Below the pieces are notes generated by a model. It saw nothing but the letters and a program-made list of their open reading frames with translations. It was not told the origin of the DNA and searched no databases. The position numbers were made by a program, and so were the translations under genes. Shown in pieces: positions 1-64,000 of a stretch of DNA of 64,000 bases. Numbering within the stretch: position 1 is the first letter of the stretch; each line of letters starts with the position of its first letter. The stretch spans positions 35,674 through 99,673 of the IMG/VR virus record IMGVR_UViG_3300020174_000004. The stretch is one strand, 5' to 3'. The DNA is from a virus.

Positions 1-558
1 AATGAAATAATTGAATTTAATGCTAACACTGATGTCGATAGTACTAATAATTTTATAACAATATCATCAAACCCATTTGTTAATAATGATTTAGTTTTAT
101 ATACTTCAAGAGAATTAGATTATACAAATACATCTCATTATGAAGTAACATTTAATGCTAACTCAGCTATTGATAATGCAAATGATTTTATAACTATATC
201 CTCTAATCAATTGGTAAATAATAATATAGTGTTTTATTCTACAAAATTAGATGGAACTGTGATATCTGGATTATCAAATGCTAATTATTATTATGTTGTT
301 TCGGCTAATTCTACAGGAATAAAACTATCTTCTACATATAATGGAAGTGTTATTAATATAACAAAAGGATTAACCGAAGAGCATATTATTATACAAAAAC
401 ATCCTAGTGCAATAGATAGTTTAACTGATGGCGATGAATATTATGTTGTTTCGGCTAATTCTACAGGAATAAAACTATCTGAAACAAGCAATGGTGATGT
501 AATAGATATAACATCAGGGTTTAACGAGATTCACACTCTTTCAAAGATAACGGTGTAA
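1..558 (+). CDS. C-terminal part of a baseplate/virion structural protein (probably gp7-like wedge); starts upstream of window
   Basis: Frame 1 is open from base 1 to TAA at 556-558; repeated YYVVSANSTGIKLS units; lies directly before the gp8-like gene. Confidence 0.6.
   Translation, partial: NEIIEFNANTDVDSTNNFITISSNPFVNNDLVLYTSRELDYTNTSHYEVTFNANSAIDNANDFITISSNQLVNNNIVFYSTKLDGTVISGLSNANYYYVVSANSTGIKLSSTYNGSVINITKGLTEEHIIIQKHPSAIDSLTDGDEYYVVSANSTGIKLSETSNGDVIDITSGFNEIHTLSKITV
289..480 (+). repeat. 42-bp identical direct repeat (289-330 and 439-480) inside the first ORF
   Basis: tattatgttgtttcggctaattctacaggaataaaactatct occurs twice. Confidence 0.9.
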
Positions 559-561
559 TAA

Positions 562-3500
562 ATGGCAGTCTTAACTATAAAACATGGTGTAAATCAAGCA
601 CAAGATTTTATTGATCATGTGTCAGCGCCAAATAATGCTCTTTATGTTTTTGTTGGCAAACCAACAGAATGGTCAAATGAACCAACACCTGATGTTGCAA
701 ATAATGATGTAAATCAGTTTGAACAAAAAATTTATCATGATATTGTTTTTGGAAAGAGAATAGAATCTACTGATGCAAAATCAATGATTAGAAGAATTAA
801 CTGGACTTCTAATACTGTTTATGATGAATATAATCATTTGGATGGCGATTTATATACTAAAAACTTTTTTGTCATAACAAATGAAAATCTTGTTTTTAAA
901 TGCATTCATAATAATGAAGATGCTAAATCAACTATAAAACCAAATCTAACAACAACATCAGGAACCTTTAAAACTACTGATGGTTATATTTGGAAATATA
1001 TGTTTACCATTGATAGCGATTCCATGAATAGATTTGCAACAAAGGATTATATTCCTGTTATTGCAAATACAATAGTAGAAGATAATGCAACTCCTGGATC
1101 AATTGATCATATTAATATAGTTAATGGTGGCACTAATTATCAAATATATGAAGTAGGCCAGGTTCAGAGATTAGCAAATAGTCAGGCCATAGTAATTTCT
1201 TCTGATGCTTCTGAAAATGATAACATTTATAATCTATCTTCAATTTACTTGAGTTCCGGTCTTGGTGGTAATCAAATTAGAAAAATTAAATCATATGATG
1301 GTTTGAATAAAATTATTATTCCATATGAAAAATTTGATACCTTTGTTAATATTAAGTTATCTAATATTTCTGATACATCAGAATTTTTGGTTGGTGAAAA
1401 TATTTCTCAAGATATAACAAAGCTTAATTATGTTTATTATACTGGGTATTTTACCGAAGGTGATGAAATTAAGCAAACTGATACTGATGCTCTTGGTTCT
1501 TTAATTATAGCAAACTCAAGCGTGTTTCAACTTTTTAGAAGCGGTGATACAGAATTTAATGCAACAGGTGATTATCCAGTATTTAATACGGCTACATCTG
1601 GACTTGAAACATCCAAAACTGGTACGGCCAGTATAACTGCTGCTTGCACGGTTATAACAGGCGTTGGCACATCTTTTGATACCGAATATGCAAATGACGA
1701 ATTTATTAGAGTTGGGCATGCAAACACAAATGCAAATATTAGAAGAATTAATGAAGTAACAAATTCAACACAAATTATAGTAAGTTTTGCTTTTGCTAAT
1801 ACACTATCTGCAAATGCACATTATAAATTAGCTGATGCTTTTAGCATTGAAAGCAAATCAATTTTAAGTTCAAATGGTGAAATTGTTTATCGCAATCTTG
1901 ATGGTGTCAGATTAACATATAATAATTCTATTACTTCATCTTCTGATTTTGTATTAGGTGAAACTATTGATATGGTTGATTCATCTAATAATAATCAATA
2001 TGCAAATGGTATTATTTCATCAATTGATGCAAATACAATTATTGTTTCTGATGTTAGTGGTGTATTTCAAGCATCAAATAATACAGTAGATTTATATGTA
2101 AAAGGAAAGACATCATTATCTAGAGCTCAAATTGATGATGTTGAAGATTATAAAAATATTACAATTATAGCAGATGATAGAAGTCTTGTTAATGGACAGA
2201 AAATTTTCTCTGATGGCGGCGCAAATGCTGTAGTAGAATCTACATTTTTTATTCCCAATGAGCAAACACAATATATAATCTCACCAACTGTTGCTATTAC
2301 TGGTGATGGTTCAAATGCTCTTGCATATTCAGTTGTTAATACTGGAGCAACATCAACAAATTCTGTTTACCAAATTGTTATGATAGATCCGGGATCTGGA
2401 TATACTAACGCCACTATTACAATAACAAGTAATAGTGAATTTGGAAATGGAGCATCCGCTGAAGCATTTATTAGCCCAATACTTGGCCATGGCGCAAATG
2501 CACAAATTGAACTAGGTGCTGATAGAGTTGGAATTAGTACTAAGATAGGAACATTTTCTGAAGAACAATATAAAATATTACCCTATGGTGATTATAGAAA
2601 AATTGGTATAATTAGAAATCCATTATATTCAACAACAAGTAATCCTACTCTTTGGCTACATTTAACTGATCTTGATAGAGTTAAATTGTTTATTGAAAAT
2701 AGAAGTGATATTTTTACAACTGGTGAAACAGTTTTACAGACATCATCAAATGCTACAGGAACTATTGTTTATAGTAATTCAACATATATGGAACTTAAAA
2801 ACATAGTTGGCTCATTTGATGCTAATACTGCTAATGATGATATAACTGGATTAGCATCCGGTGAAACCGCAAATGTTATTGCTGCTAATTCTTCATTGTT
2901 TACTGCTTCAGCTAATTCTATTTTTTATCAGCAAGTAGTTGATAATAATGGACTCGGTGTCTATGGCGCTAATGGAATAATTACTCAAGTAGTTTCAAAT
3001 ACTTTAATTCGTGTATCAGATGTTGCTGGTAGATTGCAAAGTTCTCAACAAATAATTGAACCTTCAACTAATGCATATGCTACAGTTGAATATATCTATA
3101 CTGCAAATAATTCACAAGATATAACCAATAACTATGGCAAGTGGTTTAATCAAACTTCAAGAATTGGCATAAATAGTCAAACAGGTAATTATATTCTTTT
3201 TGAAAAGGTAATTCAAGAAACATCAAATGCTTCTGGTATTATTATAAATTTGACTAATGAGCTTGATTTTACTCTTTCTTCAAACACTGGTGCTTTTATT
3301 GTAGGAGAAAGAATTGATAATACTACTACAAGTGGAAATGCTGTGATTTTATTTGCCAATTCAACATATATAAAATTATCAGATGTTCAAGGAACATTTG
3401 AAGCCGGCGATGGATTTGATGGTCAAAGTTCTGGTGAGTCTGGTGTTGTGGATGAAGCATTTCCGGTTATTGTTGTTAATGATATTGAAAATAGATTCCA

Positions 3501-3684
3501 GAATGGTGATAACTTAATTATTGGTCAAACATCAAATACACAAGGAACTAGTGCATTAGCAAATACCATTACATATCCAGATCTAGTTAGAGAAAGTGGT
3601 GATGTTATCTATATTGAAAACATAGAACCATTTGAAAAGACAATAAATAGTAGAGAAGACATTCGTCTAATTGTAAAATTTTAA
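562..3684 (+). CDS. gp8: Baseplate wedge subunit gp8-like, with large internal insertions
   Basis: N-terminal YVFVGKP..W, RINW, DGYIWKYMFTI; C-terminal GDVIYIENI...REDIRLIVKF, typical of T4-like gp8. Confidence 0.8.
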   Translation: MAVLTIKHGVNQAQDFIDHVSAPNNALYVFVGKPTEWSNEPTPDVANNDVNQFEQKIYHDIVFGKRIESTDAKSMIRRINWTSNTVYDEYNHLDGDLYTKNFFVITNENLVFKCIHNNEDAKSTIKPNLTTTSGTFKTTDGYIWKYMFTIDSDSMNRFATKDYIPVIANTIVEDNATPGSIDHINIVNGGTNYQIYEVGQVQRLANSQAIVISSDASENDNIYNLSSIYLSSGLGGNQIRKIKSYDGLNKIIIPYEKFDTFVNIKLSNISDTSEFLVGENISQDITKLNYVYYTGYFTEGDEIKQTDTDALGSLIIANSSVFQLFRSGDTEFNATGDYPVFNTATSGLETSKTGTASITAACTVITGVGTSFDTEYANDEFIRVGHANTNANIRRINEVTNSTQIIVSFAFANTLSANAHYKLADAFSIESKSILSSNGEIVYRNLDGVRLTYNNSITSSSDFVLGETIDMVDSSNNNQYANGIISSIDANTIIVSDVSGVFQASNNTVDLYVKGKTSLSRAQIDDVEDYKNITIIADDRSLVNGQKIFSDGGANAVVESTFFIPNEQTQYIISPTVAITGDGSNALAYSVVNTGATSTNSVYQIVMIDPGSGYTNATITITSNSEFGNGASAEAFISPILGHGANAQIELGADRVGISTKIGTFSEEQYKILPYGDYRKIGIIRNPLYSTTSNPTLWLHLTDLDRVKLFIENRSDIFTTGETVLQTSSNATGTIVYSNSTYMELKNIVGSFDANTANDDITGLASGETANVIAANSSLFTASANSIFYQQVVDNNGLGVYGANGIITQVVSNTLIRVSDVAGRLQSSQQIIEPSTNAYATVEYIYTANNSQDITNNYGKWFNQTSRIGINSQTGNYILFEKVIQETSNASGIIINLTNELDFTLSSNTGAFIVGERIDNTTTSGNAVILFANSTYIKLSDVQGTFEAGDGFDGQSSGESGVVDEAFPVIVVNDIENRFQNGDNLIIGQTSNTQGTSALANTITYPDLVRESGDVIYIENIEPFEKTINSREDIRLIVKF

Positions 3685-3693
3685 GAGGAAAAG

Positions 3694-6600
3694 ATGGCGA
3701 TCACAACAGATCTTTCACGTAGACCATATTTTGACGAGTTTGATGCTAATGATAACTTTCATAGAGTTTTATTTAGACCATCAACAGCAGTTCAAACACG
3801 TGAACTTAATGAAATGCAATCTATATTGCAGGATCAGGTAGATAAATTTGGTCGTCATATTTTTAAAAATGGGTCTGTTGTTGAAGGGTGCTCATTTACA
3901 TTTGATAGAAAATATAACTTTGTAAAAATCAATGATACATACACAAATAACTTTGCTATCTCAACAACTTCAGACTTTGTTGGAAACTATATTGAAAATG
4001 AAAATGGATTGCAGGCTTTAATTATTAATTCAGCGGATGGTCTAGAATCAGCAGCTCCAGATTTTAATACTTTATATGTTTCTTATTTAAATTCTGCTGC
4101 ATATGCAAATGGTGATCCACAAAAAAGTTTTGATAAAGGTGATGCATTAACATTATATACAACGGCAAATGTTCAAATTGGTAATTCAACTATTGAAGTT
4201 GCAACTCCTGCAAATACTTCAGAAGCTTCTGTTGGTTTTGGTTATGCTTTTACTACAACCGAAGGCGTAATTTTTAAAGATGGATATTTTGTAAGAGTTC
4301 CAACACAAACTATACTTGTCAGTAAGTATGATAATACTCCTAATAATGTTTCTATTGGATTTAAACTTGATGAATCAATCATAACACCAGAAGCAGATAC
4401 CACGCTACTTGATAATGCGGCTGGTTCTCCAAACTTTTCAGCACCTGGCGCGCATAGACTTAAATTAGTACCAACATTAGAAAAAAGAACTACATCAAAT
4501 ATTGATACTAATATATTCTTTTCATTATGTGATTTTAAAAATGGTTATCCAGTCACTATTAAGAATGATGCTCAGTACGCTGCTCTTGGAGCAGAACAAG
4601 CAAGAAGAACATATGAAACAAATGGCGACTTTGTTGTAAAACCATTTCTATTAAATACTGAAACACATGCTTCAAATGCTGAGCTTTTAAATCTTGTTGT
4701 TTCACAAGGTCTTGGATATGCCAAAGGATATAGAGTTGAATATCTTAATAATAATATTTTAGATTTGCGTAAAGGAACAGATTATGCTAATTCTGAAGTA
4801 ACAATTACTTCAAATTATGAAAATTATTTTATTGTTGATGATTATGTTGGCGAATTTGATACAGATCAATTAATTGAAGTTGAATTACATAATGCATTCA
4901 AAAATGCATTAACAGATCGTGGTTTTCTAGGAACTGCAGCTGGATCAACACAAATTGGTACAGCTAAAATTAGAAGTGTACTTCATGAATCCGGAACACC
5001 TGGTACTTCTGATGCGCAATATAAATTATACATATTTGATATTGTAATGAATGCTGGCTATTCAACATCTGATGTTAAATCTGTAATGTATACTTCAGGT
5101 GGTTCAACTGTTGCATGCGCTGATATTGTTCAAATTTATAATGCTTCTCTTGGCGCTAATACAACAAGACTTGAAGGAGATTCTCAAAGAACATTATTAT
5201 TTAGACTTGGTCCAAAGGCTTTAACTACAAATGGATTTGGATCTTCAGCTTCATTTTCATATAGAAATAAAGAGTCCGGCACTATTCTAGCAAATGGTCA
5301 AATAACCATTACTCTTTCTTCTGATACGTTTCCTTATTCTGGAACACTATCAACTTCGCAAAAACAAGAATTTATTCTTATTCCAACAGCCAATCAGGTT
5401 TCTACTAAAACAGGAACCGTAAACACTTATTCAAATTCAACAGTTACGGGTGTTGGAACCAGCTTTACTTCAGAATATAGTGCTGGTGATTATGTAACTA
5501 TTGATGGTTATACTAGAAGAATTACACAAGTATCAAATAATACACATATGAAAATAGATGCAAATGCATCTTATAGCAATACTGGAGCAACACATAAAAA
5601 GATTTTTATCAATGGTGTACCAATTCCATTAGATAGATCTGCAAGAAGTGTTATTGTTAATTCAACTACTGAAACAGAAATTAATCTTAATGAAACTTTT
5701 GATTCTTCTGGTACTCTTGCTGCTGTTGTGTATCATAAAGCAAAAAGATCTTCTGCACAACCAATTCAAAAAGACATTAAGAAAGCTCGTTATGTTAAGA
5801 TAGATTGTTCAAATTCTTCTTATGGAACTTCTGGACCATGGCCTTTTGGTTTCTCTGATGTTCATAAAATTAATGCTGTTTATATTGGCACTGGTGGTGT
5901 ATATTCCAACACTGGAACTGATTATAAAAATTATTTTACTCTTGATAATGGTCAGAAAGATTCATATTATGCAATATCTACTTTAAAAACTAAAACAAAT
6001 TCTTTATTAAGTAATACTTCAACTATTCTTGTTGAATTTGATTATTTTGATCACGATGAATCAGCCGGTAAAGGTTTCTTTACTGCTGCTTCTTATCCTG
6101 TTTATGCCAATGATTATATAGATTCAACACATATCTCCATTAAAGATATTCCACTATATACTTCTTCAAAAGGCCAGGTATATGATTTACGTGATCATGT
6201 AGATTTTAGACCATATGCTGCAAATACAGCAGTTGATACAGGAACAGTTGCAAGCGCAACAGTTAATCCTATAGCAACTATATCATGGGATTTACCAGTT
6301 GAAGGTTCTTATATCCCTGTTCCCGATTCAGAATTTACAACTGATCTGGCATATTATCTACCACGTGTTGATAGAGTTATGATGACTACTGGGGGACAGA
6401 TAAGAATTATTGAAGGTGAATCATCATTAACACCCGTGCCTCCTCTTGCTAAAGAAGATATGATGAATCTTGGAACTGTTAGAGTTACACAATATCCAAC
6501 TTTAACACCATATGAAGCAAAATTAGCCAATCGTTATGATTATTCAGTTACTGTTGATATTAAACAAAACAAAAGATATACAATGAGAGATATTGCCGGT

Positions 6601-7893
6601 ATTGAGTCAAGAATTAATGTTCTTGAATATTATACTGCTTTAAACCTTCTTGAAAAAAATGCTAATGATTTATTAGTAAGAAGTGATTCAACAGGTCTTA
6701 ATAGATTTAAAAATGGATTTATGGTTGATAACTTTGATACATTTGCAGTTACCAATACTTTACATCCAAAGTTTAATATTTCTCTTGATAAAAAGAAATC
6801 AGAATTAAGACCAAAATTTAAAGTTAGAAGATTTACTTTGGATTTTGATTCTTCTAAGAGTTCAAATGTTGTTAAAAAAGGTAAATCAATATTATTAACT
6901 CATACTTCTTCACTTTTAACAAGACAAAATTTTGCTACAAAATATAGAAATTGTATTGAAGGCAATATATATAATCATATTGGAAGAATAGAAATTCCGT
7001 TAGAAGGATCAATTGAACCATGTTATGATACTTTACCGGATGTTGTATCAAACCTTGATTTATCACAGAACTGGATAACTTTAGCAAATGCATGGGAAAC
7101 TGAATGGGGTACATGGGAAACACAAAGCACTAGACAAACTGGCACTTCGAGTTCAAGTACATCATCTACATCATCTGCATGGGATTATTATGGTGGTGAA
7201 ACTGTTACTACTACTACTTATACAACTACAGTTGATACGTTTGCCGAACAACAAAAAAGAATTGGTCAAGATTTAGTTACAACAAATAATAATACTTCTA
7301 TAAATTTAGGTCAATATATACAAAGCATTAATATATTACCATATATTAATGCTCAAACTGTACAATTTTATGCTTATGATTTAAAACCTAATACTAGAGT
7401 ATATCTTTATTTTAATGATATTCTTTTAAGTTATAGTACAAGATTGGATAATAATAGTTATGTTAGAAGATTAGATACTTCAACTAATGCTTCAAATATA
7501 TTTCAAAACTCTGATGAAATAACATATCAATTAAAAGAAGAACTTATTACTGATTCTAAAGGACGTGTATTTGGCGTAATTAATATACCACCAAATACAT
7601 TTAAACAAGAACAATCGTTAATTAAAATTTTAGATATAGATGATTTAACACAAGGTGAAGATGCTATAACTACTTCAGCTATTAAAGAATTTTATGCATC
7701 TAAATTACATGTTAACTATGCAAGTTCTATTTTAAATGTAAAATCGCCATTATTAGAATGGAGTGAAGTAGATGCAAATAGAACTATAACATATACAGAA
7801 ACAGGAACGAATGTTGTAAGAACATCAATATATATAGAGCCACCACCACCGCCAGAAGACGAGTATTACTTTGAATGTGCTTCTTGTCCATAA
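3694..7893 (+). CDS. Large virion structural protein (VrlC/DUF4815-like), N-terminal part
   Basis: PYFDEF..FHRVLFRP..AVQTRELNEMQSILQ, APGAHRLK, ARRTYETNG, RYTMRDI, NRFKNGFMVDNF motifs. Confidence 0.75.
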   Translation: MAITTDLSRRPYFDEFDANDNFHRVLFRPSTAVQTRELNEMQSILQDQVDKFGRHIFKNGSVVEGCSFTFDRKYNFVKINDTYTNNFAISTTSDFVGNYIENENGLQALIINSADGLESAAPDFNTLYVSYLNSAAYANGDPQKSFDKGDALTLYTTANVQIGNSTIEVATPANTSEASVGFGYAFTTTEGVIFKDGYFVRVPTQTILVSKYDNTPNNVSIGFKLDESIITPEADTTLLDNAAGSPNFSAPGAHRLKLVPTLEKRTTSNIDTNIFFSLCDFKNGYPVTIKNDAQYAALGAEQARRTYETNGDFVVKPFLLNTETHASNAELLNLVVSQGLGYAKGYRVEYLNNNILDLRKGTDYANSEVTITSNYENYFIVDDYVGEFDTDQLIEVELHNAFKNALTDRGFLGTAAGSTQIGTAKIRSVLHESGTPGTSDAQYKLYIFDIVMNAGYSTSDVKSVMYTSGGSTVACADIVQIYNASLGANTTRLEGDSQRTLLFRLGPKALTTNGFGSSASFSYRNKESGTILANGQITITLSSDTFPYSGTLSTSQKQEFILIPTANQVSTKTGTVNTYSNSTVTGVGTSFTSEYSAGDYVTIDGYTRRITQVSNNTHMKIDANASYSNTGATHKKIFINGVPIPLDRSARSVIVNSTTETEINLNETFDSSGTLAAVVYHKAKRSSAQPIQKDIKKARYVKIDCSNSSYGTSGPWPFGFSDVHKINAVYIGTGGVYSNTGTDYKNYFTLDNGQKDSYYAISTLKTKTNSLLSNTSTILVEFDYFDHDESAGKGFFTAASYPVYANDYIDSTHISIKDIPLYTSSKGQVYDLRDHVDFRPYAANTAVDTGTVASATVNPIATISWDLPVEGSYIPVPDSEFTTDLAYYLPRVDRVMMTTGGQIRIIEGESSLTPVPPLAKEDMMNLGTVRVTQYPTLTPYEAKLANRYDYSVTVDIKQNKRYTMRDIAGIESRINVLEYYTALNLLEKNANDLLVRSDSTGLNRFKNGFMVDNFDTFAVTNTLHPKFNISLDKKKSELRPKFKVRRFTLDFDSSKSSNVVKKGKSILLTHTSSLLTRQNFATKYRNCIEGNIYNHIGRIEIPLEGSIEPCYDTLPDVVSNLDLSQNWITLANAWETEWGTWETQSTRQTGTSSSSTSSTSSAWDYYGGETVTTTTYTTTVDTFAEQQKRIGQDLVTTNNNTSINLGQYIQSINILPYINAQTVQFYAYDLKPNTRVYLYFNDILLSYSTRLDNNSYVRRLDTSTNASNIFQNSDEITYQLKEELITDSKGRVFGVINIPPNTFKQEQSLIKILDIDDLTQGEDAITTSAIKEFYASKLHVNYASSILNVKSPLLEWSEVDANRTITYTETGTNVVRTSIYIEPPPPPEDEYYFECASCP

Positions 7894-7911
7894 AAATCAA
7901 GGAAATAATAA

Positions 7912-10428
7912 ATGAAACCAATTGGTCAAACGTTTTTTGTATCAAAACCGCAAAATGGAACGGCTGGTATTTATCTATATAAAATAGATGTATATTTTAA
8001 ATCTATTGATCCTGATAAAGGTATAGTTTTACAATTAAGAGAAACTGATAATGGATACCCTACTTCTATAGTTATACCAAATAGTGAATGTTTCGCTTTT
8101 CCTGACGGTGATTATCAAGATGCTATAGCAAATCCAGATGATTATGGTGGGCTTTGGGATGATCAACCCACACATAATATTGCATATGCATCAGATGATG
8201 CTAGTGCTGCTACTAGTTTTACTTTTAAACAACCACCATATTTAGAAGCAAATAAATCATATGCATTTGTTTTAATACCCGGAGGTGGAACCGATAAATA
8301 TGAAGTTTGGACTTCAGAAATTGGACAAACTGATGTATTAACAAATAATTTAGTAAGTAAAAATAATGACACAGGAACTTTGTTTATATCATCAAACGAT
8401 ATTCAATGGACTCCTATACAAACTGAAGATATAAAATTTTCAATACATCAAGCTAGTTTTACTAACACTTCTGGTAGCGCAATATTAAATGTAGCAAATA
8501 CAGATTCTTTTTATATAAAAGATACTGTTGGAACTTTTCGAAAAGGTGAAACTGCATATGTTAGTAATGCAGTGTTTGATATTTCAAGATTAGTTATTGC
8601 TTCCAATTCTGCTGCATTTACAACATCAGAAACAGTTTATCAGAGCAATGGAACAGCAAATATTGCATTTGGTACTTTAACTTTTGCTAATACAACTAAT
8701 CTTGTTGTTGCAAATACCAGAGGTGTATTTGATGCTTCATATGAAGTAAAAGGAATCACTTCAACAGCAAATGCTTCACTTTCTTCAGTTGTAGATGATA
8801 CTACTTTCTCCAGTGGTTCAAATACTATAACAGTGCCATATTCAGGTGTTTTTTCTAATGGTGATTATATTTTTGTAGCTAAAAGTTCTTTAGCCAATGG
8901 GCTTTTTAGAAGAATTACTTCTATAAATTCAAATACGGAGATTCGAGTTAATACTAATATGCCTTATACCGAATCAACTGGCGCATTTATAGCAAGATAT
9001 GATAATATTGGAGGATTGATTAACACACAAGAAATTTATGATCAAAATAAACAATCTATAGTATTAATTTTTCAAAAATCTTTTACTTCTTCAAGAAATC
9101 ATTCTGGATCTAAAATATATAATGAATATGTGTTTGGACTTTCTTCTAAATCAGCAGCAAAAATAGATTCACAAAGTGAAATTCAATATAATTCAATAAC
9201 TCCTTTAATTTTAGAATTTGAACCAAAAGATACGTCATTAACATATTCATTTAAAGGCTTAGATGATGATGGAAATTATACATCTGATGATTCTTCATAT
9301 TTAAATTTAAAAAATAAAATTGCTGCCGAATTATATGATAAACAAAGAATTTTAGCTAATTATAGTAATGAATTGGAAAATAGATCAGGTTCTGCAAATA
9401 CTTCTTTAAGAATTAAAGTAGATTTTGCAACTGGAAATAATGAAATTTCTCCTAATATTGATATGATGTCAAGATACATTACTTTAACAGAAAATATTCT
9501 TGTATCAGATGAAAATTTAACTGGTTATTATTTAACTCTTAATAAAACTCTTGATAACCAATTGGATGTTCCAGCTGTAGGTTCAACTGTTACGCTTGGA
9601 TCTAATACAGCAGAAGTAGCATATGCTAATACTACATTTGTTAGAGTAATTAATAATTCAGGAAAATTTCCATCAAATCCGGGTAATATGACATTTGATA
9701 CATTTACAGCAAATGTTTCAATTGCTGAATACTATTCAGAAAGTTTGGATAATGGATTTGATGATGTGGCAAGATATATTTCTAAAAGCACATCACTCGC
9801 TCCAAATCAAGAAGCCGATGATGCAATAACATATTTAACTGCATATAGACCAGCAAACACCGGCATATATGTTTATATTAAGGCTCTTGGTGTAAATGAT
9901 TCTAGTGATTTTGAAAATAGAGTTTGGTCACAAATGCCAGAAAAAAATTCTATTGGATTATTAAGCAGTAAGGCTAATATTAATGACTATGTTGAATTAG
10001 AATATAATCTTCCAACAAGTAAAGGTCTTTTTGCTGATTCTGGAAGTTGTGGATCTACCTCAGCAAATGTTGGAATGTTTAATACAGAAACTCTTTCTGT
10101 TGGTGATTTTATATATGTTAAGGATAATGCAAACTCAACATTCACTGTAAGAGAAGTTATATCCGTAACAAATTCAAGTTCAGTTGTTGTATCAAGTAAT
10201 GTAGGTTTTACATCTTCAAATGCGGCAATTGGTGTTATACCAGACCTATCACATGAAAATGGCGTATTTAAATATCATGATAATGAATATATTTCTAAAT
10301 ATGTAAATAGTTCTGGTGATGTCCATGATACAATCAAACAATTTGCTATTAAGATAATACTAACCGGTGATAATCATTATATTATTCCACGTGTTGCTGA
10401 TATGAGAACTCTAGCATTACAGAACTAA
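7912..10428 (+). CDS. Virion structural protein (C-terminal part of the VrlC/DUF4815-like protein, as a separate ORF)
   Basis: Starts MKPIGQTFFV (cf. DPLAQTF); GTLFISSN..WT...EDIKF; ends FAIKIIL...PRVADMRTLAL. Confidence 0.7.
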   Translation: MKPIGQTFFVSKPQNGTAGIYLYKIDVYFKSIDPDKGIVLQLRETDNGYPTSIVIPNSECFAFPDGDYQDAIANPDDYGGLWDDQPTHNIAYASDDASAATSFTFKQPPYLEANKSYAFVLIPGGGTDKYEVWTSEIGQTDVLTNNLVSKNNDTGTLFISSNDIQWTPIQTEDIKFSIHQASFTNTSGSAILNVANTDSFYIKDTVGTFRKGETAYVSNAVFDISRLVIASNSAAFTTSETVYQSNGTANIAFGTLTFANTTNLVVANTRGVFDASYEVKGITSTANASLSSVVDDTTFSSGSNTITVPYSGVFSNGDYIFVAKSSLANGLFRRITSINSNTEIRVNTNMPYTESTGAFIARYDNIGGLINTQEIYDQNKQSIVLIFQKSFTSSRNHSGSKIYNEYVFGLSSKSAAKIDSQSEIQYNSITPLILEFEPKDTSLTYSFKGLDDDGNYTSDDSSYLNLKNKIAAELYDKQRILANYSNELENRSGSANTSLRIKVDFATGNNEISPNIDMMSRYITLTENILVSDENLTGYYLTLNKTLDNQLDVPAVGSTVTLGSNTAEVAYANTTFVRVINNSGKFPSNPGNMTFDTFTANVSIAEYYSESLDNGFDDVARYISKSTSLAPNQEADDAITYLTAYRPANTGIYVYIKALGVNDSSDFENRVWSQMPEKNSIGLLSSKANINDYVELEYNLPTSKGLFADSGSCGSTSANVGMFNTETLSVGDFIYVKDNANSTFTVREVISVTNSSSVVVSSNVGFTSSNAAIGVIPDLSHENGVFKYHDNEYISKYVNSSGDVHDTIKQFAIKIILTGDNHYIIPRVADMRTLALQN

Positions 10429-10429
10429 G

Positions 10430-10654
10430 ATGGCAGAAAATTATTTAAAAGTAATAGATAATAAAAATCTTCTTAGACATGCTAGTTCTCGTGGAATAGT
10501 AAACACAGATGATGATGGACTAAAAAAATATCGTGAAGAACGTGATCGAGCAAAGAAACTAAATAATATTGTAGAAGAACAGGATAAAATTAATCAAGAA
10601 CTTAATGATATTAAGTCTTTGTTATCACAAATTTTAAATAAGATAGAGAAGTAA
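10430..10654 (+). CDS. Small conserved T4-like hypothetical protein with coiled-coil C-terminus
   Basis: NLLRHASSRGIVN, ELNDIKSLL; usual position after the VrlC-like gene. Confidence 0.65.
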   Translation: MAENYLKVIDNKNLLRHASSRGIVNTDDDGLKKYREERDRAKKLNNIVEEQDKINQELNDIKSLLSQILNKIEK

Positions 10655-11620
10655 ATGACAATATCAGTATCACCAGTTACTAATACTCAAACCTTTGGTG
10701 TTTGGTTATCAAGATCAAACCAGGTGTATAAAATCATAAGTAACAATGCAGTGACATGTGATTTAACATCCGACGGTTCTTTAACTACAGGTAATGGTCA
10801 TGTAAATGGTTATTTTTCAGCGGTAGTATTAGCAGCAAATTCTTATATTAGAGGTGGCGATGTTAATACTGTAAACACTTTATATGTTGCTTCAAATACA
10901 ATATTTCAGCCAAATGGTTCTTCGCAACCAAACACTCTTTATATTACTGCTAATTCTACTGTATCGCAGACACAAGTAACGTCTGTAGTAACCAATATTA
11001 CTTCTACAAATACAGCCGTTTCTGGTTCTAGATTAGATGTTAGTTCAACATTAGCAAATGTTACTTCAACTAATTTTAATGTTACATCAATATCAACATT
11101 TAGTGGTAATACAACATTTAAGTATTCAACAACAGATCTTGTTAGTTTAACTGGAAATAGTACAGTTACAGCTCTTGTAGCAAATGTTGCAAATCTTCAT
11201 GTTACAGGAACACAATCAAATCTAAATGCAACATATGTTGGAATTAATTCTCAAAGAACAGTAATAACTGGAAACACTGAAGTTTACGCTCTTAAAGTTG
11301 ATACTATTTCTTATACAGATACAGCAACACATACAACTTCAAGCACAAGTGCAGAAACAGTTGACACATTTGCTTTAGCGACATTTAGATCTGCAGAATA
11401 TACTGTTTCAATTACATCAGGAAGCGATTATCAATCTTCAAAATTATTAGTACTTCATGATGGAACAACTGCTTCTGTTACAGAATTTGGAACTTTAAGA
11501 ACAGGATCAAATCTTGTTACTTTTGAGGCTGATATTTCAGGATCCGATGTTAGACTTAGAGGAACTTCTGCTTCTTCAGGTGCTGTTATAAATATTCATA
11601 GAGTAGCAATGTACGTCTGA
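10655..11620 (+). CDS. Virion structural/fibre-like protein
   Basis: TQTFGVWL N-terminus; S/T/N-rich beta-repeat middle; C-terminal FRSAEY..LLVLHDG..TEFG domain. Confidence 0.6.
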   Translation: MTISVSPVTNTQTFGVWLSRSNQVYKIISNNAVTCDLTSDGSLTTGNGHVNGYFSAVVLAANSYIRGGDVNTVNTLYVASNTIFQPNGSSQPNTLYITANSTVSQTQVTSVVTNITSTNTAVSGSRLDVSSTLANVTSTNFNVTSISTFSGNTTFKYSTTDLVSLTGNSTVTALVANVANLHVTGTQSNLNATYVGINSQRTVITGNTEVYALKVDTISYTDTATHTTSSTSAETVDTFALATFRSAEYTVSITSGSDYQSSKLLVLHDGTTASVTEFGTLRTGSNLVTFEADISGSDVRLRGTSASSGAVINIHRVAMYV

Positions 11621-11628
11621 GGATAAAA

Positions 11629-11952
11629 ATGGCATCAAAAGCAAATTTAATTATAGATCAAGGCTCTACATTCTCAGCAACCATTAATCTAGATGATTCA
11701 AATGGTGATGATTTGGTTGTTACAGGTTACACATCAAGATCTCAGATGCGAAAGCATTATACATCCTCAAATTCAGTTACCATTACTACAGCTCTTGAAG
11801 ACGGTCTTTTAACATTGTCATTAACCGATTCTCAAACTGCTAATATAGTAGCAGGAAGATATGTTTATGATGTAGAATTAATTGATTCTTCCAATAATGT
11901 TACTCGAATTATTGAAGGTATTATAACTGTTACACCAGAGGTAACAAGATAA
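11629..11952 (+). CDS. Small baseplate/fibre-associated protein
   Basis: ANLIIDQGSTF, SQMRKHY, GRYVYDVEL, RIIEGIITVTPEVT. Confidence 0.65.
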   Translation: MASKANLIIDQGSTFSATINLDDSNGDDLVVTGYTSRSQMRKHYTSSNSVTITTALEDGLLTLSLTDSQTANIVAGRYVYDVELIDSSNNVTRIIEGIITVTPEVTR

Positions 11953-12224
11953 TGGCTGTTGTAGCTACATTAACTAGAACAAGACCAACGGTATCTGTTA
12001 AAGTAAATCAAGAAGGTGTAATTCGTTCTAATGCACCAGTTACAATAAAATCATCTATTGAAGCAAGAACTAATAGGCTTGATCTTCTTGAAGATGTAGT
12101 AGAACAAGTCGGTTCTATTTCTAATGGTCATACATTAGTTTATAATTCAGATACAGATAAATATGTAGTAAAAGCTTTAAATCTAGGGGATGTATCAGGC
12201 ACTCTTGACGGCGGTACTTTTTAA
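11952..12224 (+). CDS. Hypothetical fibre-associated protein ending LDGGTF
   Basis: Start overlaps previous stop; LDGGxF C-terminus shared with next gene. Confidence 0.6.
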   Translation: MAVVATLTRTRPTVSVKVNQEGVIRSNAPVTIKSSIEARTNRLDLLEDVVEQVGSISNGHTLVYNSDTDKYVVKALNLGDVSGTLDGGTF

Positions 12225-12254
12225 TATGGCCTTAAATAAACAGGATAAAAATAA

Positions 12255-13736
12255 ATGGCCAATTTAATTCAAATTAAACGTTCAATAAATACAGCAACTC
12301 CAGGTTCATTGGCCAATGGTGAATTGGCATATACCGCTAATGGTGATGTTCTTTATATTGGTTCAGCTGGCACTGTAGAACCAATTTCTGGCAAACGATA
12401 TCCTGGTACTCTTACAGCTAACCAGGCTCTAGTTGCTAACTCAACAAGTTATTTAGATGTAATTAAGACAGCAAATCTTTATATTGGTTCAGCATCTGTT
12501 AATCAGATTAATGCAACTGCAAATACAACACATCTTGGTGCAGCGGCTAATAATGAACTTCCTACTACATTTGCTGTTAAGACATATGTAGATTCATCTA
12601 TTGCATATACAGTAACAAATAATAGTTCAAATACTCAGGTTCTATTTAATGATTCTGGTGTTGTTGCTGGTGATGCTGGAATGACATATAATGCAGCATC
12701 TGATACTTTAACTGTTACTAATTTTTCTGGTGATGGTGCTTTAGTTACTAGTGTTGATGCTGCAACTGTAGGTGGTAATACCGCTTCTACTCTCAGAACT
12801 TATTCTGATACAACTGCTGCTACAGCGTATACCAATGCTACTTCTTACACAGACACGTCTTCCAGTACAGCATACTCAAATGCAATGTCAGATACACTTT
12901 CTAGAAGTGGTACATATACTGGTAATAATACTTTTGGTGGTACAGAAACAATTATTAATTCATTATTAACTGTAACTGCTAATGCTGTTATTGGTGATTC
13001 AGTAAATGATAAAATTGAATTCACATCAAGAGTTGGTTCAAATTTAAATCCTTCAGCAAATGTTACTTATAGCTTAGGTACAAATGATCTTCGCTGGAAT
13101 GAGATTCATGCTTCTAATGTTCATTCAGTAACAGGTTATTTTGATGGTGATCTATCAGTAAGCGGTGATCTAACTGTTTCTGGCAATGTTACATATGTAT
13201 CAGCTTCTGAATTGAGCATAGTTGACCCTCTAATTCATTTAGCTGCTAACAATGAAACTTCTGATACTCTCGATATTGGTTTTATAGGTCACTATTCTCC
13301 TGATGGTGGTTCTACAAAAGCTCATACTGGTTTTTATCGTGATGCTGGAGATGATTCATATTATCTATTTACTGGCTCAGAGCAAGCAAATCTTGATTCT
13401 GGCGCAACTACAGTAGATACTGGTGCTACTGGTTATACACAAGCACTACTACATGCTTATATTAATACTGGTGCATTAGTATCAAATTCAACAGTTACTA
13501 ATATTACTGCTAATTCTACAATATCAGTAGGAATTACAGCTAATACATTAGCATTATCAACTGCTCTTGCAGGAACATCTGGTGGTACTGGCCTAGCGTC
13601 ATATACCGCTGAAGATATTCTAGTTGCTAACTCTTCAAATGGATTTAGAAAACTAGGACTTGGTACTTTAGGATATGTTCTACAGTCAAATGGAACTGCT
13701 CTTGTTTATGACTCTCTTGATGGCGGATCATTTTAA
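12255..13736 (+). CDS. Tail fibre-like protein
   Basis: IQIKRS..PGSLANGELAY N-terminus; beta-rich; DPLIHLA..N, DIGFIG; ends LDGGSF. Confidence 0.7.
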   Translation: MANLIQIKRSINTATPGSLANGELAYTANGDVLYIGSAGTVEPISGKRYPGTLTANQALVANSTSYLDVIKTANLYIGSASVNQINATANTTHLGAAANNELPTTFAVKTYVDSSIAYTVTNNSSNTQVLFNDSGVVAGDAGMTYNAASDTLTVTNFSGDGALVTSVDAATVGGNTASTLRTYSDTTAATAYTNATSYTDTSSSTAYSNAMSDTLSRSGTYTGNNTFGGTETIINSLLTVTANAVIGDSVNDKIEFTSRVGSNLNPSANVTYSLGTNDLRWNEIHASNVHSVTGYFDGDLSVSGDLTVSGNVTYVSASELSIVDPLIHLAANNETSDTLDIGFIGHYSPDGGSTKAHTGFYRDAGDDSYYLFTGSEQANLDSGATTVDTGATGYTQALLHAYINTGALVSNSTVTNITANSTISVGITANTLALSTALAGTSGGTGLASYTAEDILVANSSNGFRKLGLGTLGYVLQSNGTALVYDSLDGGSF

Positions 13737-13748
13737 AAATAAAAAAAT

Positions 13749-13786
13749 ACTAAATACTCCTAGAGATAACATCAAAGGGAGTATTT
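13749..13786 (+). promoter_or_regulatory. Late-type promoter variant (ACTAAATA) overlapping an RBS-occluding hairpin upstream of the homing endonuclease
   Basis: aaatactcc (13752-13760) pairs with ggagtattt (13778-13786), which contains the GGAG RBS. Confidence 0.6.
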
Positions 13787-13789
13787 TTT

Positions 13790-14512
13790 ATGGAGAAATA
13801 TGGTTTCATTTACATATGGTTTGATCGAAAACACAAGAGATATTATCTAGGTAGACATTGGGGTTATGAGAACGACTGTTATATTTGTTCTTCTACAAAC
13901 ATGAGAAACAATTATAATAACAGACCTTCAGACTTTAAAAGAAGAGTGATTAAAAGAATATACACAAACATGGATGATTTAGTCATTGAAGAACAAAGAT
14001 GGCTTGATATGATTACTCCTGTAGAATGTAATTCGAAATATTATAATAAATCTTTAAGTTCTTCTACGCCTTCTACTAGAGGTTATAAACATTCTACAGA
14101 AACTCGCCAAAAAATTGCAGCTGCCAACAAAGGCAAATTTGTATCCGAAGAAACCAAACAAAAACTTCGCAAGGCTAACAAAAAACAATTTGAAGATCAG
14201 CAGCAAATTAATCTGAGAAAGAAAAAATCTAAGGATTTATGGTCTGATCCTGAATATATTGAAAAACAAAATAAAGCTAGATCAAAGGTAGGATTTTATA
14301 AAGGCAACACCAAACCGCATTCGGAAAAAACTAAACAGCATTTGAGAAATATAAAGTTAGGGGTTCAAGTTCATAATGAAGAATCTAAGAAAAGAATATC
14401 AGAATTTTTTTCAAATCTTATTTGGATTACCAATGGCAAAGACAATAAAAGAATAAATAGATTAGAATCAATACCAGATGGATACCGTCAAGGTAGAACT
14501 CGTAAGACATAA
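13790..14512 (+). mobile_element. Free-standing GIY-YIG (Seg-like) homing endonuclease with NUMOD3 repeats
   Basis: GFIY...YYLG catalytic motif; KHSTETRQKIAAANKGK and KPHSEKTKQHL; C-terminal WITNG...IPDGYRQGR. Confidence 0.85.
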
Positions 14513-14526
14513 CTTAGGATTTTATA

Positions 14527-15033
14527 ATGTCTGAAACTGAACAAAATGATTATACTAGGCTTTATGTATTGCGTCAAGAGCAAATATTATTTGATCAAAT
14601 AAGAAAAACCATAGACGCTGAAATTAAAGCGTCTATGGCAATCAAATCCTCCTCAGAAATTCAAGGCAAATATGATGAGTCTCAGAAACAGGTCGAGACT
14701 CAAAATGAAATGATGCAGCAAGCTGCAAATTCTATTGAAGAACTTACTAATAGAAATAAAAAATTAGAACTTGATAAACAGTCTGAGAGAGATAGATTTG
14801 TAGAACTCAATAAAAAATATAATGAGGCAAATGAAGAGAGAAATAATCTTCGTGCCAGAAATACATCATTACAAAAAGAAGTTGAAAGACTTAATGTTGA
14901 AGTGAATGATGTAGCAAAGAATATTACTGAGTTAGAGAAAAATCAAAAACCAAAACAAATAAATAATAAAAAGAAAGAAGAGAAGCCTGTAGATACAGTT
15001 GCTGAACTTCCTGTAGAAGAAAACACATTCTGA
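14527..15033 (+). CDS. Coiled-coil hypothetical protein
   Basis: E/K/Q/N-rich heptad pattern; AGGA RBS. Confidence 0.65.
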   Translation: MSETEQNDYTRLYVLRQEQILFDQIRKTIDAEIKASMAIKSSSEIQGKYDESQKQVETQNEMMQQAANSIEELTNRNKKLELDKQSERDRFVELNKKYNEANEERNNLRARNTSLQKEVERLNVEVNDVAKNITELEKNQKPKQINNKKKEEKPVDTVAELPVEENTF

Positions 15034-15065
15034 CCTCGGTATATACCGAATAAGGGGATAGCCAT

Positions 15066-16157
15066 ATGGCAAACACAACGATTCAGCTAAAGCGTTCTTC
15101 AGTTGCAGGTAAGCAGCCGAACACATCAACCATTAGTGTTGGTGAACTTGCTATTAACCTCACGGATAAGAAGTTATATTCTTCTGATGGTTCTAATATT
15201 TTTGAACCAGCTGCTAATGTTACAAATCTTAATGTAACTGCTAATGCTACCATTTCTGCTATTGTTGCTGATGGTTCACTTGGTATTTCTGGACAAGTTT
15301 TAACAACAAATAGTACTGGTATATATTGGGGGTCTACTGTAACATCAGTAGATTCTGGTGATGGTTTGTCAGGAGGGCCAATAACAGATTCAGGTACAAT
15401 TTCGGTATTAGCTAATAATGGTATATCTGCTAATTCAACTGGTGTTTTTGTTGTACAAGGAACAGGTGCAGTTGTAAATGCTACTGGTGTACATGTTAAT
15501 TCAGTTTATATTGGAACCTTAGCAGCTAATTCAGCAACATACTTAGGTGGTAATACTGCATCAGATTTAAGGTCATATTCTGATACAATAGCAGGAACGG
15601 CGTATTCAAATGCTGTATCCTACGCAGCAACAATAGCTGGAACTGCTTATAGTAATGCAATATCTTATGCTGCTTCTAATACATATGTAAATTCTACATT
15701 TGCACCTAAAGCCGATCCAACATTTACTGGTAATGCTACTTTTGATACTTCAACTTTATTTGTTGATGGTACTAATAATAGAGTTGGTATTGGGACGAGT
15801 TCGCCTGCATATACACTTGACGTAAATGGTAATATAAACGCCGACGGTACTGTTTATGCAACACACTTTGATAACGTATCTGACATTTCACTTAAAGAAA
15901 ATATCATAACAATATCTTCACCAAAAGATATAATTGATAATCTAAATCCCGTATCATTCAATTGGAAAGATACTGGTGAAAAGTCGTTTGGATTTATTGC
16001 TCAAGAAGTAGAAAAGATTTTACCTGAGATTGTTCACACAAAAACAGACAATACTAAAACAGTTTCATATATACAATTGATACCTTTTCTGATTCAGATC
16101 ATAAAGGAACAGCAACAACAAATTGATGATATAAATAATAAGTTAAACAATGCCTAG
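15066..16157 (+). CDS. Tail fibre protein with C-terminal S74 intramolecular chaperone
   Basis: IQLKRS..GELAINL N-terminus; RVGIGTSSP; SDISLKENI...GFIAQEVE...YIQLIPFL. Confidence 0.8.
   Translation: MANTTIQLKRSSVAGKQPNTSTISVGELAINLTDKKLYSSDGSNIFEPAANVTNLNVTANATISAIVADGSLGISGQVLTTNSTGIYWGSTVTSVDSGDGLSGGPITDSGTISVLANNGISANSTGVFVVQGTGAVVNATGVHVNSVYIGTLAANSATYLGGNTASDLRSYSDTIAGTAYSNAVSYAATIAGTAYSNAISYAASNTYVNSTFAPKADPTFTGNATFDTSTLFVDGTNNRVGIGTSSPAYTLDVNGNINADGTVYATHFDNVSDISLKENIITISSPKDIIDNLNPVSFNWKDTGEKSFGFIAQEVEKILPEIVHTKTDNTKTVSYIQLIPFLIQIIKEQQQQIDDINNKLNNA
16130..16137 (+). promoter_or_regulatory. T4-type late promoter TATAAATA
   Basis: Exact octamer about 40 nt upstream of 16178. Confidence 0.6.
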
Positions 16158-16177
16158 TAATCTAAAGGAGGTCGAAG

Positions 16178-16495
16178 ATGGCAAAGTACCCTGCAACTAA
16201 AACACTAAAGAAAGCAACCCCAACTGTAAGAACTGGCGACAATATCGTTAAGTCTTGGGAAATTGAAGTTATCTATACACACACTCGTGATGATGATACG
16301 ACATGGTCTCGTGCATATCCTCATACAGAAGATGTTGAATATCTCAGCAAAGAAACATCTGGTTTCACAAAAGCTGAGTTGATTGGTTTCATGCCTTCAA
16401 ATATGGATGTTATTTTTGATGCTCATTATGAAGCGCATAATACACTACCAACTGAAGAAAAGGTTTCTAACTTCAACTTGAATGACCTCGCTTAA
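16178..16495 (+). CDS. Hypothetical protein (possibly fibre assembly)
   Basis: Strong RBS AAGGAGG; located between fibre genes. Confidence 0.65.
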   Translation: MAKYPATKTLKKATPTVRTGDNIVKSWEIEVIYTHTRDDDTTWSRAYPHTEDVEYLSKETSGFTKAELIGFMPSNMDVIFDAHYEAHNTLPTEEKVSNFNLNDLA

Positions 16496-16516
16496 TTATA
16501 ACAATGGAGTAATATT

Positions 16517-17206
16517 ATGGAAAATGAAGTAGCTGATGAACAGCAGAAAATGAGAACTGTGCTTCTTGGAGCACCTTCACATGATGGTAAGATTTCAGTC
16601 TGGCACGCAGCAGCATTAGCTGAAACGTGTAAGATTGGTCTTGCTAATGGAATCAATGTCCTTCCACTTTATATGTCATTTGATTCTCTAGTACAGAGAG
16701 CAAGAAATGATCTTGTCAAAGCAGCAGTTGATTCTGAAGTTGATGATCTTGTTTTCATCGATTGTGATCAAGACTGGAACCCAGCAGATTTCTTCAAATT
16801 GTTAAGTCATGACGTTGATGTTGTGGCTGCACCAGTTGTAAAGAAGTCTGATTTTGAACAGTACAATGTTAAGTTAACTCGTGAGTTCAAGGTAGAAGAA
16901 AATGGGCTTGTTGAAGTTGATGGTGTTGGAACTGGATTTATGCGTATTCGTAAAGATGCATTGAAGAAGATTTATGATGCATCTGAAGAATATAAAGAAC
17001 CACATAAGCCAGAACCAATTCGAATGGTTTTCAATGTTGAAATTTTAGATGGTGAACTTTGTTCAGAAGATATTGTTTTCTGTCGCAAGTGGACTGAAAT
17101 GGGTGGTAAAGTTTATATCGATCCAATGATTAATTCAGGACATTCTGGTGAAAAGAGATGGGTGGGTAATTTTTATGAATGGATAAAGTTAGTAGCTAAA
17201 AGGTAA
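16517..17206 (+). CDS. GT-A fold (GT2-like) glycosyltransferase
   Basis: SLVQRARN, FIDCD (DxD), GTGFMRI, SEDIVFC, GH motifs. Confidence 0.75.
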   Translation: MENEVADEQQKMRTVLLGAPSHDGKISVWHAAALAETCKIGLANGINVLPLYMSFDSLVQRARNDLVKAAVDSEVDDLVFIDCDQDWNPADFFKLLSHDVDVVAAPVVKKSDFEQYNVKLTREFKVEENGLVEVDGVGTGFMRIRKDALKKIYDASEEYKEPHKPEPIRMVFNVEILDGELCSEDIVFCRKWTEMGGKVYIDPMINSGHSGEKRWVGNFYEWIKLVAKR

Positions 17207-17221
17207 TATTAAGGGGCACCA

Positions 17222-19558
17222 ATGGCAATTAAAATTCAAGGCACAGTAGTATTAGACTATGATGGCGCCAGTTACTCAAGTACAAATATTGCCGTTGGTG
17301 CTGATGCTCTTTCTTCATTAACAACAGGCATTAATAATGTTGGTGTTGGATTTCAGTCATTAGTATCCAACACAACAGGTAATTATAATGTTGGTGTTGG
17401 ATATCAATCATTATATCTCAACACAATAGGTTATAGTAATGTTGGTGTTGGATATGCTGCATTATTTTCCAACACAATAGGTACTAGTAATACTGCTCTT
17501 GGAACTACTGCATTATACTCCAACACAACAGGTACTAATAATGTTGGTGTTGGATATGCTGCATTATTTTCCAACACAATAGGTACTTCCAATACTGGTG
17601 TTGGGATGCAATCATTATACTCCAACACAACAGGTATTAATAATGTTGGTGTTGGAATCTATGCTCTATACAATAACACAACAGGTACTAATAATACTGG
17701 TGTTGGTTATCAAGCATTATACTCCAACACAATAGGTAATTATAATACTGGTCTTGGGCATCAGTCATTATACGCCAACACAACCGGTAATTATAATGTT
17801 GGTCTTGGGCTTCAGTCATTACGAAACAACACAACAGGTTCTAATAATGTTGGTGTTGGTGTGAATGCATTATACAACAACACAACAGGTTATAATAATA
17901 CTGTTGTTGGATATGCTGCATTATACTCCAACACAATAGGTAATAATAATACTGCTCTTGGCCATCGAGCATTATATCTCAACACAACAGGTACTAGTAA
18001 TGTTGGTCTTGGTGTGAATGCATTATACAACAACACAACAGGTTATAATAATACTGTTGTTGGTTATACTGCATTACAAAACAACACAACAGGTATTAAT
18101 AATACTGGTATTGGATATGGATCATTACAAACCAACACAATAGGTAATTATAATGTTGGTCTTGGATATCAATCATTATATTCCAACACAATAGGTACTA
18201 ATAATACTGCTCTCGGTCCATTTTCATTATACAACAACACAACAGGTGTTAATAATACTGCTGTTGGATATATTGCATTACGAAACAACACAACAGGTAC
18301 TAATAATACTGGTGTTGGTATGAATGCATTATACAGCAACACAACAGGTATTTATAATACTGGTGTTGGAACGTTCTCATTATATTTTAACACAATAGGT
18401 ACTAATAATACTGCTCTCGGTCCATTTTCATTATACTCCAACACAACAGGTACTAATAATACTGCCGTTGGATATGCTGCATTATATTACAATACAATAG
18501 GTACTAATAATACTGGTGTTGGTTATCAAGCATTATTATCCAACACAACAGGTACTAGTAATGTTGGTCTTGGGCGTCAGTCATTATACTCCAACACAAC
18601 CGGTGCTAATAATACTGGTATTGGCTATCAAGCATTATATCTCAACACAACAGGTGTTAGTAATGTTGGTGTTGGATATCAATCATTATATGCCAACACA
18701 ATAGGTACTAATAATACTGCTCTTGGCTATCGTGCATTATTTTTCAACACAACAGGCATTGGTAATGTTGGTGTTGGATATCAATCATTATACAACAACA
18801 CAACAGGTACTAATAATGTTGGTGTTGGTTATTTTGCATTATACTCCAACACAACAGGTAACCATAACACAGGTGTTGGTTATCAAGCACTTTATGACCA
18901 AACTACTGGAGTTTATAACACAGCACTTGGCTACAATACTGGTCGTGGGATTACGACTGGTTCTTATAACACGATCATTGGCGCACAAGTAACAGGTTTA
19001 TCCGCTACACTGAACAACACTGTTATCATTGCTGATGGTGCTGGTAATCAAAGAATATATGTTGATAGTAGCGGCAACGTCGGAATTGGGACGGCGGCTC
19101 CTACGGAAAAACTTGATGTTGTTGGTAATGTAACGATCAGCGGATCAATCACCAAAGGCAGCGGATCGTTCAAGATTGACCATCCTCTAAAACCCGACAC
19201 GCACCACCTCGTCCATTCATTTGTCGAGGCTCCAACGGCTGACAACATCTATCGCGGTCGCGTTGATCTGGTTGATGGTGTAGCAACGGTTGACATCGAT
19301 GAGGCTGCACGGCTGTCTGGCGGAACATTTGTCGCGCTCAACACAAACACTGATTGCTGGGTCAACAACAAAACTGGCTGGGCTGCTGTTCGTGCGTCAG
19401 TCAGCGGATCGATATTGAGCATTGAGGCTCAGGACAACTCATGCACTGACACTGTGTCGTGGCTGGTGATTGGCGAGCGTCACGATCAAACAATAATCGA
19501 TGCTACTTGGACAGACGAAGCTGGTCGCGTAATCACTGAACCTCAGAAGGATCATTAA
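17222..19558 (+). CDS. Tail fibre/adhesin with a 17-aa beta-solenoid repeat and a GC-rich C-terminal module
   Basis: 33 repeats of N(V/T)xxGxxxLxxNT(T/I)Gxx; GNVGIGT..P; C-terminal KGSGSFKIDHP...HSFVEAP..NIYRG. Confidence 0.8.
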   Translation: MAIKIQGTVVLDYDGASYSSTNIAVGADALSSLTTGINNVGVGFQSLVSNTTGNYNVGVGYQSLYLNTIGYSNVGVGYAALFSNTIGTSNTALGTTALYSNTTGTNNVGVGYAALFSNTIGTSNTGVGMQSLYSNTTGINNVGVGIYALYNNTTGTNNTGVGYQALYSNTIGNYNTGLGHQSLYANTTGNYNVGLGLQSLRNNTTGSNNVGVGVNALYNNTTGYNNTVVGYAALYSNTIGNNNTALGHRALYLNTTGTSNVGLGVNALYNNTTGYNNTVVGYTALQNNTTGINNTGIGYGSLQTNTIGNYNVGLGYQSLYSNTIGTNNTALGPFSLYNNTTGVNNTAVGYIALRNNTTGTNNTGVGMNALYSNTTGIYNTGVGTFSLYFNTIGTNNTALGPFSLYSNTTGTNNTAVGYAALYYNTIGTNNTGVGYQALLSNTTGTSNVGLGRQSLYSNTTGANNTGIGYQALYLNTTGVSNVGVGYQSLYANTIGTNNTALGYRALFFNTTGIGNVGVGYQSLYNNTTGTNNVGVGYFALYSNTTGNHNTGVGYQALYDQTTGVYNTALGYNTGRGITTGSYNTIIGAQVTGLSATLNNTVIIADGAGNQRIYVDSSGNVGIGTAAPTEKLDVVGNVTISGSITKGSGSFKIDHPLKPDTHHLVHSFVEAPTADNIYRGRVDLVDGVATVDIDEAARLSGGTFVALNTNTDCWVNNKTGWAAVRASVSGSILSIEAQDNSCTDTVSWLVIGERHDQTIIDATWTDEAGRVITEPQKDH
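17285..18967 (+). repeat. Coding tandem repeat, 33 x 51 bp
   Basis: Counted from the translation (residues 22-582). Confidence 0.9.
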
Positions 19559-19559
19559 A

Positions 19560-19616
19560 ATGATTACAAACATTTGGGTCATCAAGCAGATGGACTGCTA
19601 CCCCATATATAAATAA
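19560..19616 (+). pseudogene. Truncated remnant of a fibre-associated small protein (MITNIWVIKQMDCYPIYK*)
   Basis: ATG one base after the fibre stop; W-V-I-x-Q-M-D-C-Y-P resembles the N-terminus of a common ~110-aa protein that follows tail fibres; ends after 18 codons at a late promoter. Confidence 0.55.
19608..19615 (+). promoter_or_regulatory. T4-type late promoter TATAAATA
   Basis: Exact octamer upstream of 19635/19647. Confidence 0.65.
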
Positions 19617-19634
19617 ACATGTCTACCCTTAACA

Positions 19635-19844
19635 ATGGAGTTTAAAATGGAAAAGATACTAAAGTTTGAGTTTACGGTTGAACAGACAAATATCGTACTA
19701 GCTGCTCTTGGTCGTATGCCATATGAAGCAGTAGCACCAATGATTGATGAAGTTCAGAAGCAGGCACAGGCTCAGGTTGGTAATCAGCCACGTGATATGC
19801 CAGTTCCTCCCTCTGAAGCAGAAAAGGCAGAACTGGTTAATTAA
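19635..19844 (+). CDS. Small conserved hypothetical protein (true start probably 19647)
   Basis: TNIVLAALGRMPYEAVAPMIDEVQKQA; GGAG RBS before the second Met. Confidence 0.7.
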   Translation: MEFKMEKILKFEFTVEQTNIVLAALGRMPYEAVAPMIDEVQKQAQAQVGNQPRDMPVPPSEAEKAELVN

Positions 19845-19875
19845 AACCAATTAAACATCAGGGGAAAGGGAACCG

Positions 19876-22800
19876 ATGGCAGATAAAGATTTTGTAGTCA
19901 AAAATGGCCTAGTAGTTAATACCGATTTAATTGTAGCAAATACAGATTCAAATCGTGTTGGTATTAATACCTCTTCCCCTGATTCTACTTTAACGGTTTC
20001 TGGTACAGCAAATGTATCTGGAAATGTTGTATTTAGTGATAAAGTTTCAGTCGGAAATACAATTTCTGTTGGTAGCAATGCAACAATAAGCGGCCATATA
20101 AATGTTGCTTCTACGGCCAATGTTGGCGGTGCTACTACTCTACGTGGATCATTAACAGTTAATGGTGCTACTATTGTAGCTAATACTTTATCTGCTGGTA
20201 ATACTTCTTTAGCCAATACTAATATCACTGGTTATATTAATACTACTTCTACAGCAAATATAGGTGGAGCTACTACTTTACGTGGATCATTAACAGTTAA
20301 TGGTGCTACTATTGTAGCTAATACTATTTCTACAGGCAATAACACAATAACTGGATTTATTAATGTATCTTCTACAGCTAATGTAGGTGGTGCTACTACT
20401 TTAAGAAGTACATTAGATGTAACTGGTGCTACTACTTTAAATAATACTTTATCTGCTGGTAATACTTCTTTAGCTAATACTAATATCACCGGCTATATTA
20501 ATACAACCTCAACTGCCAACGTTGGAGGAGCTACTACTTTAAGAAGTACATTAGATGTAACTGGTGCTACTACTTTAAATAATACTTTATCTGCTGGTAA
20601 TACTTCTTTAGCTAATACTAATATTACAGGATTTATCAATGCATCATCAACTGCCAACATTGGTGGGGCTACTACTTTAAGAAGTACATTAGATGTAACT
20701 GGTGCTACTACTTTAAATAATACACTGGCCGTAGGAAATACTAGTGTAACCGGGTTTATAACAGCAACAACAAATTCTACTTTTTCCGGCGATACAACAA
20801 CAGTAAAAGGAATCAGATTTTCTACTGATTCATCTTATACAGTAGGCAATACATCTCATAGACCATTAAAAATTTGGTCTGATGACATTGAAACTGAAAA
20901 TATAACAATAACAGGATTTATTACAGGAACAATTGCGCCTGCTAGTAGTATTATTCCAACAACAAATTTGTCAGCAGATCTTGGTAGTTCAGAAAAATGG
21001 TTTGATGAATTATTTGTTGGTTCTATCACAACAAACACATTTACTGTTTCTGATGGTGGTGATGGTGTTTCAATAACATCAAACACTCAGTCATTTAAAT
21101 CTAATTCTTCAATTACTGCAATTAGTATTAGAGCAAATACTACCAGTTCAAATACAACTCTTTCCGGTAATTTAGTTACTATTACTTCTAATACAAATGT
21201 TTCTGTTGCTAATCTTACAGTAACAAATGGAACATTTATATCAACAAATGGTTCAGTAACTACTACAGTCAATAATTCTACTATTCAAATCGGTGGTGGT
21301 GCAACTGTAAATTCAACAATTTTTACTGGGGCATCAAATAATTCTACATATCTCAATGGCCAGTTAGCTTCTTATTACACAAATGCAACTAATTTATCTA
21401 CTGGAACTGTTGCATCTGCTAGAATTGCTGGTTCATATACAGGTATAACAGGTGTTGGCACTATATCAACTGGTACTTGGCAAGGAAGCCAAATATCTAC
21501 AACATATACACAAGCTAAAATCACGTCAATATCTGGTGGTAATGGTTTAACAGGAACAGTTACAACATCAGGATCCATTTCTGTATTAGCTAATACTGGT
21601 ATTGTAGCTAATGGCACTGGCACTTATGTAAATACTGCTTATATTGCAACCATAAATGCCAATAATGCAACATATTTTAATGGACAAGCTGCTTCTTATT
21701 ATACAGGATATTCAGATACAAAAGCAGAAGCCGCTTATTCTAATGCTGTATCCTATGCTGGAACAATAGCAGGTACTGCTTATTCTAATGCAATTAGCTA
21801 TGCTGGAACAATAGCAGGTACTGCTTATTCTAATGCTGTATCCTATGCTGGAACAATAGCAGGTACTGCTTATTCTAATGCTACTACATTTTCCGCAAAT
21901 GCATCAAATCTTGGAAATGGTACAGTACCTAGTGGAAGAATCAATGGTTCATACACAGGCATAACTGGTGTTGGTACTATATCAACTGGCACTTGGCAAG
22001 GAAGCCAAATTTCTACAACATATACACAAGCTAAAGTTACATCAGTTTCTGGTGGCAATGGTTTAACAGGAACAGTTACAACATCAGGATCCATTTCTGT
22101 ATTAGCTAATACTGGTATTGTAGCTAATGGCACTGGATTATATGTTAATTCGAGTTATATTGGAACTCTAAGTTCTAACAATGCAACATATTTTAATGGG
22201 CAAGCTGCTTCTTATTATACAGGATATTCAGATACAAAAGCAGCAACAGCTTACTCTAATGCTATTTCTTATGCTACTAATGCAAGCAACATATCTTCGG
22301 GCACTCTAAATGCTGCTAGACTACCGTACACAATCAATCAAAATTTAGGAACATCAAACGCTCCAACATTTGATGGCTTATATTTAACTGGTGGCTTAAG
22401 TTTAACTGGAGATATCACAACTTATCGTTCTGATGCTGTCACAACAGGTGTTATATTTTTAGGAAATTCGGGATCAAACTATCTTTATTATAATGGTTCA
22501 TATTACGACATGCCAGGAGCCGAATTATACGTAAATGGATATCAAGTAGTTAAAAATACAGGAACATGGGGTATTAGTGTCACTGGCAATGCAGCAACAG
22601 CCACTAAATGGGCAACTGCTCGTACACTCAGCCTAACAGGTGCAGTTACAGGTAGCGCAAGTGTTGATGGTTCTGGTAATATATCACTAGCAACAATTGC
22701 AACATCAGATCCGACATTAACATTGTCCGGTGATGCTAGTGGTTCAGCAACATTTACTAACTTAGGTAATGCTACACTATCAGTAACAGTAGCCGATGAT

Positions 22801-23370
22801 AGTCATACTCATGATGGCAGATACTATACTGAAACAGAATCAAATACATTATATATGAAAAGAACGGCTAATGATACTGTTACAGCAAATACACTATGGC
22901 AAGATAGTAAGCAAATTCAATTAGGAACCGGCGGGGATTTAAAAATTTATCATGATGGAACAAATGCCGTTTTAAATAATGATACTGGTAGTTTTTTATT
23001 TTATGAGGTAACAGGCGGAAGTTATATATGGCATGTTGCAGGCGCTAATAAGTTACAACTTGATTCTTCCGGAAATTTAACAGCAGCTGGAAATATAACT
23101 GCTTATTCTGATGTTAGATTAAAGAAAGAAATAAAAACAATTGATAATGCATTAAATAAAGTAACAAGCCTTCGTGGTGTAAACTTTATTAAAGATGAAG
23201 AATATCAAATGGGTGTAATTGCACAAGAAGTTGAAGAAATTATTCCGGAAGTTATATTAACAAATAATGAAGGAATTAAAAGTGTTGCATATGGAAATAT
23301 GGTTGGTCTTTTAATTGAAGCTATTAAAGAATTAAAAATGGAAATAGAAGAATTAAAAGGTAAAAAATAA
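19876..23370 (+). CDS. Long tail fibre with internal repeats and C-terminal S74 chaperone
   Basis: DFVVKNGLVV N-terminus; about five 41-46-aa repeats; 15-aa AYSNA repeats; DDSHTHDGRYYTE; YSDVRLK...GVIAQEVE...AYGNMVGLLIEAIKEL. Confidence 0.85.
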   Translation: MADKDFVVKNGLVVNTDLIVANTDSNRVGINTSSPDSTLTVSGTANVSGNVVFSDKVSVGNTISVGSNATISGHINVASTANVGGATTLRGSLTVNGATIVANTLSAGNTSLANTNITGYINTTSTANIGGATTLRGSLTVNGATIVANTISTGNNTITGFINVSSTANVGGATTLRSTLDVTGATTLNNTLSAGNTSLANTNITGYINTTSTANVGGATTLRSTLDVTGATTLNNTLSAGNTSLANTNITGFINASSTANIGGATTLRSTLDVTGATTLNNTLAVGNTSVTGFITATTNSTFSGDTTTVKGIRFSTDSSYTVGNTSHRPLKIWSDDIETENITITGFITGTIAPASSIIPTTNLSADLGSSEKWFDELFVGSITTNTFTVSDGGDGVSITSNTQSFKSNSSITAISIRANTTSSNTTLSGNLVTITSNTNVSVANLTVTNGTFISTNGSVTTTVNNSTIQIGGGATVNSTIFTGASNNSTYLNGQLASYYTNATNLSTGTVASARIAGSYTGITGVGTISTGTWQGSQISTTYTQAKITSISGGNGLTGTVTTSGSISVLANTGIVANGTGTYVNTAYIATINANNATYFNGQAASYYTGYSDTKAEAAYSNAVSYAGTIAGTAYSNAISYAGTIAGTAYSNAVSYAGTIAGTAYSNATTFSANASNLGNGTVPSGRINGSYTGITGVGTISTGTWQGSQISTTYTQAKVTSVSGGNGLTGTVTTSGSISVLANTGIVANGTGLYVNSSYIGTLSSNNATYFNGQAASYYTGYSDTKAATAYSNAISYATNASNISSGTLNAARLPYTINQNLGTSNAPTFDGLYLTGGLSLTGDITTYRSDAVTTGVIFLGNSGSNYLYYNGSYYDMPGAELYVNGYQVVKNTGTWGISVTGNAATATKWATARTLSLTGAVTGSASVDGSGNISLATIATSDPTLTLSGDASGSATFTNLGNATLSVTVADDSHTHDGRYYTETESNTLYMKRTANDTVTANTLWQDSKQIQLGTGGDLKIYHDGTNAVLNNDTGSFLFYEVTGGSYIWHVAGANKLQLDSSGNLTAAGNITAYSDVRLKKEIKTIDNALNKVTSLRGVNFIKDEEYQMGVIAQEVEEIIPEVILTNNEGIKSVAYGNMVGLLIEAIKELKMEIEELKGKK
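21430..22262 (+). repeat. ~310-bp internal duplication (offset 516 bp) flanking three 45-bp AYSNA repeats
   Basis: GSYTGITGVGTISTGTWQGSQ...YSDTKA..AYSNA block occurs twice. Confidence 0.85.
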
Positions 23371-24161
23371 TGGCAAATGAAGACGTAAATTCATCTGTTA
23401 ATTATTGGAATGCAAATTATTCTGGTTATGGCACTATGAGCAAGAATTTTTTGTCTATGCGTACAATTCTTAATAATAACTCTGCTTATTCTGCTTATGA
23501 TCTACAAGGAATGTATAATGCAATATATGCCTTTACACCACCAGTTGTTAAATGTTTTTCAAGAACATCAGCAGTTCTCATGTCTGATCTTTCATGGAAA
23601 TGGATACACGAATTAGAAACTGGCGATATGATTTTTACATCAGATGGTCCTTCTGCTTTATCTCACTTACATATAACTAAACTTGGATTTAGAAGAATGT
23701 ATGAGATGTATGATGGAAGTCTTTCATTTTCTTCTGATCATTGCTTATGGGTTAGAAGAAATGAAGGTGATTATTTTTGGGTGATGGATAAAAATGATTT
23801 ACAAACTTCTTGCTCCATTGCCAATAGTCCAGTTATTAACAATATTGATAATGCCTTTATTGGTTCTGTTGATAGAGAAGAACAATTTGCACATGTAACT
23901 GGATGGAAAACTAATAAACCGGTTCTTACTGGAATAACTGCTCCCGATTATACTTTATACTCACCTGTTGTAGAAAATAAAGGTTTAATAGTTGTGAATG
24001 GTTATCTTGTAGATTCCGATTCAAACGAATCAACTAATAATTATAATTTTAATTGGGATGATATTATAAACAATGATATATCCAATTCAATGGATAGTTT
24101 ACCAGAATTATTATCACAATATATCAAATATAGGACAGAAAATCCAAACGAAATTCCATGA
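23370..24161 (+). CDS. Hint (Hedgehog/intein-like) domain protein with a 61-aa N-terminal peptide
   Basis: CFSRTSAVLMSDLSWKWIHELETGD (block A); FSSDHCLWV (block B); LIVVNGYLV (block G-like, no HN). Confidence 0.75.
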   Translation: MANEDVNSSVNYWNANYSGYGTMSKNFLSMRTILNNNSAYSAYDLQGMYNAIYAFTPPVVKCFSRTSAVLMSDLSWKWIHELETGDMIFTSDGPSALSHLHITKLGFRRMYEMYDGSLSFSSDHCLWVRRNEGDYFWVMDKNDLQTSCSIANSPVINNIDNAFIGSVDREEQFAHVTGWKTNKPVLTGITAPDYTLYSPVVENKGLIVVNGYLVDSDSNESTNNYNFNWDDIINNDISNSMDSLPELLSQYIKYRTENPNEIP

Positions 24162-25003
24162 GGTGTTTTATGATTAAATTTATTATGATTTTTACTATGT
24201 TATTTTCATCTATTGCAATTGCAAGTGATAAAGAAAAAGTGAATGTTTATAACAAGTATAGAATGGGTGGACCTCCTGGTGTTACTCTAAAAATTCTATT
24301 AGATACTATGAATCATTATGATAGTAAACATACTTATGTTTATTCTCAGATTACTGGTGCTAAAGGTGAAGCAGCAATTTCTAGAGGATTTATTGCAAAA
24401 GAAAAATCTCTAATATATGGTGCAAGTTCAGATTTTACATTTAATAGAATTACAAAAACAAAAACAAAGTATGACAAAAGTAAAGATTTTACTATAATAT
24501 ATGGTACTTCTGGTGTATATTGGAGTTTAATGATTGATAAGAAATCAAATATTAAAACAGTAAAAGATTTAATTAATAATATTAAAACTGGTGATAGTAA
24601 ATTTTATGCAGATTATACAAGTAGTGCTGCAAGTAAATTTTTAACTGAAAGATTTTTAAAAAATAATAATATTTTTGGTTTAATGAAACCTGTTTTATAC
24701 ACTAAAATGTCTGATATTAATAGATCGATTGCAAGTGGAGAAACTAATTTTATTTTTCTGCCAGCAGCATCAGTCAAAGTTGGAAAATCTTTATTAAAAA
24801 CTGATATGATGAGTATATCAATATTTTTTAGTAGTAAAAGACATGAAAAATTTGCTATGTCTATTATTCCTATTTTAGAAAAAGTATGTAGTGATTCGAT
24901 ATATAAAGCAGTATTAAAAAGATTTGGTCGTGAAGATAGATGTTATGACACAAAATATGTGAATGAGTATATTAATAATGAATGGAAATCTATACAACCC
25001 TAA
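24158..25003 (+). CDS. Exported Bug/TctC-like periplasmic-binding-fold protein
   Basis: Signal peptide MIKFIMIFTMLFSSIAIA; GGPPG, TGAKGEAA, IKTVKDLI, VLY...IASGETNF pattern. Confidence 0.55.
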   Translation: MRCFMIKFIMIFTMLFSSIAIASDKEKVNVYNKYRMGGPPGVTLKILLDTMNHYDSKHTYVYSQITGAKGEAAISRGFIAKEKSLIYGASSDFTFNRITKTKTKYDKSKDFTIIYGTSGVYWSLMIDKKSNIKTVKDLINNIKTGDSKFYADYTSSAASKFLTERFLKNNNIFGLMKPVLYTKMSDINRSIASGETNFIFLPAASVKVGKSLLKTDMMSISIFFSSKRHEKFAMSIIPILEKVCSDSIYKAVLKRFGREDRCYDTKYVNEYINNEWKSIQP

Positions 25004-26192
25004 GTTTGGTTATTATCAGTATAATAATCAAATATTTTCTACTAAAGAAGATATGTTTGATTATATTTTAGAAAACTGTAATGATGAACAAATAAAAAAT
25101 ATTCCAAATACATTATATAATTTTCATAATGAAGTCTTTCAATCTATAGATTGGAGGATAAATCCTACATTTTCAATAAACGAATTATATAAGATAAGAG
25201 CGCAACAATTAAGAGATGAATATGATTATCTCATATTACTTTTTTCTGGCGGTGCTGATTCCACTCAAGTTTTAAATACATTTCTAGAAAATGATATATT
25301 CATTGATGAGATACAAAATTATAATTATGATAAGGCACTAAAGAGTGTTGATAGAGATATTTTTAATAAATTTCCAAGTATTAAGATATTATTAGAATAT
25401 GAATATGCTGCTAAACCAATTTTAAAAAAAGTTAAGCAAAAAAGTCCTAATACAAAAATAACATTTGTAGATACATCAGATTATGCGTATGATCAAATTG
25501 TTAATAAGAAATTTGATTTTCTTGGAAACAAATATCATAATAGCCATACATTGCTATCAAAAGCATATAGATCATTTACACCTTATACTGCAATATACAA
25601 TCAACAGAATAATAATAAAAATAAAGTTGCTTTAATAAGAGGAAATGAAAAACCAAATCTAAGAATGGACAGAGAATGGAATCTTTATTTTACATTTCAA
25701 GATTTTTTATATCCAAATGTAAAATTATCAAGAATGGGGTACACTGATCCAAATATAGAAATTGAAGATTTTTATTGGTCTAAAGATATGCCTCTAATAC
25801 CAGTAAAACAGTCTCATTTAATATTAGATAAGATGAAAAATGATAATGAATATTTGAAAACTGTATTATCTTTTTTTGTTGGTGGGAAGAGTCCAATTCA
25901 ACAAAATTTTGATATGCATAATAAAACTGTATTTTTTAAAAGAAATTATATTGATCCTGTAATATATCCAAATTGGCAAAAGACATTTTCCGCAGAAAAA
26001 ATTGGCAATGTAAATCCAGAATTTGAAATTTTTAAAAATTTAAATTATATAGTGTATGGATATGATCAAATGAAATCTCACGGAGAATATATTCGTGAAA
26101 AATATAAAAGATTACCAATTAAATTTATTGGCGGTTTGTTAGAGACACAGAACTATCTAATAGGTAATTTAAAAAGTCTTATCTTCAAGTAG
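24963..26192 (+). CDS. PP-loop N-type ATP pyrophosphatase (asparagine-synthase/QueC-like superfamily)
   Basis: RAQQLRDEYDYLILLFSGGADS; RGNEKP; EDFYW...KQSH. Confidence 0.7.
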   Translation: MSILIMNGNLYNPKFGYYQYNNQIFSTKEDMFDYILENCNDEQIKNIPNTLYNFHNEVFQSIDWRINPTFSINELYKIRAQQLRDEYDYLILLFSGGADSTQVLNTFLENDIFIDEIQNYNYDKALKSVDRDIFNKFPSIKILLEYEYAAKPILKKVKQKSPNTKITFVDTSDYAYDQIVNKKFDFLGNKYHNSHTLLSKAYRSFTPYTAIYNQQNNNKNKVALIRGNEKPNLRMDREWNLYFTFQDFLYPNVKLSRMGYTDPNIEIEDFYWSKDMPLIPVKQSHLILDKMKNDNEYLKTVLSFFVGGKSPIQQNFDMHNKTVFFKRNYIDPVIYPNWQKTFSAEKIGNVNPEFEIFKNLNYIVYGYDQMKSHGEYIREKYKRLPIKFIGGLLETQNYLIGNLKSLIFK

Positions 26193-26543
26193 TTCTATCA
26201 TATTTCTATTTTGAAATATTTCTTTCGTTACTCTATTATAATTTGATGTGTTTTTTGATCTTAAAAGATTATAATATGGTGTTTTCACATTAGTTTGATT
26301 TGTATTTGGGTCTCTGAAGTTATTCAAACTTTTAGCATCATCGATTGTTTCTATATTTGAATATGTTAATACGGTAATAGAATCGTTTGATGTGTATGAA
26401 GTTGTATAGTTTTTTATAGAAAGGTAATAGTTTAGTTGCCCATTAAAAGATTTTGATACCTCTTTTTCAGATTCGGACCATTCAGATAATGGCACTATTG
26501 AAGAATTTGAGTTTAAGTATCTGGTAATAACTAAATCGTACAT
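26169..26543 (-). CDS. Hypothetical protein
   Basis: 124-aa ORF with AGGGGT RBS and late promoters on the minus strand. Confidence 0.55.
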   Translation of the reverse strand: MYDLVITRYLNSNSSIVPLSEWSESEKEVSKSFNGQLNYYLSIKNYTTSYTSNDSITVLTYSNIETIDDAKSLNNFRDPNTNQTNVKTPYYNLLRSKNTSNYNRVTKEIFQNRNMIELLEDKTF

Positions 26544-26547
26544 TTAG

Positions 26548-26620
26548 ACCCCTATAAATATCTTACAATATCAATTTTTATATTTATAAATAGATAAAAC
26601 ACATAACTATTTATAGGGGT
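26548..26620. promoter_or_regulatory. Symmetric divergent late-promoter/RBS element
   Basis: 13-bp inverted repeat acccctataaata (26548-26560) / tatttataggggt (26608-26620) around the palindrome tatttataaata (26581-26592). Confidence 0.75.
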
Positions 26621-26625
26621 TTCTA

Positions 26626-27366
26626 ATGGCCGTACCTACATCCAGAGCAGAATTTAAGGAATATTGCCTTAGAAATCTAGGCAAGCCTGTTATAGAAATC
26701 AATGTTGATGATGATCAAGTAGATGATCGCATTGATGAGGCTTTAAAATACTACTGGGACTATCATTTTGATGGTTCAGAAAAAACATATTATAAGCATG
26801 TTATAACGGCTGATGATAAAACCAACAAATATATAACTATGCCAGAAAATATAATTGGTGTAGTAAATTTATTTGATATTGGAAATAATGTTGGAACAAA
26901 TAATCTTTTTAATATTCGTTATCAAATTGCTTTAAATGATTTATATACACTCACTTCTGTATCTATGATTCCTTATTTTATGGCAATGCAGCATATTCAA
27001 TTTTTAGAATATATGCTAGTTGGAAAACAGCCATTAAGATATAATAGACATAGAGACATTCTTCATATTGATATGGATTGGGATAAGGTAGATGTTGGTC
27101 AATATTTAATAGTTGAAGCATATCAAGTAGTAGATCCTGATATCTATACCGATGCATGGGGTGATAGATGGCTAGCCAGATATTGTACTGCTCTTGTAAA
27201 AAGACAATGGGGTAATAATTTAAAGAAATATAATGGAATGCAACTTCCTGGTGGTCTAACTTTTAATGGTCAACAGATCTATAACGAATCAATTGATGAA
27301 ATCAATGAATTAGAAAAAGAAATGATTTCATCATTTAGCTTACCGGTTACGGATATGATAGGATAA
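26626..27366 (+). CDS. gp13: Neck protein gp13
   Basis: YCLRNLGKPVIEINVDDDQVDDRI; QWGNNLKKY.GMQLPGG. Confidence 0.9.
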   Translation: MAVPTSRAEFKEYCLRNLGKPVIEINVDDDQVDDRIDEALKYYWDYHFDGSEKTYYKHVITADDKTNKYITMPENIIGVVNLFDIGNNVGTNNLFNIRYQIALNDLYTLTSVSMIPYFMAMQHIQFLEYMLVGKQPLRYNRHRDILHIDMDWDKVDVGQYLIVEAYQVVDPDIYTDAWGDRWLARYCTALVKRQWGNNLKKYNGMQLPGGLTFNGQQIYNESIDEINELEKEMISSFSLPVTDMIG

Positions 27367-27377
27367 AATGTATACAT

Positions 27378-28103
27378 ATGGCTACAAATTTTTTCTTTAA
27401 TAATTTTAAAAATAGTCAAGAGCAATTACTTCTCGAAAATTTGGTTATCGAGTCAATAAAAATTTATGGTGAAGATATGTATTATCTTCCTAGAACACTT
27501 GTAGATCAAGATCCAATTTATCAATCAGATTCTATTTCACAATATAATTCTGCTTATATGATTGAAATGTATATTAAGAGTGTAAATGGATTTTCTGGAG
27601 ATGGTGTTTTCATGTCTAAGTTTGGTCTTGAAATTAGAGATCAAGTAACATTCTCTGTAGCTCAGAGAGTATTTAATGATGAAGTACAAACATTTACTAA
27701 TATATTAAGACCAAATGAAGGTGATTTAATATATTTTCCACTTAATAAAAAAGCATTTGAAATTAAATATGTTGAAAATAAAGAATTCTTTTATCAGCTT
27801 GGAGCTCTTCAAACATATGAATTAACATGTGAACTATTTGAATATTCATCAGAAGTATTTAATACTGGAATAGAAGAAATTGATCAAATCCAAACCAAGT
27901 TTAGTCTTAACATATTTGATTGGGCTATACTTGATGAAAATGGTGATAGATTGCTCGATGAAAATGCTGACTATATAGTAGTAGAAGGTTATTCAGCAGG
28001 CCAAATTGATGCTTTAGCTGATAATGAAGATATTCAAACCGAGTCTGATAATTTCTTAGACTTTACAGAAAGAGATCCATTCTCAGAGGGTGGTACATAT
28101 TAA
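27378..28103 (+). CDS. gp14: Neck protein gp14
   Basis: EQLLLENLVIESIKIYG; SKFGLEIRD; RPNEGDLIYFP; DFTERDPF. Confidence 0.9.
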   Translation: MATNFFFNNFKNSQEQLLLENLVIESIKIYGEDMYYLPRTLVDQDPIYQSDSISQYNSAYMIEMYIKSVNGFSGDGVFMSKFGLEIRDQVTFSVAQRVFNDEVQTFTNILRPNEGDLIYFPLNKKAFEIKYVENKEFFYQLGALQTYELTCELFEYSSEVFNTGIEEIDQIQTKFSLNIFDWAILDENGDRLLDENADYIVVEGYSAGQIDALADNEDIQTESDNFLDFTERDPFSEGGTY

Positions 28104-28945
28104 TGTTCGGTAACACATTTTATTTCAGCACAATTAGAAAATATGTAATATTATTTGGAACTTTATTTAATGATATTCATATTACCAGAACTAACGCTGC
28201 TGGTACAACAGTTCAATTATTAAAAGTTCCATTATCATATGCACCAAAGGAAAAAGTTCTTACCAGAATAGCTGCTGATCCAGAAATTGATAGACAAGCC
28301 GCCATTTTACTTCCAAGAATGTCATTTGAAATGGTTAAAATGGAATATGATGGTACCAGAAAATTGCCTACTATTAATAGAGTAGCTAGAAAAGATGCTG
28401 ATGATGCTGATAAATTAAAATATCAATATAATCCAGTTCCATATAATTTACAATTTAAACTTTTTATCTATGTTAAAAATGCAGAAGATGGAACAAAAAT
28501 AGTAGAACAAATACTTCCATTTTTTACTCCGGAATGGACTACTACGGTAAATCTTATTCCTGAAATGAATATAAAAATGGATATACCTGTTATTATGAAT
28601 AATATTGATATTCAAGATATATATGAAGATGATTATAAGAAAAGAGATTCTTTAATATGGACAATGGATTTTACTATGAAAGGTTATATCTATGGTCCAG
28701 TTAAGAAAACCGGTATTATTAAATTTGCTAATACTACTTTTTATATTCCAAATGTTGCTGATGGTCAACTAAGAACTGCTGTTGGAAACACAGATCCAAT
28801 TGATAGAGTTACCGTTCAACCTGGATTAACAGCAAATGGAACACCAACATCAAATGTTTCTATAACAATTCCTTATGCAGACATTGAAGTAGATGATGAT
28901 TTTGGATACATAACACAAATTGAATTTTTAGGACCTACTGAATAA
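28103..28945 (+). CDS. gp15: Tail sheath stabilizer/completion protein gp15
   Basis: FGTLFNDI; VPLSYAPKEK; LPRMSFE; EQILPFFTP. Confidence 0.9.
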   Translation: MFGNTFYFSTIRKYVILFGTLFNDIHITRTNAAGTTVQLLKVPLSYAPKEKVLTRIAADPEIDRQAAILLPRMSFEMVKMEYDGTRKLPTINRVARKDADDADKLKYQYNPVPYNLQFKLFIYVKNAEDGTKIVEQILPFFTPEWTTTVNLIPEMNIKMDIPVIMNNIDIQDIYEDDYKKRDSLIWTMDFTMKGYIYGPVKKTGIIKFANTTFYIPNVADGQLRTAVGNTDPIDRVTVQPGLTANGTPTSNVSITIPYADIEVDDDFGYITQIEFLGPTE

Positions 28946-29361
28946 TGAGTGAAGAAAAAAAGAATGATTCAATTGGAGATGCTTTAAATATGCGTCAAAT
29001 GGAAGTATATGATCCAGTTAAATCCATGATAAATGCAGCTCATGATGATTCAGCGACTGAAGATTTTACATATGCTAGAGCAAATATTAGAGATATAATT
29101 GATACAGGCACTGATTCACTTCAAAAATTAGCAGAAATAGCTGATCAGTCTCAGCATCCTAGAGCATTTGAGGTTATGAGTACTCTTATGAAGACAATAG
29201 TTGATGCAAATAAAGATTTAATGGATTTACAAAAAAAGATAAGAGATATTGATACTCCAGGTAAACAAAATGATACTAAAAATATAACAACCAATAATCT
29301 TTTTGTTGGTTCTACTGCAGAACTACAAAAGATGATACAGGACATGAAAAAAGATGTCTGA
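28945..29361 (+). CDS. gp16: Terminase small subunit gp16
   Basis: DFTYARAN; HPRAFEV; NNLFVGSTAELQKM. Confidence 0.9.
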   Translation: MSEEKKNDSIGDALNMRQMEVYDPVKSMINAAHDDSATEDFTYARANIRDIIDTGTDSLQKLAEIADQSQHPRAFEVMSTLMKTIVDANKDLMDLQKKIRDIDTPGKQNDTKNITTNNLFVGSTAELQKMIQDMKKDV

Positions 29362-30970
29362 AGGTTATAATGGTAATATTAATCTAAAAAGAATTAATGT
29401 TGGTATTGAATGGACACCTGATCTTGTTCAGGAATATTTAAAGTGTTCTCAGGATCCCATATATTTTGTTGAAAAATATATGAAGATTGTAAATGTTGAT
29501 AAAGGTCTTATGACAATAGATCTTTATCCATATCAACATCAAATTTTAAATGTCGTAAAAGATAATAGATATACTATTGTTGCTACAGCAAGACAGGCTG
29601 GTAAAACTACATCAATTGTTGGTGTTATCTTGCATTATATTATATTCAATCCTGAAAAAACTGTTGCATTATTGGCAAACAAAGGCGATACAGCAAGAGA
29701 AATTTTAAGTAGAATTCAATTAGCATATCAGCATTTGCCAAAATGGTTACAGCAAGGTATTATTGAGTGGAATAAAGGTTCATTTGTTCTTGAAAATAAT
29801 TCAAGAGTTATTGCATCTTCTACATCATCTGATGCTATTCGTGGCTTTTCTATTAACCTACTATTCATTGATGAAGCTGCATTTATTGAAAATTGGGATG
29901 ATTTCTTTACTTCAGTTTTTCCAACCATTTCATCAGGTCAATCAACCAAAATTATTCTTGTTTCAACTCCAAATGGTCTGAATCATTTCCATAAAATATG
30001 GGTTGATGCTGAAGAAGGCAGAAATAATTATATTCCAATTCGTGTTACTTGGGAAGATGTTCCTGGTCGTGATGAAAAATGGAAAGAAGAAACCATTGCT
30101 GCAATGGGTGGCGATGTTGAAAAATTCAACCAAGAACATAATGTTGAATTTTTAGGATCTTCCGGTACACTTATTGCAGGCTGGAAATTAAAAGAGTTAG
30201 TTCATAAACATCCAGAAGTTTCAAACTTTGGACTCGATAGATATGAATCGCCTAAAAAAGATAGAATTTATGTAACTGTGGCAGATGTTGCTAGAGGTAA
30301 AGGACTCGATTATTCGGCATTTCAAATAATTGATGTTACTGAAATGCCTTATAAACAAGTATGTGTTTACAGAAATAATATAATTAATCCTGTTGATTAT
30401 GCTGAATTATTATATAAAACAGTTATGGCATATAATAATTCATTCTTATTAGTTGAATCTAATGATATTGGTGGACAAATATCAGATATACTTCATTATG
30501 ATTTTGAATATGATAATATGCTTTATACAGAAGCCATGGGTAGAAATGGTAAAAGAATTTCTTCCGGGTTTGGTGGAAAAAATGTTGATAAGGGAATTAG
30601 AACATCTAAAGCTGTAAAATCAATTGGATGTTCGGTTATGAAAATGTTAATAGAACAAAATCAACTTATAATTCAAGATTATGAAACTATTCATGAGTTA
30701 TCAACATTTTCTAAAAAATATAATTCATATGAGGCTGAATCAGGCAAACATGATGATTTAGTTATGTGTCTAGTTTTATTTGCTTGGTTAACCAATCAGA
30801 ATTATTTCAAAGACGTGACTGACATAAATACTTTATTAAAATTAAAAGAGAAAACTGAAGAAGATATGATGGAAGATCTGCTCCCATTTGGATTTTTAGC
30901 TGGTAGTGAAGATGAAACTTTTATTGAAGAAACTGATTCAGGGCAGAAAATATTGTGGAATTATAGCTAA
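29354..30970 (+). CDS. gp17: Terminase large subunit gp17
   Basis: ARQAGKT Walker A; LLFIDEAAF Walker B; STPNG; DVARG; HDDLVM. Confidence 0.95.
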   Translation: MSEGYNGNINLKRINVGIEWTPDLVQEYLKCSQDPIYFVEKYMKIVNVDKGLMTIDLYPYQHQILNVVKDNRYTIVATARQAGKTTSIVGVILHYIIFNPEKTVALLANKGDTAREILSRIQLAYQHLPKWLQQGIIEWNKGSFVLENNSRVIASSTSSDAIRGFSINLLFIDEAAFIENWDDFFTSVFPTISSGQSTKIILVSTPNGLNHFHKIWVDAEEGRNNYIPIRVTWEDVPGRDEKWKEETIAAMGGDVEKFNQEHNVEFLGSSGTLIAGWKLKELVHKHPEVSNFGLDRYESPKKDRIYVTVADVARGKGLDYSAFQIIDVTEMPYKQVCVYRNNIINPVDYAELLYKTVMAYNNSFLLVESNDIGGQISDILHYDFEYDNMLYTEAMGRNGKRISSGFGGKNVDKGIRTSKAVKSIGCSVMKMLIEQNQLIIQDYETIHELSTFSKKYNSYEAESGKHDDLVMCLVLFAWLTNQNYFKDVTDINTLLKLKEKTEEDMMEDLLPFGFLAGSEDETFIEETDSGQKILWNYS

Positions 30971-30978
30971 AAAAGGAT

Positions 30979-30990
30979 TATTTATAAATA
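30979..30990 (+). promoter_or_regulatory. Late promoter TATAAATA (within palindrome TATTTATAAATA) upstream of gp18
   Basis: Exact octamer at 30983-30990. Confidence 0.75.
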
Positions 30991-31035
30991 CTAATAAAGA
31001 AATAATGTATTTCTTTCCATGAAAGGAGAAAAAAT

Positions 31036-33537
31036 ATGCCATTCCAAGTCAGCCCTGGCGTAAATGTATCAGAGATTGATCTAACTACAATAGTTCCTGC
31101 CGTTTCTACCTCAATTGGCGCCTTTGCTGGCGTTTTTCGTTGGGGTCCAATTGGCCAGAGAATTCTAGTAGATAGCGAAACAGCTCTTGTAACACGTTTT
31201 GGTAAGCCAACCAATCTAAATGCTGAAAGTTTCTTTACTGCAGCAAACTTTCTAGGGTATTCAAATGCTCTTTATGTATCAAGAGCAGCAAACACAACTG
31301 GTTCTTCACCAACAATTTCAGGTGCAGTTGAAGTAAATTCAGTAACAATTAGAACATCAAATACTTCTGATTTAAGTACAGATCTATATGTATTAACTTC
31401 TACATCAAATAATGCAACAGTTGCTGGCGCTGCCAAGATTGCTTCAATTGTAAATTCAACAGCATTTACAATAACTCAATCTTCAGATGTTACACCAGTA
31501 TCCGGTGCTAATACTTATGATACTGCAATTACTATTAATACTGACGTGGATTCAGCAAATCTAGTAACACTTTCTTCTGGTAATACAGATGATCTTGCTG
31601 TTGGTTTTGTTTTAACAGCTTCATCAAATACCGAAGTTGTTTCAAATGCATATGCAACAATTACATCAATTACCAACTCAACATGTGTTCAGGTTTCTGA
31701 TGATGTAATTGTAGCTAATGGTTCATCTACTGTTACATTTACACAAGGTGGTACTGTAAGTCTGCAGTTTATTTCAAATACCGCTTTTAATGCTTTAGCA
31801 AATACTGGCGTTGTTGCTGGTATTGCTTCTCAGATTGTTAAGAATGAAACAGATTTTACAACAAAGGACGGTACTTTTGATACAGATGTTGCTTTTGTTG
31901 CAAAGTATCCAGGTGATGCTGGTAACTCACTAAGAGTTTCAGTATGCGGTAATTCTTCTGGTTATAGCTCATCAATTAATCTTGATAGCTATGGCACCAC
32001 AACTTCACTAGTAACAACACTTAATAGTAACACAGCTACTATTACAATTACAATTAGTGATGATGAATCTGCAGCAACTGCAAACGCTAATGCTTTATCA
32101 GCACTTCTTAACACTACTGATAGATTACAGGTTGGTAACACAACAATTGGTTATCAATATTTAAAGATTACCGGTATTTCATCAGCAGTAACAAGTAATT
32201 CAGCAGTAATTACATTGAATTTTGAAGATCCTCTAAAGCTTTCTTCTTCATTTACTTACACTGACACATCAATTACTCGTTATTGGGAATTCTTTAATCT
32301 AATTGATGCTGCTCCTGGCCAATCTACTTATCAGCGAGAGTTTGGTAACACATCAGTTAATTCAGATGAACTTCACATTGTAGTAGTTGATGAAAATGGC
32401 AAGTTCTCTGGAGTTCCAGGAACAATTATTGAAACATATAAGGGTCTATCAAGAGCAACAGATGCAAAGACAATTGATGGTGCTGCAAATTATTATCGCA
32501 CAGTAATTAATGACTCTTCTGCTTATATCTGGGCCGTTAATGATTTATCCGGTGCTGCTTCAGCTACTGCTGAAAATCTAACAAGTTCAACACTAGATGT
32601 TCAATCAATGGCATTTAGCATGGGTCGTGATGGTGCTAATGAAGAAAATATCCCATTATCAGTTCTTGCTGCTGGTTATGATTATTTTGCATCAGCCGAA
32701 GATGTTGATATTTCATTGGTACTAACCGGCAAGTCAAATGGTTTCTATCTAGCAAATTATCTTATTGATAATATTGCTGAAGTCAGAAAAGATTGTGTTG
32801 TATTCTGTTCACCAGAAAAATCAGATGTTGTTGGATCCGGATTTGGAACTGAAGCTGATAATATCGTTGCTTTCAGAAATAATCTTAGATCAACATCATA
32901 TGGTGTATTAGATTCTGGTTATAAGTATCAGTATGATCGGTACAATGACATTTATCGTTGGATTCCAATGAATGGTGACGTTGCTGGTCTTTGCGCTAGA
33001 ACAGATAATACAAATGATCCATGGTGGTCACCAGCCGGCTTCAATCGTGGACAGATTAAAAATGTTATCAAACTAGCTTTCAATCCACGTAAAACTGAGC
33101 GTGATACATTATATAAGAGTGGTATTAATCCAGTAGTAACTTTCCCAGGTCAAGGCACAATCCTATTTGGTGATAAGACTCTACTATCTAAGCCATCAGC
33201 ATTTGATAGAATTAATGTTAGACGTCTATTCATTGTTCTTGAAAAAGCAATTTCAACCGCATCCAAATTTACTCTATTCGAATTTAATGATGAGTTTACA
33301 CGGTCTCAGTTTAAGAACCTTGTAATTCCTTATTTAAGAGATGTTCAGGGTAGACGTGGTGTAACTGACTTCTTGGTTGTCTGTGATGATAGTAACAATA
33401 CAGCTGAAGTAATTGATCGTAACGAGTTTATTGGTGATATCTATATTAAACCTGCTCGCTCTATCAACTTCATCCAGCTTAATTTCGTTGCTGTTAGAAC
33501 TGGCGTTCAGTTCTCAGAAATTGTTGGCCAGTTTTAA
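31036..33537 (+). CDS. gp18: Tail sheath protein gp18
   Basis: SPGVNVSEIDLT; PWWSPAGFNRG; FDRINVRRLF; KPARSINFI. Confidence 0.95.
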   Translation: MPFQVSPGVNVSEIDLTTIVPAVSTSIGAFAGVFRWGPIGQRILVDSETALVTRFGKPTNLNAESFFTAANFLGYSNALYVSRAANTTGSSPTISGAVEVNSVTIRTSNTSDLSTDLYVLTSTSNNATVAGAAKIASIVNSTAFTITQSSDVTPVSGANTYDTAITINTDVDSANLVTLSSGNTDDLAVGFVLTASSNTEVVSNAYATITSITNSTCVQVSDDVIVANGSSTVTFTQGGTVSLQFISNTAFNALANTGVVAGIASQIVKNETDFTTKDGTFDTDVAFVAKYPGDAGNSLRVSVCGNSSGYSSSINLDSYGTTTSLVTTLNSNTATITITISDDESAATANANALSALLNTTDRLQVGNTTIGYQYLKITGISSAVTSNSAVITLNFEDPLKLSSSFTYTDTSITRYWEFFNLIDAAPGQSTYQREFGNTSVNSDELHIVVVDENGKFSGVPGTIIETYKGLSRATDAKTIDGAANYYRTVINDSSAYIWAVNDLSGAASATAENLTSSTLDVQSMAFSMGRDGANEENIPLSVLAAGYDYFASAEDVDISLVLTGKSNGFYLANYLIDNIAEVRKDCVVFCSPEKSDVVGSGFGTEADNIVAFRNNLRSTSYGVLDSGYKYQYDRYNDIYRWIPMNGDVAGLCARTDNTNDPWWSPAGFNRGQIKNVIKLAFNPRKTERDTLYKSGINPVVTFPGQGTILFGDKTLLSKPSAFDRINVRRLFIVLEKAISTASKFTLFEFNDEFTRSQFKNLVIPYLRDVQGRRGVTDFLVVCDDSNNTAEVIDRNEFIGDIYIKPARSINFIQLNFVAVRTGVQFSEIVGQF

Positions 33538-33567
33538 TAAATAGAAATAAAAAAGGAGTTTTTAGAA

Positions 33568-34176
33568 ATGGCATCAGGTTTTAATATCAACACATTCAAG
33601 AGCAAGGGCCTCATCTTCGGTGGGGCCCGGCCATCGCTCTTTGAAGTGTTCATGACCGTACCAGATTCAGTCGGCATTACACCAGGATCCGAAGATCGTC
33701 TTCGGTTCCTTTGCCGGGCTGCTCAGCTTCCAGCTGCAACAATCGATTCTATCAACGTTCCATACTTTGGTAGAAATATTAAGATTGCCGGTGACCGTTC
33801 TTTTGGTGATTGGACAATCCAGGTAATGAACGATGAAGACTTTAAGGTAAGAGCAATGTTTGAAAAATGGTCAAATGCTCTAAATCGCTTTGAGTCAAAC
33901 GTTCGCCAGGCAAACCTAGTTGAAGAGAATACTCTAGCCGGTTATAAGTGCAATATTGATGTTGTACAATATGGCAAGGGTGGTGAGGTAATTCGTACCT
34001 GCGAAATCGTTGGTGGTTTTCCAACTTCAGTTGATGCAATTGGTCTTAATTGGTCAGATGCAAATGCAATTGAAGAATTCTCAGTAACATTTGCCTATGA
34101 TTACTGGCTTCCAAAGGAAGGCACTGAGCAAAATAATGAATTTGCTCGCCTTGCTAGAGATCCAGTATCAATTTAA
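33568..34176 (+). CDS. gp19: Tail tube protein gp19
   Basis: GGARPSLF; PYFGRNIKIAGDR; IEEFSVTFAYDYW. Confidence 0.95.
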   Translation: MASGFNINTFKSKGLIFGGARPSLFEVFMTVPDSVGITPGSEDRLRFLCRAAQLPAATIDSINVPYFGRNIKIAGDRSFGDWTIQVMNDEDFKVRAMFEKWSNALNRFESNVRQANLVEENTLAGYKCNIDVVQYGKGGEVIRTCEIVGGFPTSVDAIGLNWSDANAIEEFSVTFAYDYWLPKEGTEQNNEFARLARDPVSI

Positions 34177-34186
34177 TTGATATAAA

Positions 34187-34220
34187 AAAGGGGTAGTACC
34201 TCTACCCCTTTATTTTCTTT
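34187..34220 (+). terminator. Rho-independent terminator after gp19
   Basis: aaaggggtag-tacct-ctaccccttt followed by a T-rich tract. Confidence 0.8.
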
Positions 34221-34242
34221 GTTATGTCATAAAGGAATTTAA

Positions 34243-35997
34243 ATGGTACAAATTTTTGGTTGGGAATTTAAAAGAAAAGAATCAGAAGATCAATTTGATT
34301 CTTTTGTCCCAAAAACGGAATCAAATGAAGACGGCGCAATGGTTATTGCAGCCGGTGGTGCTTATGGAACATATGTAGATCTCGATGGTACCATTAGATC
34401 AGAAGCAGAATTAATTGCAAAATACAGAGAAATGGCCCTTAATCCAGAAGTAGATGCCGCTGTAGAAGAAATTACAAATGATGCTATTAATATGGAAGAT
34501 CATCAAGTTGTAAAGATTATTCTTGATGATCTAGAATTTGGTGATAAAGTAAAGAAAAATATTTCTGATTGTTTTGAAAAAACCATTGATCTTTTAGAGT
34601 TTAATAATAGAGCACATGATATATTTCGTAAATGGTATATTGATGGAAGAACATATTATCATGTAGTTATTGATGAAAAAAAGACAATAGATGGTATTAA
34701 AGAATTAAGATATATTGATCCTAGAAAATTACGTAAAGTAAAAGAACAAGCCCGTAAAAGAGTAAAAGAATCAGAATATTCTGTTCTAAAAACATCAGCA
34801 GAATATTATATCTATAATGAAAAAGGTTTTAATTATGGAAATAAAGGAGCTCCTGCAGCCAGTGCAACTGCAGCTGCTTCCGGTTTAAAAATTGCTAAAG
34901 ACGCAATAGTGCAATGTACTTCAGGATTAACTGATGGTGCTGGAACTTCAGTTTTATCATTTTTGCATAAGGCAATTAAACCACTAAATCAATTAAGAAC
35001 TCTTGAAGATGCTACTGTAATTTATCGTATTTCAAGAGCACCAGAAAGAAGAATTTGGTATATTGATGTTGGTAATCTACCAAAGATGAAAGCTGAACAA
35101 TATGTTCGTGAAATTATGACCAAGCATAAGAATCGTCTTGTATATGATGCTAATACTGGTGATATTAAAGATGATCGTAAATTTATGACAATGCTTGAAG
35201 ATTATTGGGTACCAAGAAGAGAAGGTGGTCGTGGAACTCAAGTTGATACACTTCCAGCTGGGCAGAATCTTGGTGAAATGGCGGACGTAGAATTTTTTCA
35301 AAAGAAGCTTTATCGTTCTCTTAATGTTCCAACTGATAGATTAGATGCTCAATCCGGATTTAATCTTGGTAGATCATCAGAAATTTCTAGAGAAGAATTA
35401 AAATTTGGTAAGTTTATAGATAGACTTCGCGGTAGATTCTCATTATTATTCCTATCAATTCTTGAAAAAGAAATTGTTCTTCGTAAAATTATGACAATCG
35501 AAGAATGGAATCAAATTAAAAATAAAATTAAATTTGATTTTGTTAGAGATAGTTATTTTACTGAACTTAAAAATGCTGAAATTCTTCAGGGTAGAATGCA
35601 AACTTTAGCTTCTATGGAAAATTATATTGGAAAATATTATTCTAATGATTGGGTTAGAAAAAATATTCTTAAACAAGATGATGATATGATTGAAGAATTA
35701 GATAAACAAATTATTGAAGAACAAAGTAATGAAATATATAATCCTCCTATGGAACAACCAATGGATGGACAGGAACAAGGTGATGCAGATCAAGCCGCAA
35801 TGCAACAAGATCAGCCACAAGATGATGATGATGAAAGAAAAAAATTATTAAATGCAAAAAATACTTATTTGAAATTAATTGATAAACAAAATAAGTCAAT
35901 GCAGGATATTTCACAATTACAATCAGCTGCAGTAACAATTGCAAAAGGGCCGGATGAAGATTTAAAAACAATGTTACAGGTTAGACAACAAAAGTGA
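34243..35997 (+). CDS. gp20: Portal vertex protein gp20
   Basis: WYIDGR; IYRISRAPERRIWYIDVGNLPK; EDYWVPRREGGRGT. Confidence 0.95.
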   Translation: MVQIFGWEFKRKESEDQFDSFVPKTESNEDGAMVIAAGGAYGTYVDLDGTIRSEAELIAKYREMALNPEVDAAVEEITNDAINMEDHQVVKIILDDLEFGDKVKKNISDCFEKTIDLLEFNNRAHDIFRKWYIDGRTYYHVVIDEKKTIDGIKELRYIDPRKLRKVKEQARKRVKESEYSVLKTSAEYYIYNEKGFNYGNKGAPAASATAAASGLKIAKDAIVQCTSGLTDGAGTSVLSFLHKAIKPLNQLRTLEDATVIYRISRAPERRIWYIDVGNLPKMKAEQYVREIMTKHKNRLVYDANTGDIKDDRKFMTMLEDYWVPRREGGRGTQVDTLPAGQNLGEMADVEFFQKKLYRSLNVPTDRLDAQSGFNLGRSSEISREELKFGKFIDRLRGRFSLLFLSILEKEIVLRKIMTIEEWNQIKNKIKFDFVRDSYFTELKNAEILQGRMQTLASMENYIGKYYSNDWVRKNILKQDDDMIEELDKQIIEEQSNEIYNPPMEQPMDGQEQGDADQAAMQQDQPQDDDDERKKLLNAKNTYLKLIDKQNKSMQDISQLQSAAVTIAKGPDEDLKTMLQVRQQK

Positions 35998-36004
35998 GGT
36001 TACT

Positions 36005-36199
36005 ATGAGTGAAAATAAATATACATTAGATGACTTGGTTGATAACACTTTCGAGTCAAAGCCTTTAGATTTTGAAATAGCATTTGATGATATTATAAAA
36101 GATAGAATTTCAGATGCTATTGAATTAAGAAAACAAGAAATAGCAAAGAACATATTCAATAAACAAGAAGAAGGGACTGATGATGGCGAAGAAAGTTAA
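36005..36199 (+). CDS. Small prohead core protein (gp67-like position)
   Basis: Acidic 64-aa protein directly after the portal gene. Confidence 0.55.
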   Translation: MSENKYTLDDLVDNTFESKPLDFEIAFDDIIKDRISDAIELRKQEIAKNIFNKQEEGTDDGEES

Positions 36200-36968
36200 G
36201 TCACTCAGAGACATTATCGCAAAAGATGAAAAGAGCGCCGGGAGAAATATCCCAAAAGGCGAAGCTGATTTTCTTGCCAAGCACGAAGTTGAAAAGACTG
36301 AAGATGCCAATGGTAATGGTGATGATGTCTTTAATGCCAAAAAGGTAGAACCAGAAGAAAAATCTCAGATTGATGCTGGTAAACGTCATGGTTATCGTGG
36401 TGATGAAGATGTTGCAGCTTATGAGGAAACCATTCATGAAAAAGGAATGGAATGCAATAAATCATCTGCAAAGATATATTGCCCTGTTCATGGAAAAGAA
36501 GAATGTTCTGGTGATGTTGAAGAAGAATTAACACCAAAACAAAAAATGCTTGATAAGAATAAAAATGGCAAATTGGATGCTGATGATTTTAAAAAGCTTC
36601 GTAAAGAAAGCAAAGATGAAAGAGAGTATGACTATGAAGGAGATATGGCTATCTCACAGATTAAGTCAATTATGAATCATTCAAAACAGCTCATGGATAT
36701 GTTAAAGCCTGATACAAATTTACCAGAGTGGGTTCAGTCTAAAATTACTCTTTCAAAAGATTATATTCAAACTGCAGCTGATTATATGTCAACAGAAATG
36801 AAAGAAGAAGTTGAACAGGTTGATGAAGTTTTAAAGGCATCTGATCCAGCTGGAAAATGGATTAGTGATTTTGTTCATTCAGATAATCCAAAATTTGCTG
36901 GTAAGTCAAAGAAAGAAAGAACAAAACAAGCCCTTGCCGCTTATTATGCTAAGAAAAGAGGTAAGTAA
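36180..36968 (+). CDS. Charged head-associated/internal protein with an EF-hand-like motif
   Basis: LDKNKNGKLDADDF; DNPKFAGKSKKER..ALAAYY; between portal and protease. Confidence 0.6.
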   Translation: MMAKKVKSLRDIIAKDEKSAGRNIPKGEADFLAKHEVEKTEDANGNGDDVFNAKKVEPEEKSQIDAGKRHGYRGDEDVAAYEETIHEKGMECNKSSAKIYCPVHGKEECSGDVEEELTPKQKMLDKNKNGKLDADDFKKLRKESKDEREYDYEGDMAISQIKSIMNHSKQLMDMLKPDTNLPEWVQSKITLSKDYIQTAADYMSTEMKEEVEQVDEVLKASDPAGKWISDFVHSDNPKFAGKSKKERTKQALAAYYAKKRGK

Positions 36969-37207
36969 TGATTATCAGCGTTAAAGGTTCTGCAATTTCT
37001 ATAACCGCAGCAAATACAGTATCAGATGCTACTTTAGTAAGAATTCATGCAACTAATGCAGCAGCAATTACAGTTGCTAATACTAGCGGAACTATTGGAA
37101 CATTTAATATGTCTCAAGGCCAAGTTGAAAATTTAGAAAAAGCAAGTTCTGATACTATTGCAGCAAACGCCGCCGTTTCATGCACGCCAGTAGCTTATAA
37201 AGGATAG
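36968..37207 (+). CDS. Small beta-rich virion protein
   Basis: Translationally coupled 79-aa ORF in the head module. Confidence 0.6.
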   Translation: MIISVKGSAISITAANTVSDATLVRIHATNAAAITVANTSGTIGTFNMSQGQVENLEKASSDTIAANAAVSCTPVAYKG

Positions 37208-37211
37208 CAAT

Positions 37212-37886
37212 ATGAAACTAATTACTGAACAGAATGAAGATATTCATTATATTACCGAGACTCTAGAGTCCGGTAAAAAGAATCACTATATTGAAGGCAT
37301 CTTTATTCAAACAGAACAACAGAATAGAAATGGTCGTCTTTATGAAAAAAAGATGATGGAACCTGTTGTTGAAAAATATCTATCAGAAACAGTAAAAAAC
37401 AATAGAGCTTTCGGTGAGCTAAATCATCCATCAGGACCATCTATTAATTTAGATAGGGTTTGTATTCTTATTAAAGAATTAAAGTGGAATGAAAATGATG
37501 TGCATGGTAAAGCACTCATTACCGATACACCTATGGGAAATATTGTTAAAGGTTTATTAGAATCAGGTGCTCAACTTGGTGTTTCAACAAGAGGTATGGG
37601 TGAATTAGAAAAAACTTCAGAAGGTATTATGAAGGTTAAACCTGGTTACCATTTAGCAACAGCAGCAGATGTTGTAGCTGATCCTTCAGCCCCAAATGCA
37701 TTTGTTCATGGTATCATGGAAGGTGTTGAATGGGTTTATGATGCTTCTAGAGAAGCATGGTATGAAGAAAAACTTCATGAAACTAAAAAGAAATTAAATA
37801 AAATGACTATTGAACAAATTGAAGAAAAGAAGCTTCTTATGTTCGAAAACTTCATTAATTCTTTAACATCTAAAACTTATAAATAA
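37212..37886 (+). CDS. gp21: Prohead protease gp21
   Basis: MKLITE; NRNGRLY; GELNHP; GVSTRGMG; DVVADPSAPNA. Confidence 0.95.
   Translation: MKLITEQNEDIHYITETLESGKKNHYIEGIFIQTEQQNRNGRLYEKKMMEPVVEKYLSETVKNNRAFGELNHPSGPSINLDRVCILIKELKWNENDVHGKALITDTPMGNIVKGLLESGAQLGVSTRGMGELEKTSEGIMKVKPGYHLATAADVVADPSAPNAFVHGIMEGVEWVYDASREAWYEEKLHETKKKLNKMTIEQIEEKKLLMFENFINSLTSKTYK
37878..37885 (+). promoter_or_regulatory. Late promoter TATAAATA upstream of gp22
   Basis: Exact octamer. Confidence 0.7.
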
Positions 37887-37915
37887 TAATAAATTTTTTA
37901 ATAGGGGTATTAAAA

Positions 37916-38986
37916 ATGGCAAGAAAATCAACAAAATCATTGGTAGAAGAAAACGAAGTTCTTGAGTCTCAAGAAGTAAAAGCTTCTATCGAAAAAACAG
38001 TAGAAGAAGTAGTTGAAGAAGATCAGGTTGAAGAATCTGTTGCTTCTGAAACTCTTAAGGCTAATTCAAAGCCAGCAGTTGACTCAATGTCAAAAGTTGA
38101 AATGATGAAGTCAGTTATTGGTGCAATGGGCGCTATGGAAACTAGCGACCTTGTAAATTTCTTTAATCAGGTTCAGTCACAATATGGCAAGGGCAAGGAT
38201 TGGGGTGTTGGTGACAACTCTGCAAAGAATGCTGCTTCTGTTGCCACCAAGGGTGCTATGAAGGAAGATATGGATGTTATCTTTGCCGGTGAAGATCTAT
38301 CAGAAGACTTCAAGGAAAAGGCAACAACATTATTTGAAGCTGCCGTATCTGCAGTAGCAATCACAGAAACAGCTCGTATTGAAGAAGAATTTGAAACAAA
38401 GCTTGTAGAAGAAGTTGAAACAATTAGAACAGAACTTATTGAAAACGTTGATAAGTATCTTGATCATGTTGTTGAGAAGTGGATGGAAGATAATGCAGTT
38501 GCAGTTGAATCCGCTTTAAGAAATGAAATCATGGAAGAATTTATTGATGGTCTAAAAGGTCTATTCTCACAACATTATGTCGATATTCCAAATGAGAAGC
38601 TCGACGTTCTAGAATCTCTAACCGATAAGGTAGAGGAACTTGAGAATGCTCTAAATGAAGCAATTGCTGAAAAGAGCGAACTCAAAAAGTCCGTAGTTGA
38701 AAATGAAAGAAAAGATATCTTTATTAACGTTTCAGAAGGTCTAACAATGACTGATGCTGAAAAGTTTGCTGCACTAGCTGAAGGTATTGAATTCGATGGT
38801 GATTTAACAAAATATGAAAAGAAGCTAACTCTCGTAAAAGAGAATTATTTCTCAAAGAAAGTTGTTTCTTCTTCAATAACTGAAGAAATTGCAGTTGATG
38901 ACGTAGATCAGAAAGAAGAAGTTTCTTATTCAGATCCTTCCATGAAGAGATACGCTGAAGTAATTTCAAGAAATGTAAAAAGATAA
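37916..38986 (+). CDS. gp22: Prohead core scaffold protein gp22
   Basis: LSEDFKEKATTLFEAA; VDKYLDHVVEKW; E-rich. Confidence 0.9.
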   Translation: MARKSTKSLVEENEVLESQEVKASIEKTVEEVVEEDQVEESVASETLKANSKPAVDSMSKVEMMKSVIGAMGAMETSDLVNFFNQVQSQYGKGKDWGVGDNSAKNAASVATKGAMKEDMDVIFAGEDLSEDFKEKATTLFEAAVSAVAITETARIEEEFETKLVEEVETIRTELIENVDKYLDHVVEKWMEDNAVAVESALRNEIMEEFIDGLKGLFSQHYVDIPNEKLDVLESLTDKVEELENALNEAIAEKSELKKSVVENERKDIFINVSEGLTMTDAEKFAALAEGIEFDGDLTKYEKKLTLVKENYFSKKVVSSSITEEIAVDDVDQKEEVSYSDPSMKRYAEVISRNVKR

Positions 38987-39032
38987 ATAAATTTATTGTA
39001 AATGTAAACTTTCCAAAAGGAGAAAAAAACAT

Positions 39033-40391
39033 ATGGCATATCTAGCTGAGGAACTACAAAACAAGTGGAAGCTAGTGCTCGAGCACCCAGATCTTCCCGC
39101 TATTTCCGATGTTCATAAGCGTCGTGAAGTTGCTACAATGCTTGAGAATACAGAGCGTGAGCTCCGTGTCTCTGCAAATCACAACCAGTTTATGCTTTCA
39201 GAAGCATCCCCAATCAATGCAATGGGTGCTTCTTCTTCAACAGCATCAGATGGTACAGTCGACATTTTCGATCCAGTACTAATTTCTCTAGTACGTCGTG
39301 CAATGCCAAACCTAATTGCTTATGATATTGCTGGTGTTCAGTCAATGACTGGCCCAACCGGCCTTATCTTCGCAATGCGTGCTCAGTACGCCAACTCAAC
39401 TGCTAAGAACGGCGAAACTTTCTACAATGAAGTTAATACTGCCTTCTCAACAGTTGTTGCTGGTAACACAACATTCGGTCAGGATCATACAGCCGGCGCT
39501 GGCATTCCTGGTCAGTCAAATACAACAGCTATGGCAAATACTGGTTACTACAACACTGGTACCGGTATGTCAACAGCTACTGCTGAAGCTCTTGGCTCAT
39601 CAGATACTTTCCCAGAAATGGCTTTCTCAATCGAGAAGGTTACAGTAACTGCTAAGACACGTGCTCTAAAGGCAGAGTACTCCATGGAACTAGCTCAGGA
39701 TCTTAAGGCTGTTCACGGTCTAGATGCTGAAACAGAGCTTTCCAACATTCTTTCAGCTGAAATCATGGCTGAAATTAACCGTGAAGTTGTTCGTACAGTT
39801 AACATCACCGCTAAGGTTGGTGCTACTTCCGGTACAACTGCAACTGGTATCTTCGATCTTGACACCGACTCAAACGGTCGTTGGTCAGTTGAAAAGTTCA
39901 AGGGCCTAATGTTCCAGGTCGAGCGTGAAGCTAACGTAATCGCCAAAGAGACCCGGCGTGGTAAGGGTAACATCATCATCTGTTCAGCTGACGTAGCTTC
40001 AGCCCTTCAGATGGCTGGTGTTCTCGACTATGCTCCTGCTCTCAATAGCAACAACCTCCAGGTTGATGATACAGGCAATACATTTGCTGGCGTTCTAAAT
40101 GGTCGCTTCCGCGTCTATATCGATCCATATGCAACTGGCGGTAACTACATGACAATAGGTTATAAGGGTTCTTCAGCATTTGATGCTGGTCTCTTCTACT
40201 GCCCATATGTTCCACTCCAGATGGTCCGTGCAGTTGATCCTGCAACCTTCCAGCCAAAGATTGGTTTCAAGACTCGTTATGGCATGGTTGCAAACCCATT
40301 CAATGATGGAATTACAGCTGCTGGTACTGGCGCAATTGCAGTCAATACCAATGTTTACTATCGTAAGGTTATCATCAACAACCTTATGTAA
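39033..40391 (+). CDS. gp23: Major capsid protein gp23
   Basis: DPVLISLVRRAMPNLIAYD; KTRALKAEYS.ELAQDLKAVHG; FQPKIGFKTRYG. Confidence 0.97.
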   Translation: MAYLAEELQNKWKLVLEHPDLPAISDVHKRREVATMLENTERELRVSANHNQFMLSEASPINAMGASSSTASDGTVDIFDPVLISLVRRAMPNLIAYDIAGVQSMTGPTGLIFAMRAQYANSTAKNGETFYNEVNTAFSTVVAGNTTFGQDHTAGAGIPGQSNTTAMANTGYYNTGTGMSTATAEALGSSDTFPEMAFSIEKVTVTAKTRALKAEYSMELAQDLKAVHGLDAETELSNILSAEIMAEINREVVRTVNITAKVGATSGTTATGIFDLDTDSNGRWSVEKFKGLMFQVEREANVIAKETRRGKGNIIICSADVASALQMAGVLDYAPALNSNNLQVDDTGNTFAGVLNGRFRVYIDPYATGGNYMTIGYKGSSAFDAGLFYCPYVPLQMVRAVDPATFQPKIGFKTRYGMVANPFNDGITAAGTGAIAVNTNVYYRKVIINNLM

Positions 40392-40422
40392 TAATAGTAA
40401 GACCGAGTTAATCGGCTTAATT

Positions 40423-40449
40423 GGAGGGGCTTCGGTCCCTCCTTTTTTT
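40423..40449 (+). terminator. Rho-independent terminator with UUCG tetraloop after gp23
   Basis: ggaggggc-ttcg-gtccctcc followed by T7. Confidence 0.9.
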
Positions 40450-40469
40450 ATTTGTTGTCCTTAGATATC

Positions 40470-40497
40470 ATTATAACAACAAGAGAAAAAATGTCAA
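40470..40497 (-). promoter_or_regulatory. Consensus sigma70 promoter directed antisense into gp23
   Basis: Minus strand TTGACA-16 nt-TATAAT. Confidence 0.55.
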
Positions 40498-40505
40498 TAT
40501 AAATA
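40498..40505 (+). promoter_or_regulatory. Late promoter TATAAATA upstream of gp3
   Basis: Exact octamer. Confidence 0.7.
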
Positions 40506-40526
40506 GTAAGGTAATGGAGACAAATA

Positions 40527-41048
40527 ATGAGTGCAGTAACCAACACACCTGAAAATAAGAATTTTCTTTCACCAATTAATTTTAGGTTTCAAATAAAAAG
40601 ATCACCTCATCTGAATTTCTTTATTCAGAGAGTAAATCTTCCTGCAATTCGTTTACCTGATGTTACATATCCAAATCCAGTACAAAATATTCCATACTTT
40701 GGTGAACACATGGAATATGCTGACTTAGTTATAGAATTCAAAGTAGATGAAGATCTACAAAATTATTTAGAACTACATAACTGGCTTATTCAACTTGGAA
40801 CACCTGAAAGATTAGATCAATATAGAGAAATTTCACAAAAAGAAACATATACAGGTGAAGGTATTTTTTCAGATATAACTCTTATTGTATTATCAAGTGC
40901 AATGAATGCTAATTATGAAATTGTGTTTAGAGATTGTTATCCAATGGCATTATCAGAACTTGAATTTGATACTTCATCAGAAGATGTAAATTATCTAACA
41001 TGTATGGCTACATTTAAATACACTTTATACAATATAAATCAACTTTAA
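40527..41048 (+). CDS. gp3: Tail tube terminator/completion protein gp3
   Basis: NFLSPINFRF; VDEDLQNYLELHNW; SDITL; F.DCYP..LSELEF. Confidence 0.85.
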   Translation: MSAVTNTPENKNFLSPINFRFQIKRSPHLNFFIQRVNLPAIRLPDVTYPNPVQNIPYFGEHMEYADLVIEFKVDEDLQNYLELHNWLIQLGTPERLDQYREISQKETYTGEGIFSDITLIVLSSAMNANYEIVFRDCYPMALSELEFDTSSEDVNYLTCMATFKYTLYNINQL

Positions 41049-41051
41049 TCG

Positions 41052-41080
41052 TTTACAAATTCAATAAATTATGGTATTAT
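41052..41080 (+). promoter_or_regulatory. Sigma70-type promoter for uvsY-uvsW
   Basis: TTTACA-17 nt-TATTAT. Confidence 0.6.
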
Positions 41081-41105
41081 ATAACTTTGATGTAAGGAAT
41101 TTGTA

Positions 41106-41543
41106 ATGACTCTTGAAGAAATATTAGAATCTTGGGAACAAGATTGTATAGTTGATAAAACTGAACTAGCTGAAGAAGCTTTAAAAATTCCAAATTTACA
41201 TAGTAAATATCTTAGAATTTTAAGCACTGAAAAGCTTAAGTTAAAGAAACTCGAATCTGAATATAAAATTCTTAAACTTGAAAAATATGAATTTTATACT
41301 CAAGGACACACTGAAGATACAATGAAAAAAGGCTGGCAACTCCCAGCAAAAGGAATGATTCTTAAAGCAGATATTCCAATGTATATGGAAGCTGATGAAG
41401 ATATAATTAATTCAACTCTTAAAATTTCATATCAAAACGAAAAAATAGAAGCATTAGATACTATAATTAGATCAGTAATGAATCGTGGTTATCATATTAA
41501 ATCTGCAATAGATTGGAATAAATTTATTATGGGAGCAAACTAA
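41106..41543 (+). CDS. uvsY: Recombination mediator UvsY
   Basis: IPNLHSKYL; YMEADEDI; RGYHIKSAIDW. Confidence 0.9.
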   Translation: MTLEEILESWEQDCIVDKTELAEEALKIPNLHSKYLRILSTEKLKLKKLESEYKILKLEKYEFYTQGHTEDTMKKGWQLPAKGMILKADIPMYMEADEDIINSTLKISYQNEKIEALDTIIRSVMNRGYHIKSAIDWNKFIMGAN

Positions 41544-42986
41544 TTGGAAACAGTTTACGTCTCAAAATTTGATGAAACTTATAATAAAATATCTTGTGAG
41601 GTTAGTACTGCCCATGAGTTATCCGAGTACTTTACTTTTTTTGTACCTGGATATAAGTTTATGCCAGCATATAGAAACAAATTTTGGGATGGTAAAATAC
41701 GTTTATTTAATAAAATGAATGGATTATTATATGCTGGTTTAAATGAATATGTTGAAAAATTTTGTAAAGAAAGAGGATATCTATTAGATTATTCTGATGA
41801 ATTTACAGCAATAGAATTTTCTTTAAAAGAAGCAAAAGAATTTTTAGATAAATTAAACCTTAAGATATATCCAAGAGATTATCAAATTGAAGCATTTACT
41901 CATGCTGTTAGAAATAGAAGAGCTCTTTTATTATCACCAACAGCTTCTGGTAAATCATTAATTATTTACATATTAAATCGTTTATATAATGCTAAAACAT
42001 TAATAGTAGTTCCAGTAACATCTCTTGTACATCAGTTATCTTCTGACTTTGAAGATTATGGATATGATTCTAAAAGACATGTACATAAAATATTTTCTGG
42101 GCAAGAAAAAAATACAGATAAACTAGTAACAATATCTACATGGCAAAGTATATATAAAATGCCAAAAGATTGGTTTTCTCAATTTGATGTAGTTATTGGT
42201 GATGAAGCTCATTTATTTAAAGCCAAATCACTTACATCAATTCTTGAAAAAATGAATCAATGCAAATATAGATTTGGGTTTACAGGAACATTGGATGGAA
42301 CTAACACTCATAAATTAGTACTAGAAGGATTATTTGGACCTATTAAAAAGGTTATAACTACAGCTGAATTAATTGAACAAAAACATTTATCAGATTTTAA
42401 AATTAAAGCGCTAATTTTATCATATCCTGATGAAATTAAACAAATGATGAAAAACTATTCATATCAGGATGAAATTGATTATATAGTATCTTGTTCCAAT
42501 AGGAATAATTTTATTAAAAATTTAGTTTTATCACTTGAAGGTAATTCTCTTTTACTATTTCAATTTGTTGAAAAACATGGTAGAATTCTAAATGATCTTT
42601 TAAAGAATAATGGTAAAGAAACATATTTTGTACATGGAGGCGTTGATGCAGAAGAAAGAGAAAATATTAGAAAGCTTGTTGAGCAAAATTCAAATACAAT
42701 TATCATCGCTTCATATGGAACTTTTAGTACAGGTATTAATATCAGGAATTTGCATAATGTTATATTTGCATCGCCTAGCAAATCAAGGATAAGAAACTTA
42801 CAATCAATTGGTAGAGGACTTAGAAGATCCGAAACAAAAACTGAAAGTACATTATATGATATAGCAGATGATATATCATGGAAATCTAGAAAAAATCATA
42901 CGCTTCTTCATTTTATTGAAAGAATGAAAATATACAATGAAGAAAAGTTTGATTATAAAATTTATAAGATTGGATTAAATATATGA
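41544..42986 (+). CDS. uvsW: DNA helicase UvsW
   Basis: WDGKIRL; SPTASGKS; DEAH; QSIGRGLR; TTG start. Confidence 0.95.
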   Translation: METVYVSKFDETYNKISCEVSTAHELSEYFTFFVPGYKFMPAYRNKFWDGKIRLFNKMNGLLYAGLNEYVEKFCKERGYLLDYSDEFTAIEFSLKEAKEFLDKLNLKIYPRDYQIEAFTHAVRNRRALLLSPTASGKSLIIYILNRLYNAKTLIVVPVTSLVHQLSSDFEDYGYDSKRHVHKIFSGQEKNTDKLVTISTWQSIYKMPKDWFSQFDVVIGDEAHLFKAKSLTSILEKMNQCKYRFGFTGTLDGTNTHKLVLEGLFGPIKKVITTAELIEQKHLSDFKIKALILSYPDEIKQMMKNYSYQDEIDYIVSCSNRNNFIKNLVLSLEGNSLLLFQFVEKHGRILNDLLKNNGKETYFVHGGVDAEERENIRKLVEQNSNTIIIASYGTFSTGINIRNLHNVIFASPSKSRIRNLQSIGRGLRRSETKTESTLYDIADDISWKSRKNHTLLHFIERMKIYNEEKFDYKIYKIGLNI

Positions 42987-43408
42987 GTGATCTACATGAA
43001 ATCAATGAGTTTGTACAAATAAAACTTTCTAATAATGAAGATATAATTACATATATGCTATTTGAAAATGAATTTTTCTTATGTGTTAGTGATCCTCTTC
43101 TAGTAGAAGAACATTATATGAATGGTGCAATTTCTTTAAATTTTTCAAGATATGATGTATATTCTTTAAGTCATGAGAACATTTATATTGACAAAAGACA
43201 AGTTGTGTTTTATAATTATGCATCAATGAATATTGTAAATTATTATTTAAAATTTAAAGAATACCTTGAAAAAATAGGTGATATTAAATTTAATCTATCA
43301 TTGGATAATTCAACTGAATCTTTAGACTCTTATATAAATCAACAATTTGATAAAAGTAAAAAGAAAAAAGTTAATATTTTAACACCAGTTAGTAACACGG
43401 CACATTAA
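42983..43408 (+). CDS. Conserved hypothetical protein between uvsW and gp55
   Basis: IKLSNNEDII N-terminus; conserved T4-like position. Confidence 0.6.
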   Translation: MSDLHEINEFVQIKLSNNEDIITYMLFENEFFLCVSDPLLVEEHYMNGAISLNFSRYDVYSLSHENIYIDKRQVVFYNYASMNIVNYYLKFKEYLEKIGDIKFNLSLDNSTESLDSYINQQFDKSKKKKVNILTPVSNTAH

Positions 43409-43409
43409 A

Positions 43410-43928
43410 ATGAGAAAAACAACACATTATGTAAATAACAAAACTTTATTTGAAACAATGAAAACATATAAAGAAAGTTATGATAAATCCAAAGAAAATA
43501 ATGAAGAACTCCCACGTATTCCGGAATATGTTGGTGAAAGCATTATGCTTATATGCAATAGATTGTCATATAAGCATAATTTTATTAATTACACATATAA
43601 AGAAGAAATGATATGTGATGGTATAGAAAATTGTTTGGCAGCAGTTAATAACTTTAAACCAGATAGATCTAATAATCCATTTGCATATTTTACACAAATT
43701 GCTTTTAATGCCTTTATTAGAAGAATTTCGAAAGAAAAAAAACAAACATATATAAAGCATAAAAATATGGAAAACATGTTTGTATTTGATGATTTATTAC
43801 ATGAATTTGGGCATGATGAAAATAACAATCTTTATGTTAGTAATAATAAGAATAATCATGTTGTTGAAGATTTTGAAAAAAAGTTGACAAAATCAAAGAA
43901 AAAGAATACTATTATTAGTGAGGCATAA
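43410..43928 (+). CDS. gp55: Late-transcription sigma factor gp55
   Basis: HYVNNK; NFINYTYKEEMICDGIENC; NPFAYFTQI..AFIRRI.KEKKQ. Confidence 0.92.
   Translation: MRKTTHYVNNKTLFETMKTYKESYDKSKENNEELPRIPEYVGESIMLICNRLSYKHNFINYTYKEEMICDGIENCLAAVNNFKPDRSNNPFAYFTQIAFNAFIRRISKEKKQTYIKHKNMENMFVFDDLLHEFGHDENNNLYVSNNKNNHVVEDFEKKLTKSKKKNTIISEA
43884..43912 (+). promoter_or_regulatory. Sigma70-type promoter inside the gp55 3' end
   Basis: TTGACA-17 nt-TACTAT. Confidence 0.5.
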
Positions 43929-43929
43929 A

Positions 43930-44130
43930 ATGAATTCTAATAGATTGCATTTAATACCAATCAATGTAGTTGATTTGGTAACAAAACTTACCGATTTAAA
44001 TATTGGCGAAAATGAAAAATTTAACTATATTATGAGGATTGAAGCTATTAAAGAATATTGTGATTATGCACTTAATAATCACAATACAGTCAAGAATCTC
44101 AATCTTAAAAAGAAAAAGATTATTAGATGA
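43930..44130 (+). CDS. Small hypothetical protein
   Basis: ATG right after gp55 stop; overlaps gp47 start. Confidence 0.6.
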   Translation: MNSNRLHLIPINVVDLVTKLTDLNIGENEKFNYIMRIEAIKEYCDYALNNHNTVKNLNLKKKKIIR

Positions 44131-45197
44131 AAATTGCTCTGATAACAGATACCCATTGGGGTGTTCGCAATGACAATGCTGCATTTCTTAATAATTCTAA
44201 GATTTTTCTTGATGATATATTTTTTCCTTATCTTGATAAAAACGGAATTGATACTGTCATACATCTTGGTGATATTGTTGATCGTCGTAAATACATTAAT
44301 ATAAACACAGCAAAAAGATTAAGAGAAGATTTTCTATTACCTTTAGTTAATAGAAATATTAAAGTTTATATTATTGCTGGTAATCATGATACTTACTATA
44401 AAAATACAAATGAAGTCAATGCTTTAAAAGAGTTAATTGATGATAATTATGCTGGTTTCACGATATATGAAACTGGTCCTAAAGAAGTATTTTTTGATGG
44501 ACTTCCAATACTTTTAATTCCATGGATATGCGATCAGAATAGAAAAGAAACATTAGAGATTATTAATGAAACAAAATGTCAGATTGCAATGGGACATCTC
44601 GAAATTCAAGGGTTTGAGATGTATCGAGGGTCTCCTGTTTCACATGGTGATGATTCCAGTTTATTTGATCGTTTTGATATGGTTATGTCTGGTCATTTTC
44701 ATCACCGTTCCAGTAATGGCCATATCTTTTATCTGGGTTCTCATGCTGAATTTACTTGGTCTGATTACGATGACCCGAGAGGATTCCACATCTTTGATAC
44801 AGAAACAAGAGAATTAACCTTTATACAAAATCCATATAAAATGTTTAAAAAGATTTGGTATGATGATTCATCTAAAAATTTAAATGAAATATTAGAAAAA
44901 GTTACGGATAATCTTAATAATTCAATAATAAAAATTATTGTAAAAACAAAAAACAATCCATACTGGTTTGATTTATTTGTTGATCGTATTGAAAAATTAA
45001 ATCCAATTGATTTACAAGTTGTAGAAGATCATTTAAATTTGAATTTAGAAGAAGATACAGATATCATTAATGAAGCAGAAGATACAATAACCATTTTTAG
45101 AAATTATATAGATCAACTAAATTCTGAATCTTTTAATAAAAAGAGATTACAAAACACAATGTTAAATTTATATAATGAAGCAATGAGTCTAGGATGA
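44127..45197 (+). CDS. gp47: Recombination nuclease subunit gp47 (Mre11/SbcD-like)
   Basis: DTHWG; LGD; GNHD; GHFH. Confidence 0.95.
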   Translation: MKIALITDTHWGVRNDNAAFLNNSKIFLDDIFFPYLDKNGIDTVIHLGDIVDRRKYININTAKRLREDFLLPLVNRNIKVYIIAGNHDTYYKNTNEVNALKELIDDNYAGFTIYETGPKEVFFDGLPILLIPWICDQNRKETLEIINETKCQIAMGHLEIQGFEMYRGSPVSHGDDSSLFDRFDMVMSGHFHHRSSNGHIFYLGSHAEFTWSDYDDPRGFHIFDTETRELTFIQNPYKMFKKIWYDDSSKNLNEILEKVTDNLNNSIIKIIVKTKNNPYWFDLFVDRIEKLNPIDLQVVEDHLNLNLEEDTDIINEAEDTITIFRNYIDQLNSESFNKKRLQNTMLNLYNEAMSLG

Positions 45198-46903
45198 TAT
45201 TATTTAAAAAATTGAGATGGAAAAACTTTTTATCAACTGGTAATGTTTTTACTGAAATTGATCTTAATAAAAGCAACGCAACCTTAATTGTTGGCGAAAA
45301 TGGTGCTGGAAAATCTACTATACTAGATGCTTTAACTTTTGCGCTTTTTAATAAACCATTTAGAAAAATTAATAAACCACAACTTATGAATTCTATAACA
45401 GAAAAAAATCTTGTTGTAGAAATTGAATTTTCTATTTCTAATAATGAATATAAAATTATTAGAGGAATTAAGCCTGGTATTTTTGAAGTCCATAAAAATG
45501 GATCTTTGTTAAATCAAAGTGCTGATAGTAAAGATTATCAAGAAATTTTAGAAAAGCAAATTCTAAAGATTAATTATAAATCATTTTGTCAAGTTGTTGT
45601 TCTTGGATCAGCATCATTTGTTCCATTTATGCAACTTCCTACTGGACAAAGAAGAGAAATAATCGAAGATTTATTAGATCTTCAAATTTTTACTACAATG
45701 AATTCTCTTTTAAAAGAAAAAGTTTCTACAAATAATAAATCTTTGCTTGTATGTGAAAATGATATAGAACTAATCAAAGAAAAAATTAATCTAGTTAAAG
45801 AACATATAATTGAGAAAAAACAAAATAACGAAAAGATTATTGATGAGAAAAAAAGTATACTTTTAGATACTTTAAAACAAACAGAAGATTATATGAATAA
45901 GATTTATGATATAAAGAAAAATATAGAATCTTTAAAAGAAAAGACAACTGATCTAGATAATTTTAATAAGAAGTTAAAAAAATTAACTTCTCTAAAACAT
46001 CAAATTGAAGCAAAACTTGATATACTTAATGGTGAAATTAAATTTTTTAATGAGCATGATAATTGTCCAACTTGTAAACAAGAAATTGATAACATATTTA
46101 AATGTGAAACTGTAGAAAATAAAAATATTGAGGTTAATGAAGTTGAATCTGGTTTAAGTCTTCTTATTGAACAATATAATGAAATTGAATCTAAAGTAAA
46201 AGAAATAATGAAATTAAATGAACAATTGAGTGAGTTGAATATGCAATCGCATATTTTAAATACAAAGATTGATTCATTAAATTCTTATCGTGAGCAATTA
46301 GAAAAAGAAATAAAGAATATTAAAAATACAAATAAAGAAGATGAAACTGATAAACTCAAACAACTCAATTCTAATCTTGAAGACTTTTCTTTACTTTTTA
46401 ATGAATTGCAAGAAGAAAGAAAGACATATGGATATGCATCAGCAATTTTAAAAGATGGCGGTATTAAATCTAAAATAGTAAAACAATATATTCCAGTAAT
46501 TAATAAACTTATTAATAAGTATCTTTCTTCAATGGAATTTATGTGTCATTTTGAATTAAATGAACAATTTGAAGAAACTATTAAGTCTAGATTTAGAGAT
46601 AAATTTAGTTACTCATCTTTTTCTGAAGGCGAAAAGATGAGAATTAATCTTGCAATTCTTTTTACTTGGAGAGCAGTATCAAAGCTAAGAAATTCAATTA
46701 ATACAAATCTTTTAATAATGGATGAGGTATTTGATTCTTCATTAGATTCAAATGGTACAGAAGAATTTATGAAAATACTAAATCAATTGACAAAGGATAC
46801 AAATACATTTATTATTAGTCATAAGACTGATCAACTATTTGAAAAATTTGAAAGTGTTTTAAAATTTGAAAAGATAAAAAACTTTAGTAGAATTGCAGCT
46901 TGA
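45194..46903 (+). CDS. gp46: Recombination ATPase subunit gp46 (Rad50/SbcC-like)
   Basis: GENGAGKS; CPTC hook; FSEGEK; DEVFDSSLD. Confidence 0.95.
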   Translation: MILFKKLRWKNFLSTGNVFTEIDLNKSNATLIVGENGAGKSTILDALTFALFNKPFRKINKPQLMNSITEKNLVVEIEFSISNNEYKIIRGIKPGIFEVHKNGSLLNQSADSKDYQEILEKQILKINYKSFCQVVVLGSASFVPFMQLPTGQRREIIEDLLDLQIFTTMNSLLKEKVSTNNKSLLVCENDIELIKEKINLVKEHIIEKKQNNEKIIDEKKSILLDTLKQTEDYMNKIYDIKKNIESLKEKTTDLDNFNKKLKKLTSLKHQIEAKLDILNGEIKFFNEHDNCPTCKQEIDNIFKCETVENKNIEVNEVESGLSLLIEQYNEIESKVKEIMKLNEQLSELNMQSHILNTKIDSLNSYREQLEKEIKNIKNTNKEDETDKLKQLNSNLEDFSLLFNELQEERKTYGYASAILKDGGIKSKIVKQYIPVINKLINKYLSSMEFMCHFELNEQFEETIKSRFRDKFSYSSFSEGEKMRINLAILFTWRAVSKLRNSINTNLLIMDEVFDSSLDSNGTEEFMKILNQLTKDTNTFIISHKTDQLFEKFESVLKFEKIKNFSRIAA

Positions 46904-46910
46904 GGTAAAG

Positions 46911-47387
46911 ATGTTTAATTTGATTGATAAGAATAGCCCTACATTAAGACAAAAGGCTGAGCAATTTGATTTTAATGATCCACCATTTGATCCAATTGAA
47001 TTTGCTCATAATATTGTAAAGTTTATGTATGATAATAATGCATTAGGAATTGCTGGTCCTCAAATAGGATTGTCTCAAAGAGTATTTGCTATGAGAGGAC
47101 ATCCTGAAAATTTTGTTTGCTTTAATCCAAGAATAATAGATTATGGAGAAAAACAAATATATCTAGAAGAAGGATGTTTAACTTTTCCAAATTTAGTTCT
47201 AAAAGTAAAAAGACCACAGAATATAAAAGTTAGATTTCAAATGCCAAATAGTGAAGTTGTAACTCATAAATTTTCTGGAATTACTGCTAGAATATTTCAG
47301 CATGAGTATGATCATCTTGAAGGAATTCTATTCACTTCGAGAGCAAATAGATACCATTTGGAAAAAGGCTTAAAGAAAGCCAGTTGA
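46911..47387 (+). CDS. def: Peptide deformylase
   Basis: GIAGPQIG, EGCLT, HEYDH motifs. Confidence 0.9.
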   Translation: MFNLIDKNSPTLRQKAEQFDFNDPPFDPIEFAHNIVKFMYDNNALGIAGPQIGLSQRVFAMRGHPENFVCFNPRIIDYGEKQIYLEEGCLTFPNLVLKVKRPQNIKVRFQMPNSEVVTHKFSGITARIFQHEYDHLEGILFTSRANRYHLEKGLKKAS

Positions 47388-47412
47388 CATGTTTGATTAT
47401 TTGAGATATAGT
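47384..47412 (+). promoter_or_regulatory. Sigma70-type promoter upstream of the nucleotide/DNA-modification genes
   Basis: TTGACA-17 nt-TATAGT. Confidence 0.5.
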
Positions 47413-47565
47413 AATATTCAAATAGCGTTGAATCTAAATCCGTTTCAATGGGGATTTATGATTGATTATAATGGACCTACACAAATGGATCCTGGTATGT
47501 ACTTTTTACATATAAAATGTATAATGGTACGTATATCTTTTATCATTGATAATGGAAGTTGGTAA
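47389..47565 (+). CDS. 58-aa hypothetical protein missed by the ORF track (MFDYLRYSN...FIIDNGSW)
   Basis: Open frame filling the gap; TAATG coupling to the next gene. Confidence 0.65.
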   Translation: MFDYLRYSNIQIALNLNPFQWGFMIDYNGPTQMDPGMYFLHIKCIMVRISFIIDNGSW

Positions 47566-48098
47566 TGAATATATTCTACATTGATGAAGATCCAATCCAA
47601 GCAGCGCAATGGATGGTTGACAAACATGTTGTGAAAATGATTCTAGAATCAGCACAACTATTATCAACTGCACATAGAATTTTAGATGGCCGAGAAGTTG
47701 AAGGTAAATCAAAGACTGGGCGTAAAGTTCGGCGATGGATTCTTGATGATTCTAGAGATGAAGTTATATATACAGCAACTCATATAAATCATCCATCGGC
47801 TGTTTGGTGTAGAGAATCAGTTGAAAACTATAACTGGCTTGTTGATCATTTCTTTGCTCTTATGCAAGAATATACACATAGGTATGAAAAAACTCATAAG
47901 TGTTTTGGCGATCTTAGTTATATGCTTCAATCACCACCAAATAATTTAAAAGAATGGGACTGGACTCCTATGCCATCAGCTATGGCAGATGAATACAAAA
48001 TATCAGATGATCCATTGACAAATTATAGAAACTATTATAAGATAGGTAAATCTAATATGCATAAGTGGACTAATCGAGAAAAACCGGAGTGGATATAA
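47565..48098 (+). CDS. Pyrimidine-dimer DNA glycosylase-like (DenV-fold) protein
   Basis: MNIFY...DKHVVKMILESAQLLSTAH; THINHPSAVW; YRNYY. Confidence 0.75.
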   Translation: MNIFYIDEDPIQAAQWMVDKHVVKMILESAQLLSTAHRILDGREVEGKSKTGRKVRRWILDDSRDEVIYTATHINHPSAVWCRESVENYNWLVDHFFALMQEYTHRYEKTHKCFGDLSYMLQSPPNNLKEWDWTPMPSAMADEYKISDDPLTNYRNYYKIGKSNMHKWTNREKPEWI

Positions 48099-48099
48099 A

Positions 48100-48498
48100 A
48101 TGGGATATAATTGGGTAAATGATATTGCAATAATGCATGAACATTATAATGTTCATCCTGTTATGGAAAAAATGGATAAAGAAAAGCTTAAAACTTTTCT
48201 TCAATTTAGGATTAATTTTCTCCAAGAAGAACTTGATGAGATGAAAACAGCAAAATCTGCTGAAGATGTTGTAGATGCTCTTATTGATTTATGTGTTGTA
48301 GCAATTGGAACACTTGATTGTTTTAAAGTAGATTCATATAAAGCATGGGATGAAGTTCTTAAGGCAAATATGAATAAAGAAGTTGGTGTTAAGCCAGAAC
48401 GTCCTAATCCTCTTGGTTTACCTGATCTTATTAAGCCACTGGGATGGGTAGCGCCTTCACATGAAAATAATCATGGAATTTTGACTAAGGTATTTTAA
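48100..48498 (+). CDS. All-alpha NTP pyrophosphatase (MazG/PRA-PH-like; candidate dCTPase/dUTPase)
   Basis: LQEELDE...DALIDL; ANMNK; DLIKP.GW..P. Confidence 0.75.
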   Translation: MGYNWVNDIAIMHEHYNVHPVMEKMDKEKLKTFLQFRINFLQEELDEMKTAKSAEDVVDALIDLCVVAIGTLDCFKVDSYKAWDEVLKANMNKEVGVKPERPNPLGLPDLIKPLGWVAPSHENNHGILTKVF

Positions 48499-48500
48499 TA

Positions 48501-48950
48501 ATGTTTGATACAAGATTCAATATTGGCAATATTGGTGAAGAAGTAGTTAATAACTTTTTTATTAATGCTATTAGATCAAAAGATTGGTATGATTCTAAAA
48601 AAGATGGTTGTATTGGTGATATGACTTATGAAGTGAAAACTTTTCGTCTTAATAATAAAACAAAAAGTTTTTGGGTTGGACAGAATAAAACACAAACCAT
48701 GTGGAACAAATTGGATAATGTAGATTTACTATTTTTTATAAAAATTCCAGAATCTAAAAATGAAAAATCTATATTATATTTAAGTACAGATCATAAAAAC
48801 TCTTGGAAAATGTTTTATAAAAATGATGGAACACCATGCAGAGGATATATGCTAAATAAGTGTTTACCTTTAACTGAAATTAGTATAGAATTATCTAATA
48901 TTCTGCTAGAAAACTCAAAAAGTATATCTAATCATAGGAGATTCTCATAA
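48501..48950 (+). CDS. PD-(D/E)XK nuclease-like protein
   Basis: GNIGEEVV helix followed by KD...YEVKT. Confidence 0.5.
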   Translation: MFDTRFNIGNIGEEVVNNFFINAIRSKDWYDSKKDGCIGDMTYEVKTFRLNNKTKSFWVGQNKTQTMWNKLDNVDLLFFIKIPESKNEKSILYLSTDHKNSWKMFYKNDGTPCRGYMLNKCLPLTEISIELSNILLENSKSISNHRRFS

Positions 48951-49294
48951 TGAGTGAAAAAGAATCAGTAAAAGTTCTTCAAGAGTGTATTGATTTACAG
49001 CTTAAGAAATCAAATGATTATCAGAATCCTAATTCTGTTATTAGACAGGCTGATTATTACCCAAATGGTTGCTTGACAATTCTTGATACCATGCATGGCA
49101 AAATTCTTAGAATGCGATCGGTAATGGACGCAATGGTTAATGATCCAGATTATAAGCCAAACTTTGAATCACTAGAAGATTCTGCAAAAGATCTTGTAAA
49201 CTATGCTTCATTCTTTGTTTCTTACTCTCGTGGTAAGATTGATGGCCAAAATACAGATCGTGATTTCTTGAATAGAAAGATAAAGAATGTTTAA
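48950..49294 (+). CDS. Nucleotide-modification-associated domain protein (Nmad1-like)
   Basis: KKSNDY...K..R...ESLEDS..DLVNY pattern. Confidence 0.65.
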   Translation: MSEKESVKVLQECIDLQLKKSNDYQNPNSVIRQADYYPNGCLTILDTMHGKILRMRSVMDAMVNDPDYKPNFESLEDSAKDLVNYASFFVSYSRGKIDGQNTDRDFLNRKIKNV

Positions 49295-49943
49295 TAGAAA
49301 TACAGTTGCTGATATTCGAGAAGAATTCAAAAGACTTCTTGATGAGAAGCAGTTTGTTACAGATAAAAGTGGTGTTAAGATAGTTGAAATACCTAATGCT
49401 TCTTTTATTGCTAATGAATCATGTATTTTTGGTACAGTTAATTATGATTATGTTTTACGTGAATTAAGTTGGTATTATTCAGAATCATTGAATGTAAATG
49501 ATATTCCAGGCGGTCCTCCAGCAGTTTGGAAACTAGTTGCTGATAAAGATGGATATATTAATTCCAATTATGGTTGGTGTATTTTTTCTCCAGAAAATTT
49601 TAGTCAGTATGATAAAGTTTTAAATGAACTTAAAACTTCACCAGAATCTCGCCGAGCAATTATGATTTATACTCGTCCAACTATGTGGTATGATTATAAT
49701 GATAATGGTCGTTCAGATTTTATGTGTACAAATGCTGTTCAGTATATGATTAGAAATAATAAACTTCAAACAATTGTTCAAATGAGATCCAATGATGTTA
49801 TCTTTGGATATAAAAATGATTTTGCCTGGCAAAATCAAATACATGAAAAACTTGCAGACGATCTTAATATTGAATATGGCGATATTCATTGGAATGTTGG
49901 TTCTTTACATGTTTATGAAAAACACTTTCATTTGGTAAAATAA
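49287..49943 (+). CDS. gp42: dCMP hydroxymethylase (gp42-like, thymidylate synthase fold)
   Basis: RELSWY; NSNYG; RRAIMIYTRP; DFMCTN (catalytic Cys); MRSNDVIFGYKNDFAWQ with Asp at the dCMP-specificity position; SLHVY. Confidence 0.85.
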   Translation: MFNRNTVADIREEFKRLLDEKQFVTDKSGVKIVEIPNASFIANESCIFGTVNYDYVLRELSWYYSESLNVNDIPGGPPAVWKLVADKDGYINSNYGWCIFSPENFSQYDKVLNELKTSPESRRAIMIYTRPTMWYDYNDNGRSDFMCTNAVQYMIRNNKLQTIVQMRSNDVIFGYKNDFAWQNQIHEKLADDLNIEYGDIHWNVGSLHVYEKHFHLVK

Positions 49944-50407
49944 TGCGAATAGGTTCAAGACCCATACATAAATGGGATTATCGATATTTGGAAATGGCTC
50001 AATTGATTTCTACATGGTCAAAAGATCCAAGTACAAAAGTGGGTTCTATAGTTGTTGGATCAAAAGGTCAAATATTAACCCAAGGATATAATGGGTTACC
50101 AAGAGGAATTCAAGATTCAAATGAAAGATTAAATGATAGACCAACAAAACTAAAATATGTAGTTCATTCAGAAATGAATTGCATATACAATGCCAGCTAT
50201 AATGGAGTTTCATTGGAAAATTCTACTTTATATGTTTATGGTCTTCCTGTATGTTCCGAATGTGCTAAAGGCGTTATTCAAGTAGGAATAAAAAGAGTAA
50301 TTATGTGTTATCCATCTAGTATTGATGATAGATGGAGAAATTCTTTTGAAGATACGGCTAATATGTTTGATGAAGCTGGAGTGAAATTTAATAATTATGA
50401 AAAGTAA
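49943..50407 (+). CDS. cd: dCMP deaminase
   Basis: WSKDPSTKVG; GYNG; HSE; PVCSEC. Confidence 0.9.
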   Translation: MRIGSRPIHKWDYRYLEMAQLISTWSKDPSTKVGSIVVGSKGQILTQGYNGLPRGIQDSNERLNDRPTKLKYVVHSEMNCIYNASYNGVSLENSTLYVYGLPVCSECAKGVIQVGIKRVIMCYPSSIDDRWRNSFEDTANMFDEAGVKFNNYEK

Positions 50408-50410
50408 ATC

Positions 50411-50458
50411 ACTAAATACACTGAGAGCTACTCTGGGCCCCCAGTCAAATTTCTCTCA
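50411..50458 (+). promoter_or_regulatory. Late-type promoter variant (ACTAAATA) plus nested hairpin leader upstream of MIPS
   Basis: tgagag/ctctca outer stem and ctgg/ccag inner stem. Confidence 0.35.
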
Positions 50459-50490
50459 TTAAAAAACTGATATAAAAGAAAGGGTAAAAA

Positions 50491-51639
50491 ATGAATAATA
50501 TTCGTGTAGCCATTGTTGGCGTTGGTAACTGTGCAAAATCTCTAGTTGAAGGTGTTGCACTATATAGTGCAACTTCACGTGTTGATGGGCTTGCATTTGA
50601 AAATATTGGAGGCTATAAGGCTGAAAATATTGAATTTGTTTTGGCATATGACATTGATACTCGCAAAGTTGGTAGAAAGCTTGCTGATGCTATTTTTGCA
50701 AAGCCAAATTGCGCAATGGATTTTGAAGTATCACGTCAAAATATTGAAAAAGTTTGTTCAAATACCATAGTGAAGCGTGGTGCTTTGTATGATGGTGTTG
50801 CACCACACATGCTTAATATGCCAGAAGATGAATCTTTTAGAGTAACAAAAGATCCTGAACCATCCAAGGAAGAAATTATTAAAAATCTTCGTGATAATAA
50901 GGTTGATGTTCTTCTTAATTACTTACCAGTTGGATCAGAAACTGCTACTCGTTTTTACATTGAAGCATGCATTGAAGCAAAGGTTCCTTTTGTCAATTGT
51001 ATTCCAGTATTCATTGTTTCAGACCCATATTGGGAAAAAAGACTAATTGAAGCAGGAATTCCTGCAATTGGCGATGATATGAGAAGCCAGCTTGGTGCTA
51101 GTGTTATGTCACAGGCATTGCAGGAACTATTCTTTAATCGTGGTATGAAAGTAAAGTTCCATGAACAAACAAATCATGGTGGTAATACTGATTTTCTTAA
51201 TATGATGGATCAGAGTCGACTTGCTAGCAAAAAGATTTCTAAGGAAAATGTAATTAGATCACAAAATGATATTCGTGGAATCCCGGTTCCAAAGAATGGC
51301 ATTTATGCTGGACCATCAAGCTATATTCCTTATCATCAGGATAATAAGATTGCACATTTTAGAATTGAAGCTGAAGGATTTGGTGGCGCGCCAGTAATTT
51401 TTGATGCCCGTTTATCAGTACAAGATTCACCCAATTCTGCTGGTGTTGTTATTGATGCTATTAGATATCTTCAGGTTGCTAAAGAACTAGGACTTGTTGG
51501 TTCTCTACGTGGACCTTCAGCAGCTACACAAAAGACTCCACCAACACAGATGATGATTCAAGATGCATATGAAGAATGCAAGGCTTTAGCAGAAAGGCGG
51601 ATTACCGAAACTGTAAGGAATCATAATATCCATGATTAA
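50491..51639 (+). CDS. ino1: myo-Inositol-1(3)-phosphate synthase
   Basis: GVGNCAKSLVEG NAD-binding; YLPVGS; GDDMRSQLGA; GGNTDFLNM; SKKISK; DSPNSAG; KTPP. Confidence 0.92.
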   Translation: MNNIRVAIVGVGNCAKSLVEGVALYSATSRVDGLAFENIGGYKAENIEFVLAYDIDTRKVGRKLADAIFAKPNCAMDFEVSRQNIEKVCSNTIVKRGALYDGVAPHMLNMPEDESFRVTKDPEPSKEEIIKNLRDNKVDVLLNYLPVGSETATRFYIEACIEAKVPFVNCIPVFIVSDPYWEKRLIEAGIPAIGDDMRSQLGASVMSQALQELFFNRGMKVKFHEQTNHGGNTDFLNMMDQSRLASKKISKENVIRSQNDIRGIPVPKNGIYAGPSSYIPYHQDNKIAHFRIEAEGFGGAPVIFDARLSVQDSPNSAGVVIDAIRYLQVAKELGLVGSLRGPSAATQKTPPTQMMIQDAYEECKALAERRITETVRNHNIHD

Positions 51640-52012
51640 TACCTTTGATATAGATGGTGTAATCTATATGGGTGATAAATACACTGGGGTCTTTCCTGGC
51701 CCCAGTGATATAATCATTACCGGTCGTTCTTTTGAAGAAAGACACTACACCGAAAAAATGCTTATGGCTAGAAATATTTCAAACCATGTGTATTATAATA
51801 ATAAAAGATTTGAAGATAAAACTAGAGAAAGTTCGGGTTTACATAAAGCTAATACTATTAGGAGTCTTTTAAATAGTGGATATGAAATTGGTATTCACTT
51901 TGAAGATGATGAAATTCAAGCACAGGTTATTAGTAATTTAATACCAGAAATTAATGTAGTTATATTAAAGCACAATCTTGTTGATAAAGAGAATGTTTGG
52001 CATGGAAAATAA
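51632..52012 (+). CDS. Small capless HAD-superfamily phosphatase
   Basis: FDIDGV, ITGR, HK, FEDD motifs; overlaps the MIPS stop. Confidence 0.8.
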   Translation: MINTFDIDGVIYMGDKYTGVFPGPSDIIITGRSFEERHYTEKMLMARNISNHVYYNNKRFEDKTRESSGLHKANTIRSLLNSGYEIGIHFEDDEIQAQVISNLIPEINVVILKHNLVDKENVWHGK

Positions 52013-53069
52013 TTATAATTATAATTGGTATAATTTTGATAAAGAATTAATGAAAGACTTTAATTGGTTTTTACACAAAATTAATAAAAGAGCTTGTATT
52101 AATTATGGATTTATTAAAGAAAAATATGAAGCGGTAAATCGCTTTGGACAAGAAGATTGGGGATTAGGCGAGGATGTAGAATATTTCCATCCAACTATTA
52201 CTCTTGATGATCGAATGCGTTATATTTGTCAAGTTATAGTAAAACATCCTATGAGTGAATTTAATGTTCTTGGTAATACCATTATTTCACATTTTTATGG
52301 TGCTCGTGGTGTACATCAAACTATAACAGGATCTTTAGATCCAAATAATTGTTTTGTTGATTTTGATGAAGTGGCAAATGACAATCAAGATTATATTAAA
52401 TGGTTACGAAGCACTGTAGAAAAAGAAACAAAAATTAATAAAAAGCCAGTATGGGGAACTACTGAATTGCATACGCCAATTCAGGCTGCTGCTAGAAATT
52501 ATTGTAGAGAAAAATATGATAATAAAGATAGACCATTTCATACAATTGATGTTATTGAATGGGTTGCATCGTTCAAAGATAATGGAATAGCAAAAGCATT
52601 ACTACATGAAGTTGATCATCTTAAAGATGCATTTAAAGCCTTAACAAAACACAAAGGTATTGGCGAATATTATGGATTTCATTGTTCAACATCAACTAGT
52701 GTTATTCCACAAGCTAAATATCATCATGACCAAAGATTTGTAGCACCAGGACCAGGAGCCAGATATACAATTAATAAAATATGGCCAGAAGCACCAAAAT
52801 CTTTATATGCTGAAGCAGTTTATTTTTTACGTGAAAATGCTGATGAAATTGGATTAACTGAAAATGTTGAATTTCATCCAGATGCATGGAATATTGATAA
52901 TACCTTTACATTTCCACAAGATAGTTTAAAATATTATGGTACAGAAGTTCTTTCATGCCAGTTTGGTATATATCTACAAATACGTAATAATAAAAATGCG
53001 TGTAATAAAAGAAAAGTTTCTAGAATAGATTCTGATACAAATAATACACTTGAAGGATTTTTATCATGA
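52002..53069 (+). CDS. aGPT-Pplase1 / amino acid:DNA transferase-like helical protein
   Basis: HhH-like KGIGEYYGFH; D.RFVAPGPGAR; EVLSCQF..Y; clamp-type tail TLEGFLS. Confidence 0.65.
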   Translation: MENNYNYNWYNFDKELMKDFNWFLHKINKRACINYGFIKEKYEAVNRFGQEDWGLGEDVEYFHPTITLDDRMRYICQVIVKHPMSEFNVLGNTIISHFYGARGVHQTITGSLDPNNCFVDFDEVANDNQDYIKWLRSTVEKETKINKKPVWGTTELHTPIQAAARNYCREKYDNKDRPFHTIDVIEWVASFKDNGIAKALLHEVDHLKDAFKALTKHKGIGEYYGFHCSTSTSVIPQAKYHHDQRFVAPGPGARYTINKIWPEAPKSLYAEAVYFLRENADEIGLTENVEFHPDAWNIDNTFTFPQDSLKYYGTEVLSCQFGIYLQIRNNKNACNKRKVSRIDSDTNNTLEGFLS

Positions 53070-54166
53070 AATGTGTAATTGCAGCTCCATTTATTCCTAT
53101 ATCGTCCCAATTGGCAAGTCATAGAGCCGCGCAAGGAATAATTTATGCTGATATTCTAAAACAATATCATTGTGATAATATACATGTTTCTCTTTCAAGG
53201 CCTTCAATACAGGGTGATTCAGCTAAAGAAGAAAATAAAAAAGAGGATTTTAATAAGTATGATAGACTTTACATATATCATGGAAATGATAGAAAAGCGG
53301 ATTGTACTGATTTAAATTTTTTTGGTGGAACAAAAAACTTTCCTCACGCTTATAATATAAGAAATATATCTAAATTTAAAGGTGAAGTTTATTCTCTTCA
53401 TTATGATATGCCTGATTATGCTCAAATGTTAAAAAATAAACTTGATGGTCATCTTCTTCGTGAAGGAAATTTAGATAGTGTTGTAAAAGAATTTCTTGAA
53501 GTTGATATTGAAAATCTTAAAAAGATGCAAGAACGAGCAATTACATTAGAACCAATTGGTCCATGGGATAAACTTGTAATGGGTGATAGTCATGCAATAT
53601 GCATGTATCGTCCAGGATGGAATGTTAACTCCGTACCATTTAAAACTTTACATGGTGCCTTAAAACAAGGACTAAATTCATTTATAAACATGTCAAATGT
53701 AAAGCATGTTGAATATTATTTTGGTAATATTGATATTAGACATCATATATGTAGATTTGAAGATATTAAGTCTACAATTAATATTCTTGTAGAAAAATAT
53801 ATTAATCAGGTTAATGAACTTAATATGGAAACTAAAGCCATTTATGAACTTCTTCCAATAGAAAATGAAAGTAGAAGTATTCCTAAAAGTGGATGGTATG
53901 AAAAAACTCCATTCTATGGCTCTTGGTCACAAAGAAATGATGCAAGATTATATTTTAAAGAAAAACTTATAAATATGTCCCAAGGAACTGGTATAACTAT
54001 AAAAGAATGGATAACTCCAGAATTTTATAATTCAATTGGTGAAATGGATTTTAAAGTGATGGAAAAACCCAAGTCTGTTCATCTTTCTAGGGAATATTAC
54101 CCTTATTGGCAAGGTCTTGAATATAATAAAATTGAAAAAATAAGTTTGGAAAGCTTTTTCTCATGA
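53066..54166 (+). CDS. SGNH/GDSL-like hydrolase or acyltransferase-fold protein
   Basis: VMGDSHA; FGNIDIRHH; SVHLS; clamp-type tail SLESFFS. Confidence 0.55.
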   Translation: MKCVIAAPFIPISSQLASHRAAQGIIYADILKQYHCDNIHVSLSRPSIQGDSAKEENKKEDFNKYDRLYIYHGNDRKADCTDLNFFGGTKNFPHAYNIRNISKFKGEVYSLHYDMPDYAQMLKNKLDGHLLREGNLDSVVKEFLEVDIENLKKMQERAITLEPIGPWDKLVMGDSHAICMYRPGWNVNSVPFKTLHGALKQGLNSFINMSNVKHVEYYFGNIDIRHHICRFEDIKSTINILVEKYINQVNELNMETKAIYELLPIENESRSIPKSGWYEKTPFYGSWSQRNDARLYFKEKLINMSQGTGITIKEWITPEFYNSIGEMDFKVMEKPKSVHLSREYYPYWQGLEYNKIEKISLESFFS

Positions 54167-55380
54167 AACATTCTACTATTATACCACTTATTGGCGGTGA
54201 AATTATTGCATCAAGCGATGTTTTTGGTGACAAGCCAGAATATATTTTATCATATGATGTTTTTAAACATAATGAATCACATCTTTTAAATTATTGGAAT
54301 AATGAAATTCCATATTATGTATTAGATAAAGGTGATTCTGCGCCAAAAACAAAAATAGATGTGGTTTCAAGTGTTTGCCCTTGTGCAGGACTTAGTCAAT
54401 ATCATCATAAACCAGGTGAAGATAATCAAAATAATCAATGGATGGAAAAAACCGCAAATTATATTCTTGGTGAGGTTAAACCTAAGGTATTTTGGGGTGA
54501 AAATGCGCCAGCACTGGTTGGTAAGATTGGCGAATTCATGCTTAAAAAGCTTAGAAATATTGGTCTTCAAAATGGCTATAGTATGAGTGTATATCTTACT
54601 AAAAACATTAATCATGGTGTTCCACAATTTCGTAAAAGAACATTTTATTTTTTCTGGGATAAAAAGGAATTTGGTGAACGTTGCCCTCTTATCAATTATT
54701 TTGCCAGACCACATAAAAAAATTGAAAATGTAATAATTGATAATGAAAGCAATTTTCAAATGGAGCCAATTAATAATAAAATTCCGTCAAAAGATGATCC
54801 ATATTATCGTTATCTACTTGAAGAAGTTCATGGTGGTGTTACTCATCGTGAATTTTTTGATATATTAGAAACAAAAAATGTTAGAGGAAATGATGTAGAA
54901 TCATTAATTGAAATTGCTGGCCATGATTATAATATGGTTGGAAACTGGATGGAAAAAAATAATTATACTAGAGAAATTGAAAAGTGTAAAAGAAAATTTA
55001 TAAAATTAAAAAATAATGGTAATATAATGAGAAGAGGAACAATTGTTCCTAAAGATTATATTGGCGCCTTTGTTGGCCATTATCCAACTGTTTTAACTCA
55101 TCCATATGAAGATAGATATGTAACATATCGTGAAGCGATGAATATTATGGGGCTTCCACGTGATTTTGAACTTTTAAATCCACAAAAATCAATAAATCAT
55201 ATTTGTCAAAATGTACATTATGATACATCAAAAGATATGGCAATGGAAATAAAATCAGTTTTTGCTGGTGATCGTAAATTTGTTGAAACTGACTTTATGT
55301 TCCAATCCAATTTAAATAAGACTCATGAAGATTGGTCCAATCATGGTAAGGATACAACATTAGAATCATTTTTTGCATAG
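54163..55380 (+). CDS. DNA cytosine-C5 methyltransferase-fold protein with degenerate SAM-binding motifs
   Basis: CPCAGLS (IV), GENAP (VI), GVPQFRKR (VIII), TYREA..MGLP.DF (IX); motif I reads IPLIGG, motif X reads CQNV; tail TLESFFA. Confidence 0.85.
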   Translation: MKHSTIIPLIGGEIIASSDVFGDKPEYILSYDVFKHNESHLLNYWNNEIPYYVLDKGDSAPKTKIDVVSSVCPCAGLSQYHHKPGEDNQNNQWMEKTANYILGEVKPKVFWGENAPALVGKIGEFMLKKLRNIGLQNGYSMSVYLTKNINHGVPQFRKRTFYFFWDKKEFGERCPLINYFARPHKKIENVIIDNESNFQMEPINNKIPSKDDPYYRYLLEEVHGGVTHREFFDILETKNVRGNDVESLIEIAGHDYNMVGNWMEKNNYTREIEKCKRKFIKLKNNGNIMRRGTIVPKDYIGAFVGHYPTVLTHPYEDRYVTYREAMNIMGLPRDFELLNPQKSINHICQNVHYDTSKDMAMEIKSVFAGDRKFVETDFMFQSNLNKTHEDWSNHGKDTTLESFFA

Positions 55381-55393
55381 TGAAAAAATATTT

Positions 55394-55422
55394 TTACAAT
55401 GGTAATAAAATATGATATAATA
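55394..55422 (+). promoter_or_regulatory. Sigma70-type promoter
   Basis: TTTACA-17 nt-TATAAT. Confidence 0.65.
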
Positions 55423-55460
55423 AAGATATATAATATAGGAAACTTTGTTATGAGGAAAAT

Positions 55461-55817
55461 ATGAGTGAAGATATTAAAGTAAATGCACACTATTCTGATG
55501 TGCAATGGAACTATGGAAAAAATGATGTTCCATACAAATACTGCGAAGATAATATAATTTCCGATTTTAAGAATTATATTGATTCAACTTATTCAGAACA
55601 CTACAAGACAGAACAAGAAAGTATTGAATGCTTTGATGCATGGATTGCTCTTGGTGATTCTACTCCTACCTTTAGAAATACAGCTTTAAAATATCTTTGG
55701 CGATATGGCAAAAAGAATGGCTCAAATAAAGCCGATTTAATGAAAGCTCTTCATTACGTAATGATGTGCTTATATGTTGATCACTATAAGGAAAAAAATA
55801 ATGGAACTGACATTTAA
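55461..55817 (+). CDS. DUF3310/SaV-like nucleotide-metabolism-associated protein
   Basis: TYSEHY; IECFD; NTALKYLWRYGKK; DLMKALHY. Confidence 0.7.
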   Translation: MSEDIKVNAHYSDVQWNYGKNDVPYKYCEDNIISDFKNYIDSTYSEHYKTEQESIECFDAWIALGDSTPTFRNTALKYLWRYGKKNGSNKADLMKALHYVMMCLYVDHYKEKNNGTDI

Positions 55818-56646
55818 TCTAAATGAATTAAGAAAGAATAAACTTTTTATTGCTACACCAATGTATGGTGGTCAATGTGCTGGTATGTTTGCTAGATCTA
55901 TTGCTGATTTATCTGCTCTATGTGCAAGCAATGGAATTCAAATTCAATTTTATTTTCTATTCAATGAGTCTCTAATTACTCGGGCAAGAAATTATTGTTG
56001 TGATGAATTTATGCGTTCTGATGCAACACATATGATGTTTATTGATTCTGACATTGGTTTTAATCCCAGAGATGTTATTGCACTTATGGGCCTTCAAACA
56101 GAAGATAGTGAATATGATGTTATTGGTGGTCCATATCCAAAGAAATGCATTTCATGGGAAAAGATTAAGCAGGCTGTTGATAAAGGTATTGCTGATGAAA
56201 ATCCTCAACTTCTTGAAAAGTATGTTGGCGATTATGTCTTTAATCCAAAGAATAATCAAGGTCAGATCCCACTAGGTGAACCAGTTGAAGTTCTTGAAAT
56301 TGGTACTGGTTTTATGATGATTAGGAAGAAGACTCTTCAAAAGTTTATTGAAGCATATCCTCAGTATTCATATAAGCCTGATCATGTAAGGACAGAAGCT
56401 TTTGATGGTTCTAGAGAAATCATGATGTATTTCCAGGCCGAAACAGATCCTAAGTCTAAGAGATATTTATCAGAAGATTATTGGTTCTGTCAAAAGATCC
56501 AAGAAATTGGAATGAAAACTTGGTTCTGTCCATGGATGTCAATGCAACATGTTGGTACATATATCTTTGGTGGTTCTTTGGCTGATCTTGCACAAATCGG
56601 TGCAGCAGCAACCGCTGATGTTGGTAAGTTAAATAAAAAGAAGTGA
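55801..56646 (+). CDS. GT-A fold (GT2-like) glycosyltransferase, same family as 16517
   Basis: IATPMYGG; ESLITRARN; FIDSDI; YPKK; GTGFMMI; LSEDYWFC; HVG. Confidence 0.75.
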   Translation: MELTFNLNELRKNKLFIATPMYGGQCAGMFARSIADLSALCASNGIQIQFYFLFNESLITRARNYCCDEFMRSDATHMMFIDSDIGFNPRDVIALMGLQTEDSEYDVIGGPYPKKCISWEKIKQAVDKGIADENPQLLEKYVGDYVFNPKNNQGQIPLGEPVEVLEIGTGFMMIRKKTLQKFIEAYPQYSYKPDHVRTEAFDGSREIMMYFQAETDPKSKRYLSEDYWFCQKIQEIGMKTWFCPWMSMQHVGTYIFGGSLADLAQIGAAATADVGKLNKKK

Positions 56647-56660
56647 AAGGAAACTATATA

Positions 56661-57326
56661 ATGCAAAAGTTGAAGCTATCTACACGTACAATTCAGATCT
56701 TAAAGAATTTTTCATCAATTAATCCTTCAGTTTATTTTAAACAAGGAAATAAGATTACTACTATTTCGCCTTCAAAGACTATTTTGGCCAAGGCTGAAGT
56801 AGTTGAAAATTTTGAAAGTGATTTTGCAATCTATAATCTATCAAGGTTTCTTGGTGTATTAACTCTTTTTAATGATCCAGAACTTGAAATTAATGAAAAG
56901 TATGTTACCATTATGGATAATAAGAAGAAGCTAAACTATATGTTTGCTGATCCTTCTAATATTATTACACCTCCTGAAAAAGAAATTGAGATGCCAAACC
57001 CAGAAATCTCTGTTTCATTGCCAAATGATGATCTTCAGACTATTATGAAGGCATTGTCAGTGCTTCAGTTGCCTGAAATTGCATTTGTAGGCCAGGAAGG
57101 TAAAACAACTATTCAGGCTGTTGACTCCAAAGGTTTGGTTGGTGATAATTGTTCAGTTGAACTTGGAAATTCTGAAATTGATTTCAAGATGATCTTTAAG
57201 GCTGAAAATATTAAGATTATTCCTGATGATTATGAAGTTCAGATTTCATCAAAGAAAATTTCAAAGTTTACTGGTTCTGATATAAATTACTACATTGCTG
57301 TAGAATCTAACTCCTCTATGAATTGA
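56661..57326 (+). CDS. gp45: Sliding clamp gp45
   Basis: ILKNFSSIN; FAIYNLSRFL; ENIKIIP.DY.V; YYIAVE. Confidence 0.92.
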   Translation: MQKLKLSTRTIQILKNFSSINPSVYFKQGNKITTISPSKTILAKAEVVENFESDFAIYNLSRFLGVLTLFNDPELEINEKYVTIMDNKKKLNYMFADPSNIITPPEKEIEMPNPEISVSLPNDDLQTIMKALSVLQLPEIAFVGQEGKTTIQAVDSKGLVGDNCSVELGNSEIDFKMIFKAENIKIIPDDYEVQISSKKISKFTGSDINYYIAVESNSSMN

Positions 57327-57340
57327 TTGGAAAATATAGT

Positions 57341-58279
57341 ATGAATGAAGAATTTTTGTGGGTTGAAAAATATCGACCAAAAACAGTATGTGAAACAATT
57401 CTTCCAAGTGATTTAAAAGAAACATTTAAAAAATTTGTAGAACAAAAAAATATTCCCAATCTTCTTCTTTCAGGCACTGCTGGTGTGGGCAAAACAACAA
57501 TTGCCCGCGCCATGCTTGAAGAATTGGATTGCGATTATGTTATCATCAATGGTTCATTGCATGGTAATATTGATACACTTAGGAATGATATTCATAACTT
57601 TGCATCCGCCGTTTCATTTAAAGGTGGAAGAAAGTATGTTATCCTAGATGAAGCAGATCATTTAAATGCAAATTCAACTCAACCAGCCTTAAGAAACTTT
57701 ATGGAAGAGTTTTCAAATAATTGCGGGTTTATACTAACATGTAATTATAAGAATAAGATCATTGCACCTCTTCATTCAAGGTGTTCTGTTATTGATTTTA
57801 GAATTCAAAAATCTGATATGCCTAAAATGGCTGCTCAATTTATGAAAAGAGTCAATACAATACTGGATGATGAAAAAGTTGAATATGATCCAAAGGCTAT
57901 TGCTGAAGTTATAACCAAGTATTTTCCTGATTGGAGAAGAGTGTTAAATGAACTTCAACGCTATTCAGCCACTGGAAAGATTGATACTGGAATATTAACT
58001 AATCTCCAAGATATATCTATCAAGGAATTGGTTCAATATATGAAAAACAAGAATTTTACAAATGTAAGAAAATGGGTTGCTGAAAATTCAACTGTGGATC
58101 AAACTTCTATTTTTAGAAACTTTTATGATTCTGCATCAGAAATGTTTGTACCAGGATCTATTCCGGATCTTGTAGTTACTCTTGGTAGATATCAGTATCA
58201 AGCAGCTTTTGTTGCTGATCATGAAATTAATCTATCAGCTTGCATGGCTGAAATCATGAGAGACTGTGAATTTCAATGA
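57341..58279 (+). CDS. gp44: Clamp loader subunit gp44
   Basis: WVEKYRP; GTAGVGKT; DEAD; SRC; FPDWRR. Confidence 0.95.
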   Translation: MNEEFLWVEKYRPKTVCETILPSDLKETFKKFVEQKNIPNLLLSGTAGVGKTTIARAMLEELDCDYVIINGSLHGNIDTLRNDIHNFASAVSFKGGRKYVILDEADHLNANSTQPALRNFMEEFSNNCGFILTCNYKNKIIAPLHSRCSVIDFRIQKSDMPKMAAQFMKRVNTILDDEKVEYDPKAIAEVITKYFPDWRRVLNELQRYSATGKIDTGILTNLQDISIKELVQYMKNKNFTNVRKWVAENSTVDQTSIFRNFYDSASEMFVPGSIPDLVVTLGRYQYQAAFVADHEINLSACMAEIMRDCEFQ

Positions 58280-58656
58280 CATATAAACCATTTGATTATG
58301 TAAATTCTATTAATAACACCAAGAAAAATTTAATAGAAGATGAAACAAGCGAGAAGGGGTATAACCCCTTCTTGACTAATCGTGCTTTGTCATATCATGT
58401 TGATTCATTGCTATATGCAAATGATATGAATATGTTATCAATTCTTGATAATAAGTTGCAATATGACTATTATCTTCATGGGTTAAAAAAGAGTAAGAGA
58501 TATTCCAAGTGGCATAAATTTGAACCATCTGAGAAATATGAAATTATTAAAGAATATTATAAATATAATGATAAGAAAACAAAAGAAGTAATGAATCTTC
58601 TTAATGATTCACAAATAATGATTCTTAAGAATAAAATGTTTAAAGGTGACCAATGA
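58276..58656 (+). CDS. gp62: Clamp loader subunit gp62
   Basis: PFDYVNSIN; YNPFLTNRALS; QYDYY; RYSKW. Confidence 0.9.
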   Translation: MTYKPFDYVNSINNTKKNLIEDETSEKGYNPFLTNRALSYHVDSLLYANDMNMLSILDNKLQYDYYLHGLKKSKRYSKWHKFEPSEKYEIIKEYYKYNDKKTKEVMNLLNDSQIMILKNKMFKGDQ

Positions 58657-59822
58657 TTGAACTCCATAAAGATTCCATAGAAGTTATAGATAATCTTTTA
58701 CCAGACGATCTTCACGAAGAGATAATGGATGACGTGAGATCATTTAGGTTTACTTATGGTTGGCTTCAAAGTAGTGCTGATTATCATGGTCATTTTAATG
58801 TAGAATTAATCCATGCAGCGCCATCAAATGTTGCTGATGTTGAAGATGAATTAAAAAAGACGGAATTAAATTATACCTCTCTTTATAAGATGTGGAAGTA
58901 TATACAATCAGAATATGTTGGTCTAGATAAAAAACTTATTAGATGTTATTTTAATGGTCATGTTTTTGGCATAGATGGATATAGTCATAGAGATTCACCT
59001 CGTGATGATGAATGGTCTATGGTTATCTATACTAATTTTGAAGATGAATGGAATCCAGATTGGGGTGGTGAAACTTCTGTATTTGAAGATGGTGAAATTA
59101 TTAAATCAGTTTTACCGAAGAAAAATAGAGCAATTATATTTGCTGGTAATAAACTTCACGCGCCAAGACCGCTTGGTAGATTTTACACAGGCATGCGTCA
59201 GATTATTGTCTTTAAGTTTAGGTCACCAAGAACAGAAAGTTTTGAAAAAGTATCAACTCTAGTAAAGGAACTTGGCGGAATGCGAGTTCCTTCCAGATCA
59301 TTTGGTAATATGCATGATCATATGTTATCATGTTATACTGAATTGAGTAAAAGAGTTGTTGATGAAGAGGTATGTGAAGCGGCTGGTCTTCATGCTCTTT
59401 ATGGATCTAGAACTGCAAAAACCGCATTTTTAGATCCAAAGAAAAATTCCGACGTTATTAAATCATTATTTTCTAATAGAGTTGAAGAGCTTGTATATCT
59501 ATGTTCAATTATTGCTAGACCAGAAGGATTAATGGATCCCGTTGATATATCTGATGAGGGTGTAACTGTTAAACTTTTTAATGGTGATGATATTAGAATA
59601 CCAAGACAGCATTATGATGATTTAATGCTTATAGAAGCGGCCAATCAAGCATCACTTTCTATAGTTTTAGATAGAGATAAATATGATAAGTTCTCTTCAA
59701 TTTATCCAGTATTAGAGGATGAGAGTAAAAAGTTAAGTGATACCCTTTCTCATAGGGAGCATTTTAAGAATCATAATAAGTACAGGGAATATAATATAAG
59801 AAAGAAGAAAAAGAATGAGTAG
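58653..59822 (+). CDS. 2OG-Fe(II) oxygenase fused to a C-terminal HD-like (DUF6817-like) domain
   Basis: HRD...WGGET...H...R; then DHM..Y..L...VCEAAGLHALYG. Confidence 0.75.
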   Translation: MIELHKDSIEVIDNLLPDDLHEEIMDDVRSFRFTYGWLQSSADYHGHFNVELIHAAPSNVADVEDELKKTELNYTSLYKMWKYIQSEYVGLDKKLIRCYFNGHVFGIDGYSHRDSPRDDEWSMVIYTNFEDEWNPDWGGETSVFEDGEIIKSVLPKKNRAIIFAGNKLHAPRPLGRFYTGMRQIIVFKFRSPRTESFEKVSTLVKELGGMRVPSRSFGNMHDHMLSCYTELSKRVVDEEVCEAAGLHALYGSRTAKTAFLDPKKNSDVIKSLFSNRVEELVYLCSIIARPEGLMDPVDISDEGVTVKLFNGDDIRIPRQHYDDLMLIEAANQASLSIVLDRDKYDKFSSIYPVLEDESKKLSDTLSHREHFKNHNKYREYNIRKKKKNE

Positions 59823-60219
59823 TTTATTAGATTCACTAGTCGAGGTGAGGATAGGTGAAGAGGGTGATTTTCTTAAGATTAAGGAAACCCTTACCCGTAT
59901 CGGTATTGCTTCAAGGAAAGAGAGAAAACTTTTTCAATCATGTCATATCCTTCATAAGCAGGGTAGGTATTATATAGTTCACTTTAAAGAACTTTTTGCT
60001 TTGGATGGGAAGTCTTCTAATTTGTCTAATGAGGATGTATCAAGGAGAAATACGATTGCAAATCTTCTTCAGGACTGGGGTTTACTTAAGGTAGTAGATC
60101 CTGCTTCAAAAGATTCTCTCGCTCCATTGTCGGGCATCAAGATTTTATCTCATAAAGAGAAGAATGAGTGGGAACTTGTGGCCAAATATAATATTGGAAA
60201 GAAGAAGAAAGATCCTTAG
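59815..60219 (+). CDS. regA: Translational repressor RegA
   Basis: DFLKIKETLTRIG; QSCHILHKQGRYYIVHFKELF; WGL; KY.IG. Confidence 0.95.
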   Translation: MSSLLDSLVEVRIGEEGDFLKIKETLTRIGIASRKERKLFQSCHILHKQGRYYIVHFKELFALDGKSSNLSNEDVSRRNTIANLLQDWGLLKVVDPASKDSLAPLSGIKILSHKEKNEWELVAKYNIGKKKKDP

Positions 60220-60426
60220 GTGGAAACTAAAGAAGAACTTCTAGACGAATTTGTGTCGTCCTTATCTAAAATCATTGAGATTAAGGATGATATTCAGCAT
60301 GAACTGAGATATCACAATTCTAATACAGCGTCATCCATTAGAGAAAATCGGTACATTCCTGAGATAGAAAAACTTAAAGGTGCTCTGAGAAGAATTCTAT
60401 CTCTATCCACTACAAACAACGAATAA
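60220..60426 (+). CDS. Small hypothetical protein
   Basis: GTG start directly after the regA stop. Confidence 0.55.
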   Translation: METKEELLDEFVSSLSKIIEIKDDIQHELRYHNSNTASSIRENRYIPEIEKLKGALRRILSLSTTNNE

Positions 60427-60823
60427 TATCTCTTTCTCCAGTAGTATAGAATGCTTTCCTGATATTAAAGGTAGCAATAGCACGTGTACATCCTTCACAT
60501 GGCTTCGCCAATCCGAATGAACCATCTTGCTTTACTCTACATACAAACAGTGTACATTTCGATAACTGATCTGTATTCAATACTCTCAAAGCATTCTTAA
60601 TAGCATCAGTCTCTGCATGGAGATATATTGCCTCTTCATTCTTAGAATACTTTGCCTGAAAAGGGTGTGACTTAAACTTATTAGTACCAATAGATACAAA
60701 TTCATTCTTATACAACAAACAAGCGGCCAATCTTGCATTAGCCACTCTCTCAACATCATATGCTATATTAGAAAGTACATTAAGTACTCTCTGTATCTTC
60801 TTTGTACTATACGACGAATTCAT
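60410..60823 (-). CDS. Zinc-dependent cytidine/adenosine deaminase-fold protein
   Basis: HAE...KPCEGC; likely start MNSSYS at 60823. Confidence 0.8.
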   Translation of the reverse strand: MNSSYSTKKIQRVLNVLSNIAYDVERVANARLAACLLYKNEFVSIGTNKFKSHPFQAKYSKNEEAIYLHAETDAIKNALRVLNTDQLSKCTLFVCRVKQDGSFGLAKPCEGCTRAIATFNIRKAFYTTGERDIIRCL

Positions 60824-60890
60824 TACATTCACGGGTATCGAGGTGAATTTTCCGGAAAAAAAAATTTGAAGCCCTCGGTTCAGAAAAAAC

Positions 60891-61066
60891 ACTCAGTCTC
60901 TATTAATAACAGGGTAATCAGAGCTGCGCGATTGAATTATACAGAAGCAATTATAGGGTGGGGGCTGAGTATGGATGGGAACCCATTCGGCACTTCACCA
61001 GCTTCTCTATTACGAAGGGTGAAGGGTAGGATCACTCGCAACTTGCGTTGACGATAATCCTACCCT
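60891..61066 (+). other. Non-coding cluster of four hairpins
   Basis: actcagtctc/ggggctgagt; ggatgg/ccattc; cttcacc/ggtgaag; agggtaggat/atcctaccct. Confidence 0.45.
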
Positions 61067-61075
61067 GTGATAAGA

Positions 61076-61330
61076 TTAGACCATCTTCGAAGCAACAGCA
61101 CCAAGTGCAGCATAACCAGCAGCAACTACAGCCTTGCTTGGCTTACCGAGACGATAGAAGCTCTTCCGAGTCTTCCGCTCGTTGTGATAGATGGCATTGC
61201 CCTTCGAACGTAGGTTGGTAATAGCAGCAGTCGGGTTCTTGATGCCGAATCGAGCAGCGATCTGTGCTCGTGTTAGCTTCTCACCAGACTCAAGCGCTGC
61301 GAGTAGACGTGCTTCCTTAGTAGTATTCAT
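61076..61330 (-). CDS. Winged-helix DNA-binding protein
   Basis: LTRAQIAARFGIKNPTAAITNLR..G..I; YRLG.P; GGAGA RBS. Confidence 0.8.
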   Translation of the reverse strand: MNTTKEARLLAALESGEKLTRAQIAARFGIKNPTAAITNLRSKGNAIYHNERKTRKSFYRLGKPSKAVVAAGYAALGAVASKMV

Positions 61331-61363
61331 TCAAATATCTCCATTGTTAAGGTTGGCCAAAGG

Positions 61364-61528
61364 TTACAGCATATCGATGAGTCGGCCATTCTCATCTACT
61401 GTTCGTACCCTATGAGAAGGATAGGATGCTTGTGCATTCCGCATCTCATTAAGGTAAAACTGAGGGTCGTTGACGATGTACGAAAACGTTTGCCATACAC
61501 CGTTGACTTGAACTTGGATCTCAACCAT
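61364..61528 (-). CDS. Small early hypothetical protein
   Basis: GGAGAG RBS before MVEIQVQ; overlaps upstream stop. Confidence 0.65.
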   Translation of the reverse strand: MVEIQVQVNGVWQTFSYIVNDPQFYLNEMRNAQASYPSHRVRTVDENGRLIDML

Positions 61529-61721
61529 CGATGCTCTCCATGAGAAATCCATAAGTCCGTTTGCAGTAGTCCATGGCCAGGTTGATGGCTCCTGGAAGGT
61601 TGACCTGCTCCATTGTAGAGAAGTAGTCTACTTCTTGATCTCCATGCCAGACCTGGAAGGCCGTGTCCTGGTTCCACTTGACTCGAAAGCCCAAGTCGTC
61701 GTCTTCGTATACGGTAATCAT
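61521..61721 (-). CDS. Small early hypothetical protein
   Basis: GGAG RBS before MITVYE; directly below a promoter cassette. Confidence 0.65.
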   Translation of the reverse strand: MITVYEDDDLGFRVKWNQDTAFQVWHGDQEVDYFSTMEQVNLPGAINLAMDYCKRTYGFLMESIDG

Positions 61722-61740
61722 ATCAATACTCCATATATAG

Positions 61741-61769
61741 ATCTTATACCGATTCCGAATTAATGTCAA
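61741..61769 (-). promoter_or_regulatory. Early promoter cassette P1
   Basis: TTGACAttaatt...(17 nt)TAAGAT. Confidence 0.8.
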
Positions 61770-61776
61770 CCGGTCC

Positions 61777-61836
61777 GGGGGTCAGAAAATGCACTTTTGC
61801 AACTTTTTTCTGACCCCCTCCCCTTTGGCCAGGGGA
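61777..61836. repeat. 13-bp inverted repeat plus a second hairpin just upstream of P1 (stem-loop/terminator)
   Basis: gggggtcagaaaa (61777-61789) / ttttctgaccccc (61806-61818); tcccct/agggga. Confidence 0.7.
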
Positions 61837-61853
61837 TTACGAGGAGAGAGAGA

Positions 61854-62108
61854 TCACCCCGAGGCCAATTTGTGTAGACTCTGCCATTTCGAACCAATAG
61901 TACCCAAGCCTGAACCAGACAGCATAGACTGCCACATGATCCGCTGAACCTCGACTGCAGTCGGAGCATTGGATATATCGCGAAGCAAGTTCTGCTTCTT
62001 AGTGGCTTTAGTATTAGACTCGTGGATAAGTCGTGTTGCCCGATCCTTGGCTACTTCGAGATCCATTCCCTCAAAGTGCAGATCTTCCGGTTTGAACAGC
62101 TCAGCCAT
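61854..62108 (-). CDS. Early hypothetical protein (MAELFKPED...)
   Basis: GGAG RBS inside the upstream small ORF; 84 aa. Confidence 0.65.
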   Translation of the reverse strand: MAELFKPEDLHFEGMDLEVAKDRATRLIHESNTKATKKQNLLRDISNAPTAVEVQRIMWQSMLSGSGLGTIGSKWQSLHKLASG

Positions 62109-62208
62109 TACGATTCTCCATATAGTGGTGGACGCCAAAGCACACGGCCATAAACATAACGAACACAAGAACCGGCCCAAACAGGACCATACAGTCGAAA
62201 GTTGACAT
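62101..62208 (-). CDS. 35-aa single-TM early peptide (MSTFDCMVLFGPVLVFVMFMAVCFGVHHYMENRNG), missed by the ORF track
   Basis: GGAGA RBS; directly below promoter P2; hydrophobic core; overlaps the next start. Confidence 0.6.
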   Translation of the reverse strand: MSTFDCMVLFGPVLVFVMFMAVCFGVHHYMENRNG

Positions 62209-62233
62209 TAACTCATCTCCAATTTATAGTACT

Positions 62234-62262
62234 ATTCTATCATCGATTCTAATTAATGTCAA
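62234..62262 (-). promoter_or_regulatory. Early promoter cassette P2
   Basis: TTGACAttaatt...(17 nt)TAGAAT. Confidence 0.8.
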
Positions 62263-62270
62263 CCTCCTTT

Positions 62271-62933
62271 TTAGTACTGGAGGAACTTTGGCACAACCCT
62301 GATCAGGCCCTGATTGTTCAGGATGGCAGCAACCTCAGCCTTTGCCTCTTCGGCATTGAAATCTTCAACACCAGTGTGGCCTGCAGCTTCCTCATCGGCA
62401 ACTTGGCCTTTCATATACTCTTTCTTAAGCTTCTTATGCCGAGCTGTAATCTCCTGCATCTTAGCCAGATTAGCTGCCCGGATGCGCTCGATCTCTTCCG
62501 GAGACTTGGTTACCTTAACCTCAGGCACCTTGATGGCACCGGACTTGATGGCCTTGGCAATAAGCTTGTTGGACTCGGCGTGGATGTTCTTAGCTTTAGG
62601 TGTCTTGGCTGCACCTTTGACAGATTCGATGGCCTCATCCACTTGCATAGCCAGACCAATAATATCGTCAAGGCACGTAAACTTAAGATTAGCATACCCA
62701 GAGGCTTCCTTGACTACGCTGAAGCCATTGGCCTTGACCAGATCCATTGCAGTAGGGAATGCAACCTTGGGCATACCGTATCCAATAACAAATACTCCAG
62801 ACGAAGTCTTGACTTCTATCTTAGCATTATGCTTGGTCCGGATCAGGAAGTTGGTATTGCCCTGCTTGACTGGCTCGAAGCCATTTGCTTTTGCGAACTC
62901 AGAGAATACTTCGAAAGTGATAGCGGTAGTCAT
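62271..62933 (-). CDS. Early hypothetical protein (K/A-rich C-terminal half)
   Basis: GAGGAGA RBS before MTTAITF; below P3. Confidence 0.75.
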   Translation of the reverse strand: MTTAITFEVFSEFAKANGFEPVKQGNTNFLIRTKHNAKIEVKTSSGVFVIGYGMPKVAFPTAMDLVKANGFSVVKEASGYANLKFTCLDDIIGLAMQVDEAIESVKGAAKTPKAKNIHAESNKLIAKAIKSGAIKVPEVKVTKSPEEIERIRAANLAKMQEITARHKKLKKEYMKGQVADEEAAGHTGVEDFNAEEAKAEVAAILNNQGLIRVVPKFLQY

Positions 62934-62960
62934 TTGTCTCTCCTCATTGACCATATATAG

Positions 62961-62989
62961 ATCTTATAATAAGATCTAATTAATGTCAA
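62961..62989 (-). promoter_or_regulatory. Early promoter cassette P3
   Basis: TTGACAttaatt...(17 nt)TAAGAT. Confidence 0.8.
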
Positions 62990-63357
62990 TCCCTGTTCGA
63001 AACTTTTTTGTACAAAGTTCGGTCCCCTACGTATACGTCGAATCGAGTGCCATGCTCAGGCTTAATATCGAGCACGCTTGACCGATAGTGTACACCGCCA
63101 CGACGATACAGCTTAGCATTAGGGTTATTCTTGCCAAGCCGAGGACGAATTCTCATGAACACCCGCTTCCGCCGAGTCTCAGCATAACCATTATGATACA
63201 CTATGGTCTTAGGTGGATTGTCCACTTCATTGAGCCTGCGAACCAAATTCTCCTTCTTCATCCATGTCTTCCACTCCTGGATGAGTGGATCATTCAGATC
63301 CGTGACTGTAAACTTATAATCAGACCCACCTTTATACCCAAGACGTACATAAGCCAT
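62986..63357 (-). CDS. Early basic hypothetical protein
   Basis: GAGGAGA RBS before MAYVRLG; RLGKNNPNA..Y...RFDVYV. Confidence 0.7.
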   Translation of the reverse strand: MAYVRLGYKGGSDYKFTVTDLNDPLIQEWKTWMKKENLVRRLNEVDNPPKTIVYHNGYAETRRKRVFMRIRPRLGKNNPNAKLYRRGGVHYRSSVLDIKPEHGTRFDVYVGDRTLYKKVSNRD

Positions 63358-63385
63358 ATTGTCTCTCCTCATTGACTATAGTTAG

Positions 63386-63414
63386 ATCTTATCATGGATA
63401 TGAATTAATGTCAA
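63386..63414 (-). promoter_or_regulatory. Early promoter cassette P4
   Basis: TTGACAttaatt...(17 nt)TAAGAT. Confidence 0.8.
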
Positions 63415-63419
63415 CCCCC

Positions 63420-63641
63420 TCACGCGTATCTTTTCACCCAATGAACAATACGTTCTTCAGCTTCACCATTACGGTAACCTTTATCATAGCACCAATCACC
63501 AAGCACGTCTGTAAGATCATTGATCATATCAGCTCGAGTGAAATTTTCGCCATAAACTCTACCCGCTTCAACATCTTCATAAACCTCTTCAATGCGATGA
63601 CAAATAATTAGGTCGAGTTCACGGGTTTCTTCTTTAGTCAT
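63420..63641 (-). CDS. Early hypothetical protein
   Basis: GAGGAGA RBS before MTKEET; below P5. Confidence 0.7.
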   Translation of the reverse strand: MTKEETRELDLIICHRIEEVYEDVEAGRVYGENFTRADMINDLTDVLGDWCYDKGYRNGEAEERIVHWVKRYA

Positions 63642-63669
63642 ATTGTCTCTCCTCATTGACTATAGTTAG

Positions 63670-63698
63670 ATTCTATCATCAAATCGAATAATTGTAAA
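63670..63698 (-). promoter_or_regulatory. Early promoter cassette P5
   Basis: TTTACA-17 nt-TAGAAT; 32-bp leader identical to that of P4. Confidence 0.75.
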
Positions 63699-63743
63699 CT
63701 AAAAAAGTGAACTTGAGCACAAAATTTTTTTCACTCAAGTCTG

Positions 63744-63771
63744 TTGACATTTATTCAGTTCTTGATAGAAT
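63744..63771 (+). promoter_or_regulatory. Rightward sigma70-type promoter P6
   Basis: TTGACA-16 nt-TAGAAT. Confidence 0.6.
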
Positions 63772-63779
63772 ATAATTGA

Positions 63780-63883
63780 GGTCCGGGAATAGCGGGGAGC
63801 CGGGAGTGTTGGTGAATTCTGTTTCGAATACAGTTAAGCTCACTACACTGAAGCCAACACTCAAGATTCTCACACTCGCTGCC
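63780..63883 (+). ncRNA. Candidate ~100-nt structured non-coding RNA
   Basis: gagtgttgg/ccaacactc 9-bp stem enclosing ctgt-TTCGAAT-acag; outer agcggg/ctcgct; no ORF; lies between convergent promoters. Confidence 0.4.
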
Positions 63884-63886
63884 TAT

Positions 63887-63914
63887 ATCATATCATTTAT
63901 TTCATTTTTGTCAA
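63887..63914 (-). promoter_or_regulatory. Leftward sigma70-type promoter P7
   Basis: TTGACA-16 nt-TATGAT. Confidence 0.5.
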
Positions 63915-63918
63915 TCCG

Positions 63919-63947
63919 TTTACAAAAATCATTTTATGGTGTATTAT
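63919..63947 (+). promoter_or_regulatory. Rightward sigma70-type promoter P8
   Basis: TTTACA-17 nt-TATTAT, followed by GAGGAGA. Confidence 0.55.
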
Positions 63948-64000
63948 AATAATATGAAGTGAGGAGAACTTAAGTGTAGAGCGAATTTGATACTCGAGTG

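Follow-up and report, generated by a model that had tools for sequence, protein, structure and literature searches.

The stretch of viral DNA analysed here, referred to as the window, is 64,000 nucleotides long. It is part of a 99.7-kb record, 59% complete, that comes from an uncultured T4-like water phage. Between the gene of a T4 gp42-type dCMP hydroxymethylase and that of the gp45 sliding clamp, the window carries an open reading frame of 405 codons with the fold of a C5-cytosine methyltransferase, called below the MT-like gene. Its start overlaps the stop of the preceding gene by 4 nucleotides. The features under discussion are collected in Table 1.

Table 1. Genes, motifs and C-terminal tail at the MT-like locus (positions in the window).
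Feature	Position	Strand	Evidence or remark
MazG/PRA-PH-like NTP pyrophosphatase	48100..48498	+	candidate dCTPase; first conserved gene of the hmC block
T4 gp42-type dCMP hydroxymethylase	49287..49943	+	PDB 1b49 match
dCMP deaminase	49943..50407	+	
Myo-inositol-1-phosphate synthase (MIPS)-like	50491..51639	+	variable cassette
Small HAD/PNK-phosphatase-like	51632..52012	+	variable cassette
HMUDK_hel-domain protein	51978..53069	+	variable cassette; no other Pfam match; clamp-type tail TLEGFLS
phrog_13881 protein	53066..54166	+	clamp-type tail SLESFFS
C5-cytosine methyltransferase-fold ORF, 405 aa	54163..55380	+	PF00145, AF2 model, Foldseek, VIA-align
Motif I variant IPLIGG	54181..54198	+	I7 P8 L9 I10 G11 G12 = HhaI F18 A19 G20 L21 G22 G23
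Motif IV CPCAGLS	54376..54396	+	catalytic Cys74; Ala75 in place of HhaI Q82
Motif VI ENAP	54499..54510	+	Glu113; Ala115 in place of the canonical ENV Val
Motif VIII QFRKR	54625..54639	+	Gln155/Arg157/Arg159
Motif IX REAMNIMGLPRDF	55129..55167	+	
Motif X variant CQNV	55204..55215	+	Gln349 at the HhaI Asn304 position
Tail TLESFFA	55357..55377	+	putative gp45 clamp-binding peptide; type of the gp43 tails of related phages
DUF3310 protein	55461..55817	+	PHROG families annotated nucleotide kinase; conserved 3′ of the MT-like gene
phrog_1574 protein	55774..56646	+	conserved directly upstream of gp45
gp45 sliding clamp	56661..57326	+	presumed docking partner of the tail

Few DNA enzymes are understood as well as the C5-cytosine methyltransferases. 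The assignment of the 405-residue protein to their fold, made in a first-pass annotation from the sequence, was confirmed by profile and structure comparisons. The Pfam profile PF00145 (DNA_methylase) matched with an E-value of 3.3e-18 (66.7 bits, cut-off 22). Because this match covers only positions 57-300 of the 324 profile positions, motifs I-III of the protein were missed by it. With the NCBIfam model TIGR00675 (dcm), the score was 40.6 bits and the cut-off of 100.65 was not reached. The AF2 model of the protein (pLDDT 90.1, pTM 0.88) gave M.HhaI ternary complexes as best Foldseek matches (E = 2e-13). Using VIA-align, it could be superimposed on M.HaeIII with a Z-score of 25.6 and an rmsd of 3.1 Å over 279 residues, and on M.HhaI with a Z-score of 25.5, residues 1-370 of the model corresponding to residues 12-325 of M.HhaI. 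By both comparisons, the protein has the class I methyltransferase fold, in which a large catalytic domain is combined with a smaller one, the TRD. The likeness to M.HhaI, M.HaeIII and E. coli Dcm, all PF00145 proteins, extends over about 280-300 residues and includes the order of the motifs.

The family to which the protein belongs is large, with more than 2,400 homologues retrieved at E ≤1e-3. These form 770 clusters at 50% identity, and the close members are viral. Conservation was measured on 129 representatives sharing at most 50% identity. The cytosine-activating residues are kept almost without exception. The nucleophile of motif IV, Cys74, is found in 128 of the 129 representatives; in motif VI, Glu113 is invariant and Asn114 is present in 127; in motif VIII, Gln155 is present in 126 and both Arg157 and Arg159 in all 129. 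Reading of CPCAGLS, ENAP and QFRKR in the sequence agrees with the previous description of motifs IV, VI and VIII as intact, and motif IX is also kept. The PC Cys, the EN Glu, QxRxR, motif IX and a variable TRD between motifs VIII and IX are thus shared with M.HhaI-type methylases. The mean top-residue frequency in the TRD is 0.31 family-wide, as variable as in ordinary methylases. This rules out an unusually conserved TRD, from which a fixed target or a lack of specificity would have followed. Some family members occur as tandem paralogues that differ in their TRDs.

On the cofactor side, the family differs from the M.HhaI type. It has IPLIGG for FxGxGG, PCA for PCQ, ENA for ENV and (C/A/T/S)QNVP for GN(A/S)VP. 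The motif I and motif X variants had been pointed out before, and reading of IIPLIGG and ICQNV in the sequence confirmed them. The motif I equivalences of I7, P8, L9 and G11-G12 given in Table 1 were obtained from the structural range aligned by VIA-align and from hhalign against Dcm. In motif X, the HMMER alignment to M.HaeIII pairs IGNAVP with ICQNVP and thereby places Q349 at HhaI N304; hhalign against the Dcm profile gave a different, gapped alignment, unreliable for motifs II and X, and the equivalences of these two motifs rest on sequence and secondary-structure alignment. Throughout the family, the Phe of motif I is replaced by Ile or Val, its Ala by Pro and its first Gly by Leu, the GG pair alone being retained (P8 in 126, L9 in 125, G11 in 127 and G12 in 124 of the 129 representatives). 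Motif X is equally constant (Q349 in 125, N350 in 123, V351 in 124), and further pocket-side residues are S30 (116), F34 (120) and N37 (121). The equivalent of the motif II Glu is, by predicted secondary structure, residue 32, which may be S, D, P, K or T, the profile alignment being unreliable there. It is followed by new family invariants, F34, N37 and D/E38. Asp55, likely of motif III, is kept in 92 of the 129. Two pocket changes come in addition to those noted previously, Q82 to A75 (PCQ to PCA) and V121 to A115 (ENV to ENA), the latter Ala being present in 123 of the 129 representatives.

The first-pass annotation called the SAM motifs eroded. This view has to be abandoned, since the replacement residues are near-invariant in the 129 representatives, showing that the pocket was rebuilt, and conserved as such, rather than decayed. 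Class I methyltransferases tolerate motif variation and, with G11-G12 and Asp55 retained, the protein may still bind SAM. The proposed departure of the chamber from the SAM consensus is borne out at HhaI positions Q82 and N304. Experiments have placed both in the wall of the transferable-group pocket, Q82A reducing methylation about 16-fold (PMC3526304), and N304 was also assigned to this pocket in PMC12783734.

The hydroxymethylase gene upstream of the variable cassette argues for a modified genome. ORF 49287-49943 matches T4 dCMP hydroxymethylase (PDB 1b49) with an E-value of 2e-79. Enzymes of the dCMP hydroxymethylase type are recognised by Asp at the ThyA-N177 position, retention of the Asp at ThyA-D169 and an acidic side chain at L143 (PMC13326640). 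The ORF has Asp at both the N177 and D169 positions (MRSNDVIFGYKNDFAWQ) and SDFMC at L143. Judged by these residues, the thymidylate synthase (TS) homologue upstream of the MT-like gene is the T4 gp42 orthologue, dCMP-specific and of the hydroxymethyl type, and the phage genome very probably contains hmC, as had been supposed. As to the MazG-like gene, PF01503 is known to co-occur with contigs of modified cytosine (PMC8670742). A genome with 5-hmU (thymidine) hypermodification, to which the HMUDK_hel neighbour might have pointed, was ruled out by the dCMP specificity of the TS homologue. RB69-like synthesis of 5-hydroxy-dCMP was ruled out as well, the diagnostic D169N change being absent. The MT-like gene and a dCMP-specific TS homologue occur together in other phages too. 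Among close relatives, the TS homologue was found in 61 of 80 loci; of the 28 loci of at least 15 kb, 27 have it. All 60 readable copies have the two Asp residues, as do 28 of 28 TS homologues in a divergent branch with 29-37% identity to the enzyme. The two genes also occur together in S-TIM61, Pseudoalteromonas phage XG4 and Bacillus phage G.

In every lineage sampled, the MT-like gene stands beside genes of hmC decoration, either an alpha-glucosyltransferase, sugar-nucleotide genes or a MIPS cassette. The slot adjoining it in relatives is occupied by alternative cassettes (alpha-glucosyltransferase alone, GLF mutase/epimerase, GT4-like and others). In the divergent branch, AGT-like or MIPS-cassette genes adjoin in 25 of 72 loci, mainly those with a nearby TS-like gene, and in the sole other divergent locus inspected (L097), the MT-like gene lies within a GT / NTP-transferase / epimerase operon. 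In Bacillus phage G, gp301 is 3 kb from an annotated alpha-glucosyltransferase. At three gp42-sampled loci with an empty decoration slot (L181, L187, L188), the MT-like gene is also absent, which indicates that it belongs to the decoration layer. Altogether, 7 of 32 gp42-sampled loci are devoid of it. The gene is thus dispensable, and the idea that every hmC block has it as a core component was ruled out. No nucleophile or cofactor gene accompanies it universally. In the window, the protein encoded directly upstream (phrog_13881) has a Rossmann-like N-terminal half and an SGNH/GDSL-like C-terminal half (GDSH at 173-176).

The C-terminus of the MT-like protein provides a further link to DNA. 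It reads TTLESFFA, and seven gp43 polymerase homologues of relatives end with TLEDFFA, TLDEFFG, TIEDFFG or TLESFFA. Only 3 of the 222 ORFs in the 99.7-kb record carry a clamp-type tail, and these are three consecutive candidates for DNA modification. Within the cassettes, the small-molecule enzymes are without such a tail and the putative DNA-acting proteins have it. Sharing of TLESFFA with the polymerases of relatives suggests that the enzyme is tethered to gp45. T4 alpha-glucosyltransferase, which co-purifies with gp45, is a precedent for a clamp-bound decorating enzyme (PMC13216743).

Overall, we tentatively favour, at somewhat less than even probability, a clamp-tethered enzyme that would attack C6 of cytosine or hydroxymethylcytosine in new phage DNA and catalyse a reaction other than ordinary methylation. 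The protein would be a working DNA enzyme of the C5-methyltransferase fold, active in the post-replicative decoration layer of an hmC system. Its tail would dock on gp45, as the polymerase tail does, so that the enzyme would travel on freshly replicated phage DNA. A cytosine-type base would then be flipped out of the helix and Cys74 would attack its C6, with Glu113 on N3 and Arg157 and Arg159 on O2. Because C5 would bear CH2OH and the SAM chamber is rebuilt (F18 to Ile, G20 to Leu, Q82 to Ala, V121 to Ala, N304 to Gln, and an apparent loss of the motif II Glu), the reaction would most probably differ from the usual SAM-dependent methylation of cytosine. The likeliest candidate would be 5-hydroxymethyl chemistry via the Cys-C6 adduct, in which loss of the hydroxyl yields an exocyclic methylene able to capture a nucleophile; a related retro-aldol or transfer step would be the alternative. 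The outcome may be an additional type of modification, next to the sugars or polyols supplied by the adjoining cassette. Post-replicative action on hmC-DNA would be shared with decorating enzymes of the replication fork such as T4 alpha-glucosyltransferase, homologues of which fill the neighbouring slot in many relatives. However, that type has a GT-B fold and performs hydroxyl-oxygen chemistry with UDP-glucose, without a covalent enzyme-base intermediate. It counts against the favoured reading that T4 makes and glucosylates hmC without any such MT-like enzyme, that some gp42-sampled loci are devoid of the gene and that it has no constant companion gene for a nucleophile or cofactor.

In a more specific version, which we regard as somewhat unlikely, the protein would be a natural 'hydroxymethylcytosine transferase'. 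Having abandoned SAM, it would convert the 5-CH2OH group of hmC, by way of the Cys-C6 adduct, into a reactive methylene and attach another group to it. This would amount to thymidylate-synthase-type chemistry on duplex DNA at the replication fork and would imply a class of cytosine hypermodifications so far unseen by mass spectrometry. To our knowledge, SAM-free side reactions of C5-methyltransferases on hmC have been described only in vitro and for engineered enzymes, and we know of no natural enzyme with SAM-free hmC-coupling activity. In vitro, C5-methyltransferases can exchange the hydroxyl of hmC for thiols via the Cys-C6 adduct (PMC3526304, PMC7176277). Engineered M.HhaI Q82A/Y254S/N304A and eM.SssI, both with an enlarged cofactor pocket, share with the present family the changes at Q82 and N304, and in the family the Q82 to Ala change is natural. 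These cases are, however, laboratory variants or side reactions of true methylases. In addition, N304 was replaced by Ala there and by the longer Gln here, and motif I is also altered in the 405-residue protein.

The large family described here retains the cytosine-activating machinery, has its chamber rebuilt in one conserved way and is located with genes for hmC synthesis and decoration. Should hmC prove to be its substrate, the family would represent the first natural use of the SAM-free chemistry of C5-methyltransferases, would give rise to new phage DNA modifications relevant to the evasion of restriction, DNA glycosylases and CRISPR, and would offer a ready-made tool for hmC labelling. 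If it is a SAM-dependent methylase, the question arises of where hmC phages hold unmodified cytosine.

The latter case, an alkyltransferase dependent on AdoMet or an AdoMet analogue and acting on ordinary cytosine, is unlikely in our view. Motifs I and X would then merely tune cofactor choice, and the substrates could be cytosines escaping replacement, early-infection C-DNA, host DNA or specific contexts. Retention of all cytosine-activating residues, of G11-G12 and of Asp55 is in line with it, and so are the TRD, as variable as in sequence-specific methylases (0.31), and the tandem paralogues with different TRDs. Moreover, one long form of the family carries a zf-CXXC finger. The CXXC finger of DNMT1, TET and MLL binds unmodified CpG and, by analogy, the long form may point to a target that is plain cytosine. 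SpCmoX, the DNA cytosine C5-carboxymethyltransferase of Synechococcus phage S-B43 (PDB 8YF3), shows that a single change in motif X can retarget the cofactor, Arg in place of N304 binding the carboxylate of Cx-SAM and redirecting the enzyme to this cofactor (PMC12783734). It is also a phage protein of the C5-methyltransferase fold (structural match with a Z-score of 23.9), changed at the N304 position, and it transfers no plain methyl, its product being a handle for hypermodification. CmoX differs in keeping the ribose-binding Glu and the adenine-contacting Phe, and its substrate is unmodified C within GC sites. At the position of Gln349 it has Arg, and its sequence similarity to the 405-residue protein is limited to motifs VI-VIII. 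Family-wide, that position is Lys in 3 of 129 representatives and Arg is not among the five commonest residues listed. A homologue of CmoA, the Cx-SAM synthase that accompanies CmoX, was not detected with TIGR00740 in the 99.7-kb record (59% complete). Further arguments against SAM-type alkylation are the replacement of the first Gly of FxGxG by Leu and of the stacking Phe by Ile or Val, the apparently non-conserved motif II Glu, and the score below the dcm cut-off. A dCMP-specific TS homologue occurs in every sampled lineage with the gene, so that C5 should be occupied. Finally, the hmC phages whose decoration slot is empty lack the gene, although cytosines that escape replacement would be no smaller a problem for them.

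The first-pass annotation had proposed a SAM-independent transferase that couples a polyol or other nucleophile onto hmC. In this phage, it would use the Cys-C6 adduct to attach myo-inositol, supplied by MIPS and the phosphatase, or a different polyol. The genes of MIPS, the HAD-like phosphatase and the MT-like enzyme indeed form a single co-oriented run. As inositol has no anomeric carbon, an ether link would presumably call for activation of the Cys-C6 type and not for a glycosyltransferase. A MIPS cassette is also found directly upstream of the family member in distant phages (L124, L128, L131, L135, L152, L158, L159). However, close relatives pair the same gene with an alpha-glucosyltransferase alone, with GLF mutase/epimerase or with GT4-like genes. 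In two of the loci (L052, L070), MIPS is 75% identical and the adjoining MT-like protein only 52-55% identical, showing that the cassette moves independently. In addition, the clamp-tailed candidates of the cassette itself, the HMUDK_hel and SGNH-like proteins, could do the coupling. With these data, the inositol proposal becomes improbable.

We give even less weight to a protein without turnover of its own, that is, a clamp-borne base-flipping or hmC-binding accessory that would present or shield bases or block host enzymes, its catalytic residues being retained for tight or covalent binding. DNMT3L shows that inactive, regulatory C5-methyltransferase paralogues exist. The constant vicinity of DNA-decoration enzymes, with which the tail is shared, and the dispensability of the gene in some relatives would fit such a role. 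However, Cys74, Glu113, Arg157 and Arg159, each present in 128-129 of the 129 representatives, and the conserved rebuilt pocket form the pattern of an enzyme, and T4 AGT and BGT flip bases unaided, as titles cited in PMC13216743 indicate. As for a decaying, non-functional methylase remnant, to which the missing canonical motifs I and X might point, the conservation data effectively refute it, with an intact frame, more than 2,400 homologues in 770 clusters, near-invariant replacements and a confidently predicted fold.

In the literature, we found no paper describing the MT-like family. Nor did we find one on how the DNA of S-TIM5-like phages, Pseudoalteromonas phage XG4 or Bacillus phage G is modified. 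Branches of the family with zinc-finger or CXXC extensions were observed on eukaryote-like transcripts. If the family is a hydroxymethylcytosine transferase, these branches suggest that the activity was also captured by cellular organisms.

The IMG/VR record is 99.7 kb long and estimated to be 59% complete, and its right-hand 64 kb make up the window. Its gp47/gp46-like nuclease subunits, gp45 sliding clamp, clamp loader gp44/gp62 and RegA identify it, at the level of gene content, as a T4-like phage. The GC content of the window is about 30%. Comparison of gp44 places Stenotrophomonas phage DLP6 (61%), Methylophilales phage Melnitz (58%) and Pelagibacter myophages (55-56%) closest among cultured phages; the gene coding for the C5-methyltransferase-like (MT-like) enzyme was not found in any of these. 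Directly after RegA, GC rises from about 0.30 to 0.43 and the GC skew switches sign. In relatives, RegA is followed by gp43, the DNA polymerase, but gp43 was not found in the 99.7-kb record (59% complete). Between gp62 and RegA lies an inserted 389-aa protein that combines a 2OG-Fe(II) oxygenase domain with DUF6817; among 80 relatives' loci it was matched only in L019.

The genome of this phage very probably has 5-hydroxymethylcytosine (hmC), and here the first-pass annotation is supported by the gp42-type ORF, which matches T4 dCMP hydroxymethylase (PDB 1b49) with an E value of 2e-79. Asp at ThyA-N177 is diagnostic of dCMP specificity and Asn at ThyA-D169 of 5-hydroxy-dCMP synthases, the residue at L143 being also diagnostic (PMC13326640). 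The active-site stretch of the ORF, MRSNDVIFGYKNDFAWQ, has Asp at the N177 position; Asp is retained at the D169 position, and SDFMC places an acidic residue at L143. A MazG/PRA-PH-like pyrophosphatase lies on one side of the ORF and a dCMP deaminase on the other, a trio linked by MetaGPA to modified-cytosine contigs (PMC8670742). In DLP6, the entire segment running from the pyrophosphatase to the MT-like gene is absent between the deformylase and clamp genes, showing that this block behaves as an island.

Features of the window and of related loci
Feature	Coordinates	Strand	Remarks
gp42-type ORF	49287-49943
Swap slot	50411-54166		between dCMP deaminase and MT-like gene
HMUDK_hel protein	51978-53069		5-hmdU DNA kinase helical domain (PF18723, E 7e-11), no further Pfam domain
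phrog_13881 protein	53066-54166		overlaps start of MT-like ORF
MT-like ORF	54163-55380	+	405 aa; 4-nt overlap with stop of upstream gene
Tail (T/S)LE(G/S)F(L/F)(S/A)	53049-53066, 54146-54163, 55357-55377		ends of the three preceding ORFs
2OG-Fe(II)/DUF6817 protein	58653-59822
GC shift	60001-64000
Tandem MT-like pair, L089	10001-12437
Tandem MT-like pair, L090	10001-12417
Tandem MT-like pair, L127	9953-12401
S-TIM61 "ThyA" (OP053361.1)	L001:4766-5602	-
Slot cassette: AGT homologue alone			PF11440, E 4e-73; commonest
Slot cassette: UDP-galactopyranose mutase (GLF), epimerase, gene without assigned function
Slot cassette: GT4-like transferase
Slot cassette: cytidylyltransferase, gene without assigned function, AGT
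Slot cassette: three genes without assigned function, phrog_13881
Slot cassette: MIPS, HAD, HMUDK_hel, phrog_13881			cassette of the window

The PF00145 match of the MT-like ORF (E 3.3e-18) begins only at profile position 57, and its NCBIfam dcm score, 40.6 bits, is below the cut-off of 100.65. An AlphaFold2 model from 33 homologues (pLDDT 90.1) had M.HhaI ternary complexes as top Foldseek matches (E 2e-13). VIA-align gave M.HaeIII (Z 25.6) and M.HhaI (Z 25.5; rmsd 3.1 A), residues 1-370 being aligned to HhaI 12-325. The initial reading of the motifs was borne out: motifs IV (CPCAGLS), VI (ENAP) and VIII (QFRKR) are present, while motif I is IPLIGG and motif X is CQNV. Motif IX is present too. 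The structural range and hhalign against the Dcm profile agree in equating I7 with HhaI F18, P8 with A19, L9 with G20 and G11-G12 with G22-G23. HMMER aligned ICQNVP to M.HaeIII IGNAVP, which places Gln349 at HhaI Asn304. Two more departures are Ala75 for HhaI Gln82 and Ala115 for Val121.

The gene belongs to a large, uncharacterised enzyme family, with more than 2,400 homologues in a set of 5.8 billion proteins and 770 clusters at E <= 0.001 in the 50%-identity representative library. Conservation was counted across 129 aligned full-length representatives, whose identity reaches as low as 29%. The replacement residues are kept at P8 (126), L9 (125), G11 (127), G12 (124), S30 (116), F34 (120), N37 (121), A75 (105), A115 (123), Q349 (125) and N350 (123), alongside the catalytic residues C74 (128), E113, R157 and R159 (129 each). 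Position 32, equivalent by secondary structure to the ribose-binding Glu of motif II, varies. This is the pattern expected of a pocket selected for something other than canonical AdoMet contacts. Because the replacements are conserved, the pocket is rebuilt and not eroded, as its SAM motifs had initially been called; its non-canonical character holds. In M.HhaI, the pocket for the transferable group is bordered by Gln82 and Asn304; methylation drops about 16-fold with Q82A, and larger groups are preferred with N304A (PMC3526304). The natural carboxymethyltransferase CmoX has Arg at the Asn304 position, gripping the Cx-SAM carboxylate (PMC12783734), whereas the MT-like protein has Gln349 there. 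These precedents argue that the changed positions matter for cofactor use.

The C-terminal pattern [STNG][LIM][EDL]xF[FL] occurs in only 3 of the 222 ORFs of at least 60 aa in the whole record, namely the consecutive, unrelated HMUDK_hel, phrog_13881 and MT-like ORFs. In T4 and RB69, the C-terminus of the polymerase is a clamp-docking peptide. Seven gp43 homologues from relatives' loci end in TLEDFFA, TLDEFFG, TIEDFFG or TLESFFA. Moreover, T4 alpha-glucosyltransferase (AGT) co-purifies with gp45 (PMC13216743). Among relatives, the tail is found on MT-like, HMUDK_hel and phrog_13881 proteins, on GT4-like and GT-like transferases and on some AGTs; it was not found on their myo-inositol-1-phosphate synthase (MIPS), HAD, GLF, epimerase or cytidylyltransferase. 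This distribution separates putative DNA-acting proteins from small-molecule enzymes. We infer that the MT-like enzyme is tethered to the clamp, which would direct its action to newly replicated phage DNA. In a divergent branch of the family, tails of another type (...K.LF) are again common to consecutive genes.

Using the MT-like enzyme as query, 80 IMG/VR loci were retrieved. Their order is pyrophosphatase, two small genes, gp42, dCMP deaminase, variable slot and MT-like gene, followed by (DUF3310), phrog_1574, gp45, gp44, gp62 and RegA. TS homologues occur in 61 of the 80 loci and in 27 of the 28 that reach at least 15 kb; all 60 readable ones have Asp at both diagnostic positions. The slot houses alternative cassettes in relatives (loci L004-L083). 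In L052 and L070, a 75%-identical MIPS adjoins an MT-like protein of only 52-55% identity, which shows that the enzyme is independent of the cassette present and argues against the inositol-specific role initially proposed for it. When the clade was sampled by gp42 instead, 32 loci spanned gp42 to phrog_1574/gp45; the MT-like gene is present in 25 and missing from 7. In L181, L187 and L188 the slot is empty, the deaminase being directly followed by DUF3310, with neither decoration cassette nor MT-like gene. L169, L176, L213 and L242 have a phrog_13881 cassette only, without the MT-like gene. All seven contain gp42 and dCMP deaminase. The enzyme is thus frequent yet dispensable, and these loci indicate that its gain and loss follow the decoration layer instead of the genes making hm-dCTP.

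The phrog_13881 protein is shared by several different cassettes, whether or not the MT-like gene is there. The N-terminal half of its model (pLDDT 77) is Rossmann-like and the C-terminal half SGNH/GDSL-like, with GDSH invariant at 173-176; the top Foldseek match, a weak one, is T4 beta-glucosyltransferase. The HMUDK_hel protein stands in a cytosine (hmC) context, not a thymidine one, and PHROG 17781 is a fused form with the phrog_13881-like part first.

In the divergent branch (29-37% identity), whose contigs look like pieces of much larger genomes (CheckV completeness 6-45%), coupling to decoration genes is similar to that in close relatives, though not at every locus. Of 72 loci, 25 have the enzyme beside AGT-like genes or the MIPS cassette, and a TS-like gene is often there too. 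About 35 of the 72 have no neighbour recognised with the query set used; in L097, the single one of these looked at, the enzyme is part of an operon that also encodes GT2, HAD, nucleotidyltransferase, GT-like, epimerase and GT1 proteins. TS homologues near the enzyme are Asp/Asp in 28/28 cases, and 4 of the 8 contigs of at least 60 kb have an Asp/Asp TS homologue elsewhere.

The same coupling is seen in three cultured lineages with a relative. In S-TIM5-like cyanophages, the adjoining "ThyA" has Asp at position 177. In Pseudoalteromonas phage XG4, a gp42-like gene lies 5 kb upstream of the MT-like relative. In Bacillus phage G (JN638751.1; L084, L088), the distant relative gp301 (FIFGG, CPCSGLS, ENAP, AQGVP) lies 3 kb from gp306, annotated 'alpha glucosyl transferase', with a sugar-1-phosphate thymidylyltransferase nearby; besides a normal ThyA, the phage has a second TS homologue that carries Asp177 and, at 143, an acidic residue. 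This gene set suggests glucosyl-hmC in phage G DNA. In Cyanophage S-TIM61, the gene annotated ThyA, 2.4 kb away from the S-TIM5-type MT-like gene, has Asp at ThyA-N177 (RSNDMATGVPLDM) and Cys at L143, and is probably not a thymidylate synthase but a dCMP-specific enzyme.

We tentatively favour, as quite possible if short of probable, a clamp-tethered enzyme attacking C6 of (hydroxymethyl)cytosine in new phage DNA, with an outcome other than ordinary methylation. The catalytic residues would mount a covalent attack on C6 of a cytosine-type base, tail and neighbours point to fresh phage DNA whose C5 bears CH2OH as substrate, and the pocket suggests no standard AdoMet user. Klimasauskas and colleagues have reportedly described cofactor-free in vitro reactions of C5-methyltransferases. 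On hmC, such enzymes act in vitro without cofactor, the hydroxyl being lost and a nucleophile captured (PMC7176277). Under the constraints of catalytic residues, tail, neighbours and pocket, the simplest chemistry would likewise be that the 5,6-dihydro adduct sheds its hydroxyl, giving an exocyclic methylene that a nucleophile would capture; formaldehyde might alternatively be released.

The main rival, a transferase that depends on AdoMet or an analogue and targets residual or special cytosines, is compatible with the retained GG and Asp55, the variable target-recognition domain and the CXXC finger on one long form. It is nevertheless rather unlikely, given that an invariant Leu replaces the first Gly of motif I, that the enzyme co-occurs with C5-blocking pathways, and that the gene is missing from empty-slot hmC phages. 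Explanations beyond those considered here keep a small share of the probability. Inositol coupling by the enzyme is improbable in view of its independence from the cassette, an accessory, non-catalytic role slightly more so, and a dead gene is scarcely credible.

Both copies in the tandem pairs of L089, L090 and L127 have IVPLIGG, CPCAGLS, ENAP, xQNVP and an ...LF tail, which in L089 is also found on the ORF after the pair. Long forms of 485-1,462 aa (P0166, P0169, P0190, P0197, P0236), on metagenome contigs of 1.5-5 kb, keep IIPLIGGS, SVCPCAGLS and ENAP; motif X is (A/C)QNVP in the four where it is readable, and P0236 appears to stop before it. The forms that retain the complete signature measure 598-1,462 aa. 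Additions to the family sequence are K/E/S-rich low-complexity regions and, by eye, apparent Cys/His zinc-finger-like motifs, with a zf-CXXC domain by Pfam in P0190 (E 7e-7). These long forms look like eukaryotic nuclear proteins, and their contigs like eukaryotic transcripts.
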